A DNA stretch of 64,000 bases from Nemertoderma westbladi (taxonomy: Eukaryota; Animalia; Xenacoelomorpha). The notes beneath the pieces were generated by a model. The model had not been told where the DNA came from. It searched no databases and was given only the letters and a program-made list of their open reading frames with translations. A program made the position numbers and the translations under genes. The stretch spans positions 1 through 64,000 of the forward strand of contig JAUCBJ010006397.1 of the NCBI GenBank assembly GCA_032718475.1. The letters run 5' to 3'. Below, piece after piece: positions 1 to 64,000 of this stretch. Within the stretch, counting starts at the first letter, position 1. Every line of letters begins with the position of its first letter.

Positions 1-1433
1 AATCTTATAGAACACCCCGCACTGTAATCTTATAGAACACCCCGCTCTGTAATCTTATAGAACACCCCGCACTGTAATCTTATAGAACACCCCGCACTGT
101 AATCTTATAGAACACCCCGCACTGTAATCTTATAGAACACCCCGCACTGTAATCTTATAGAACACACCACACTGTAATCTTATAGAACACCCCGCACTGT
201 AATCTTATAGAACACCCCGCACTGTAATCTTATAGAACACCCCGCACTGTAATCTTATAGAACACCCCGCACTGTAATCTTATAGAACACCCCGCACTGT
301 AATCTTATAGAACACCCCGCACTGTAATCTTATAGAACACCCCGCACTGTAATCTTATAGAACACCCCGCACTGTAATCTTATAGAACACCCCGCACTGT
401 AATCTTATAGAACACCCCACACTGTAATCTTATAGAACACCCCGCACTGTAATCTTATAGAACACCCCGCAATGTAATCTTATAGAACACCCCGCACTGT
501 AATCTTATAGAACACCCACACTGTAATCTTATAGAACACCCCACACTGTAATCTTATAGAACACCCCGCACTGTAATCTTATAGAACACCCCGCACTGTA
601 ATCTTATAGAACACCCCGCACTGTAATCTTATAGAACACCCCGCACTGTAATCTTATAGAACACCCCGCACTGTAATCTTATAGAACACCCCGCACTGTA
701 ATCTTATAGAACACCCCGCACTGTAATCTTATAGAACACCCCGCACTGTAATCTTATAGAACACCCCGCACTGTAATCTTATAGAACACCCCGCACTGTA
801 ATCTTATAGAACACCCCGCACTGTAATCTTATAGAACACCCCGCACTGTAATCTTATAGAACACCCCGCACTGTAATCTTATAGAACACCCCGCACTGTA
901 ATCTTATAGAACACCCCGCACTGTAATCTTATAGAACACCCCGCACTGTAATCTTATAGAACACCCCGCACTGTAATCTTATAGAACACCCCGCACTGTA
1001 ATCTTATAGAACACCCCGCACTGTAATCTTATAGAACACCCCGCACTGTAATCTTATAGAACACCCCGCACTGTAATCTTATAGAACACCCCGCACTGTA
1101 ATCTTATAGAACACCCCGCACTGTAATCTTATAGAACACCCCGCACTGTAATCTTATAGAACACCCCGCACTGTAATCTTATAGAACACCCCGCACTGTA
1201 ATCTTATAGAACACCCCGCACTGTAATCTTATAGAACACCCCGCACTGTAATCTTATAGAACACCCCGCACTGTAATCTTATAGAACACCCCGCACTGTA
1301 ATCTTATAGAACACCCCGCACTGTAATCTTATAGAACACCCCGCACTGTAATCTTATAGAACACCCCGCACTGTAATCTTATAGAACACCCCACACTGTA
1401 ATCTTATAGAACACCCCGCACTGATAATCTTAT
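1..1433. repeat. 25-bp minisatellite (AATCTTATAGAACACCCCGCACTGT)n, ~57 near-identical copies, truncated by the window start
   Basis: Tandem units read directly; rare variants (CCCACAC, one 24-bp unit near 515). Lies in the intron upstream of the SIN1 exon at 1554. Confidence 0.98.
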
Positions 1434-1553
1434 AAAGTACTAGATTTTAAGACTCAAGGTAAAAATAATTTTTTACTTCAATTAATAATAATAAATAAAT
1501 AAATAATTCATAATTCATACATAATAATAATATATTATTTTGTGTTGGTTTAG

Positions 1554-1739
1554 AAACAATCCCGACAATTATAATCTGCGTATAACGGAAGATGACGGTG
1601 AAATCGACGTGGATTTTCCTAGTCTGAATTCCGACGAAGTTATCGGAACATTTGGGTTCAACACGCTGTCCCTGGTGGAAGGAGATTACGATACTGAGGA
1701 GATGGGAGACAGTGGGGGACAAGTTACCATAGTTACTAT
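1554..1739 (+). CDS. MAPKAP1: SIN1/MAPKAP1 (TORC2 subunit), internal exon, CRIM-domain C-terminal part; upstream exons lie outside the window
   Basis: YNLRITEDDGEIDVDFPSLNSDEVIGTFGFNTLSLVE resembles the SIN1 CRIM motif; AG at 1552-1553, GTAAG at 1740. Confidence 0.9.
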
Positions 1740-1871
1740 GTAAGTACATTACTGGGGAGATGGGAGACAGTGGGGGGCAAGTTACCATAGTTACTATGTA
1801 AGTACATTACTGGGGAGATGGGAGACAGTGGGGGGCAAGTTACCATAGTTACTATGTAAGTACATTACTGA
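1697..1871 (+). repeat. Three tandem 58-bp copies of the SIN1 exon 3' end plus 5' splice site
   Basis: GGAGATGGGAGACAGTGGGGG.CAAGTTACCATAGTTACTAT|GTAAGTACATTACTG repeats with period 58 (donor GT at 1740, 1798, 1856). Confidence 0.95.
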
Positions 1872-1968
1872 GGGAACTTGTTACCATACTTACTATGCCC
1901 CGCACCCCACCCTTGCATTGTCAATAAGCTATTCTGTTAGTGTTATGGCAATTATGTTATTCTATTAG

Positions 1969-2189
1969 AACAACGTTTAAAAAAGGTCATACTCGTTTGC
2001 GGGTTGATTCCAAGAATATACTGATGAATGAGCTTCTAGAACGGACGCTAAAGAAACGCTATGGTCGCGTTAAGTTAATCGGGCCGCAATATGTTCTAGA
2101 ACGAATTAGTGACCCGGGGAAACCTATCGATTTAAATTCTACACTGGAGAGCCAAGGGACATTGCAGTTTCTGCTACATCGTCTTTATA
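1969..2189 (+). CDS. MAPKAP1: SIN1/MAPKAP1 exon, Ras-binding domain
   Basis: GPQYVLERISDPGKPIDLNSTLESQG resembles the SIN1 RBD; AG 1967-68, GTAAG at 2190; phase fits the previous exon (AT|A = Ile). Confidence 0.9.
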
Positions 2190-2783
2190 GTAAGTTATAA
2201 CATAGCATCGTAACAACAAGTAGGAACGAACCGCGGGGGGGGGGGGGGGGGGGGGTAGTTGTGGATTGGTAAATATGTTCATATAATATAGCAAATAATT
2301 CGTTAATTATTCCATTGGAAAATCTAATGTAATGCAGGATTATTTACTGTTTATGGTATATTTAATTACCCCAAACACCGCAAACCATGTACGGGACCAT
2401 CGCCATCCCAACTTTATATCATCAACATCATATCTCTTGGCTCTTATCCAGTCTCCACCCCTAAATCTTCCAAAATTACACAAAACAGGCAGCCCACTCT
2501 CATTCAGCTTACGCCTAAATATAACTAAAATATTATACACCAAAATATTTATTGAAATATAATTTGAAACACACAAAATCCATACAACATTTACAGCTGA
2601 GTGTGTTACTGTAGCTTAACAACCATTATCTTACAATCCACCGCGCTCTAACCAAACATTCGCACACAAATATTATGTTCTTTAAATAAGATTTTACGAT
2701 AGAAAGTCTCTGTTCTTATTAGTTTATCATCGAGAGGTTTATTTATTCCTCCGGTGTTCGGTGTTAGTCTCCTTGCTGCTTTT

Positions 2784-3158
2784 TCATTCTCGTCCAACAT
2801 CAGTTTCTAGTTTTTTATTCTCGTCGCTTCCTAATTTCTCTGCCGGTTGATTAAGGTACCCAAGTTGCCGGCACCGCGTCACTATAAAGTGTGTAACACC
2901 AATGTCTATTGGATAGCGATAGCCTCCTGTGAGTTTTACTACAATGAGCGCCGTTACCCAGACCATATCAATGCCGGGTTGAGGTACGTAGGATGAAACA
3001 GCCCCGAACATAATTATCGCGCACTTAATTGTGCAAAATGTAACTGCGAACCAAAATACACACATTACTGTGCAAACCGACCCGAACAGAGCTGTGTATT
3101 GCTTCGCGTTGGCAGCTTCATCTGGCAAAAGATTTATTTTTTTTCCGAAAGGAAACAT
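2784..3158 (-). CDS. Small intronless membrane protein, FAM210/DUF1279-like, nested antisense in the SIN1 intron
   Basis: ATG-started 124 aa. KQY...VFWF hydrophobic segment and TALIVVKLTGGYRYPIDIGVTHFIVTRCRQLGYL resemble the FAM210A pattern (TAYALFKIATPARY...GT...R..GY), recalled from memory. Confidence 0.6.
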   Translation of the reverse strand: MFPFGKKINLLPDEAANAKQYTALFGSVCTVMCVFWFAVTFCTIKCAIIMFGAVSSYVPQPGIDMVWVTALIVVKLTGGYRYPIDIGVTHFIVTRCRQLGYLNQPAEKLGSDENKKLETDVGRE

Positions 3159-3751
3159 GTTGAAATTTAATAAACAATATAATTATCCTTCTATACGCAG
3201 CTATAAACTAGGCATAGGCACTACCGGTAGTATAGCTTGTATGACCATTTTTGAAATTATAAAAATGTTTGTTATTGGTAATTGTTCTAGAACATTAGTA
3301 TAGATAGATATGTTTTTTATGGTAGCTAGTGTTTTTTTTACTAGCTAGTATTTTTGGAAATTATATAAAAAATGTGAAAATGGATATATCAGGTTTAAAC
3401 TGTTGCACAGTATATTAGTGACCAAAAATATTGATGATATAGGTACAGTTTTTACAGCTGCTTATATTAATTTTCTTCATTTTTCTTTTTATTTTCAAAA
3501 AATACTAAACTTGTGAGAAAAGAACACTAGCTACCATAACATTTTATTTGCTAAGGTTCTAGAACATTCACGGATAGTACTGTTAGTAGATCTGGACCGA
3601 AAGCGACCGAAGGCGACCGAAAAATGTACTAAAGCGAGCGAAATCTACCCAAAAATGGGAAAGTTCATGGAATTTCATATATTGTCGGACTCAGCGTGAA
3701 AAATTATGCAACTTTTCCATATATTTCATTAAAAAAACAAAATAATTGCTT

Positions 3752-3876
3752 ACACATCAGACAGTCTGCTTATGTAATGTAGGTAGGCTACGTTTATAAC
3801 GTGATTTTATTTTTTTCTATAACTACAGTAACACCGGTAGCCTACCTACATTACATAAGCAGACTGTGTGATGTGT
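3752..3876. mobile_element. Small hairpin/MITE-like element with ~40-bp inverted arms
   Basis: ACACATCAGACAGTCTGCTTATGTAATGTAGGTAGGCTAC ... GTAGCCTACCTACATTACATAAGCAGACTGTGTGATGTGT. Confidence 0.7.
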
Positions 3877-4908
3877 ATGTTATTATTGTGTTTTTCATTT
3901 AGTAAAATAATTGCTATTTAATGTCACTCAAAATTTGTATGCTGTCAGAGTACTGCTATACCTGGATACCGGTACTGTAGGCTTACTGCATTACAGGCTC
4001 GTTCAGCTCAAATTCCAACTACTGTAGGCCGTACCACAACATTTATAAAAAAAATAGCAAAAACTAGCTAGAATAAAAAATCTGGTCAATGGGTACCCAA
4101 GGTCTACGAATGCCGATAATCGTTTAATGTTGTAGGGTACCCTAACAATATTAAAAAAAAATTTCTTTGACTATTTAAGATCAAAATTTTTCGATTATTA
4201 CAGAAATCGTGTTTTTATAGGAAGAAGATAAGTCTAAGGTTTCCAAATGTCTGTCAGTCGGTCTGTCTGAAAGGTCTGTCAAATCTGACAGACAGACAGT
4301 CTAGATTTGGTCTAACTCAAAAACTGACATCAGAAATGAAATCACTGACCAGAAAAACCCCTATTTCGGAATTTTTAGGCAGGTGGTGTACTTATTTATT
4401 TTTTACAACCAGTTTGAATAATCCCTCGTATTATAAAAAATGCTAGAGTTCCGGATGCAGTCGCATTTGATATTTGGATATTAATTATTGAAATTATGTA
4501 CTTTTCGCATAGTAATATTACCACCGACTTCCTTGCAACATTTTTCAAAAAAATATTGTGTTCTAGAACATTAGCTAATCGACTAGTTAGTTATTTTTTG
4601 TTTCAATTTTTTGATACATGATTTATTATATATTAGGCCCTACATTTTTTTTTAATTTCTAAAAATACTGCATTTTTTTGTGTTCTAGAACATTAGTAGA
4701 TATGTTTTTATATGGTAGCTAGTGTTTTTTACTAGCTAGTATCTTTTGTAATTATAAAAAAATGAGAAAACATTGATATTTCAGGTTTAACTGATGCAGA
4801 ATATATTAATGACCCTGACCAAAAATATTGATGATATTATAGCAGTTTACATTTTCTGCATGATAACAATGATTTATATTATAACCATAATAATATATAT
4901 ATTGTAGT

Positions 4909-5460
4909 ATTGTTCGCTGAAGGCCATTTATTCTATTTAATAAATACACAAAATTCTAGAACGTGTTATTTATTTTATAAGTTGGTAGGCAACAGCGCTA
5001 TTCCTATCCATTATATCTATTGCGTAGCTATTCATACTTAAACAAAAGGTTCCAGAACATCGTTTATTTATTAAATAGAATAAATGGCCTGTAGCGAACA
5101 ATAATTCTTGCAATCTTTGAACGCCTATATCTCAGCTGTTTCTCAACGAAATTCAGATATTGTTACATATTTGGAATCCTTGCAACGCAAGCATTTTAAT
5201 GATATGAAAACTATTACGACTAATGTTAAGAATGGCTACGATACAGAGGGTGCGATTTCGCAAAAGACACTTTTTTAAAACGCTTATAAAATAAAATTTA
5301 AAAGCGAAATAGAAAATCCCGGCTTCATGGGGTCAACCATACGGTGAGTGGAACTAGTTGTGTTTCAAATTTCAAGCAATCTGATAAAGATTTGTAGAAA
5401 AATCTGGGGGGGGGGGTCCGTGTCATCAGAAAATGACACTATATTACGGGACATGGTGTA
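4909..5460. mobile_element. Non-autonomous DNA transposon family A, right part (terminus AAAATGACACTATATTACGGG.CATGGTG|TA)
   Basis: Highly similar to 25220-25967 and 39848-40498. Confidence 0.85.
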
Positions 5461-5476
5461 TATTATGTTACTAGCC

Positions 5477-8400
5477 CCTTTCCCTCCCCCCTTTCTAACC
5501 ACAATGGATAGTACCAGTAACGCGAAGGTCCGGCCATCTGGGGCCAGTGGAGAACCCGGACTTACAAGGCCCCACAGGCCTCCTGTCAGGCAGTCTGTAT
5601 CCCAACCCCTAGGAGAGGGAGGAGCCGGCATTGCTTTACCCCTCCCTGATAATGACCCACTTGGCCCAAACCCTATTGGAGGGAGGCCAAATGGCGAAAT
5701 TCAGTCTGGGATTTCCAATGCAGACTCTTCCCACTGGGCTCATGTACCATCTAGGCCCAAAAACCCCCTGGTGAACATGAGACAAGTTACCATGCTTGCC
5801 TCAATAAATCCCAGGACTCTCAACCCGCCACTGCAAAAAGGGGAACTTACTGCTCTTGCAGATAAGCTGAACCTGACTGCAGTCGGTATTCAGGAACACC
5901 GCATGAGGTGCTCTGAAGAGGTAAGATACCAGGATATGGGTGGTGGTTGGCAGCTTGTTCATTCCTCAGCGGATGATCAGGGAAACGGGGGAGTGGGTCT
6001 GCTTTTAAATCCAACTGCTTTTGCAGCACTAGACAAGGTAGAATCCATTTCCCCCCGTATAATTTGCTACCACTTCACTTGCGCTGGTAAGATGGCAAAA
6101 AAGTTCCCCAAGGTTGTGATTATGGTATGCTATTCTCCAAATAGTACTGCTGATATAGCTGATGTAGACACATTCTATAACCAGCTGCAAGCAGCTACTG
6201 ACTGTATAGACAAGCATGCCTTTCTCACTATGCTTGGCGACTTCAATGCCAGCTTACCAAGATCCTCTTCTAACCCATGGGTTTATAGTGACACTGTAAA
6301 CCGAAATTCAGGTCATTTGCAAGATTTTCTTCTGGCAAATGAGCTGTTTTCGGCCAATACAAATTTCCAAAAACGACCTGGAAAGCTGTACCCCCATGTG
6401 GGACCCAGTGGTCATAAGTCCCAGATAGACCACCTCATCTTCCGTAAGAAATACAGAGGATCAATAATTGACTGCTCTTCTCTCACAGTGCGGACATTTC
6501 AGACTGACCATCGATTCGTTATGGGAAAGACCAAATTAAGCCTTCGTGCAAACAAGGGTCTTAAAAAGTCCACCCCACATCATGATTGGTCTACCTTGGA
6601 TAAAAACCCCATTATAAAGGATTACTTTACAATTGAGGTTACAAATAGATATTCCAGTCTCATAAATGAAGAAATGAACCACTGTGAGAAATATACCCAG
6701 TTTGCTGCAGCAGTAAAGTCAGCTGCAAAGAAAACTGTTCCTCTAAAGCCACGGAAGTTGAAGAAGATCCCCTGGGCAGACCAGCGCATTCTAGACGTGC
6801 GAGAGGCATTGAACAAAGCCCAAAGAGAGTATCGTAGCCGACGTACAACTTCTGCAAAAAATGCAGTGAAAGCTTCAGTGAAATCTCTAAACAAGCAATA
6901 CTCGATTAATAAAGCAAAGCTTATCAGCGAGCAGGTTGATACTATCAATGCTGCTGACGAAAACAGGAAATCTGCTGAAGCCTGGCAAGCAATCAACCTG
7001 CTCTCTGGAAGAAAAAGCCGACCAACTGCCAAGGTGAAGGCTGATTCTCCAGCCGACCGCTTGGCAGGCTGGAAGTCTCATTTCGAGAAATTGCTAAATA
7101 ATGATCGAGAACTGACTGACAATTTCACTGTAAAGCCTGTGTCACACACAATACTCTCAGACATCCCAATTGGTGACATAACATTCGAAGAGGTCTTAAC
7201 TGCTTCGAATGACATTAAAACCAATAGGGCATCTGGTGTTGATGATGTGCCTCCCGAGGTCTTTAAGATCAGAGAATGCCTTCAACTAGCCCACCCTATC
7301 CTAGCAGAAATGTACCGCACTAAGATTGCACCACAAGAACTGAAGACTAATCGGCTAACACCCGTTCCAAAGAAGGGCAACCTCTCCTATTTTGGTTCAT
7401 ATCGTGGAATTAGTGTAATCTCAATTGCAGCTAAATTATTCAACAGAATAATGCTGAATCGCATTAGGGGTCCTGTAGAAAGACTCTTGCGTGGGAATCA
7501 AAATGGGTTTCGAAAAGGTAGAGGTATCTTTGAACCCATTCTCGCACTTAGAAGGATTATTGAAGAGGTTTCTACAAAGAAAGACAGACATTTGGCTGTC
7601 ATATTTGTGGATTTCTTCAAGGCCTTCGATTCCGTGTCACGCCCACGCATGTTCCAAATTCTTCAGGCATATGGGATCCCCAATGAGATCATTAATGCAA
7701 TCAGATCAGTATATGACGGTTCCACGACCTTTGTATCCACTACTGATGGAGACACAGACCCATTTGAGGTTCTCTGGGGTGTCCTTCAAGGAGACACATT
7801 AGCCCCGTTCCTCTTCATTATTGTGGTGGACTATGTGCTGCGGACATCACTCGATCTTGATGAAGCTGATGGGATGGAAATATCTCCACCATCAGGTAGC
7901 CGTAGACGTGGTTCCCCAGCAGAACATCTAACCGACCTTGACTTTGCAGATGACCTTGGTTTACTGTCAGAGACATTAGAAGGAGCACAGAAGCTGCTAT
8001 CTAGCTTAGAGGAGGCTGCATCTAGTGTTGGCCTCTTTGTGAATAGCACAAAGACCAAAATTCTGACAGTAAACATGGATTCAGATCAGCAGAAAATTGA
8101 TCGGGATAACATTCAATCGCTGGATGGACTGGTAAGTCATGTGAACGACTTCTGCTACCTTGGATCATGGGTTCGGAGGTCTGCTGAAGATCTCCGAATT
8201 CGCAAAGGGAAAGCCTGGTCCGCCATCCACAAGCTATCCAGGATCTGGAAGAGCTCTGACATCTCATGCTCTTTAAAGGTACGCCTTTTCCGTGCAGCAG
8301 TGGAGCCTGTGCTGCTCTATGGCAGCCCATGCTGGGCTCTAACTGCTGAAGACACCAGGTCCTTGGATGGCACATACACCAGGATGCTTCGCTGGGTGCA

Positions 8401-8746
8401 CAACATAGCATATGATGCACACATAAGCAATGAGGTGTTATATAAATATGGTAACATCTCATTGCCAACACCTAGCATCACCCTGCAGAAACGCCGTCTA
8501 ATGCTTGCTGGGCACTGTTTCCGCCGGCAGGATCAACCTGTACACAACCTTGTGCTGTGGCAGCCTGCTGGCGAGAATAGACGTGGTGGACAGCCAATGA
8601 CTTTCCTCAAACGCCTGCTCAAGGACACAGGACTTGAGAACAGGAATGAATTAGGAAATTGTATGGCTGACCGCAAGATCTGGGGGCGCTATGTTTCTGG
8701 GGCCGCCGGCACTGCACCCTAGTGCAAGCCGATCATCATCATCATC
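5477..8746 (+). mobile_element. RTE-clade non-LTR retrotransposon, recent insertion
   Basis: 12-bp TSD ATGTTACTAGCC (5465-5476, 8747-8758); (CAT)n tail at ~8732-8746; single ORF. Confidence 0.93.
5504..8722 (+). CDS. RTE ORF: APE endonuclease plus reverse transcriptase, 1072 aa, uninterrupted
   Basis: GIQEHR, GDFNA, QIDH, TDH (endonuclease); YRGIS, DFFKAFDS, GVLQGDTLAPFLF, FADD, YLGS (RT). First ATG inside the TSD is at 5504. Confidence 0.93.
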   Translation: MDSTSNAKVRPSGASGEPGLTRPHRPPVRQSVSQPLGEGGAGIALPLPDNDPLGPNPIGGRPNGEIQSGISNADSSHWAHVPSRPKNPLVNMRQVTMLASINPRTLNPPLQKGELTALADKLNLTAVGIQEHRMRCSEEVRYQDMGGGWQLVHSSADDQGNGGVGLLLNPTAFAALDKVESISPRIICYHFTCAGKMAKKFPKVVIMVCYSPNSTADIADVDTFYNQLQAATDCIDKHAFLTMLGDFNASLPRSSSNPWVYSDTVNRNSGHLQDFLLANELFSANTNFQKRPGKLYPHVGPSGHKSQIDHLIFRKKYRGSIIDCSSLTVRTFQTDHRFVMGKTKLSLRANKGLKKSTPHHDWSTLDKNPIIKDYFTIEVTNRYSSLINEEMNHCEKYTQFAAAVKSAAKKTVPLKPRKLKKIPWADQRILDVREALNKAQREYRSRRTTSAKNAVKASVKSLNKQYSINKAKLISEQVDTINAADENRKSAEAWQAINLLSGRKSRPTAKVKADSPADRLAGWKSHFEKLLNNDRELTDNFTVKPVSHTILSDIPIGDITFEEVLTASNDIKTNRASGVDDVPPEVFKIRECLQLAHPILAEMYRTKIAPQELKTNRLTPVPKKGNLSYFGSYRGISVISIAAKLFNRIMLNRIRGPVERLLRGNQNGFRKGRGIFEPILALRRIIEEVSTKKDRHLAVIFVDFFKAFDSVSRPRMFQILQAYGIPNEIINAIRSVYDGSTTFVSTTDGDTDPFEVLWGVLQGDTLAPFLFIIVVDYVLRTSLDLDEADGMEISPPSGSRRRGSPAEHLTDLDFADDLGLLSETLEGAQKLLSSLEEAASSVGLFVNSTKTKILTVNMDSDQQKIDRDNIQSLDGLVSHVNDFCYLGSWVRRSAEDLRIRKGKAWSAIHKLSRIWKSSDISCSLKVRLFRAAVEPVLLYGSPCWALTAEDTRSLDGTYTRMLRWVHNIAYDAHISNEVLYKYGNISLPTPSITLQKRRLMLAGHCFRRQDQPVHNLVLWQPAGENRRGGQPMTFLKRLLKDTGLENRNELGNCMADRKIWGRYVSGAAGTAP

Positions 8747-9565
8747 ATGTTACTAGCCATTTTAAATATGATAAATGACTAGCTATATGTTCTAGAATAG
8801 TGTATAATAATTATATTTTGTTCTAGAACTCTACATTGTTATCCTGGTAACAATGATTTATGTTTTAAAAATGCGACTGCATTCGGAACTGTACCCAAAA
8901 ACAATGGCGTGAAGCTTTGAAAACTTTGGATGTCTTTTTCTCGATAAGTAATTTTTTGTGTTTTTTTAGACACAAAGGTACACTTTTCTGAGGAACTACT
9001 GGATGCTACTTTTCAGGAAATGTTCACAACAACGATTGGCCAATGTATGACTAGAATTTTGTTGATTGGGTGCTTTCTTAAGAAGTTATTAAGAAATCAG
9101 TTGTTGAAATTTCGATTTTTGGTCAGAAACCGGGCATTGTTTACAGAAATTACCGTAAACAAAAATATCCTTAAAATTTTTTAATTTTTTTAGTATTGCT
9201 CTTGTCCGAATGGTTGATTCAGCTACCTGCAAAATTTCAAGAAATTTTATTTACGAGTTCTCTCCGAAAGGTACATTTTGTAGTGGTGGCTACTGACATT
9301 ATTGCATTAACGGCCCTTCGGGCCTAGATGGCAATTGTCAGAAATTAGAAATTCCGCTAAATTTCTTAGATTATGACTTAGACTTAGGGTTACATGACAG
9401 TTTTAATTAGGGTTGAGGCCGCCACTACTGTAACCAGCGAGTTTCATACAGTATAAAAATCCCTGTTGTTCACTTTGTCCATTATATTTATCTTATAATG
9501 CTATCTTATAACGGTACAGTATGTAAGAATCTTGTAATTAAATTCATATTAAAAACGGTCTTTAT

Positions 9566-10234
9566 CTATTCCCCCAAACTGATTCTGCCATGGGGATCGT
9601 AAATGATCTCCCGATTGTGTCTGACCCAGCGGCGCCATAACAATGGCAACCGTATGATCGTTATAATAATGGCAAGGTATATGCAGAGTCCAGAGAGGAT
9701 ACCTAGCACCGCGCCAATCATCTGAACAACAAGTGGAGGCACGTCGCCCGTGGTATCAAATCTGAACGAAGGCGAGAAAATACATACACAAATAATAATA
9801 CTTATAGATACCCCTAGTATCGTTAAGTCTACTTTCTCCCCGATAGTGAGGAATGGAATGGTCCACTGAAGGAATGGTCTCATCCTTTGTTTTATCCCCT
9901 TGTATTTGCTGTGACACACTTCGCAGGTGTCTCGACCGGACGTGCGCACCCACGTGACGAGACACTGAGTGTGGATGAACCCAGCGGTTCCTCTGCAATC
10001 GCACGGCGTGATGAGTTCCAACGTGTTCGTGGATTCGGTACCTCGTTGTAAACATATTCGGCATTGTAGGGAAGATGTACTGCAGAAGCTGTGTCGTCTG
10101 CGCAGAAATCCTCCTCTTCCTCCAGCATTGGTAGGTTGTGACGAGCTATTAGTCACCGATAAGCTAGATGATGGTTCCGGCGATGCCAATGATGTTTGTG
10201 ACAATGTGCGACGACCGCCAATGGGATGTGGCAT
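9566..10234 (-). CDS. MARCH-family (RING-CH) membrane E3 ubiquitin ligase, intronless, nested antisense in the SIN1 intron
   Basis: C4HC3 RINGv: CRIC...PCDCRGTAGFIHTQCLVTWVRTSGRDTCEVC; two hydrophobic TM segments; W..W...N motif after TM2. Confidence 0.9.
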   Translation of the reverse strand: MPHPIGGRRTLSQTSLASPEPSSSLSVTNSSSQPTNAGGRGGFLRRRHSFCSTSSLQCRICLQRGTESTNTLELITPCDCRGTAGFIHTQCLVTWVRTSGRDTCEVCHSKYKGIKQRMRPFLQWTIPFLTIGEKVDLTILGVSISIIICVCIFSPSFRFDTTGDVPPLVVQMIGAVLGILSGLCIYLAIIITIIRLPLLWRRWVRHNREIIYDPHGRISLGE

Positions 10235-10756
10235 TGTACTCTTAATGTCTCTTTATGGTTTCCGGTCCAGAATTACTGCTAAGTTATGTTAAAAAGTTTG
10301 AATGCATGTACTAATTACTGTATCTTCGTTCAAATATTTTCAGAAATAATGTTTAATTTTAAGACAAGAAAGAGACTAATTTCTAGACCACATTGAAAGG
10401 TATAAATTTGGTAAAAGAATAAGAAAAACTTGTTATATAACTATAGCAAAAACTAGCTATGTGCATATGAATTTTATCTTTTCAATAAACCTTTTCATAA
10501 CAACAACTATCGTTCGAAAACTTATTTGCCTAAGTAGCAACATTAGCTAGTATGTATATGATTTTTAACTTTTCGGAAAAAGTTTTAGAATAAAACGTTT
10601 TATTCTAGTAGAGCTTTTATAATAATTGCTAATGCCAACTAATTAATTAATGAATTAATGCATGAAAACTAATGCATGTATTCTGGACATTTTGAAAAAT
10701 TTACATAAAATAGCTAGTATAAAAATTTGGGATGGGGGTAGGGTTGTACTACTGTA

Positions 10757-11589
10757 TGGGTACTGTTCAGTATGCGTACACCCCCTACCAAGTTTTATCT
10801 CCTGCATTAGCTAGTTTTTGATCATTTTTTTTTAATGTATCAGAACATGTTAACTATTTTATTTTAAAAAAATTAATGTTCTAGAACGAATACTGTTTGT
10901 TCTAGATCATTTTTTAGACAAAAGCCTGCCTGCCTGGTTTGTATTTAAAAAGCATAGGATGGTAATAAAACTTGTATAAAATAAATAAAATAAATTTTTT
11001 AATATTTTGAAATTTTTCAATTAAATTATGATAATAGCTAGCAGTAAAATTTGAGGTAGCTAATAAATTAATAAAAGCAATGTCCTAAAAGTAATTTTCA
11101 CAAGAAAAAAAATTAGTCACATTTTTTTCAATTTTTAATTTTTCACTAGCTAATAAAAAGTACTAGCTAACACAAAATGTAAATTACTTGCTATCATCTT
11201 ACTGTCAGAAGGTCAATATAAACCTCATGATAAAAGCCATTTTCATATGAAAAACATTGGTCAAAAAGTGGGTACCCAAATACAAAAAAATTTGAGACAC
11301 ATAGGGCCTACGCTACTAGTGCTCCATAATGTTTTCTACGCTAAAAGTGGCAGATATAGGACTAGCTAGTTTTATAAATTATAAAAGAGAACAAACTTTC
11401 CAGAGAATTTTAAAATGCTAAATACTGTTGTTACTAAAACGATGTTACAGACTAAAAATATTTGTTCTAGAACATTATTTTATAAACAAATAGCTAACAT
11501 GTTCTAGAACATCTCAAAAAAAGAAATTATCAAAAACTAATTAGTATAAAAAAATTGGTGGTGGGTGTACGCATACTGAACCAGTACCT
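10757..11589. mobile_element. Degenerate foldback element rich in TGTTCTAGAACA / ACTAGCTA motifs
   Basis: Inverted ends GGTACTGTTCAGTATGCGTACACCC / GGGTGTACGCATACTGAACCAGTACC. Confidence 0.55.
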
Positions 11590-11656
11590 ACTCTGTATGT
11601 GAGGCGAGTCAAAACTGCGAGCCATCTGAACCAGTACCCACTGTTATAATTATTAA

Positions 11657-11935
11657 TTCAGTTAAGAGGGTCTTCACCACCGGTTATACAAGAAAAAATG
11701 GTTATGAAAAATTCATTATGCGCGTATATAGGCCTATTGTACCTTTAATTTTAAACTGTCTAAATTTGTTTGTATATTTTATTTAATTTAAAAAAGAAGA
11801 ACCTGAAGAGCCTCTGTGAGGTGAAATAGCTATAGTGTGAAATAAACCATTTTTTCTTGTATAGCCGGTGGTGAAGTCCCTCTAAACTGAAATAAAATGT
11901 CTTGTACACCCCGAAAAACGGCGTTCTATGTAGCA
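11657..11935 (+). mobile_element. Penelope-like pseudo-LTR remnant with an inverted partial copy
   Basis: ~47-bp inverted repeat (11657-11703 vs 11845-11891); hammerhead-like core followed by AATAAA; related motifs at 43010-43180. Confidence 0.55.
11799..11838 (+). ncRNA. Minimal hammerhead-ribozyme-like motif (degenerate stem I)
   Basis: ac-CTGAAGA-GCCTC tgt GAGGT-GAAA-TAGCTA-TA-gt. Confidence 0.55.
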
Positions 11936-14714
11936 AACTTATTGGTTATAATTATACTGCCGTTTTTCAAAAGTGGGTGTGTGTTAAAGCTAATAGAAAA
12001 AAACACTAGCTACCATACCATATAGTCTGTCGTTTGTGACCATTTTTGTCAACCTATTTGGTAGTGATATAATTTTATCGTACGGTTAATAAATACTATT
12101 TTTCTTTGTTACAATTGCTTATACGATATCAATCTGAATGCAAAACATTACATGCAGTACAGGAGGCGGCCTACTTGTGGAGTGATTTAACGGCATAAAA
12201 ATTTGAAATTGTGATAAAAGTGACAAACGTGCCAAAATTTTCTTGTATAAATTAATTTGTGTATGTGGATGATAAAAATCCCATGCTCCAAAAAAAAACA
12301 CTTTTCTATTTCATGTTTATTTCCTTTGCAACATGGATTTTCATGCACAATTTTTCCAAAATTTTGTGAATACAATCTTTACTCCAATGTCTGATGAATG
12401 GCTAAACTATAAATTTCTTCATGCTTCTGTATGCTTACCAATTTAGTTTCCAGGGGTCCGGACACCCCCCCCCCCCCCCCGACAGTTCTTAATTTCGCAC
12501 ATTTTTATTTTTAATTTTGTAAGGTAAACAGACCGCTTGTATCCAGACAATTTGTATCCAATTTTTCTTTCTTAGCTCAGAAAGTGATCTTTTGCATCCC
12601 ATATAGTAACGAAACGACTCGTTTACGTCAGCTCAGCAGGGCAGGAACTAAAGAAGCGGGAAATATCTTCCTGGTCCTGTTGTAATACATAAGGTACTGA
12701 GACAACAATTAGTGCCCGCGGGCACTAACTTCCCAAGACCGTTTGAGAGAGTAGAGAGTGCGTACTATTGTGACTCGGCCACCTCACGTAATGTAAAAAA
12801 AACGGCGAGAAAGAGTGGCGAGCTCCAGCGAGGTTAATAAAGGGTGGTCGCAGCCATACGGCCTCACCATTATATTTATATTGCGAACTGAGTTTATTGT
12901 CCAGTCCATATTTTAGCCGCACTGTTACTTTATTGGTTAACATAAGCCATTGTAGTTTGGTGTTTCCTGTCATCAGTGTACTATGGCTCTTATGGTTGGG
13001 TTGTGTTGGGTGTATGTGTTCAGTGTTTACTTACCCCTGCTGTTAGCCTATTTATAGGCCCAATATTAGTCACCAAATCCAGTGGATTTCTTAGTGGTGC
13101 CAGTTGCATTATTGCAGTTTAATTCATTTTTCACTGTTCGCTGTTTTATATCTACTTTGTTACTAAATTTGATCAAATTTATTCAACCTTTATTTGATAT
13201 TCTCAAACCCTTGGTTGTCCACTCCACACGTGACTTGCCTTGTACGCCAAGACGTGCCTTGTATTTGCTGTCCCATGCGTTCGTTTGTGCGTGGTTAGAG
13301 TTCCTTATCCACTCACAAACAATGCATCGGAGAGTAACCATACAATTGCTACACCAACTAGAGTGAGGGTTGAGCTGCTGTCCTTTAATGTATTTGATAC
13401 CCCAAATGTAAGTTTATTCTCTCAAATGTATTATTCCCTATCCCAAATATATTTGATATCCCTATGTATTTATTTTTGGGCATTTCGCCGCCCCTTATCT
13501 ATTTACAAATGATGTATATGAGAGCGTGAAGATGTACAATCAGCTCCCCACTACAAACAATCACTTACCAACACACCCTGATTCCACACCACTCCACCTG
13601 ATGGTTCCCGCTTGTCAAGTTAAACTGACTCAGACTCTCCTTGATCCCACCCCTAGGTCTAGCCTCTGACATTATGCCACATTTTCTTCCACTATCCCAA
13701 ATTTAACATAGTTAGTATTTCGTAATATTCTATGTAAGTAAACCCGTGATCATCCATCTTTGTCCTACTCGATTTTCGTCTCTTTATATTACCAATTCCC
13801 AGTTTGCATCCTGTTAATGCAACCTAGTCCCGTTTCCCCAAGTTTTGTTTCCTCTTCTGGTGGAAATTCCGATCTGTGTGGAGGTCCTCTACTGTATACC
13901 ACTGCTCGGTGACTCACGTTCAAATTGAAGAGCCCGTTTACAAATTCGATGCCCTTAGTTAGAGAACGACATTTACACTTTTTCACTTTCATTATGTGAG
14001 AAATGTATCAATCTAGCCGCAAGTATTTTTTAAATAATAACAACTATTTGCTTAAATAAATCTTTAATCTATAACACTTTATGATTAAACAGCGTTTTAT
14101 CACACCGGCGAGGGTTGAGCCATACATTCCTTTATCATCCGTGTTATTATTAGCAAAATGGTCTCGTGAATAAAGAAAATTAATTAAATACCAGATGCAA
14201 TCAAATTATATTAATAATATACTGTGGGGCGAGCCACGAAGCAATGTGAGTCTTAGCGTAGGTGTGTCATTAATCAACCGTTCGATATGTCGTACTGTTG
14301 ATCTGTCTTTTCAAATATTTGAAGGTTAATAGCTCAATCAAAAATCGATGAAATTAAATTTCCCACGCCGAAATTGCGTGTTGCCTACGAGAAGCTAAGA
14401 TAAAAGCAGTATTGTTAAATTTCTTAAACACCGATATTGTGATAAAATCGCTCAATTTTAATTTGAATCTCATAACTGAACATTCGCTGCGCGAAGGCCC
14501 CACGAACATCTAGAGAAGAGATATGTACTGTAATCGTATTAAATACTGGATTTTTTACTTGGAAGTTTTAGTTTTGTTTGAGAAAATGGAAATGTTTGAT
14601 TAAAATTAAACTTTTTTTAATTGTCGATAGCAACGGGGAATTACTCTAGTGAAGGAATTAAATAATATAATCAATTTATTTATGTAATATTTTATTGAAA
14701 CTAACTACCCTTAG

Positions 14715-14870
14715 GTAAACGAGAAGATGATATATTGCGCGGATCTACGGAGTTACACGGACTCAATGTGAGTCATCCTCAACAGATGTTAACAGAGTTT
14801 AATATGAACCAATACAAAAGCTTCAGGGTTATAAAAAATAAGCGACTAAAAAGACACGAAATTAATCTGG
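14715..14870 (+). CDS. MAPKAP1: SIN1/MAPKAP1 exon, start of the PH domain
   Basis: TTAG acceptor; phase-1 join (A|GT = Ser); QYKSFRVIKNKRLKRHEINLG; GTGAGT donor at 14871. Confidence 0.85.
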
Positions 14871-15286
14871 GTGAGTGAAATTGTTGGTTCGGTACGACTT
14901 GTTTGTTTGACTGATAGATCGAATCAAATATCTTGAAATGTATTGATTATTGGTAAGGCTAACCGGGGAGTCATGTAATAATTGAAGATCTACGTAATCT
15001 AATAGGGTTATGAACACAGGAGCTAACAGTAAGACGGGAAAAGTATCATACAACATTCCTTCCAGTATAATATTGTTTTGGCCTGCCACTGTAACAATGT
15101 CAATTTAAATAACAGTATGGCGGTTCACGGTTGTCGGCAAAGCTTTACACCCAGTATTTCAACACTAGACTAGACTGCCCCAAGGCCAGAGATTACGTGC
15201 GAATCTGACATATTTCCAGTAAGCCCCCCCCCCCCCCCCCCCCCCCAGATGTAGACAATTTTGCACTGCAAACCTTTTGTTTGCAG

Positions 15287-15618
15287 GTATAACGCTAAAC
15301 AAAGTTGAAATCGACCCGGTAGCCCATCGAAGTGCTGCTTCGGGACTTTTCCCCTCCAAACAGAAGTACATATCCATCAAGGGCGACCATCTAGCCAGCT
15401 GCAACATCACCGAGGAACGGCACAACAAACAATCCACCTTCCGTATCGTCTTCCTCCACCACAGCGGGGAGTTTAAGAGTTACGATTTCGAGTGCGGCAC
15501 TGAAGATGCGACTGAAATCTGCGCGAGAATCAACCAGATTATGGAACTTAGAAAGAGTCAAATTCGAACGGATTATTTGAATCAGTTAACAGCCAATAAA
15601 AACTCTACAATTAAATGA
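15287..15618 (+). CDS. MAPKAP1: SIN1/MAPKAP1 last coding exon (PH domain) to stop
   Basis: TTGCAG acceptor; GITLNKVEIDP...FKSYDFE...EICARINQIMELRKSQIRTDY resembles the SIN1 PH domain; TGA at 15616-18. Confidence 0.9.
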
Positions 15619-16489
15619 TAAAGTCAGACTATTTAGCTCGAAAACCCGACGGATTTGTGATTAGGTTTGGTTATCGAGAACTTTTACTGGTTCGGTACCG
15701 TTTGTTGTAGGTTTCAGGCAGAGACGGTGTAAACCCGTACAGCGGTATCTACGGGCACTACTATTTAAAATCCTACTTTAAGAAAGAATGCGGGATATAA
15801 TGTTAATTGTATATTGTGCACTACATGGGTACGGCTGTCAGTACTGGCTAGAAAGCTGTTAACCCTAATCATAAAGACATCGACATCACACTGCTATAAA
15901 ACAGCTGAGTAATGTAATATTTATAAAGTTACAAGTAAACTATATCGGGATTAGAATGTAAACTATAATACTATAAAATACCTAAATACTCTAAGTGTGT
16001 GTACTACCATAAAAATAACGTACAATAATCGGTAGTAGGCCTACAAAACCGCGGGAAGGAACGCCAATATATTGTTATATCAGAGTTATATCGTGATTAA
16101 TCCATCTGGTTATAATACCAGATAAAGGAACATCCAATAATGACTATTTTTAATTCGTTACATCTGGTGGTGCTGTGCAGTTTTTTATATATTTTTTTTT
16201 TATTAATTTTAAATAATTGTGCTACATTATAATAATGGGTTATAACTATATACAATACAAAAATTTTATTTTATTTATTTGTTTGGAATTAATTTCGCAC
16301 GTCTCAAATCGCCAGGGCGACATATTTTCCAGCTTTATATCGCAATGCGACATTTATTTCTCAGTATGTCCCTCGCCATACATTTTACTATGTATTTCCA
16401 GTATATCCAGTATGTCACCGCATCATTAATAGGTTGTTCTAGAAAGTTTAAGAGCATAACTACAAATAATTCCCCACAAAAAAAAATAA

Positions 16490-16636
16490 AATAGATTCGA
16501 CATTGTTCATAATTAGCACTTTAAAGCTTTTACGGTCCTCGTTTTGTTATTTCCCTCCCTGTCGCTCGGGAAACAAAATCACTCGTGCCGAAATGCTATA
16601 AAGTGCGATTTTATGAACAATGACGTATATAGTTAT
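16490..16636. mobile_element. ~150-bp palindromic non-autonomous element
   Basis: CATTGTTCATAA..GCACTTTA.AGC ... GCTATAAAGTGC..TTATGAACAATG inverted arms. Confidence 0.55.
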
Positions 16637-16950
16637 TATTTTAAATTATTCAAACCTTTTTTCATTTATAATTATTTTGTTAGTCTTGAATTCGTGATGA
16701 TCCTTTTGTAGTATTCAGTAAAACTGTTTCCAGGTCCAATTTCTAAGTTTAATTTATGTGTCTACGGAATTAACATGCGCCTGAATCCGAATTGAAAAAT
16801 TGAATAACCTTCCTTACCTTACCAAGATTCCATAAGATTCAGATCACCTCGCCCACGAAACAAAACTTCGCAGTAGCATCATTAACTGTATTATAAACTA
16901 ATATTAAGTATCGTTCCATAAAAATACATAATAATATTAATATTACACAC

Positions 16951-18918
16951 TCATTTAGTAAATGGTTTGTACAAATGACTATATCCTTTCATTCCGTGGA
17001 CAGCAGCAAGGTCCGTATCAACTTTATTTCCAGATTCAACCAATTTCTTGTGCTTGGAATCCTTCCACAATTTCACAGGCTCCTGATTATCGGTCACCCC
17101 GATCTCATTAATCGCATCTGAATCTAATTTACTAACTGAATTCCTTAAAGATTCATTAAATTCTTCTAAAACCTGAATTCTAATATTATTTGCGATGAGT
17201 TGCTTTTCCATCTGTCCTACTAGGGTATCATTCTGATAATCGATTGTAAGATCTGATTGATCTATATTTGTAAGATCGGGATATGCCGCCATCATTCGCA
17301 TGCGATCTCGTCTTTCGTCCAATTCGATCTCGACTTTAGTCAACGCGGCTCGCAAAGAATCAACCTCGGATACCATCGACTGATTGTCCTGAGAGAGTTG
17401 TCGCAACGAAGAAACTTTATCAGTAAGATTATCCTCAAACATCTTGTAATCATCTTGTAGACGTTGTTTCTCTCTCTCGATATCCTCTTTATCAGCCTCA
17501 AGGTCTCCCACCTGATTCCTCAGTTCATTACATTCCGTATCCAATTCGTCGAGACGCCCCAATAACGAGTCCTGCTTCCCTTTCAATGCCTCATTGTGTT
17601 TGTTAAGACTTTTTGATTTTGCTAACTCTTTATTGAGTAATTTAGTTGTGGTGGATAATTTGGTTGTCACTTCGTCCAGTTGGCCTTTGAGCGATTCAAC
17701 TTCGGTCTCTAATTGGCCCAACTCCCGTTTAAAAACCTCTATAGTTGATTGTCTTTCGCCGAGTTCATAACTTAAGTCCTTATTCGCTAATTCGCTTTTA
17801 ATAAACGAACTCTTTTGTTCAGCGAGTTCGATACTCAGTTTATTAATCCGTTCATCGAGATCATTCTTATCAGTTATTAATTCTTTGTTGATTTCTTTCA
17901 AAGAATTGATTTCTAAATCGAATTTCCTTTTATTTTCTTTTACATAAATCTCATGCTCACTTTTGATTTTATTTTGCTTAGACCTTTCACTGCTAAGTAT
18001 AATGTGGAGGCTGTCCATATCCTTTTTCAAGGAATTGCTTTTTTCCTCCAAATCAGTGACGTGCTTTTTCAAAGGATCTATTTCGCCGTGGAGGTCGGAA
18101 ATGAAGGTATTAATTTTCGCCAAATCTTTGCATTGCTCGAGACCCCATCCGCTTAGATCGTTAGCGGCCATCTGACCAACCATCGCCCCAAACTTCCTCT
18201 GGTAGGACTCGATGTCAGATTTAAGATTTTGCGATTGACAAACTTTAGATATCACCTTGGAGACTTCGGCCAACGAATGTTGCGTTAAATGGCAGGCTTC
18301 GCAAGGAACAAACGCCGTCTCGATGGTCTGCGATCCAACATTGCGTGTATCCAAAGAAACTGGACTTATTTTCTTTCGGTTAGAACAAATCTCATTCGAA
18401 TCGCCAACTTCAGTTTCTCTCAATATAAAATTTTCCTCAGTAAGTTTATCTAAGGCTTCTTCTAGCTTCAATATAGAACGAGTTTTTTCACGCGATTCGG
18501 ATGATAGTTGCTGCACTACGCTGTGCATTTGCACCGCTTTATTCCAGAACTTTTTCACGACCAGACCGACAGACATACTCCTCCCTATACCACCCTTGGT
18601 TACACTCGCTCCGGGTTTAGCCGCCGTCTGTTCGATGTATTGGGAGCTGCTCTGGAGACACAACATCAGTCTATCGATTACCAACTCCAGGAGAATAAAG
18701 TGCGCCATCTGGTTGTTCTCTTCATCGCCTTCCCGATAACTTTTGAGAGATATGATCTCATCAACATCGATATCTGAGGATATCTTATCGGGATATTTCC
18801 AAGACGGATATCGAACTGGCCCCGTTCGAGAGAAAATGCCGTTTATCGACTCTTGAATTTCAGTTATATCTCGTTGCAAAGCGGTAATACAATTTTCAGA
18901 GCCAAGAAGATAAGCCAT
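16951..18918 (-). CDS. CCDC157: Coiled-coil domain-containing protein 157, single coding exon
   Basis: N-terminus MAYLLGSENCITALQRDI...FSRTGPVRYPSWKYPDK, plus LLELVIDRL and SQTIETAFVPCEAC, are CCDC157 signatures; long coiled coil; ATG at 18918. Confidence 0.88.
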   Translation of the reverse strand: MAYLLGSENCITALQRDITEIQESINGIFSRTGPVRYPSWKYPDKISSDIDVDEIISLKSYREGDEENNQMAHFILLELVIDRLMLCLQSSSQYIEQTAAKPGASVTKGGIGRSMSVGLVVKKFWNKAVQMHSVVQQLSSESREKTRSILKLEEALDKLTEENFILRETEVGDSNEICSNRKKISPVSLDTRNVGSQTIETAFVPCEACHLTQHSLAEVSKVISKVCQSQNLKSDIESYQRKFGAMVGQMAANDLSGWGLEQCKDLAKINTFISDLHGEIDPLKKHVTDLEEKSNSLKKDMDSLHIILSSERSKQNKIKSEHEIYVKENKRKFDLEINSLKEINKELITDKNDLDERINKLSIELAEQKSSFIKSELANKDLSYELGERQSTIEVFKRELGQLETEVESLKGQLDEVTTKLSTTTKLLNKELAKSKSLNKHNEALKGKQDSLLGRLDELDTECNELRNQVGDLEADKEDIEREKQRLQDDYKMFEDNLTDKVSSLRQLSQDNQSMVSEVDSLRAALTKVEIELDERRDRMRMMAAYPDLTNIDQSDLTIDYQNDTLVGQMEKQLIANNIRIQVLEEFNESLRNSVSKLDSDAINEIGVTDNQEPVKLWKDSKHKKLVESGNKVDTDLAAVHGMKGYSHLYKPFTK

Positions 18919-19177
18919 TGTCAATTAAAATTGGAAGTCCGTGTAGATATAATTACCGACACAAATGTAAATTAAATTACGTTGTATTATGCTTACTTAG
19001 GGTGTAACAATTAAAATTAAATAAACATTAGCAATAGGAGCTCTACTTAAACTTCTTTCTCTCTACTTTGTATTCCTTTGGTTTGTATCCACCGATCAAA
19101 GGTGGTAAAGTACCGGTACCGGTAGCAAACATTCAGCATTCAGAGTAAGGGGAATGTAACAGTAGTTGTTTGCCGTG

Positions 19178-19190
19178 GTTGCTAAGCAAC
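19178..19190. promoter_or_regulatory. RFX X-box ~260 bp upstream of the CCDC157 ATG, with an adjacent forkhead-like ATAAACA
   Basis: GTTGCTAAGCAAC matches the X-box consensus. Confidence 0.6.
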
Positions 19191-20746
19191 ATATAAACAC
19201 TACCAGGGCGGGGTATCCCATTCCCAATAATTATTATGATGGATGGATTTTCACGAATTATTTTAAATACATCAGTTTTGTATTTTCGACCATTATTTTC
19301 ATCCTTTTTAATATTTCCTCCTTTATACATATGTATAGAATGAACTACACAATATTACATGTAAATGTTTAGCATAGAGATAAATATTTCATATATAATT
19401 TATTATGGAATGCATAGTCATTATAGATATAGTCATTTAAGATGTGAAAACAGTGAACGATGTCTTGAATTCTGTCTCTATGTTATATTTCGTAAAATTA
19501 TTGTAGATAACAATAAAAGACTCAAAGGATGCTGGTATGCCGCGAAAGTACACCCAATAAATACGATCGATAGGTAATCTTCACAATCATACATCACCAA
19601 TAATATCAGTCAGATATCTATATATATCTATATATATTAATGAAAATCCTAAGGTTTGGCGATTTGGAAATACGAAACAGTACCGGTCGGTACATTAAAT
19701 ATAATTCAAACATCATCGATTGACGAAAAATCATTTGATTTAAAGTTTCAGTAGATTTATGAGTACAAAGTTACAAATCCATTTCTTCAAAGGAATTAAT
19801 ATGTATTATAAATGTCACCAAATTTTCATTTTATTAAAAATTGTTCTTTTTTATTTCGGAACTTTTGGACCGCATAAAGTTTGAAACAGAAGTACGTTAT
19901 GGTTTGTATGGGTTAGTTAAAAATTTCATTTTCGCTTTCAAACTTCCTTTCAAACTTTTGCAAATATTGTCTCAAGTCTAGGATGAACATTTGATATTTA
20001 CGTTATTTAGGTTCTGTCCTGTATAGGGTATGGTACACACCCCCCCCCCCCCCCCCCCCCCCCCATTCTTGTTACCCCCATTCTCAGATAGTGATTCCTG
20101 TTACCCCCCATTCCGTTACCCCCCCTACCGTTTACCTATCTAGTTTATATATTCACTAGCGCTTATATCCTGCAAATAATATCCAATATGGGGGGTAACA
20201 GGAATTTCTAGTGTGACGGGAACAGCACGGGGGGGGGGGGGGGGGTGGGGGTAACAGGAATTTCTAGTGTGATGGGAACAGCACGGGGGGGGGGGGGTAA
20301 CGCCATTGTCGCCATTGTCCTTCATTTTTTAAGTCGCCATTAAGGACTCCCATACTCCCATTGCGTATACATTTCTCTTGGAAATCTCTTGACACCTTCT
20401 TTTTCACTATTTTTTTGGATGGGTGAGCTGTGTCATTTTATATTATTTATTTTTATTATTTATTTTATTTATATTATTATATATTTAGCAGTGGCCTTCA
20501 TCTTTCAAGTTATTGCTTTCCAGTGCAATTCTTAATCAGCAACCCATTCAATTCTTCCAACAGGCCTCATGGTAATAATCTACTTTATGTTCCAGCTGCC
20601 TGTAAATAATAGATTTGCGATCAAACAGAGAATAATGTATTCATGAATAACATTAATAATGCGCGACTGGTAATTATTAATCCAGTCTTGGCAAGGTAAA
20701 TCCTTGAATTTATTTACTGACAAGTAGATCAGTTATGATTATATTG

Positions 20747-20759
20747 GCTGCTAGGCAAC
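20747..20759. promoter_or_regulatory. RFX X-box ~275 bp upstream of the CCDC105 ATG
   Basis: GCTGCTAGGCAAC, one mismatch to GTTGCTAGGCAAC. Confidence 0.5.
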
Positions 20760-21034
20760 GCTAACACTAGAATGCATATCAACAAAATGTAGCTACAATT
20801 TAGTTTATGTAAAACAAGAGTATTTTTTAAATAATTATCCCTTCTAAAAAATCAAATTTCAGTTTAGATGAAATAATACATGATTTCCTACTATAACTAG
20901 CACATTGATGTGATCATTGCTTAAAGTAATGCAAACAAATTAATAATTTTTAAATGTATGAAATTTGAAGACGTTTAATCATCAACTGGCATCCTATTTT
21001 TAACTCTAAAAAATTAAAACTTTAAAAGGACAGG

Positions 21035-21439
21035 ATGCCAGTTAAAGCAGAAACTTCGGAGAGGAAGGTTTTGCCGTTATCCAACGCAATTATCGGCCCG
21101 AAAAAATGGCGACAGCGGACAATCCGATTAATACAGCGCAACAAGTCAACCGTCCACCAAAACAACAGATCGGTTGCTAAGCACCGGAGTATGGACCCGT
21201 TGCCATCGCTACGGGACACTTGCGCTGAGTCATCCAACATGGTTGCTATAGGTTACATTCGCGAGGTTCGCGCTATCGTTATTAAACTCCAATGTTGCTT
21301 CTCCGACGTCAACGATGAGATTAAGTCGCTTCTCAAAGTCAAGGAATATATGGAGAGATCTATGGAGCACATACGGAAGGATATTATGCTAAACGCCCGT
21401 AGCATAGAAATACGAACCGAGAGACCAGATAGAGAAAAG
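21035..21439 (+). CDS. CCDC105: Tektin-like protein CCDC105/TEKTL1, exon 1
   Basis: ATG; GPKKWRQRT...PLPSLRDTCAESSN...IRTERPDREK; GTTAG donor, 135 codons. Confidence 0.78.
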
Positions 21440-21781
21440 GTTAGATCCAAAAGTATACCTTTAAAACAACTAAGCAGTCCTTATCTATATGATGTGAACA
21501 TATTCCAGGGCAAGAAACTCGTTATAAATCGCTTATTTAATACATCAATACTATATATACAAATAAAACAATATACCGGTACTCGATATAAAGACGTAAC
21601 GGAAATTTTTTCCGCTCATTTTCTTTAGTAAAATAATAAGATATTTTGCCCTCGTGTGTTGACATTTCCACGTTTACAATTTGTAATCAAAAAAGCGTTT
21701 TCCGCTTATTCTTTTTTTATCGAATACTAACAACTCACAACTGGGACGTCACTCATTATTGCGACCAATTGGTTGTTATAG

Positions 21782-21886
21782 GAATGGGACGGTGCTGATG
21801 ATTTATTGGTAAAAGAAAGAGAACTTCTGCTGCAACTTAAAATAGATCTGGAAGACCAATACAAAGAAATTAAAGAAAAATTACAG
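21782..21886 (+). CDS. CCDC105: CCDC105/TEKTL1 exon 2
   Basis: AG/GT, phase 0; EWDGADDLLVKERELLLQLK, a tektin-type D.....L.KE motif. Confidence 0.78.
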
Positions 21887-22330
21887 GTTAATAATTATTA
21901 TTCGATATTTTTATTATTGCCAAGAACTTACTATTAATTCAACCAAAATCGCGCCCTTGAACGTTTCGCATACAAAACTATTAATTATTTTCTACTTACA
22001 CCTAAACCGATTTTCAGTACCCAATGACTCAGTCCAGGCACATATTTTTAATATTATTTTATTAAATTGAACTATTTCCTTTTGATAATGATCACACTTT
22101 ATTAAATTAATATTATTGCATAATTATGCCAAGTACTTCACCAGTCGAAACTATGTAGTTACCATTGCAACTTCTTAAAAGTAGACTTATACGAATTGTA
22201 AGTTAATAAAGTTGGAGAAGATACAAAAATATTGTCAAGGACTGCCTGATATTAAGATTAACTAAATATCAGCGATAAAAGGAGCAAATCTAGTAGCGCA
22301 TCTTGTATATCGAGTTGAATTTAATTCCAG

Positions 22331-22568
22331 AAACTAGCCGCTTCAAGACAGCGTCTTCACGATATCCTAAGAGAAAGAATCCGTGTTCTAGAACTGACAA
22401 ACATAGCATCGGCGAGCGTCAACAACGATTACAGTATGGAGTTACACCCAGCCTCGTGGCGAGGGTTGGTGAAACGGACGACTAGTCAGAGATCGCTTAC
22501 CAGTAGGAGTCAGTATGACGGAAACATATTATCAGATTCCGCGCAAAACAGACAAACATCACGTGAAG
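22331..22568 (+). CDS. CCDC105: CCDC105/TEKTL1 exon 3
   Basis: TTCCAG acceptor; open frame KLAASRQRLHDILRERIRVLEL...; GTAAAG donor, phase 1. Confidence 0.72.
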
Positions 22569-22750
22569 GTAAAGATATTAATCAGTAATAATGTACTTCG
22601 CTCATCCCACCGACAAAATATTTATTGTCTGTTTCATTTCTCGGTATTCCTCCTTTCTATTACTTTCATGTCCATTACATTAATTTCCGTTCTATTACTT
22701 TACTTATCATTACTTTCCATTCCACTATCTTTACCATTACTTTACTTTCC

Positions 22751-23630
22751 ATTACTTACCATCCAATTACTCTCCATTCCATTACTTACCATCCAATTAC
22801 TCTCCATTCCATTACTTACCATCCAATTACTCTCCATTCCATTACTTACCATCCAATTACTCTCCATTCCATTACTTTCCATCCAATTACTCTCCATTCC
22901 ATTACTTTCCATCCAATTACTCTCCATTCCATTACTTTCCATCCAATTACTCTCCATTCCATTACTTTCCATCCAATTACTCTCCATTCCATTACTTTCC
23001 ATCCAATTATTCTCCATTCCATTACTTTCCATCCAATTACTCTCCATTCCATTACTTTCCATCCAATTACTCTCCATTCCATTACTTTCCATCCAATTAT
23101 TCTCCATTCCATTACTTTCCATCCAATTACTCTCCATTCCATTACTTTCCATCCAATTACTCTCCATTCCATTACTTTCCATCCAATTATTCTCCATTCC
23201 ATTACTTTCCATCCAATTACTCTCCATTCCATTACTTTCCATCCAATTATTCTCCATTCCATTACTTTCCATCCAATTACTCTCCATTCCATTACTTTCC
23301 ATCCAATTACTCTCCATTCCATTACTTTCCATCCAATTATTCTCCATTCCATTACTTTCCATCCAATTACTCTCCATTCCATTACTTTCCATCCAATTAC
23401 TCTCCATTCCATTACTTTCCATCCAATTACTCTCCATTCCATTACTTTCCATCCAATTACTCTCCATTCCATTACTTTCCATCCAATTACTCTCCATTCC
23501 ATTACTTTCCATCCAATTACTCTCCATTCCATTACTTTCCATCCAATTATTCTCCATTCCATTACTTTCCATCCAATTACTCTCCATTCCATTACTTTCC
23601 ATCCAATTACTCTCCATTCCATTACTTTCA
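22751..23630. repeat. 30-bp minisatellite (ATTACTTTCCATCCAATTACTCTCCATTCC)n, ~29 copies, with degenerate pentamer flanks
   Basis: Read directly; explains the four repetitive ORFs in the track. Confidence 0.97.
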
Positions 23631-24965
23631 ATTCCAGTTCCTTTCTTCCCCATTTCCATTACTTTCCATTGCATTACATGCCTTTCTATTACATCCCCTT
23701 CAAATCATTTACATTCCATTCCATTATTTTCCATTCCACTACTCTCCTTTCCATTCCATTAGGCCTACTGTCCATACCATTACTTTTCTTGCCATTACGG
23801 GCCTACTTTCCATTAAACTGCCTTTAAAATTTTTTACTTTTTTTACTTTAAAACTTTTACAATTACTGTATACATTCACAATCCTAACCATCATCCATAT
23901 CCTCCATCCACTTCTTCATCACATTCTCAGTTAAGATTTCAGTTACATAGCATTTATAACTGCATGCTCATTAAAACCTGTGGGTAATGATATCACTGAC
24001 TAAAATGGTAACATCCTACCGGGATCAAATGGTTAAGGTTATCCGTCGTCTATCGAGAAGATTACGAACGTATTAGATAATAATATACTGTAGCAGTTGT
24101 TACTATAGGAACAAACGGGTTTTCGCGTGTCATTAACTTTTCCTACCGTACAAGCGGATACCAAGCCAAACTGGCCCAATCTGGGAGTGCCCTCACCGGA
24201 CACACCGGACAATATACCATACGATAGGATGCTCAGGGGGGGGGGGGGGGGGAATAGTAACATATGATAAACACCGGTAGCAACCCGAAGGCTCCTCTCT
24301 CTTGGTTGTTACCTATAAGGCAGGGAGGACGCAACACTAACTCCCAAGGTTGCACACTCCAGTATTATCAGACCCTTTCTTTACTCTGCCAGCACAATCC
24401 TAGTTCCTATTGTACCAATGGGTATGGTAGAATGCCCGGGTGGGGGTGGTGATAAATTGTAACACCGGTGCCGGTACTGTATGATGCTGTGTTCTGTAGA
24501 ACATGCCGATAGCTTTCATGTGTTACTGTTTGTGCTTCATTAACTGTTTGCTGCGAGCCGAATGTTTAGAACTTCTTTCAGTCGGACATTCAATCGGTTA
24601 GATTTAAAATCTATATATAACTTTCGCGAGGTTCGGTTTTCTGGTATATAATTCATTCATACCCGACACCCGTAGAAGTTTAGGATTTGTAGAATTAATT
24701 TAGTTATCGACTCGGCGTGAAGTCTTAACTTCCGAGTTTGTAAGGTTTAGTGTCTCCCCATCATTTTGGGAGGTTATAATGTTGTTTCTGGACCCAACAA
24801 TGTTTATACAGGTAATATGTAATAAATGTTTCTACCTATTTGAAATAAACTAATTAATTAAAACAATATACTTCAATTAGTTATTAATAATTAATATCCA
24901 CCAGAATGTACCCACGAGAGAACGCCTGTAAGGTCCACTATATTTATAAAATTAACGATATTCAG

Positions 24966-25102
24966 GTGATATTTCTCGACAACAGCAGCTGATGAGGACC
25001 GGATGTTATTTGGGACGGACGATGAAAGGAGAGGAACGACCCACTACACCTCCTATAGACCCATTGGGACCCCTAACTCCAGAATGCGACCACGCAATCA
25101 AG
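24966..25102 (+). CDS. CCDC105: CCDC105/TEKTL1 exon 4
   Basis: TTCAG acceptor, phase 1; DPLGPLTPECDHAIK; GTAAC donor. Confidence 0.75.
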
Positions 25103-25219
25103 GTAACAACTGAATTTAATTTAACGATTTTTATGAATCTTTTTTAATACAATTAATTAATACCAAAGAATTTATGTTAATGATCAATAAATTGATGCAA
25201 TATGAATTATTATTATCAA

Positions 25220-25967
25220 TACACTATATGACCCGCAATACCCAATATAGTGTCATTTTCGCTTCTCTTTTCGCTTCTCGTGTCTTTTGCGAAATAGCAC
25301 GCTCCAAATCGCGCCCATTCTTAAAATTAGTCGTAATTTTTCATATAATTAGAAAGCTTACGTTTCAAGGATTTCAAATATGTAACAATATCTGAATTTC
25401 GTTGAGAAACAGCTGAGATATAGGCGTTCAAAGATTGCAAGGAGTATATTTATTCTATTTAATAAATACACAATGTTCTGGAACATTTTGTTTTAGTATG
25501 AATAGCTACACAAAAGATCTATTGGATAGGCATTCCGCTGTTGCCCACCTACTTATATGTTCCAGAATATTGTGTATTTATTAAATATAATAAATGGCTT
25601 GCAGCGAACAATCATTCTTGCAATATTTGAACGCATAATATATATCAGGTGTTTCTTAACAAAAACTGTTACATATTTGGAATCCTCGCAACGCAAACTT
25701 TCTATTGATATGAAAAAAATTACGACTAATGTGAAGAATACGGAGGGTGCGATTTCGAAATTTAAAACGCTTATAAAAAAAATTTAAAGGCAAAATCGAA
25801 CGAAAATTCCGTCTTCATGTTAACAACCACGATGACTTGAACTAATTGTTTCAAATTAAAAGCAATATGCTAAAGATTTGTAGCAAAACTTTCTTTTTTT
25901 TGGGGGGGGGGGGGGGGGGGGGGGGGGGTGTCATAAAAAATGACACTATATTACGGGTCATGGTGTA
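25220..25967. mobile_element. Family A MITE, near full length, TA-flanked
   Basis: Left TACAC..ATGACCCG..AATATAGTGTCATTTT vs right AAAATGACACTATATTACGGGTCATGGTGTA; poly-G tract near the right end. Confidence 0.8.
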
Positions 25968-26183
25968 TAATTTGAACACATTGGAATTGTTCGTTACCTA
26001 GGATTAGCACTACTCGTTCAATATTAAATAATAATAATATTTTACACAATAGTAACCATGATAGAAGCTCTGGAGTAAATATGCTACCGTATGATCACCC
26101 ATGTAACTTTGTATGCAATAATAATATCTACAATTATATGTCGCATATAATTAATTGACGATTCTCCAATATTTTCTTATATT

Positions 26184-27677
26184 TTACACATTTTCAATGT
26201 TCCAGCCGAGTTGCAATTTGCTGCGCAGTATTTCTTTAGTCTTGATATGTTTCTTGGCCGTCTCAACTTCATCTAGAACATTCTTTCCAGACAATGCCAC
26301 CACGTTGTCACTGGTTTCGTTAGCGTTGACAGCAACAGCTGACAACTCAGATGGCTTATACAGATGTTGGTTTTTCCCCCTACTAAAATTGTGAAACTTC
26401 ATTCTTAGTTCATCGTTAACAATGGCGCTGTTTTCTCTTGTCTTAACGTCTGGATATATTAATCTATCTGCGAGGATTCCGTCTGCGTCTACTGAATCCT
26501 CTCGAACTTGATCCGAACGAATATTATCCGAATCGGATTTAATGAGAACTGCGAGATTGGTGTTGGTATCGTGAGCAGTGTTTACAACCGCATTTGTCTT
26601 CATCTGCATTATCTTTTCGTTGAGAACATTCTGTAGTTCTTCCTGACATATCCCTGGCAGCATCACTCCATATTTCATACCCAAGTGTTTCGTAGCGCCC
26701 CCAGCGACCTGACACGATAACGGGGTAGTTTCCCGTTGGTAGACAACCGGCTCCAGCAACCCCGAACATGCCTGTCCACCATCGCTACGCTCTTCCATCA
26801 TCTTTATATGATTGACATTAATTTTCCCCTCCACACCGGCGACTCTGCAGACCCAAGTCTCATCCGATCGCCTGTCAATCACCTCAACAACTTCGCCGCC
26901 CCGGAAATTAAGATACCCGACACTTAGGTCTCCATAGAAACTGCACGCCGTGACGAATGTCGGCGTTTTATGACTTTCAACGAGCTTCACATTAGACTCT
27001 AGCTCCTGTCTGTTTTCCACGTAATCACTAGGGCTGGTGTCATTTTCTAGTCGGAAGGGCTTGTGTACTGTAATAGACCCATCGTCGATAATATCTATCT
27101 TTTTATTTGTTAACTCAGGATCATCATTGGCCACTCGGAACACTTTACTATCCAAACCGTCCTCCACCTTATCTAAATACACGGCCTGCACGAAGCCTTG
27201 TTTGACCCATCCGTACTCATCTTTGATTCTAGCTAACCACCAACCCATAACATTCTTCTCCATCACTTTGATTTGGTCCCCTTTCTTCACCTGTAGTTCC
27301 CAGATGTAGTTGGAGAGTTTGTAGTCCTCGGCTACCACGTAGGTTTCCTCCTGTCCGGCTTCGTAGCGGATAGTTAGCTCCTGGTACGGCGGTCCGCCGT
27401 TCTCGTACCGGTAACGACCTCCTACAGCCCCGTAACCGCCAACAGCGACCTTCTGGAAATCTCCGAATTTGTCTTTCTTCAGTATCTCCACCGTATCACC
27501 GAAACTTTTATCATCGTTATGAGTTTCAACAACAGTTTTATGTTGTTTAGTTGTTTCTAACTTCTCGTTTGCGTCATTGGTTGCAATAACCTTGGCTTTT
27601 TCGTCGTCCCTCACTATGAGACACGCTTTCTCGAATTCTATACTTGTTTGAGTTTCGATCCTTCTGCTATGCAACAT
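26184..27677 (-). CDS. Intronless protein with two SH3 domains, nested antisense in CCDC105 intron 4
   Basis: ~500-aa ORF; SH3-1 YVVAEDY...ELQVKKGDQIKVMEKNVMGWWLARIKDEYGWV; degenerate SH3-2 FVTACSF...LNFRGGEVVEVIDRRSDETWVCRVAGVEGKI; first ATG at 27677. Confidence 0.75.
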   Translation of the reverse strand: MLHSRRIETQTSIEFEKACLIVRDDEKAKVIATNDANEKLETTKQHKTVVETHNDDKSFGDTVEILKKDKFGDFQKVAVGGYGAVGGRYRYENGGPPYQELTIRYEAGQEETYVVAEDYKLSNYIWELQVKKGDQIKVMEKNVMGWWLARIKDEYGWVKQGFVQAVYLDKVEDGLDSKVFRVANDDPELTNKKIDIIDDGSITVHKPFRLENDTSPSDYVENRQELESNVKLVESHKTPTFVTACSFYGDLSVGYLNFRGGEVVEVIDRRSDETWVCRVAGVEGKINVNHIKMMEERSDGGQACSGLLEPVVYQRETTPLSCQVAGGATKHLGMKYGVMLPGICQEELQNVLNEKIMQMKTNAVVNTAHDTNTNLAVLIKSDSDNIRSDQVREDSVDADGILADRLIYPDVKTRENSAIVNDELRMKFHNFSRGKNQHLYKPSELSAVAVNANETSDNVVALSGKNVLDEVETAKKHIKTKEILRSKLQLGWNIENV

Positions 27678-28686
27678 GTTGTAAGTTTTCAGCAAGTAAA
27701 ATTATTTATTAACAAAACAAATTAACAATTGTTACAACCAAAAATTTATTCATAAATATATTTCCTACTTCAGTTTAAGCTTGTTCCTTTATTGTAGTTA
27801 ATAAGAGTTAATAAGTATCTCTTAAAATCGTTTCAATACGTTACGGCCAATAATATGGTTATTGTGTTAGTGAACAACATGTACGACATTTACTAGTTCA
27901 AGAGTTGAATGAATGTACAGATAGGGAATGAGGTCATTGTTCTTTCCAATTAAAATTAAGTGACAACAATCATCTGTTTGCTACGAATAGTCAATTAGTT
28001 TGTATATTGGCTTTGGCAAACGTGAACTGATTATGTTACTGGTTTAAACATCGCGTTGGATTAATATTAGTTTTTGAATGATTTCCTTGTAATTAAAAGT
28101 TATCTAACTTAACAACAAACACCCAATATTACTTATCTCTCTCTACCACGGTGTGAAAATTTGGAGTGCAGCACAGGGCCGAGTCTAGTAACACTGGAGT
28201 GAAGTGAGGTTAGTGTTGTATTTCTGAAAAGGAGAATGGTTTTATAACATTATAATTAGTTATATTGAGTGAAATACGACGTGAAATAAAGTAAACTCAA
28301 TGATGAGCTATATGGGGTACTATAAATCACGTCGTGAAATAAAGTAATAGTATTCTTTCAGTATTGTACCCTATTCTACGGTCACGCTGAGGTAGACCTA
28401 ACAGTAACTCATTCATAACACGATACAAACCGCACAAGATACGTAGGTCGTTACCGGTACCATACCGTGGACAGGGCCAGTGTCACTCACACTGTCGCTG
28501 CCCCGGCAAAATAAATACGAAATTTAATCCCCAAATGTTGAGTTTTGAAAACAGAAATGAAAACAGTTTGAAAATTACAGGAGGGACTTACGGTGGGCAC
28601 ACAGCCAGAGTGAAAGTAAGTGTGAGTAAGTAAGTGAGTGAAAGTAAAGTCGAAAGTGAGTAAGTGAGAAAGTGAGTAAGAAAGTG

Positions 28687-29219
28687 AGTAAAGTAAAGTA
28701 AAGTAAAGTAAAGTAAAGTAAAGTAAAGTAAAGTAAAGTAAAGTAAAGTAAAGTAAAGTAAAGTAAAGTAAAGTAAAGTAAAGTAAAGTAAAGTAAAGTA
28801 AAGTAAAGTAAAGTAAAGTAAAGTAAAGTAAAGTAAAGTAAAGTAAAGTAAAGTAAAGTAAAGTAAAGTAAAGTAAAGTAAAGTAAAGTAAAGTAAAGTA
28901 AAGTAAAGTAAAGTAAAGTAAAGTAAAGTAAAGTAAAGTAAAGTAAAGTAAAGTAAAGTAAAGTAAAGTAAAGTAAAGTAAAGTAAAGTAAAGTAAAGTA
29001 AAGTAAAGTAAAGTAAAGTAAAGTAAAGTAAAGTAAAGTAAAGTAAAGTAAAGTAAAGTAAAGTAAAGTAAAGTAAAGTAAAGTAAAGTAAAGTAAAGTA
29101 AAGTAAAGTAAAGTAAAGTAAAGTAAAGTAAAGTAAAGTAAAGTAAAGTAAAGTAAAGTAAAGTAAAGTAAAGTAAAGTAAAGTAAAGTAAAGTAAAGTA
29201 AAGTAAAGTAAAGTAAAGT
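28687..29219. repeat. (AGTAA)n microsatellite, ~106 perfect units
   Basis: Read directly; degenerate AGTGAGTA units at 28610-28690. Confidence 0.98.
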
Positions 29220-30600
29220 CTCTCAGTTTATAAATCGGATGGCAAGTGAGATTAGGATTAATAATATTACTGCACGTTGTAAATCTGGTTGCAGTCACGG
29301 GTTTACTTGTAATACGCCTACGCATTTCAGTAAATGTATTCGGTACGTCATATTTTATTGCACTTTGTAAGATCCTATAACCTGGAGTATTATACTCTTT
29401 AGATACACGGTATATACGGTGGAATGGTATCTCTAGATCAGTATTATTAAACACTTTTCCCAAAAAGCTTTCCTACTTTTATAAACACGGTCTTTTACTG
29501 TTAACGTTCCTAATTCTAATAGACATAAATCAATCGGTATTTGTGAGCGGACGTTTAAAAGTATACGCACCATCCTACTGTACACTGACTCAACTGATGC
29601 AACATTATCAGATAACCAACTTTCTGAGCTGTACTATAAAATCTTAGACACAATTGCAGCTTCAAAAACTTGCCTCTTGAAAATGAACGGCATAGAGGAG
29701 TTTTTCCTAGAAAAAATACAAAACTTATTAAATATATGTTATAGTACATTATGATAATGATCTCCATAGCGAAAAATATCAACCACCCCTATTGGGGCTC
29801 GAACCCGGTACCTAGGTTTCAAAATTCCGGTTATCATCAGCCGAGTGTGGGTCCTAAGACCACTGAGCTACCAGGGCGGTAGAAGATTTATTCGCTTTGG
29901 AATGGGCTCTCATATTTAGGCCCTTTTCAGTCACTCATAGGAAAGTACAACGTTATTCCCGTGCTCTGCCAGAAATGGCAACCATGCCTCAAATAATAAC
30001 TATTATACAGTGTTGTAGAAACCACTGTAACCCCCTACCTTTACAGCATTATTCATCATATCAATTAAGTGATAAGAGCAAAATAGAAAAATTGAAGTGG
30101 GCGCCCCCTGGCGGATACCTATAGTACCAACTATACAAATCGATTTAAAGACACTAAAAGTTGACGAATAAAGTAATTTAATAGCCCTTAACATCACTTT
30201 ACCACACCCTAGGTTTTTGAAACGGTTCAACATACGGTCTCTAGGTCCAAATCATAGGCTTTCCTGAAATCAATGAACAGTACGTACAATTTTACTTTCC
30301 TATATACATCCAAATCCAATAATAAACGCAAAGATAAGATGTGCTCTATGCAACCCCGCCCCTTCTTACCCCAGGCTTGACATTTATTCGGCTGAAACCA
30401 CCGATTCGACCTGTCAGCTATCATTATATCAAATATCTTTGCACAAGTAGTCAACAGGCTTAATCCCCGGTAGTTCTCACATAAATTCCTATTACCACAG
30501 TTTTTATATATAGCGACCAATATACTTAGTAACCAAGATATCGGTAAACAACCTACTTGGAAAACTATATTAAACAAAGTGAGGAAATCAGTAACCAGAT
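29220..30600 (-). pseudogene. Decayed non-LTR retrotransposon RT/C-terminal fragment (RTEX-like)
   Basis: NYRGLS, GRGCIEHILSLRLL, FIDFRKAYD, GIRQGAPTS, KRQVFEAAIVSKIL*YSSESW with stops and frameshifts; the catalytic xxDD segment is missing at the 29741-30005 insert. Confidence 0.8.
29782..29880 (-). ncRNA. tRNA-like Pol III cassette (A box, B box) containing a hammerhead-like core; part of a ~265-bp insert (~29741-30005) in the LINE
   Basis: ACCGCCCTGG-TAGCTCAGTGG...CTCGG-CTGATGA-13nt-GAAA-CCTAGG-TA-CCGGG-TTCGAGCCC...AGGGGTGGT. Confidence 0.55.
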
Positions 30601-32077
30601 CCTGGCTACGAACAAAATAACCCTGGCATACATGACATAAAAAACTGTCTATTTACATTTTCAAATTAATATTTTTATATAAAATAACGATTTTCAGTTG
30701 ACCATTTGCAACAGTTTTCTGTATCACACAAAAAATATTTAGCCCCACTTTTCACGGCAAAGTTTCCCAGAAAGTGAAACTTTATGTTGTCACTGGATTA
30801 AAAATTTCATCCGTGATATAATTTAAAAATTTTTTCTCACTAGAAAACTTTCCACTTCCCTCTGATATATCTTGCCGGACACCTCAATACCACCATTAAA
30901 CGACTGTTACTTCAAATTTTTAAGAATTATGGACATAAAACACGAAAAAAATATTTAAAATTTCCCATAGGTGACATAAATTTTTAGTCATTTTTTGCAT
31001 CCCGGAACGTTTCTCTCAATAACGGCCAATAATGTTTTGGGGCACTTTCTGGTTTCATATGCAGAAATTATCGCTCTTTCTAACCATCACTATGGCAAAT
31101 TCTCAAAGTTAATTTCAAAATTCAACAAATCTCAAAAATCACGAACGGGACATTATTGGTCAGGTTGGCATTGACCCGTTTTATTGTGGCATCACATGGC
31201 AATAATATTTAGTGAGTGTGAATAAGAAATAACTCTGTAAAGTACTTTGCGACAAGTTTTTATTCCAAATTATTACTATTCACGAAAAAAACCTTATACG
31301 GAACTTTTGTTGCAAAAAATGTATAAACTACACCGGTACAGTCTGCTTGTTAGTGTGGGGTGCAGTCTGTTACATACGTATATCCGTCACACCACCATGT
31401 TACATAGCAGACGCAGCAGCAACTTTTTAACGATTAAATGCTCGTTTATAAAGTTCAGTTTATAAGTCGACTTTGAACTGTTTGTATCTGTTGCCGTTCT
31501 AAGGTTTAGGGGGGGGGGCTATTGAAAACCACTGGCACCGCATTAATAAAGCATCTAGCTCCAAAGCTGACAGAAAATTTCGGCTTTCACTAACTTTTAG
31601 TTTATGACTGATCTGTGTTCAACCACATTATTTGGAGTAATTCAAACTGTCCAGCGATGTTTAACTTAATTCGTGAGTATTACAAGTTACACCAGGAGCT
31701 AAATGTATACTTCAATAACTGCGTTATTGTGCACCTAAAAATAATACTGCTTTAATTTTTCCTTCTTATTTGACTTCTGATAACCAAAAACTTATAGGCC
31801 TATTCTTTAAACAAGTGATTCCTTCTTAGAGGCTTCTGTTATGGTAAAATATAAGCAAAATCACTTTTCCGGAAAATCCCTTAAAGAAACACATTTCCGG
31901 AAACTCCCATCGTTATTCCAGATGAATAAATTCATAAATAATAAAATATTTATTAATTTTATGAACCCAATTGTCCTGTTATGTCAAATAAACTGAGTTA
32001 ATAAAATATAAGTTATATAATAATTAATACATTATTATTATAATTATGGTTGAACTGATACACCAACGGTTAATTAA

Positions 32078-33349
32078 TTAATATCTCGGGAAGTTCTCGT
32101 CTATCTGTGTAGACCAGGCGTCTAGCCCTCCCACAATGTCTTTAATAACCAACCCGGACTTCTGTATGTCCGGGTTTTCCTTTAATATTCGTACAGATCT
32201 CTGGGAGTCGTTACCCTGCTTACACACGATAAATACTTTCAGTTTGCAACTATCCGCTATCTGCTGTTTTATTTCACGACATTGCTCTAATAATTTATTG
32301 CAGTAACCATGGGAACGTTTAAGTTTGCTGTAGGGCAATGAAAACTGAAAGTTTTTATTCACCGGTAGTGAACATAATTCCAGCTCTACAGGTTCTCGTA
32401 CATCGACTAGCAGACAGGGGTCGCCACGATCCAGACATTCCTTGTATTCCGTCACGGAGATTCTCTCGCTTTTATCCAGCAGTTCGACCCTCCGACATTT
32501 ATCGTTAGGCCCCGCCCCGCAGAACTCCGTATAATCGATATCGTTGAGTCGCTGGATAGATGAATGAATTCCGCACACTGGGCAATCGAAGCGCCGTCCG
32601 CGCAACCGTACCGTACGGAAACCGAACCGCAACCCGTCCAACACCAGCAGCTTCCCCGCGTACAACGACGGCAACCCGGCCGCTAGTTTAATCCCTTCTA
32701 GGGCCTGGAGACAGCCGATAATCCCCGGTACCACGCCCACAACGCCCCCTTCCGAGCAGTTGGTCACGGTGTCCGGGTGAGGGGGCTCCGGGTACAGACA
32801 CCGGTAGCACGGCGATCCATCGTGGTTGTACACGGTCAGCTGACCTTCCCAACGCAAAGCGCTACCGGAAACCAACGGTTTACCCGTTAGAACGCAAGCG
32901 TCGCTCACTAGGTAACGTGTAGCTACGTTGTCGCTACAATCGAATATTACGTCGTATTTACCGACTAATTCTAAGGCGTTCTCGCGGTCTAGTTGTAAGT
33001 TATGTTTGTAATAATTAATTTCTGAGTTTAGTTTGTTCAGCGAGTTGACTGCCGAATCGACTTTCGGTGTTCCGATGTCTGACTCCCCGTGTAGGATCTG
33101 CCTGTGCAGGTTGCTGATGTCGACACAGTCACCGTCTACTAGGCCTATGTTACCGACACCGGCTGCCGCTAGGTACTGCAGACAGGGGCAGCCCAACCCG
33201 CCCCCCGCCCCGATGAGAAGGACTCGGGATTTAGCGAGTCGTAGCTGTCCGGTTACGCCAAGCTCCGGGAGGATTAACTGTCGACTGTAACGGCTGATAT
33301 CGTGGTTGTTTAGTAGACAACTGGTTTCTTCTTTGGAATAGGTCGCCAT
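32078..33349 (-). CDS. MOCS3: MOCS3/UBA4 adenylyltransferase-sulfurtransferase, intronless, nested antisense in CCDC105 intron 4
   Basis: RYSRQLILPE, SNLHRQILH, DCSDNVATRY, PCYRCLYP, TNCSEGGV, CPVC, and rhodanese loop CKQGNDSQ ending ...FPRY. Confidence 0.95.
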   Translation of the reverse strand: MATYSKEETSCLLNNHDISRYSRQLILPELGVTGQLRLAKSRVLLIGAGGGLGCPCLQYLAAAGVGNIGLVDGDCVDISNLHRQILHGESDIGTPKVDSAVNSLNKLNSEINYYKHNLQLDRENALELVGKYDVIFDCSDNVATRYLVSDACVLTGKPLVSGSALRWEGQLTVYNHDGSPCYRCLYPEPPHPDTVTNCSEGGVVGVVPGIIGCLQALEGIKLAAGLPSLYAGKLLVLDGLRFGFRTVRLRGRRFDCPVCGIHSSIQRLNDIDYTEFCGAGPNDKCRRVELLDKSERISVTEYKECLDRGDPCLLVDVREPVELELCSLPVNKNFQFSLPYSKLKRSHGYCNKLLEQCREIKQQIADSCKLKVFIVCKQGNDSQRSVRILKENPDIQKSGLVIKDIVGGLDAWSTQIDENFPRY

Positions 33350-33557
33350 TTTATAAAACGAAGGTAGCGATTGATAACAAGAAAGGAAACAATGACCTAC
33401 CCAGCCCCAGCTACTATACCTAACGCTGTAACGTCAGAACGTACCGCTACTAACAAAAAGTGATGTGTGTGCCACACTCAAATAACTTAACCTTAAGCAA
33501 TGCTGATGATATAGAAGGAAATTTAAAATACACTAGGCCTATTACATTGTATTAAAT

Positions 33558-33740
33558 TCTCGCGCTAATGATTGGCTGAAAGAATTTATAATATAACTCT
33601 CCACATTCGCTTGGAATAATCATGGGCTAAGAGAAAGAAGAAAGAACCGAACATTAACATTATTGATAGAAAGATATTTACAACAGTACGCGCTTGACTT
33701 TTGGGGATAAACCTAAATACTTTCAGCCAATCATTAGCAA
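33558..33740. mobile_element. Palindromic non-autonomous element just upstream of MOCS3
   Basis: GCTAATGATTGGCTGAAAG ... CTTTCAGCCAATCATTAGC inverted ends. Confidence 0.5.
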
Positions 33741-33744
33741 GTTG

Positions 33745-34371
33745 TTAGACTAGATTACTGTAAGAAAAAAAAGCTACTGACTACTGGCTACTGACCTAGA
33801 GCAAAAACGGCTCTAACGATTGTGATGAAATTTTGCATGGACCATGAAAATAGATTTCTATGGGTACTTGTGAACTTGTTTTATTTACAAAAATAAGAAC
33901 GAATTTGTCTTATTACTTCTTGTGCGCGATTGTATTGAATTCATGACAACTCCTGTTATTATTATTAATCAATTGACACCTCGACTCCTCTCCGACTACT
34001 CTATCCGATAGAACAAAATAATCATTTCGCTAACTGTTCTCTATCTTCTATAATGATAATCACAACAGCTTTCATAATTCATTACATGATTAGTGATTAC
34101 AACATAATAGTTATAGTTTGATGTTGTCTAGAAAATGTATCGTACTCGTACACCACCGGGGCTACACCCACGCTAATATATCATATGATGTTGACAACTA
34201 CGACTTTAGAGGGATTGTAATATTCATATTAAAACAATAAAAGTATCTGAGGGAATAGACCCCATGTCCTATTTTATTGTGCTAATATATCAGACAGAAC
34301 AAAAAGCTTTTACTGGCCAATGTACTGTCTCCTACACGACTTGCTTCACGGGCCGCTGGGCCCGTCTCTAG
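33745..34371 (+). mobile_element. Non-autonomous Helitron-like element (5' boundary approximate)
   Basis: 3' hairpin ACGGGCC-gctg-GGCCCGT followed by a short CTAG-like end (ctCTAG|T); 5' part resembles the inverted segment at 43735-43830. Confidence 0.5.
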
Positions 34372-34781
34372 TTAGGGAAAGGATTTAATACACCATAATT
34401 GTGTATTTAAATTCCCTCCTATATCATATCAACCAATCTCTAGGGGGATGATAAAATAACATAAATATGTCCATTTATCTAAATTAGGGGATGATTTAAT
34501 AAAATGGTTAATTTATTATTAAACTTCCTAAATAATAAAATCGCACCCTTTTGGAGGTGAAGTAAATGTTTTTGCGGCGATTTACTGTAGCGGGTTTTTT
34601 TTTTAGCAAATGTATTGTGTGCCATACAGGTGTAGACGTTAGGTTAGGTTTATAGTGTCGACAATGTATGTCACGAGGAGAGTTTCGTCACAGAGTGCCA
34701 TAGAGAATCGTTTTTTGCTGTTTTGTGGGCTTTAGCTTCAATGACCATTTTTTGTCAATGGCCATATTGATGTAATATAAC

Positions 34782-35674
34782 CAATGCGTACTATATACAA
34801 GGCCATGCCATCGAGTTAACTGGGGGGTGGTGATTGGGGGCAAGATTTTTTTTACAACAATTTGATATTTTGATATGGGGAGAGTTCTATAAATTTTCAT
34901 TTGCTGCAGTTTGGTCATTGGACGTAATTGAAGCATCTTCGTTAAGTAAGATACAACATTTTATGGTAGCTAGTGTTTTACAGTAGATAGGTTTAGCTAG
35001 TAATTTTGACCCTGGTTCCGACATCCTACTTATTTCCTCTATAAATATTTTGTAGTAGCTAGTTCTTGTTACTATTTGTATAAAAAATGTTCCAGAAGAC
35101 GTTAGCTATTCATTTTTTAAAAAAATTATGTTCTAGAACAAATATTTTATGTTCTAGAATATTTTTTAGAAAAATATCTGTATTCTATTTGAAACGCATG
35201 GAATCGTTCTAAACGTGTTTAAAATCAATAAAAAAAATTTCAAAATTTTAAATTATTTTCACAATATTTTTTTTTTCACAATCGTTTTTTATTGATTTTA
35301 GACACGTTTTAGAACGATTCCGTGCGTTTTAAATAGAATCCAGATTTATTTATAAAAAATGTTCTAGAACAAAAAATATTTGTTCTAGAACATAATAATT
35401 TTTTTTAAAAATGAATAGCTAACATCTTCTGGAACATTTTCAATACAAATAGTAATAAGAACTAGCTACTTACCTAAAACACTAGCTACCATAAAATTTT
35501 GTATCTTACTTAACGAGGAGGCTTCAAGTACGTCCAGTGATCAAATTGCAGCAAATTAAAATTTATAGAACTCCTGCCATATCAAAATATCAAATTGTTG
35601 TAAAAGAAAATCTTGCCCCCAGTCAACCGCCCCCAGTTAACTCGATGGCATGGCCTTGTATATAGTACGCCTTG
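34782..35674. mobile_element. 893-bp foldback element with CAA(T/G)G termini and 8-bp TSD (P/Galileo-like MITE)
   Basis: Arms are mutually inverted over ~430 bp; ends CAATGCGTAC / GTACGCCTTG; TSD AATATAAC at 34774-81 and 35675-82. Confidence 0.85.
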
Positions 35675-36411
35675 AATATAACCCAAGGTTCAACCCCCGC
35701 TGACGTGCTTCCTCATTTCCTCATTTTTTCCATTTCTGAACAAAACCATTACATAACGTCTATGGCTATAAGGTTGGCAACTGAAAGGAACGGCCAGATT
35801 TCTCTGAATTCGTACATAATTATTAGTTGGGCGGACTTTGAGATTGAAACGTTTCACTGCAGTTGATAATGATAGCAACTGAGGATTGACTATGGGGTGT
35901 GGACGAGGCTGATAATGCTTTGCAAGATGTTATGGTAATGTGTTTGGTGAACCAGAGCGAGCTTTGGAAGGTGACACCGAGGTATTTATGAGTTAACTAC
36001 ATGAACGAGTTCGTTATTGTCAGTGAAAGAGTCGAGATGATTGGGGCAACCGCCCAGCGGCGAAATTTGATTATGGTTATTTATTTAGGTTCACTGTTAG
36101 GCCGTTAACCTTAGCCCACCGGACTTTTTTTAATACGAATTGAAACTCTAAATAAAAAATTCAGACTCCACCTGTCATCGATTTGGGTCGACCCAGTTGT
36201 GTTTCAAATTTCTAGCAATATGATAAAGGTTTGTAGAAAATAAGGGAGTAGTTATCATAAAATATAACGTATCATGGTGTATATATACAATTTAGTTGAA
36301 CATTATATAGATTGAGTTTGAAGATGCAAATGAGTCATCAAATTATAAGTTTATTTAAAATGATGATAATCGATCCACCAAGTAAAGCAATGTGTTTTTT
36401 GCTCAATTCAG

Positions 36412-36558
36412 GAAGGTCGACAGCTGATAGGCGAGTCAGAAAAGTTGAAAGCTCTTTGTAAGAAACTCATGAAAGATACTGAAGAACAACAAAGAGACGC
36501 ACACGTTAAAGTGAATGACGGGGTCACTTGTAAACTGGCAGAAACGGTTACATTAATG
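36412..36558 (+). CDS. CCDC105: CCDC105/TEKTL1 exon 5
   Basis: TTCAG acceptor; 49 codons (AHVKVNDGVTCKLAETVTLM); GTAAG donor. Confidence 0.78.
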
Positions 36559-36789
36559 GTAAGTTAAATAAATTTGAATAAATATTAAATAAATACTAAT
36601 GCAAAAAATAATACTGTAGTTTCAGTTTGGATTTAATTACAAAATACTGTTTTACTGCGTTATGCCTATTCCATGGCTCTACGGTTTGTGAAACTAATAG
36701 GTGGAATATTTTATGTTTTTCAGGTTAAAATCACAAATTTTTCCACATAGAATACCAGATACTGTAATTGGATTTGCCTTTAATTATAG

Positions 36790-36999
36790 CAACATTTGCA
36801 AATCAACGAAGGGGAAAACCGGGCTGCGTTTAATAAAACGCTGCGATATTACGACGAAACCGATCGAGCGAGAGGAATAAACATCGGACCGGAGGCGTCG
36901 GGTGACTTAGAGACGAGGGAGAGATTGGATAGGCCGCTAATTAAAGTGTTCCAACGACATCCAGCCACGAGCATGCCAGAAGCAGGGGATCTAATTAAG
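36790..36999 (+). CDS. CCDC105: CCDC105/TEKTL1 exon 6
   Basis: [13 protein letters not shown]...[33 protein letters not shown]; AG/GT, phase 0. Confidence 0.8.
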
Positions 37000-37134
37000 G
37001 TTAGTTGTAGGGTTGCAACTCTTATTGGCTTCACTTACTGTATTGCAACTCTAAAAAAATGTTATTGAATATTTTGTAACGCAAGGGTTTATTCGTTTGG
37101 ATTTATTTTACAGAGGCTGAGCGACCCTCACATG

Positions 37135-37375
37135 GTACCTCACACCTCAGATGTGGCACACACCCTAGACGCGCCACACATCCTAGACGCGCCACCTTCC
37201 ATAAACGCGTCACACACCTTAGACACACCACACACCCTAGACGCGCCACACATCCTAACGCACCACCTACCCGAGACGTGCCACTGCCACACAACTTAGA
37301 CGCGCCAACTTCCATAAACGCGCCACCCACACTAGACCACCACACACCTTAGACACACCACACACCCTAGACGCT
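37135..37375. repeat. Degenerate ~18-bp tandem repeat (CACACACCCTAGACGCGC)
   Basis: Read directly, in CCDC105 intron 6. Confidence 0.8.
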
Positions 37376-38133
37376 TTACAAGCAAACGAAAGAGTTTATG
37401 GAGTTACCATGACTACACGATGAATACAGTATAAATTTAACAACGGTTGGCATCCCAAATCATCATAGGAATCAACACCCAATGAATCGATAACTACAAG
37501 GATATCGATGAGTTCCTAATCTCGGTTTGGATGTCGCTGTTTGACTGTAGAGCTAATTGGCGAGGTTTAGGTAGAACTAAACGTTCCGGGGGAAGGGGGG
37601 TGGAGGCTCTTCAGTGGATCCAGGGCCGCCGCTCAGAACCTTACTGAAGGCCAGTTACTTTAATTAAATCGATAGCGGTCGCATTATAACAGCACGAGAC
37701 ATTTGGGTTGGCACACACTTAAAATTGCTAATGGGCACTGTGGGAGGGTAGCCAGGGAGTTATTGTGGAAACGAAAATTGTTGTTGGTGTGGGTTGAATC
37801 GCGGCCGATCTGAAAGGTTCTGTACCTCCTGGGCCGCACCCGTTAATCGGTCGCGTAATCTTCGGGATAAATGAATTATTGGATTATTCCTGGAACAACC
37901 ACCGCAGTTCTACATAAACGGAAATTGATTTTTCCTCCATTTAATTAATATTGATTCTATAATTACATTGTAGTTTAACTTGGGGGTTGAATTGAGCGAA
38001 CAAAGATCGTTTAGTTTACAATTAAATTGGTTTTGGGAAGAAATTTCTAACAAAATTTAACTTTTGACTTGGAACTTTTTCCTCTGGAGCAATGTTTCTC
38101 TCCGTTTTATTTACATTCCTTTGTTTGATACAG

Positions 38134-38316
38134 ACGGACGATGCTTTGCACTTCGCTTTGAACCACGCGAACAGGAACCTCGCCAATCTCCACAAAGAGA
38201 ATCTATTTATGAGAGACGATGAAAGAGACAAGCGCAAGGCGGCCTCCGTCGACTCCAGTATCATCCGATTGCGTCGCAGGCGGGCCAATCACAGGTGGAT
38301 ATACGGAGAAGTTTAG
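38134..38316 (+). CDS. CCDC105: CCDC105/TEKTL1 last exon
   Basis: ACAG acceptor; DERDKRKAASVDSSIIRLRRRRANHRW (tektin-like C-terminus); TAG stop. Confidence 0.78.
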   Translation, partial: TDDALHFALNHANRNLANLHKENLFMRDDERDKRKAASVDSSIIRLRRRRANHRWIYGEV

Positions 38317-39847
38317 CCAATCAGAGATCGATATACGAAGAGGTGTAACTCTATTGGATAATAGTGGCGACCACAACTATAATTCCATATATTAAGGTCC
38401 CTGTATCTTATCATTAGTTATTATTTATGAGTATATGGTGATATTAAAAAACTTAATGAATAGTATTAAACGTTTATGTTAATCATCGTGCTAACTCTTT
38501 TTTTTTCTTATATCAATATTTATCGTTATTTGGTAAAATAGTCAAATAAATTAATGAATGTTCAGGATGGATGGAATATGGGACCACAACGACAACCTAG
38601 AACGACAAGCGTTTTTACGAACAAAATTGAAACCTTAGCCGGAGAAACTTTTTTCAAACGCTTGTAGCTAAAGAATGAAAGCGAAAATAAAAATTCTGGC
38701 TTACCCAGTAGGAGGAGGTAGGTGAAACTAATTAGGTTTCAAAATTCATGGAATCTCATTAAGATTTGTAGAAAAATTGGGGGGGGGGGGGGGGGGGGGG
38801 GGGGTCCATGTCACTGAATTACGACATTATATTCCAGGACATGGTGTACGCCTGTAAGTATACAGGCTCAGCAAATAGTAGCAGGAAATTAATGATTGTT
38901 TTTTTAATATAAATCCAATAGTTTTGTTGGTAAGCCTATAAGAACCTTCAATTATTTTGTTAATCTTGAGTTGGTGTAGAAACATAGTAGAAATGAATGG
39001 GGAACCCACGGGTTAAGTGAAGTTATCAAGGTGCATTTAGTGGATATGAAATTGCACCAAAATGTAAGTGAATGTACTGCACACCGTTGTGCATCACTAC
39101 TCAATGACATTCACTCAGTGCATCAATCACCATTAATTAACGTGTTGTTAAGAAATTGACACATTCCTCCTGGTAAATACATTAGGGGGATTCAGTCATT
39201 CAGACAAGGCTTTATCTATGATTAATAATATACAGACAGGGTGTTCCACAAAAACAGGTGTGCGGGGTTGACTCTTAACGCTATCGAAATGGAAGCAGCT
39301 ACAATGGAAAATCGACGCAAATAACAGCTGATTATACCCTATTGGGTTGTGTTACTGTGCTAATTGTGCTATTGTGATAATGGTTTTGGTTAGAATAACA
39401 TGTCGTTGTAACCTGCTCCTTTCCCTTAATTTATAATTATATTTGTACATTATCCGGTATGGGATTTGAATCAATACACCCCCCCCCCCCCCCCGCCCTC
39501 CATATCTCTCCTCAAAATGCGATGTTTGTATCGGTCGTCCACGAGAACGCCTTCCATGTGTTGGTTGCCAGACAAGTAGATCTGATAAGACTTCGTCATT
39601 ACTTCTCCAGCAGTTCCCACGGAATCATAATCAGCGTTCACGTGCTGTACAGTATGTTGTACCATAAAGCTCGGTGTTTACAATCTCCAGCTGATGTTTT
39701 TAGGGCTACCCTTAGTAATCTTGTGTAACAATTAATTCGTTGTTCAAGTAATTTCGTGTCCAGCGTCCAGGTCTCACCACAGTACACCATATCCTGGCAT
39801 AAAGTGTGGTTATTCTGGTACATGTAGTACACATCCAAATATGTAAC

Positions 39848-40498
39848 CAATAGAAAGCTTGCGTTGCAAGGATTCCAAATATGTAACAATATCTGAATTT
39901 CGTTGAGAAACAGCTGAGAAATAGGCATTCAAAGATTGCAAGAATTATTGTTCACTGCAGGCCATTTATTCTACTTAATAAATACACAATATTCTGGAAC
40001 GTGTTATTTATTTTATGAGTTGGCTAGGCAACAGCGGTATGCCTATACAATATCTATATTGCCTAGCTAATCATACATAAACAAATTGTTCCAGAATATT
40101 GTGTATTTATTAAATAGAATAAATGGCCTGCAGTGAACAATAATTCTTGCAATCTTTGAATGCCTATTTCTCAGCTGTTTCTCAACGAAATTCAGACATT
40201 GTTACATATTTGGAATCCTTGCAACGCAAGCTTTCTATTGATGTGAAAAAATTACGACTAAAGTGAAGAATGGCAATGATACAGAGGGTGCGATTTCGCA
40301 AAAGACACTTTTTTAAAACGCTTATAAATAAAATTTAAAGGCGAAATCGAAAATTCCGGCTTCATGGTAACAACCACGGTGAGTTGAACTAGTTGTGTTT
40401 CAAATTTCAAGCAATATGATAAAGATTTGTAGAAAAATTTGGGGGGGGGGGGGGTCCGTGTCATCAGAAAATGACACTATATTACGGGTCATGGTGTA
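39848..40498. mobile_element. Family A element with an internal 153-bp-arm hairpin
   Basis: 39848-40000 is the near-perfect reverse complement of 40088-40240; right terminus ...GGGTCATGGTG|TA. Confidence 0.85.
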
Positions 40499-43060
40499 TA
40501 TATGTAAGGAAAGTAGGCCCATGCTAGGCCCACGGTAGGCCCTACAAAATACACGAATTTGTAGATGAAGACATACTGTGTTCTAGCAGGACCATTTGGA
40601 TTAGTTAAAACGATATATTTTTAATGTGGTCATAAAGAAATTAATGACATTCCGGTTTCATTAATTACATATTACCATTAGCACGTTGACGGCCTCGTCA
40701 TCAGGAACGGAAACGCCCAAACCGCAAACAGCGGCGACTATGTAATAAAGAGCGTTATTGTTATATTTGCATTACGAACCGTCACTGGAAACACATTGAA
40801 AATAAATGTTTAATATATAGCATGAACTACTTTGAGATATAAAATACCTGTATAACAAATTATCCCAATAAGTAAAGACAGATGTGTAGCTACTTACATT
40901 CACTACTGTACCAAAGTGTAAAAGCTTCCCACGCCGCCTAAAGTAACAAAGGTGAACACAGGGAGTTCAAAAATCCCATTCACACCCAACATGGGGCCCC
41001 TGTTGAACCACTTTAAGATAATTACAATTTCTCTATACCCCCAAAAGCGCAGTCACCATTTTGATTTAAATTAAGCTTAATTTATTGGATGTGTTTGATG
41101 AAGCCTACTGTATATTCTAGCAACGCATGGCCACTCATTGTAGTTCTGTGAAAATGTTCAGCCTTCCAAGTATTTCCTCGAAGTAGTGCCCTTGATAAAT
41201 AAATTAATTGGGTTGACGTTTAATTAAATCCAACAGGGAATGCCGAATTATAATCCTCCATCTATACAATGAATAGCATGCAGCATTGTAATAGACCCTT
41301 TGTTAAAGTACAGTAACTATAATAAAGTATTAAGGTAAGTTGCCAAATAATTAATTGTATTCGGGAACCTAATAAGCTAAGAGTATGCATGAAAAAATTA
41401 GAAATTAACAAAATTCTTAGAAATTAACCGTTGTTCTTTAAAAATAGTCTGATTCTATCTGTGGTTGCAACGGTATTAGTATTTAGGTGGTCATATAAAT
41501 CCGTCACACCGGTCGAAATTAAATCTGCAATCTGCATAGCATTGATAGACCCCGGCAGCCCCCACGGCACGGGGGTAGTACAGTTCATATGAATTATAAA
41601 CAGCACAAAGGTAAAGAATATAAGTACAGTCAGGTAAATAAATACTCACCTAGGTAAATATACAGTAGAGAGGCAATAATAGGCCTACACAAGCAAAAAT
41701 ACACATACAAGTTATAATTAACAAATAAGTTTTTTTTCCTCATTTAAGTCTCATTTATTTACATAGATAGTAAAAAATTTTACAAAATTCAGATAATGTT
41801 AAACAATACATACCCATCGCCAGCTCACGTTACTAAGCAACAAATTTAAGAGGGAAAATTAAAAACTATTATTACCAAATAAGTAGGCCCATTGATATTC
41901 CAAGTATAATATTATTGGTTCATAAGATCCCATACAGGTTTAATCAGTTAACAGCGATGTAATTCAGTACCTGAGTGACTTCAAGTTCAAGTAGAGGGAA
42001 GTTCTAAACATTATATAAGTTTATACGACAGCCAATAATATGCTCCTTAGAAAATTGAGCTTTCGCCTACAATTAACAGGACACAGGGCGTGACATTGCC
42101 TAAAATGTGTGACTTATTAAGGGGGGGGGGGGGGGGGGGGGGGGTAGTCGAATTTAAATAAAATTTTGAAAGGCGTTCTTATCTGATTCAGTATTTTACG
42201 CTGATTCCAAATCTGCAAACAGTTTTACCATATTATCTTGTTTGTTTTAGAGATGTATTTATATATAATATGGAGAAGGTTAGTATTTGATTTCAATTTC
42301 TGTAATTTTTTAGGCTCATTAGTGCCTAATTGTCAATGATAAAACTGCGACTCGATCATAAATAGCGAGTTGTTTGATTTTACCCCACACATGACAGTGT
42401 GCGGCTTTCTTGCAGCAATAGCTGCAAGCCATTGAGGTCTTAGCAAAAAATGTCTAATTATTATACTATGGCTAGTTATACTGTATATTGGCTTCCAAGA
42501 AGATAATTAATGAGTTTTGTTCATATGGTTATAATTCTTTGGGGAGGAACATGCCTAGATATTAATTACTCGATATTATATTTTAGACTATGCGTACATT
42601 TAGATTATACTAAATCGGTAGATGACTAGAATAAGGTAAAAAGGGCTTCGTGAAACTTACACCTGTGTTCATTTTTATACATTTTTGGATTGGAGCGCCT
42701 CAAATTTAGTACCTTTACCAACTATTAGCATTCTACTACTGTACTAGCTGTAGACTCGAACATATGACATAATTTAGTTGTTCGCTAAAGAAAGGAAGCA
42801 CAATAATTCGCTCACACTAAATCGCATTGTACCGGAAAATATTATTTAATCGAGATAAGCGATTCTTAAAGTTTAACAACCTCATCTTTGGTCGTACAGA
42901 TCGCTAATTCAGGGCTCATTTTAAAGGGAATTAAAAAAAAAATGCTCGTTATGTTATTTATGGGCGTTTAATTGAGGTCCATAAACAAGTCTACAGGGTT
43001 AATGAAGGCAAGGAAGGGTCTTTCACCACGTGGATATAAGAACACGAAAATTAATTATTT

Positions 43061-43103
43061 ACGGTATGGCCATTTCCCCCTCGCGGGAGTCTTCCGCGGT
43101 ATA
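43061..43103 (-). ncRNA. Degenerate minimal hammerhead-like motif in a second Penelope-like remnant (43010-43180)
   Basis: accg-CGGAAGA-CTCC cgcga GGGG-GAAA-TGGCCA-TA-ccgt; followed by GGTGAAAGACCCT, similar to 11870-11882. Confidence 0.45.
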
Positions 43104-43659
43104 ATCAAAATCAAATAAAACAGTTTAAAGTCATTAACCCTGTAATTATGAACACGCCACGAAAAACGCCGTTCCGGTTAATCCAACACCTAAGATAAAT
43201 AAGTCTTACATTTCTGCTCCTTGTTTTTTTTTATGTCACTTCATTTCACTATTAAATAAAAGTAAAGTTGATGTGAACGTGGTACACGAGACATCGGAGG
43301 CAACTCTAATGATCCTCTCTCTTGCCTGTTACCTGTAAGGCAGGAAGGGTGCCGTACTAACGTCCCACGCTCGAATACACTGACTATACAACCATAGTAT
43401 TTACTTAGAGAAAACAGTGGTGTAAACGCTACGCCGACAATCAACAACCAAACCCGACAACCATTATTGAGGCTAATTAATGTTATAATAATAAATTGAG
43501 GGAAAGGAACAGGTTACAGTGGAATGTTATTCAAGTCAAAACAATAATAAAGAGTCATGGAACCAGGTCAGAGTTTCATCTTTGCCGTTGTCACTCAGCA
43601 GTGTAGTTGTTGGCGTAGCGTTTGCATCTAGTTAACAGCTTAAAGAAAACTGGGCTGTA

Positions 43660-43730
43660 CCTTTTCTAGGGCTCGAACTCATGACCTTCCGGTTGGAAGA
43701 GCAACTATCTAAACACTCAGTCAGCCGCTG
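43660..43730 (-). mobile_element. Degenerate tRNA-derived SINE head
   Basis: Degenerate A box, CTTCCAA loop, GAAGGTCATGAGTTCGAGCC B box. Confidence 0.45.
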
Positions 43731-46662
43731 AGAAAATTTAATCGAAATCGTTAGAGCGGTTTTGGCTGGAGAACAGCCTGTCAGCCAAGAGCAACTCTCA
43801 CAGTAAGTAACCTCTCGGTTAATAATAATATCAGTCTGACACTAAATTTCAATTTCTGGACGAATTACACCACAATATTATGTTTACATAAATGATAAAC
43901 CCATTATCACCCAAGCTACGAAGCGAAGCTACGGAGCTAAAAAAAATTACAAACAAAATGGCATATAATGATTCCATTACAACTGGTAGAGGAATGCTGT
44001 ATTCTCAATTCATGAATGATGACGCACATTCAATTTCTGCCAGATGTAGAAGTTAATCTGTATTGTTGGCAGGGCTGCCTTATATTAGTTTGCGTTGTCT
44101 TACATTATTTCATTGTATTAAACTTAACCTTATCCCCCGGACTATCTTATTGTATATTATAACTAAACTTCACATTCGTGTGCAGACAGTCGGCTTATAC
44201 ACTAGGGCCAAAATAAAAGGCTCGGCCTTGGGATTAACTCCGCCACAGTCCAAAACTCCAGGAATGTTGATAGATTGTTTGTTAGACTTTGTGGGAACGG
44301 GTATTCCATACCCTAAGTTAACTCGCGCTCTAGTAGACTACGTATAAGTATACCGATAGAGTTGGGGGTCCTTAAATTCCATTGTTTATCACCTTGGAAT
44401 ATTGTCAACATAACAATAAAAGGGACCAATGGTATGTCCAACCGGGACACCCCCCCCCCCCCCCCCCCACTCATGTGTGCTATGGACTTCCAACTATTTA
44501 ACGCAAGTTATAGAAATAAATTTGGCAGATTATTTGATTCAATATACTTCTTTAATTAGCTAATGTATGAGATAAATTAAGATTAGCAATCACAGAGGGG
44601 CTAAATAAATACACACAGGAGTAATTAGGTACCATATCATATCCGATTAAATAAAACCTATAAACTAAGCATCAGATGTATTGAAAAGGTTTCGAAAGTA
44701 GCTCAAAGGGAAAATCTGTGTTTATAATAGAACCATCAGATCCACCCATGGCACGGATGTTTGTTCCGACAAAAACAGCAACACTACACACAATATTATT
44801 ATGATTTATATCGCAGCACTAATTGGTTGGACTACAACTAAACATTAGGTCCAGTCAGTCCATGGATGGATTCGGGGTTTAATACAACCACGTATTATAG
44901 AGAATAGGTTATACCAGCCAAACAAATAATGTTACTAAGTGAGACTAAACGTAAACAAACAAATATATGACAAAATTACGAATGAGTGCTTTAAACGAAT
45001 CAAATCTACCTAAATTGGACAAAATCATAATAATAATAGTACAAAGGGGGTATACTTTATGTAAATAAGACGTTAATATTTACACACCTTTGCAATTTAA
45101 AAAAATATCCTACAGTGCAATTGGGAACATTTAAAATAACAACACCACAACGTTGGCCGAAAAACCGTTGGCCGAAAAAACACCTTCACAAAAACAAGAA
45201 ACAAATGAAAACCACCACAGCGTAAATACACCAGAACCGAGGTGCAATCTCGGGAGGCGAGTAAACAATAACACATCAACAACGAACGAGTTAGGAGTAG
45301 TTGGGTGTAGCATCAGTTACACATTACCTGTAAAAAAAAACTCGGTCCATTTAGGTACCCCAAACACATCAAAATTACTGATAAATTAAACTCAAATAAA
45401 TAAAAACAAGTCGCTTATATAAATATATCCAAGTTATTCTTATTATATAAAACCTACAATCAAATTTGTTGATTTGCAATGGGTTTATTGATCATATTAT
45501 TAGTTATCATATCATACTAACTAACTAACTAACTGCATTTAATTTTTACAGTTAAAAAATATCAAAGGCGACACAATGCTGTAACACCAACGATGGGCGT
45601 TAATATTGGCAAAACATTGTCAGTCAAATTATATCAACTTTGTACTATGAGATGTCTTGGGTTGGGAATGTTTGATACTAACATTAAATTACATTATAAA
45701 TTAACAGGATTCCTTTAAGTGGGGCATCTAATTATTCATCCCCAATGTGTAACACAATTTCAACCTACAGTGTACGATTGGCCCAAAATATACCAACATT
45801 GTTATACCACATGAGGCACCAACAGACAATGAACTGATATACCGGTATGTTTTTTATGCAATTATAAGTAACCGTCAAAGCGTGAATTAAATATTTAGTT
45901 AAATTTTAAATTGCCCGCTTTAAAAATAAAGGTTTAACTTCAAGGTTTAACATTTTTTATAAAGTTTTTTTTGCAGTTTTCTGTTTTTTTTTCTCATAGA
46001 TATAAACCAGACACCAAAGTCCGAAACTTACGTTACTAAATGTCCTGGAGGCACTAGGCGGCGCATTCATCGTCACCAAGCAACACTAACAGTACAAACA
46101 ATTGTTGAGAACATCTCAGTTATGACGTAAGTAGTTAACGTATTAACGATATTAGCAGTGTTCTTCAAATATATTCCAACATAATAATGATATACACAAA
46201 CACACTATTATAATCTATAATGCTTCATATATAATATATATAAATAATATCAAAGAAATACAACCCAATTTACCATATGTAATAGGGTATATATATTCCT
46301 ATTGTATATTGAGAAATACATTTCAACATTTGCATTGTAAAAAAATTATAAATTGTGGGAAGCATTAAATATAATATATATATATATATTTATGTTAGCA
46401 ACCAACTGTGATGAGACGGACAGATAGACAGACAGAAAGCCGGACAAACTAGACATAGAGCCCCAATGGATTCGTATGTGAGACCGCACTAAAACCAAAA
46501 CACTAAATCTCACAAAATGGAAATATGGAATGTTACAATTCCAATTCCTGAATCGAATATATGGAAAGTTCGTCGAGATGGCACAACTGAATATCAACCT
46601 ATTTCCTATACTAGTACGGCTGGCCTGTTGCGTAGCAACGTAGGTACAATAAACGGACATCA

Positions 46663-48552
<1,890 letters not shown>

Positions 48553-49695
48553 TTATACAATTAAATTATTTAAACATCTAACTATTAATCTACGAAAAAT
48601 ACAATCCAGACTAAAAACTACATAACCAATGGGGGGCAAATGCTCTTGTTCTGGATTGCAGATCATAAATATAAATATGTTTTTCCTTTTCTTATTATCC
48701 TTATTGTTGTGCATTACCCTTTCATGCAGAGATACAGTATGCGTTTTGGTGTGTAATTTTGAATACCGGTATTCCAATGTTGTTAATATTTAATTAATAA
48801 ATTAATTGTATGCAATTTAACTATTAAGTTATATACGTTACATACTTGTGTCTTGTGTGTAAAGTAGCACATTACAGTGTGAAGATCCGAGTGGCTTTGT
48901 TACACGAACGAACGTTAGTGAGAAAGTTTACGTTCAACAATGGATGTACTATTAGCCAGGGACAGGATACGATACGAAAATGGATTTATCGCAAAAATTT
49001 ATACGTATTGAATTTCGTATCGTACCATAAAAATTAACTTCGTATCGTATAATACGAATAAATATTTTTCGTATTTCGTATCGTATTTTCGTATTTATTA
49101 TTTTGTAAATATTAATGTTTTCAACAGTCAAACCACATAATTTTTACATTTTTTTCCTCTAAATTGGGGCAAAATTAGGATGTATAGTATATAAACTATA
49201 TATTTTGAATGGGAATTAAACTAATAATAATCATTTGATGCCAGCTGGACAACAGTGGGATTATTGATGAGAATCATAGCATTATATACCTGCTGAAGTC
49301 ACCGAATCATGTATACACTACCTATGGATGGTTTAGTGAAAAATGCAAGATATCTGCCGGACTATACCTGTGCAGTCTAAATATGGTACGGTATTTTGAA
49401 TTTGATATGTCACTAATGGTTTTCATTGGCATAATAGGCATTTGCGTTGCTAACAATAATATATAAAAGGTGCATGGAATACATTTTAATATAGTAACAC
49501 TCCAACCCCCTCCGCCCACTTTAAAACCCCTTGGGCCTTCTTGCGTCATGTAGGCTACATTAAATACCTCCACGCCGGTTGGCAGTCAGTACCCAACCCA
49601 CCCATCTATGTAATTGGGTAATTCAAAAATTGTTGGCAATAACGAATTATTTAATTATTGATTATAAATATATTGCTAAGTCTATAAAGCTCGGG

Positions 49696-49709
49696 GTTGC
49701 TAGGGCAAC
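49696..49709. promoter_or_regulatory. X-box-like palindrome in the SERCA intron
   Basis: GTTGCTAGGGCAAC. Confidence 0.35.
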
Positions 49710-50932
49710 GAATCGATGTTTGTTATTATGTTAACTCCCCACCCCCCCCCCCCCCCCCCCCATCCTCACCAAAGTCGGATACAGAAAGAAATATAAATTA
49801 ATCCTTTGTATTCCACTAATCAACCTCCTAATCTATAATTCAAATGTAAATTCCGCTAGTTTATTCACATAAGTTATATACGTGTCCAGTCGTATATAGT
49901 GTGCATAGCACAAATATATAAGTGGTACCGGGAATGTTGTGAAATATTTAATCGTGGAAATTATTATTTATATGTTCTTTAATTTTTGACTAGGAAAAGG
50001 ATTACTTTTCCAATAATAGTGATGCTGATGTGAAGGACATAAACAACATAAAACTTTCTTATTTCACTTTCAACAATCTTGTGTCGGAAAAATTGAATTG
50101 CTAATATTTATAAAACGGTTGTACCCCCCCCCCCCCCCCCCCCGCTCCACCCGTCTCGGCCAGTTAAATAAATTAACGTAGGAGGCAATGCCTACCATAA
50201 CTGGCGGGAATTCACCACTTGTTCTTTCTTCACTAGTAACTGGGATTCCAGTGATTGCGACATGCGAATGCTCACAGCTCAAATTGTGTACGTGGTGGAT
50301 TACCTGAAAACCTTAAGGGCGTAAAACCAAAGACACTATAGTGTCAACAGACACTAGTGAGATACCGCGGATTTTAGAGAATGTTCATTACAGTAACAAC
50401 CCTTAGAAAGCAGTAAATTGCATGGGAATGAGACAACCATGGAAGTAAATAGTAAGTTAATTAAATAACAACAGGAGTGGCTGTCATCCAAGGGAACTGG
50501 TTGTTAGCCATCTGAGATCCATGTGGTACAGTACGTGTACCGGTACAGGTATAAAGGCAGGCCAAATTAAGGAAGAACTTAACTCAGTGAGTGATTGAAC
50601 GTAACAATATACCTACATAACATATCAGCATCACTTAAACAAACTGGTTTATTATTCTGCCATACATGGACCAGTGAGTAGTTGGTAAGCACCCACCCGG
50701 TCATACACCACTGCATAAGGACAGTAATTATAAATTCATAGAATGATATAAATATAGTAATTGTAGAATTCGCAACACATGCGTCTCCCACACTGGGCGT
50801 GGGCGTGTTCGTCCAATATATACCAAGTGGTTGCAATATCTTCTAGATTTGCTGCATTAGTGGCACTTCCAGCGGTAAACTTCAGATATACAGCGACATA
50901 TATTGGTGTTTTACTACTACTAGGATCGGCAT

Positions 50933-51366
50933 TGATCATCATCATTGATCAATCATTGATCAAGAAAACTTGCCACCTCCTTGCAGCATAAAGGAGGTGC
51001 CACCTGTAGCTGCATAGACCCTCTTACTAGGGCAAATCTGGTCCTGTAACTAGAACCCCCTTCGTTCTGGGATAAGGACGCCCTTGTTCCTGGATTAAGT
51101 ACCCATATACTTGGCTGCAGGGGTATATGGCCTGGCCAGGAAGATGGTGATCTACCAATGGCTGGTCAGGAGTAGAGTGTTCTCATGTCCACTCTGAGTG
51201 CACTTCACTGCGACCTGCACCTGGCAGAAGGGGTACAGGGCATGACCCAGCAGATGAGCTGCACAGCCAATGGTGGGTCATGTGCGCCAGAGTAGGTATG
51301 GATGATGGGCCTCATATCTGACTCCACTGCGACACCCACCCTGTGGAATGGCAAACCAGGGTTTGG
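50933..51366 (-). mobile_element. GC-rich, hairpin-rich ~430-bp non-coding element with a (GAT)n-like tail; probable non-autonomous retroelement
   Basis: Hairpins CACCTCCTT/AAGGAGGTG, CCATATAC/GTATATGG, AGAGTG/CACTCT, CATGACCCA/TGGGTCATG; (ATC)n at the left end. Confidence 0.5.
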
Positions 51367-52694
51367 TATTTGCCCCGAGAGCTGACATGGTGTTTTGGGT
51401 AAATGAGTGGTTTAATATTATTATAAATTTTTGTTGGCTCAGCTTTGCAAAGTAGGCAATGACGTCATTGCCGAATTTGCAAACCTGTGCGGTGCCCAAC
51501 AAAAGAAAAATAAATGTTACAGTGGCACGATATTCTAAGCAAAACAATAAACGAAAGTCAATAGGACACGTTACAGTTTTATTTTTGGGAAAAAGCAGCG
51601 GTTATTTGCGTCGAATTTACCCTGGAGTGGAGAGGCTGTTAATATTAATTGCGCCCAAAGTCCCTATCTACAAGAGATATTTATTTACCACCACATTCCC
51701 AAACTGTTCTTTACGCAACGATAGTTTGCCACATTGAATAACAAAGATAAGGAAATTAGCTTCCGCAGTTTATTTCCTCCAACCAAAACCAAAATAAAGT
51801 GCATAAACCTTGAGGTCCAGTCTGCCGCAACGGCAGGGAGGTTACAAGTAACTTGGGTGGTTGGTGTTGTAACTGTACAGAGAGTTAAGCAAAAACAACA
51901 AGTGAAGAATATAGTCGTCCCTCTGTGTTTAGTGAGTTTAATTGTTATGTTTTTATATTATTCAATCCATTGTATGAAAATGGTAGTTTTACACAATTTT
52001 GTGTAAATAGATGGTGAGTTTAAAAAAATTATATTAACGGAACTGAGGTAGCAATTTGGATTGCAGGGAGCAAATTAATATATATACCGTATTCTGCAAA
52101 TTCGTTATAAAAATTGGATAATTAGAAAACCAAAATTTGAGACAGGGAATTTTCTAGCAAATCTCATAACGGCGAATTAATAACTCGTTTCAATGCTTAA
52201 TTATCAATTAATGGAAAGGAGCAGGTTACAGTGGCATGATATTATAACCAAAACAATAAAGGTACAATTTCACATTTGTATGAAATTAGTGTGTGTTCGT
52301 TTTTTTTCTACTATGTATGTAATATTGTGTCCCTCAAGGTTGATAATAAATATTGGTTGCATGACCTATATTATATAGTTAATTTTTAAAAATATATTTT
52401 TTACTGTCAAATTATTAACAATATAATAAAAAACAATTTGAAACTTGAAAAAATTTACCCGAGATTCCAGTACCGGTAGGCCTACCGTATATTTTTTTAA
52501 TTTTGTTGTTTTAATTTTTTTTTATTATATTTTTAGAGTTATATTTTAGTATGTATACAGTAATGTAATATAAGACACGCGGTACATTGGCTTGGGAAGC
52601 TGAATATATATCCGTAAAAATAATTCCGCAGTTTGCAGCGTTTGCCCAGGTCGCGAACATTGCGCAGCTATGGCCCATATTAGCCCATTTATTA

Positions 52695-54050
<1,356 letters not shown>

Positions 54051-54932
54051 CTAATCTACGGTTGCTGGGTTGGTTACGGTATACTACAGTAATATAGGTA
54101 CTTATCTGCCTAATTAGCTTATTTATTTTTTATTAGGGCCTACTGACAGACTGAATTAATTAAGTTTTAATTAATCATTTTTAACAAAATACCAAATACC
54201 GTAGTGGCCTACGTGCTTACTGGCTTAGCTGCTGCCCTACTGTTCAGCTGTTGTAGTGTTGTTGTTTGTTGTACTGTCTCTGTGCCTCTGCAGCTCTGCC
54301 TGTACTGTCTGACTGTTTAATGTTTAATATAAAGGTGAAAGGTAAAGGAACCATAGGCTGATAGGCCTACTGCCATAAGCTTATTGTACCTGTTCAGACT
54401 ACTCAGCTACTGGATACTAAATACTACTAAATATATATATATATATAATTTATTGACGACTTGGATTATATAAACAGTATCAATAATTAAATACTCATCA
54501 CAAAATAAACCAAGGTTGTCCATATTTAAGCAATTAGAAAATAATCACGAAATCACAAAATATTCTACAAATGCGGTATACACATAGAAGGAAGAGCTTT
54601 TAATACGTTACATAAATGATACAATTATTCTAGATCGACAAAGGACGGAACGACTTATAAGAGGATAACTTTAATACCTTTAATACGGAACTAAAAACTA
54701 TTCACCAATACGTTGTAATACTTTTTACTGAGAAAAACGGTAAATTCATAAAGGGAAACGTTTAGCAACCAAAAACACAACAATATAAGGTATAGATATA
54801 ATTATTTATTTGCACAGATAAAAAAAAAATAAATTGAATATTCTACTTGACATAGAGATTCTGAAATGTAGTACCAGTTAATCGGCCAAATAAAACAGGA
54901 AATACGAACCGATACCAAAGATCTGGGTGGGC

Positions 54933-55572
54933 TTAATTATTTTCTTCCGCCAACAGTAGGATCAAGTGGACAGCCTCCATTACCTTGGCTTCATCCTTGT
55001 TGTTCATGAAATCGGAAATTGAACACCATGATAGGTTGGGATCTCGTGGGATACGACTACAAGTGGTTATCAGATGAGCTTCATCTTGTATCGACCCACA
55101 AGGGCAGATACGGCGATCAGGTGGGATCTTTTTCCAGCGACCTAATTCAACGGCTAGGCGGGTGGAGCCGAGCCTTAAGCGGGTCCAAGCGATGCGATCA
55201 GGTTCGTTAAACGTTTTGCGGGAAATGTAACAAATGTGAGGTGATAAATTGGGGTTATATAACTGGTATAATTTTTTCTTTGTTGAGTCGACCTCGGAGC
55301 GAACATTTAATTTTAGTTTTTCCATGGCATCCATCACAAAGTCTTTCTTTGAAGAAAGAATATATTCAACCTGGCCCGCCATAGGCGTTTGATGCAACAT
55401 ACATTGGTCTAGTACAGTAGTACCATCATCAGAGGTTTGTGAATCTCTTCATGTTCGATCATGTTACACAAAAAGTCGTATTGCCGTTTCAATATAAGTG
55501 GTTTAGGTTCGGGAACATTGGATTCGATATGGAGAATTTGTCTACACACATTGGGGCGGACCCCCATTAATA
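54933..55572 (-). pseudogene. 3' end of a decayed LINE (RTEX-like), same type as the 29.2-30.6 kb fragment
   Basis: RIAWTRLRLGSTRLAVELGRW...RICPCGSIQDEAHLITTC C-terminal Cys/His motif; frameshift near 55405. Confidence 0.75.
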
Positions 55573-57230
55573 GAGGTAGAATAAAACGTCTGTCCTTATC
55601 TGATCTGATCTGATCTGATCTGACAGCATCTGATCCTATAACCAATCAGGAGAAAGAGATATAATATTTACCTAACTGTCTGTTAGGTAAATAGCCAATA
55701 GCTGAATAGGGGATCACGTTTCAGGTTGCCTGTTACGTATCAGTATCATCATATGAAGTAGCAGTACAGGCATATCGGTATGCATCTAAATGCACAAAGG
55801 CATGTTATTATATATTAAAAATGCGATATACAGTAGGATGAAGGATGGTGGGTATGAAAGTCGTAGATTTAGTCTGTTAGTTGGTGTTGAAATATTAAAC
55901 TTTTATTAAAAACAATACAGCATTTGCTGCAATATTTTTCTCGTAAATCTTTCTTGTTAATAGTTATCATTATTAATAGTTAAAGTTAATTATATTAATT
56001 ATAATTAATATTATTAATTAAGTACGGTAATGATTCTTATTAATATATTACATTTAAAATATGTATGAAATTTAAGAAATTTATTAATTTTACTATTTAT
56101 TAAAGAATAGGGGAAGGTGGATGGGAATGTGGGAATTTATAAACACTTATTACCTTCCAATTGAAGGAAAAGAGCAGGTTACAGCGGCTGTAATTTCTAA
56201 CCAAAACAATAAACGACGTTGTTACCTACAAATTGGGAAAGGAGCAGGTTACCGAGACAGGGTTTTCTAACCAAAACAATAAACGATTTTGTTACCTACC
56301 AATTGAGGGAAAGTAGAATATGTTACCGCGGCGGCTTGTTTACACAGTTACACCACCGGTCACCTTCTTACTAACCGTCCTACTGACTGATCAATAGATC
56401 ATCCCCCTCAAAAAATAAAGGACATCGCGCACGCGCATAAAACACTTAATAAAGACAAATTTAATAAAAAATATCGACCGAAAAATGAAATCCTTGTATT
56501 CTTCACATGGGCGAAGAATACCAGACTTTCTGCCGTTTTATTTCACTTTGCAGTTACCCCTATGTGAAGAATACCAGGTTTTCACCAAAAACACAGGTTA
56601 CACTGAATATAACCAAAACAATAAACGAATTAGTATATGTGCAGGTTATAAGACATAAATAAGCTCTATAATACACTCAATAAAGATAAATTAAAAAAGA
56701 ATTAAAACCTTCAAATATAAAATTCCAATAAAAGTCAACCGAAAAGTGAAATCCTGGTATGCTTCACATGGGCGGTATTCTTCACATGGACCGACACCAA
56801 AATTTGGCACCAGCCGCTAAAAACAAATTTAAAATTTCTAGCTTATTTTATTTGAATTCCTTTTAGTTAGTTTCAGTTAGTATTTTAGTTAGTATCGTTA
56901 GTTTCAGAGCGGGAAGTATTATATTGACACCCCCCGGGTTTAAGGGGAATACCGGGGAAACTTCACATGCTGACATAGGCAGAAAGTCCAGTACTCATTT
57001 AGCTACCATTTAAGGATGCAAGGCAGAGATGCCTCGCTAAACCCTTCAAAACATTCGTGCCGAAACGAAAACTACCTTGGCCCCATGCCGGGGTTGAACC
57101 CACAACCTCCGAGAGATGTGAATTCAATATAACCACTACACCAAGGTGCGCTCTGAACCAAGGTGGAACAAGTGTCAGATACCGTCAGATCAGATCAGAT
57201 CAGATAAGGACAGACGTTTTAGCCATCCTA
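55573..57230. mobile_element. 1.66-kb TIR element with a 9-bp TSD inserted in the LINE
   Basis: TIRs TAAAACGTCTGTCCTTATCTGATCTGATCTG / reverse complement at 57174-57221; TSD CCATTAATA (55564-72, 57231-39). Confidence 0.75.
56860..57152 (-). mobile_element. tRNA-derived SINE with an (ACTAA)n-like tail
   Basis: A box TGGTGTAGTGG, B box GGTTCAACCC, core CTAAATGAGTAC, simple-repeat tail. Confidence 0.65.
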
Positions 57231-57358
57231 CCATTAATAAGCATAGCATTATAAAATTACATAGGCCTAAACGCAGAAACGATAGCTGGATACCCTAAAA
57301 TATATAAACTGACAGACTGAGGCAGTGAGGCTAGGACATAGGAAGCTGAGTACTGGTA

Positions 57359-58097
57359 CTGCCCTAGCCCATTCTGCTAAGTAGGGCATGTACGCCGAAC
57401 GCGTTCGGCGCACAATTTTTTCCAGAATTTGGAGCAGGCGCAGAAAATGAGAGCGCAGCGCAGCGCCGCGCAGAGAAAATTTAGAGCGCGGCGCGACAGG
57501 CGCAGGCGCAGAAAATTGATAGCACGGCTCAGACTTGCACTACAGCACTAAGTCAGTACCGGTAAGTAGACCTACCACTGGCAGTCTGCCGACTACCGGT
57601 AACAGGGTAATGACAATACAGATAAGACTGTAAGAAATACTGAAATAATAAGCCTCCTACTTGCTACTTGGTGTGCTTTAGGCCAGTACAGCAGTAGGCA
57701 GGCAGGTACATGGTAGGAGATTTCGCGCAGTATTTCTGCTGTGCGCGCCAATGTGTAATGTCAATGCTGTAATGTCAATAATATAATAAAGCGTCCTACT
57801 TGGTGTGCTTAGGGCTTGCTTAGGCCAGTAGAGTAGGCAGGCGGGTAGGTCATAGGTGGTTGGTGGTACGGTACAGTACCGGTACTACAGAGGTAGGAGA
57901 GGTAGGATATTTCGCGCAGTATTTCTGCTGTGCGCGCCAATCTCGCGCAGAATTTCTGCTGCGCGCGCCAATCTCGCGCAGTTTTTCTGCTGCGCACGCG
58001 GATTTTGCACTGTTTTCGACTGCGCAGGCGCACATTTTTTTCTGCGCCGCGTCGCGTTCGGCGCACAAAAAAGTCACTTAGCATACGGGCCTAGCCC
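57359..58097. mobile_element. MITE-like element with GCGCAG/CTGCGC subterminal repeats (hAT-like)
   Basis: Degenerate TIR CTAG.CC....TGCTAAGT / ACTTAGCA...GGCCTAG; inverted GC-rich arrays. Confidence 0.5.
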
Positions 58098-60494
58098 TTG
58101 GCAGCTTGGCTTGGTGATTCAGTGCTTGGCGTGCTTGGTATGGTACGCTGTCGGGCTGTACCCCTGTCTGCCTGTACCGGTACCTGATGCCGGAAATTAA
58201 TTCAAGTAGGCCTACCTGCTACCTGTAGTACAGTAGTACGCAGTACACAGTGCGGTATGCAGTACCGGTACAGTAACAGTACGGCACAGCAGTAGTGTAG
58301 TAAGGTACGGCTGCACGGTACGCCTAAAATGTAAAAAAAGCGAAAGACTCAGCGTTTGTCAGTTTGTCCATTTGACTATCTGTCAGTCCTTGCTGCCTTG
58401 TATCGCAGTACGGCAGTACCACGCACCGGTAGGTTAACGGTACCGGTAGGGCATAGGGCGTCGTCCACGTAGACGTACTAAAACCAACTAATAGGATATC
58501 AACGGGATTGATATGCCATAACCTTTACAATCACCTTCCTATTTAAGAAGTTACTGGAAGGTTTGGGATTGCATCAGGGCCACTCCAAATAAACTAAAAT
58601 GATTACCAACCAATCAATTCTTGTTAAATTTCTAACCATTCACGATATTCCAACTCAACAACAATATCTTCTGCCAAATTTTAATGAATTGTGCAGCACA
58701 CCCAAGCGGCTATAATTATTATTGACTTCTTCATATTTCATTAAAGATTATATGAATTAGATGCTACATTATTATTATTTGGTAGATCGTACTGTAGGTA
58801 GGTCATTAAAATATTAGCTTAACAATAATAAGAAATAGTGAAATTTGATAAAAGGAAAATTTTATAAGGCTACCAATTAAAGTTTGCCCAAAAAACAAAA
58901 AAAAATTAGCAAAACACATACTTTTTCAACCAATTAATTTACTTGTTGACCAAAAAAAATCCATCTGAACTTAAAACGCAAATTACTGTTTGCCTTCAGA
59001 TTGTTGGTTTAAAATGTCCGTAAATTACTAATTTTTTATAACCCTACGCAATTGGGTTGGGAAATTTTTCTAGGTGATTATTTTTCATTTTCCATTAATA
59101 TTTTGACTTCAGGGTTATTTTTTGTACTTACGGTGTTTGTACAACCTGTATGTAAATACATATTTCAAGACACATATTCCAATAAAACCGTATGTGCATT
59201 TTCTTATTATCTTTGCAAAACAAAGCCAAGACAAAACGCCTTAAGTCTTGTTGACTTACGGTTTTTTTGCATAAATTTAAGTGACTTACGGTTGTTTTCC
59301 TTTGTAACATATACATATGTTGTGACTTACGGCCTTTCTACATTGCATATCTCGAGAACTAGACTAGACACGGTCTTCTCGATTATACCATTAGATACAG
59401 CGCATTTTTTAGACCCAGAAAAGTGAATTTTGGAAAAATGCGACTTACGGTCTTTTTACATTGCACGGCAGAACTCCAAAACACACATTTACTAACACTG
59501 AAACACATAAAGCAAACAACAATAAATTAGTCAGATAGCCTACAGTACATGATATTTATTTCCATAGATACGGCATTTTCTAACCAATCAATAACCGATG
59601 TTGTTACCAATATCGAATATAAAAATATAAATCAAAACATATAAAAATACTTTGGGACGAATATAAATAATTTGGTGCGAAAAGTACATATGTACAGTAC
59701 ATGTATGTAGGCCTAATCTGGGATAATGTGGGCTACCTAATCTGGGCTAGGCCTACCTTTAATTTCATGTAGGCCTATATTGCTTACAGAAAACATGAAA
59801 TTTGGGGCGGAAAAAAATATATTTGGTGCGAAAAATATGTAATCTAAGAAATAAATCATTTATAATAATTTTATAATAGTAATTTTGAAATATGAATTAA
59901 ATCTTAACTCTCTCTGTTCATCTGTCTGTCAGAAATATTGAAGCATTCTAGCTAACTACAATTTTGTTGTGCGGATATTTCATTTCCGATGTCAGTTTTC
60001 ATACTGGAACAGTTCTAGTCTGTATGTGTGTCTGTCTGTCTGTCAAAAATAAAGAAGCATATTAGCTGACTAAAAAATTTCATTTTGGGGTTCTTCTGAT
60101 CTAGACTGAATTTATGTCGGTCTGTCTGTTTGTGCAACAGTCCGAGTGTCCGATAGACATACAGACAAACAGTCTTGAATCCATCCATCTCCATGAAAAC
60201 GGACATCAGAAATGTAATCAGCGACCCCCAGAAAAAGCCCCATAATTTCAATCCGCCCAACCTCCCAAGAGTTAAGAATGATTGAATAATTTGACAGACA
60301 GTATGATAGACATACTGAATAAGACAGGACAGACGGACAGACCGGCAAAACATATAATTTTATCAAAACCTTTGTGTTCAATAAAAAGAAACATACCTAA
60401 TGAACATATTTTGAACAAAATTAAGAAATTTTTTTTAAACGTTATTCTCCATTTTCTCAAAATTAATTCAGGCCGGAGTTGTCTGGTTTCTATG

Positions 60495-62593
60495 CAGGCG
60501 CGGATCCACAATAGGGGCGCGTGGCGCCGCGCACCATAGATTTTTTGTGAAAGAAAATAAAAAGAGAAAGATAAAAGTATTTTTTTTTTAGATTTACTAG
60601 TTACGTAAAACTTACAAGGGCCGTCATCACTCGCTAAAACCAAGCGGAATCCACATTCATTAACCACAACTTCAATCTCCATACCATACCCAAGATAAAA
60701 TCGATGTAAACCTTCCCAAGGGCGTGCTCCATGTACTCGGGAAGGGGGTATCACCTTGGCGTAATAGATCAGCCAGCTGTATGGCTTTATTGGCTGGCTA
60801 TACGTATGGACTGTATGCACAGCCTTTGCTTTACCTGAACTGAAAGACCACCAACAACCTATGTAATGGTAAAGCATCAACCATGGGGCTATTTGTAAAG
60901 TATATTGCTGTTATATTAGGTGGTCGGGTCTATGCAAGCCAAACAATTATCTTTGTGAACTACTTGCTACTACTACTGGGAGGGAATTCTTTGAAGTTTA
61001 CCGTGTCTTCAATGCACAAAGATTACATACAGCCAGGAGCGCAGGAGGATGATTGGACAAGGGGCTTTACACCAAAATAGTGATGAAAATAAGTTATTCA
61101 ATATATTATGGAAATGGAAGTGTGCTGCATGATATTCTAAAATTTTAAGTTTATTATTTTAATTTTCTATTCTTATAAAAATGAAGCGCGCCCACGCACA
61201 GTTGTGGGCCAGGAACCGTGTTTTGTAGCCAAAATTCATTTTTTCGAAAAATATTCATAGTTTGGGCACTATTTTTCACCTATACGGGTTGTCGATAGAG
61301 ATGAATCTTCTGAGATGGGTCTCAAATTCTCAAACGTTGCCTTTGTGCCAAAATTTGCATATTTGGCAAACACAATAAACACAGACATAATGGCGCAGAT
61401 TACGGTTCTACAAGGTTTAACAGGGCGCTGAAGCACTAACAAATGGTTTCAAATTCTCTAGTAGCACAGAAATTCCACTTTTTAGCATGTGGCACATGGT
61501 ACACGTGTTTAGCATGGCACAAAATATCAAAATCGCTAAAGCTTGATAGAAATGTGCTACTTTCGTTTTTTATAGGTTTTCAAAGATGCTATTCGATTAC
61601 AAATGGTTTCGAATTCTCTAGCGGCACAGAGGTGCCACTCTTTCGCCCGTGGCACATTCGTTTAGCATGGCACAAAATATCAAAAAAATTTGCTAAAGCT
61701 TTATAGAAATGTGCCATTTTCGGTATTTATAGGTTTTCAAAGAGGTTGATAACATTCGAGATGATTTTTTGGTAATTTTGAATGTGACCCCAGGTCACGA
61801 AAAAAATACAAGTAGTGCACATATTATGATAACGAAAATTCACCTCAAAATCAAACTGATTTTATGACCATAAAGGGTTTTTTTGGGATGCTACAGTAAT
61901 CACGAATATGAATCTGAAATATATCGAACCTTGGTGATTAGGGCATATTGGGATATGTGTCAATTGACTGCACGAAAAATACGAATAATAAAAAATCATT
62001 ACCAAATCAACCTGATTTTAAGGCATTATGGGTTTTCTTGGACGCTGATCACGAATATGACACTCAAAAATATTGTATGATCCAACCAAATTTGATTTTT
62101 GCCGTTTGAAATTTTATGCTACTTATATTTTTCATCATACAAGACAAACACCAAAACCTGTAGTTGCGTTACCACGCATGATTTTTAACGAGTTGTATTG
62201 TGATCAGTGACCTTGAATACCAGTATAACTTCAGAATTACACAACCAAAAAAGGCAAAACTTTAAAGGTTTGTAATTTTTTGCTACTTGTACTTTTCTTT
62301 CTGGGGCACCAGAATGGCAACAAAATTGGGTTGCATTACCAAAAATATTTCTAACTAGTTTCAACGAGATCAGCGACCTCGAAAACACGTATACCTACAG
62401 AATTATTAAAACAAACACAACATGTTTTAGTTTGACATCTATTTACTTAATTAAATAAAAATCCGGGGTGGGAGTCCGTCCTCTTTACCCCCACCAACAG
62501 GGAGACCGCTGGGGCAGCGCCCTCACCCTCAGACCAAATTATAAACTTTACAATTTGCGCGCACCATAGAAATTAAATTGCTGGATCCGCCTC
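60495..62593. mobile_element. Composite non-autonomous DNA-transposon region
   Basis: CAGGCGCGGATCCA ... TGGATCCGCCTCT ends with GCGCACCATAGA near both; internal 160-bp direct repeat (61439-61586 / 61599-61743); no TSD seen. Confidence 0.45.
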
Positions 62594-64000
62594 TTACTGA
62601 CACATGTAGTTCATAAATTTTTTATTTTAATTACATACTTACTCCCACTCGCCATAAAACAATACATCGATGATCAATCATTTGTTAGTCATGCGTGATG
62701 AACACAAACTAACATTTATATTATCAAATAAGATTACAAATGTGAGTAGGTAGGTAACCAAGGTAGCCATTCTTTTTTGTTATTAATTACACAACATAAA
62801 TCATAATAATATTTACTTGGTAACAAAGTGTGTTTTATCAAATATTAAATAATTTAATATAAAGAATATGAGAACGCCACTAATTCAATCTCAAATGTTT
62901 ATTTATTAGACGTTTACCGGTTACCAATGTATTTATAATATTTTTACAAACATAACAAACTGAATTATTTACCAATTTAGTAGGAAACTACACCATATCA
63001 ATACAATTTATTACCGACATGTATATGATTGTTAAACACAAACTTTATCAATTTGTAAAAATCAAATAAATTAAACAACGAACAGTTATTTATTAAGTTT
63101 TATAAAGTAAATTATTTTCATAAAAAAAATAAAATATGTCAATAAAAATAACTTTCCATCAAATAAAAAAAAACGTGACAGTCTAAAATATTTAATTTTG
63201 GAAGAATTAAATAACCAGTTTAGTAAAATTAAAAAAGGCACTATATGTGGAAATCAATACTGTAGTTACAGTACTAATTGTATTTTTGTTTCCCTCCAAA
63301 TAACACATAAAATGCAAATAAAAAAACAAAAATATGCTCAACAATTACAGCACACAGTAGGCTATTGTTTAATAAATTTTATGAACAGTGTTCGTAAAAT
63401 ATATCTATCATCGCTACCCGCAATGGTGCGCCGTTAGTTATTAAAATAGGACTTAATATTATAGAAAAATTACACTTGCAAATGCTGACGACAAGTAAAA
63501 TACTAAAATAATACAATGCACTGACAACAACGGTAATAAATCGAAGCAGAGAGATAATTATAGATTACGGAAAAATATAATTTTGTATATAAAAATGAAA
63601 ATTATTCAAACTTAAATAGAGGTATTTACATCAAATAAATTCTCAAAAAAAAATAATCAAAAAAAATTAACTATATAGAAGTATCAACTTTACGGGGTGG
63701 CAATTACACTTTATATTATTATAATAATATAATATCCGCAAATTACTTGCAAAATGAGTATATGTAGTGATAGTAATTATTAGGGATGTGCCGGATTGAC
63801 CATTTTCAAACCGGCCAGGCCGGAACCGGAGCCGGATTTGTAAAAAAATCAATTTTTTATATATCACGATTTTTTTCCTCAATCAGCTATTGTACCTGTA
63901 TGCATAATAAACTTAACTGGAGGAAGGGTACCGCGTAATTTGGTCCCTTGGGGCCAAATTAGGTACTGCGTCGACTGATACGGGACCTAACAACGCAGGA

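What the first reader, a model, noticed from the sequence alone, without database searches (positions are those of the whole stretch)
29741..30005. Hammerhead-ribozyme-like core embedded inside a tRNA-like Pol III cassette
Seen on the minus strand: a terminal stem (ACCGCCCT/AGGGGTGGT), A box TAGCTCAGTGG and B box GGTTCGAGCC. Between them lies CTCGG-CTGATGA-(13 nt)-GAAA-CCTAGG-TA-CCGGG. This gives a complete catalytic core, a palindromic stem III, a GUA triplet, and a 5-bp stem I formed with the 5' strand of the T-arm, so cleavage would fall at the T-stem base (29809/29808). The TCGG can instead pair with CCGG as an anticodon-like arm, so tRNA and ribozyme folds would be mutually exclusive. Established: Pol III SINE-like repeats with hammerheads exist (Schistosoma Sm-alpha), and Penelope minimal hammerheads use palindromic stem III to dimerise. 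Inference: a self-cleaving tRNA-SINE/retrozyme-like family. Caveat: stem II (TAACCGGAATTTT) barely pairs in this copy, and CTGATGA could be a GAT duplication of a CT-GAT-AA anticodon loop.
Basis: partly seen in the sequence, partly recalled or inferred. Interest (0 to 1): 0.8.

Follow-up and report, generated by a model that had tools for sequence, protein, structure and literature searches.

The report
Retrozyme whose ribozyme splits its promoter
This is one decayed copy of a very abundant non-coding repeat of an animal, in which a hammerhead self-cutting-RNA motif sits between the two boxes of a tRNA-type promoter sequence; it is likely a jumping RNA element whose predicted cut would split its own promoter, so that only re-joined (circular) or uncut RNA would give new copies able to start again.

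Summary
The motifs are real: a complete type I hammerhead core between exact A and B boxes, the only such hit in 64 kb (0.017 per shuffle). It is one copy (29741-30034, minus strand, 8 private changes) of a high-copy repeat. Family letters restore helix II (99%) and often improve helix I; the core is nearly invariant, though not significantly so (P 0.5). It is not a tRNA/ribozyme switch: the cloverleaf is broken and about half of the family's laid depth lacks the anticodon-like arm. It is not an ordinary SINE: at least 154 family bases precede the tRNA-like head and there is no poly(A) tail or target duplication. A 12-bp stem spans the predicted start and a T5 terminator, pointing to long or circular RNA. 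Best reading: a Sm-alpha-like retrozyme, new in that the cut falls between the boxes. Against: T5 should stop most Pol III transcripts; no cleavage, RNA or array was shown here. The scan noted this layout before in the same genome (e1-10614364, e1-10653974; same family not shown). This copy is probably dead and replaces about 104 codons of a dead LINE.

The parts
29741..30034 (-). One solitary, 5'-incomplete copy of a high-copy non-coding repeat family; 8 private changes in 294 bases
   Evidence: Laid-contig depth 22,000-341,000 inside against 57-75 in the flanks for run X1, same pattern in X2 and X3; private positions
29860..29870 (-). A box of a tRNA-type (type 2) Pol III promoter
   Evidence: Sequence; only A+B pair in the window, 0.03 per shuffle
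29796..29805 (-). B box; its first three bases are also the end of the 3' strand of hammerhead helix I
   Evidence: Sequence
29803..29846 (-). Type I hammerhead motif: helix I 6 bp, core CUGAUGA (29840-29834) and GAAA (29820-29817), GUA triplet
29821..29833 (-). Helix II: U.U at the base, 3 pairs in the family (2 in this copy), 5-base purine-rich loop with the common variant at 29828
29810..29817 (-). Helix III: 2 bp plus palindromic tetraloop; 8-bp self-duplex between two RNAs predicted at -13.4 kcal/mol
29808..29809 (-). Predicted cleavage site, between the A box and the B box
   Evidence: Hammerhead numbering (established knowledge); alignment to Rfam HH9
29782..29880 (-). tRNA-like cassette closed by an 8-bp stem; cloverleaf broken; in the hammerhead fold the A box pairs with the B box as an extension of helix I
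29772..29776 (-). T5, the only run of 4 or more T in the family version of the 294 bases; Pol III terminator position, and also one strand of the long stem
29762..29902 (-). Outer stem: 29902-29891 pairs with 29773-29762 (12 bp with family letters), spanning the predicted Pol III start and the T5
29881..30034 (-). Family sequence upstream of the tRNA-like head; other copies go on beyond 30034
   Evidence: Depth table and shared loose ends at 30034 in X2 (6 contigs), X3 (7), X5 (1)
29730..29752 (-). Zone in which many copies end, with unlike AT-rich flanks and no poly(A) tail
   Evidence: Loose ends at 29736-29750: 10-14 contigs per place, agreement 0.53-0.58, median length 228-255
30035..30586 (-). 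Host: dead LINE reverse transcriptase, part before the insert
   Evidence: tblastn with intact relatives, 38-47% identity; phmmer
29448..29738 (-). Host: the same LINE after the insert; about 104 codons with the LMDD catalytic motif are missing between the two parts

Best explanation
This is one decayed, solitary copy of an abundant non-coding animal repeat, lodged in a dead LINE, whose hammerhead motif lies between tRNA-type A and B boxes; it is likely a retrozyme that is predicted to cut itself in pairs, would close into circles and is likely pasted back by a Penelope-type enzyme. Steps: (1, shown) high-copy family, conserved core and boxes, long self-paired rod. (2, inferred) Pol III starts near 29880; most transcripts would stop at T5 after about 108 bases, a few would read through tandem units. 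(3, predicted) two hammerheads pair through the 8-base palindrome and cut after GUA, leaving unit RNAs that begin with the B box and end behind the A box. (4, inferred from retrozyme work) an RtcB-type ligase closes the circle, which re-joins A and B. (5, inferred) a Penelope-type reverse transcriptase starts in the AT-rich zone 60-75 bases past the cut site and copies round the circle across the joint, giving permuted copies such as this one. This copy is probably inactive: helix II is weakened, it has gained a T4 inside the cassette and it has no neighbouring unit.
For: Motif significance; end-to-end HH9 alignment. Family of hundreds of contigs per run in three studies (831, 691, 1273 laid; 715, 352, 36). 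Family letters restore helix II (99.4-100%), turn U.G into C-G in helix I (43-72%), and vary in loop II (44-64%). Helix sizes match canonical metazoan type I hammerheads (PMC4209133); the U.U base of helix II with a 2-bp helix III and tetraloop matches axolotl HHR_Amex2, which cut 22% as a monomer and much better as a dimer (PMC7229834 section 15). Folding: the double-hammerhead state equals or beats two free monomers for family versions (-70.1 vs -70.2; -76.1 vs -70.2) but not for this copy (-59.7 vs -63.0). At least 154 family bases precede the head; no poly(A), no target duplication. The 12-bp stem spans start and terminator; family versions fold with z -2.4 to -2.5 over the whole insert against -1.05 for this copy. 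Copies end in an AT-rich zone, as Penelope insertions do (PMC11167929); animal retrozymes are linked to Penelope elements (bioRxiv 10.64898/2026.07.22.740005).
Against: T5 directly behind the cassette stopped 95% of human Pol III transcripts from U6-type promoters (PMC5725217 section 6), and some copies have T7 (loose ends). No two-sided compensatory change was seen; 0 of 13 polymorphic sites in 15 core bases is not significant (P 0.50). As a monomer the hammerhead fold is predicted only when both common variants (29828, 29844) are present (helix I probability about 0.9; 0.03 or less in the other versions of the 100-base cassette); their linkage is unknown, and free dimers fold 6-13 kcal/mol below the double hammerhead. 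No pile-up of contig ends at the cut site is listed (18 of 157 loose ends shown). No tandem array, no Penelope partner and no RNA was seen here. Only 1 of 9 predicted Xenopus retrozyme dimers cut in vitro. The Rfam score is far below the family threshold.
Confidence: 0.5

Rival explanations
1. It is a retrozyme-like repeat, but the boxes do not make its unit RNA: Pol III yields only a roughly 108-base RNA that ends at T5 (or nothing), and the propagating RNA comes from read-through by another polymerase, as proposed for promoter-less retrozymes.
For: T5 sits where a tRNA gene's terminator sits and is the only such run in the family version; 95% termination at T5 in human cells; T7 variants exist; retrozymes are thought to rely on read-through (PMC7761336).
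Against: Both boxes are nearly invariant in the family (no B-box variant at 1% in X2 or X3; one A-box variant at 2-7%); the T5 is also explained by pairing with upstream AAUAAA in the rod; 5% read-through could feed stable circles (inference).
Confidence: 0.2
2. It is the end repeat plus 'tail' of a protein-coding Penelope-like element that has captured a tRNA-like promoter; solitary copies are truncated insertions of that element.
For: Copies end in a narrow zone shortly after the hammerhead, at AT-rich flanks, without target duplication, as Penelope tails do (PMC11167929); an ATG inside the core opens a 32-codon frame; earlier unchecked notes reached this reading for similar repeats in other genomes.
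Against: The hammerhead is of the canonical type, not the Penelope minimal type with long helix II and short helix I (PMC4209133); a 32-codon frame is unremarkable; unchecked notes report non-coding arrays with this layout in the same genome. No genome was available to test linkage.
Confidence: 0.17
3. It is a tRNA-derived SINE-like repeat moved as uncut RNA; the hammerhead is a relic or is held off by the anticodon-like hairpin and plays no part.
For: The anticodon-like arm or other hairpins dominate in versions with G at 29828 (probability 0.6-0.98 after private changes are reverted); laid depth runs on across the cut site; hammerhead cutting was dispensable for PAc insertion in vitro.
Against: At least 154 family bases upstream of the head and no tail do not fit a SINE; all core bases, helix II and the palindrome are kept, while tRNA stems are lost.
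Confidence: 0.11
4. The hammerhead core is a chance match inside a repeat.
For: Rfam score below threshold; loose patterns give chance hits in large collections (14 metagenome matches, 0 of 14 related).
Confidence: 0.02

Closest known systems
Sm-alpha / Sj-alpha SINE-like hammerhead retroposons of Schistosoma (seen as passages in PMC6765202 and PMC2770079; the primary papers were not held)
   Same: tRNA-derived Pol III promoter and type I hammerhead in one high-copy repeat; multimers cut into units; single copies lose the ability to spread.
   Different: There the promoter is followed by the hammerhead and stays whole at the 3' end of the cut unit. Here the hammerhead lies between the A and B boxes, shares bases with the B box, and its cut would separate the boxes; a T5 follows the cassette.
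Metazoan non-LTR retrozymes (Cervera and de la Pena 2020, PMC7229834; Li et al., bioRxiv 10.64898/2026.07.22.740005), closest motif HHR_Amex2 of axolotl
   Same: Short non-coding repeat, canonical type I hammerhead with 2-bp helix III and tetraloop, U.U at the base of helix II, self-paired RNA, monomer copies dispersed, proposed Penelope partner.
   Different: Described as lacking promoters (PMC7761336 passage); tandem arrays, circles and cleavage are shown there and not here.
Rfam Hammerhead_HH9 (RF02275)
   Same: Aligns over the whole model, including the core, the start and end of helix III, a 6-bp helix I and a purine-rich loop II.
   Different: 14.9 bits against 52; distal helix I and helix II have mismatches; HH9 has no Pol III boxes in the aligned consensus.
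Penelope-like elements and their end repeats (PMC4209133; PAc of Anolis, PMC11167929)
   Same: Type I hammerhead with palindromic helix III; insertions end a short way past it at AT-rich DNA.
   Different: No coding sequence linked here; metazoan Penelope hammerheads are mostly minimal, with helix II of 7-8 bp and helix I of 4-5 bp.
Cassandra, Helenus and Ajax non-autonomous LTR elements (PMC10886601, passages)
   Same: A small-RNA-gene promoter built into the middle of a repeat unit rather than at its head.
   Different: LTR elements with primer-binding sites; no ribozyme in the passages read.

Membership tests
Type I hammerhead ribozyme | Core CUGANGA, GAAA and NUH in type I order | tested here: met
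   variants at core positions below 1% of depth in X2 and X3
Type I hammerhead ribozyme | Helices I, II and III can pair | tested here: met
   Family: 6 bp, 3 bp plus U.U, 2 bp; helix II has only 2 pairs in this copy
Type I hammerhead ribozyme | Compensatory covariation in the helices | tested here: inconclusive
   Only a one-sided change (29844) was seen; copies could not be aligned as sequences
Type I hammerhead ribozyme | Self-cleavage | not testable with these tools
   Needs an assay
Rfam Hammerhead_HH9 | Score at or above gathering threshold 52 | tested here: not met
   14.9 bits for this copy; family versions could not be scored
Metazoan non-LTR retrozyme | Short non-coding repeat with a canonical type I hammerhead, many copies | tested here: met
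Metazoan non-LTR retrozyme | Head-to-tail arrays | tested here: inconclusive
   None in the window; no genome; arrays with this layout only in unchecked notes, no sequence look-alike returned
Metazoan non-LTR retrozyme | Unit-length linear and circular RNA | not testable with these tools
   No run on record as RNA was listed
tRNA-derived SINE | A and B boxes | tested here: met
tRNA-derived SINE | Element begins at the tRNA-like head | tested here: not met
   At least 154 family bases lie upstream
tRNA-derived SINE | A-rich or simple-repeat tail and target-site duplication | tested here: not met
   a duplication could have been lost with the missing LINE stretch
Sm-alpha / Sj-alpha | Pol III promoter followed by a hammerhead | tested here: not met
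   The hammerhead is inside the promoter against the layout in PMC6765202
Sm-alpha / Sj-alpha | Sequence homology | not tested
   No Sm-alpha sequence was available from a tool
tRNA gene | Cloverleaf with four stems and a 7-base anticodon loop | tested here: not met
   ARAGORN and Rfam negative; D stem 2 of 4, T stem 3 of 5
Penelope-like element end repeat | Joined to an RT plus GIY-YIG reading frame | not testable with these tools
   No genome held; this copy is flanked by LINE sequence
Penelope-like element end repeat | Minimal hammerhead with long helix II and short helix I | tested here: not met
   against PMC4209133

The most novel reading that the evidence does not exclude
A ribozyme and a Pol III promoter interlocked in one tRNA-sized cassette: the cut separates the A box from the B box, so the promoter is restored only by circularisation or in tandem arrays, which would couple the element's fertility to the circular RNA stage. 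The spacing of the cassette (67 bases from box A to the T loop against about 46 in tRNA, recalled) can be read as a tRNA gene turned into a hammerhead by a few small insertions, among them the GAT duplication, which would be a traceable birth of a ribozyme from a tRNA.
Probability: 0.25. Interest if true: 0.78.

Novelty: new variant of a known kind. Interest (0 to 1): 0.5.

Why it matters
Retrozymes are described as lacking promoters, and how they are transcribed so strongly is open. A family with its own Pol III boxes, whose ribozyme would cut between them, makes that question testable with one short construct and gives a simple reason why such elements need a circular stage. It would also link tRNA-derived SINEs, Sm-alpha and retrozymes in one design. 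The copy in this window is itself a likely dead fossil, promoter-plus-hammerhead repeats are known from schistosomes, and the scan has noted the layout before, so the gain is a variant and a mechanism to test, not a new class.

Tried and rejected
No second copy in the window. No RNA holder listed; run X5 (organism B, RNA only by guess) gave 2 contigs at depth 3-4 and is not used as evidence of expression. Pattern scans: viral contigs 0 matches and 3 matches, 0 of 3 tRNA- or hammerhead-like on inspection; metagenome contigs 14 matches, 0 of 14 similar to the element by BLASTN or called as tRNA; prokaryote genomes 0. Earlier-findings look-ups by sequence and by relatives returned nothing. The depth profile peaks at 29813-29817 and falls on both sides; I rejected reading this as truncation because private changes of this copy reduce what can be laid. 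Depth ratios of 4,600-9,100 are not copy numbers, since overlapping contigs are summed. Comparing energy changes of family variants with 147 random substitutions was uninformative (63% of random changes did not raise the energy). The z of -3.3 to -5.1 for 29755-29910 is inflated because the range was chosen after seeing the stem. A MOCS3 search placed the host only as an animal without relatives above 55% identity among the 120 listed. Terminal inverted repeats of a MITE were not found. The idea that the cassette is part of the LINE reading frame was rejected: the 99 codons score only 17-30 against the missing LINE stretch in the 25 relatives printed. Ferbeyre 1998 and Lunse 2017 were not held.

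Full report
Observation. In hammerhead terms: helix I 29846-29841 with 29808-29803 (6 pairs, one U.G), core CUGAUGA 29840-29834, helix II region 29833-29821, GAAA 29820-29817, helix III of two pairs round the tetraloop CUAG, GUA ending at 29809. The A box (29870-29860) lies upstream and the B box (29805-29796) overlaps the 3' strand of helix I. A hammerhead descriptor finds this site alone in the window, against 0.017 hits per dinucleotide shuffle (300 shuffles); an A/B descriptor likewise, against 0.03. Rfam HH9 aligns over its whole length but at 14.9 bits against a threshold of 52; wider scans gave no hammerhead. No tRNA is called at normal thresholds.

It is a copy of an abundant family. 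No genome is held and the window has no second copy, so I laid public contigs on the locus. In three DNA runs 831, 691 and 1273 contigs were laid, with summed depth thousands of times that of the flanks between about 29740 and 30034; a run from a third study agrees. The ratio is no copy number, but hundreds to thousands of copies is a fair inference. This copy differs from 96% or more of the laid depth at 8 of 294 positions, and 13 further positions are polymorphic at 5% or more in at least one run. Contigs with a different flank haplotype also run into the element (X1 record 1), so the insertion is not fresh.

The family keeps the hammerhead better than this copy. At 29824, 99.4-100% of depth carries the letter that completes helix II to three pairs above a U.U base. 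At 29844, 43-72% turns the U.G of helix I into C-G. At 29828, 44-64% changes a loop II base. Two core positions are listed as variable, 29836 (the free N7) and 29837 (A6), at 0.14-0.84% in the two deep runs and 7.5% and 3.9% in the shallow run (2 and 1 contigs). Limits: positions near the ends of the laid stretch are blind (29785 and 29786 appear but not); only contigs at least 80% alike are laid; no two-sided change was seen; and 0 of 13 polymorphic sites in 15 core bases has P 0.50. A rare contig form has another 5' strand of helix I before the same CTGATGA, but its partner strand is deleted, so it cannot be scored (table 5c).

It is not a working tRNA or a tRNA/ribozyme switch. The D stem keeps 2 of 4 pairs and the T stem 3 of 5. 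This copy passes ARAGORN only at 90% threshold, and 0 of 6 family-letter versions pass. The variant at 29828 destroys the anticodon-like arm and spares the hammerhead. The arm is still a real competitor in folding: with G at 29828 it has probability 0.6-0.98, and helix I forms as a monomer (about 0.9) only with both common variants. Because this copy has neither and each is near half, a two-haplotype family with both variants together is the simplest guess, but phase is not shown. The palindrome gives an 8-pair duplex of -13.4 kcal/mol; modelled as a linked dimer, the double hammerhead equals or beats two monomers for family versions, not for this copy, though free dimers lie 6-13 kcal/mol lower. 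The geometry fits the canonical metazoan type I hammerhead (helix I 6 bp, helix II 4 bp, helix III 1-2 bp with a palindromic loop) rather than the Penelope minimal form (PMC4209133 passages), and the axolotl HHR_Amex2, with the same U.U and 2-bp helix III, cut 22% as a monomer and much better as a dimer (PMC7229834 section 15).

It is not an ordinary SINE. Family sequence extends 154 bases upstream of the tRNA-like head and continues beyond 30034 in other copies, with a loose-end consensus shared between runs. At the other end many copies stop within 29736-29750 and go on into unlike AT-rich DNA; there is no poly(A) tail and no target duplication. The copy sits in a dead LINE: in 37 of 150 relatives that passed my filters (700 residues or more, both flanks aligned) a median of 104 residues (94-110), including the LMDD motif, lie between the two flanks, and the insert does not resemble them. 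So about 310 LINE bases are gone, at insertion or later; a later loss could also have removed a duplication and the element's 5' part.

A long stem points to RNA longer than the Pol III unit. Bases 29902-29891, upstream of the predicted start, pair with 29773-29762, at and beyond the T5; family letters at 29897 and 29902 complete 12 pairs, and family versions of the whole insert fold at z -2.4 to -2.5 (1 of 100 shuffles as good) against -1.05 for this copy. Such a stem cannot form in a transcript that starts at the head and stops at T5. The T5 is the only run of four or more T in the family version. It is the main difficulty for Pol III as the source of unit RNA: T5 stopped 95% of transcripts from a human U6 promoter (PMC5725217 section 6; other promoter type and organism), and some copies have T7. 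This copy has gained a T4 inside the cassette.

Mechanism. Shown: family, motifs, layout, host site. Predicted by folding: rod and dimer hammerhead. Inferred from retrozyme work (PMC7229834 part 4 of 6; bioRxiv 10.64898/2026.07.22.740005 parts 2-3 of 5; PMC11167929 passages and first half of the main text): read-through of tandem units, cutting after GUA, closure by an RtcB-type ligase, and copying by a Penelope-type enzyme that starts internally and inserts at AT-rich DNA. What follows from the layout alone is that a cut unit begins with the B box and ends behind the A box, so a DNA copy with a whole promoter, like this one, must come from a circle or an uncut multimer. Laid depth runs on across the cut site and no pile-up of ends is listed there (18 of 157 loose ends shown), which fits this but equally fits a ribozyme that never cuts. 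I give this reading 0.5; retrozyme-like repeat without Pol III drive 0.2; Penelope end repeat 0.17; relic hammerhead in a SINE-like repeat 0.11; chance 0.02.

Comparison. Sm-alpha and Sj-alpha join a Pol III promoter and a hammerhead, described as promoter followed by ribozyme (PMC6765202 and PMC2770079 passages); the primary papers were not held, so the exact overlap of boxes and ribozyme there rests on a review figure legend. Retrozymes are described as promoter-less (PMC7761336 passages). Nine searches listed no paper whose title, abstract start or the passages I read describe a hammerhead between A and B boxes; the library lacks most subscription journals, Repbase and Dfam were not available, and I read no supplements (those of PMC7229834 and the preprint list many retrozyme sequences and could hold such a case). 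PMC10886601 and PMC8782182 were seen as passages. The host is an animal that I could not place further. Hammerhead numbering, tolerance of N7 and GUA, and tRNA spacing are recalled knowledge.

Earlier notes of this scan report the same nested layout in the same genome, as a 19-unit array of 369 bases and a triple array without target duplication, and a 411-412-base family with the hammerhead behind the promoter. They are unchecked, and sequence look-ups returned no look-alike, so identity with this family is not shown. Notes from other genomes supplied the Penelope-end rival.

Verdict. Real and non-random; a new variant of a known kind; this copy likely dead; interest 0.5.

Noticed in passing
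window 5348-8722 (+): Uninterrupted 1124-codon LINE frame with endonuclease and RT domains, RTE-like by recall; a possibly active autonomous element.
   Followed up: partly
window 55053-55654 (-): A second fragment of the LINE group that hosts the insert, 32-43% identical to the same relatives.
   Followed up: partly
window 28687-29219: A perfect 5-base microsatellite of 106.6 units directly at the 3' end of the host LINE remnant.
   Followed up: no
window 4908-5468, 25280-25969, 38643-38848, 39848-40505: A repeat family with inverted internal arrangement and long G runs in some copies, 70-91% alike; one copy abuts the start of the intact LINE frame.
   Followed up: no
window 29741-29752 (-) and loose ends: Loose letters of one X5 contig and the X1 consensus suggest that the family continues into an 8-pair AT hairpin whose loop is where this copy ends; the LINE flank resembles that continuation over a few bases. 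Weak evidence.
   Followed up: partly
window 29739-30035: The insert is almost the length of the missing LINE stretch (99 against about 104 codons) and keeps the LINE frame on both sides; coincidence or a repair-type replacement.
   Followed up: partly
table 5c and loose ends at 29847 and 29849: Minor family forms: one keeps CTGATGA behind another helix I strand but lacks helices II-III and the B box; one has a shortened A-box-to-core spacer; one has other sequence in place of the A box.
   Followed up: no
window 46663-54050 (-), 32078-33433 (-), 9566-10252 (-), 16951-18924 (-), 26184-27701 (-): Host genes with very long exons: a SERCA-type pump (by recall of its motifs) in two large frames, single-frame MOCS3, a RING-variant ligase, a coiled-coil protein and an SH3 protein; the genome looks intron-poor.
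   Followed up: no
window 1-1434 and 22671-23761: Tandem arrays of 25 bases (57 copies, 98% matches) and of 30 bases (31 copies, 97%).
   Followed up: no
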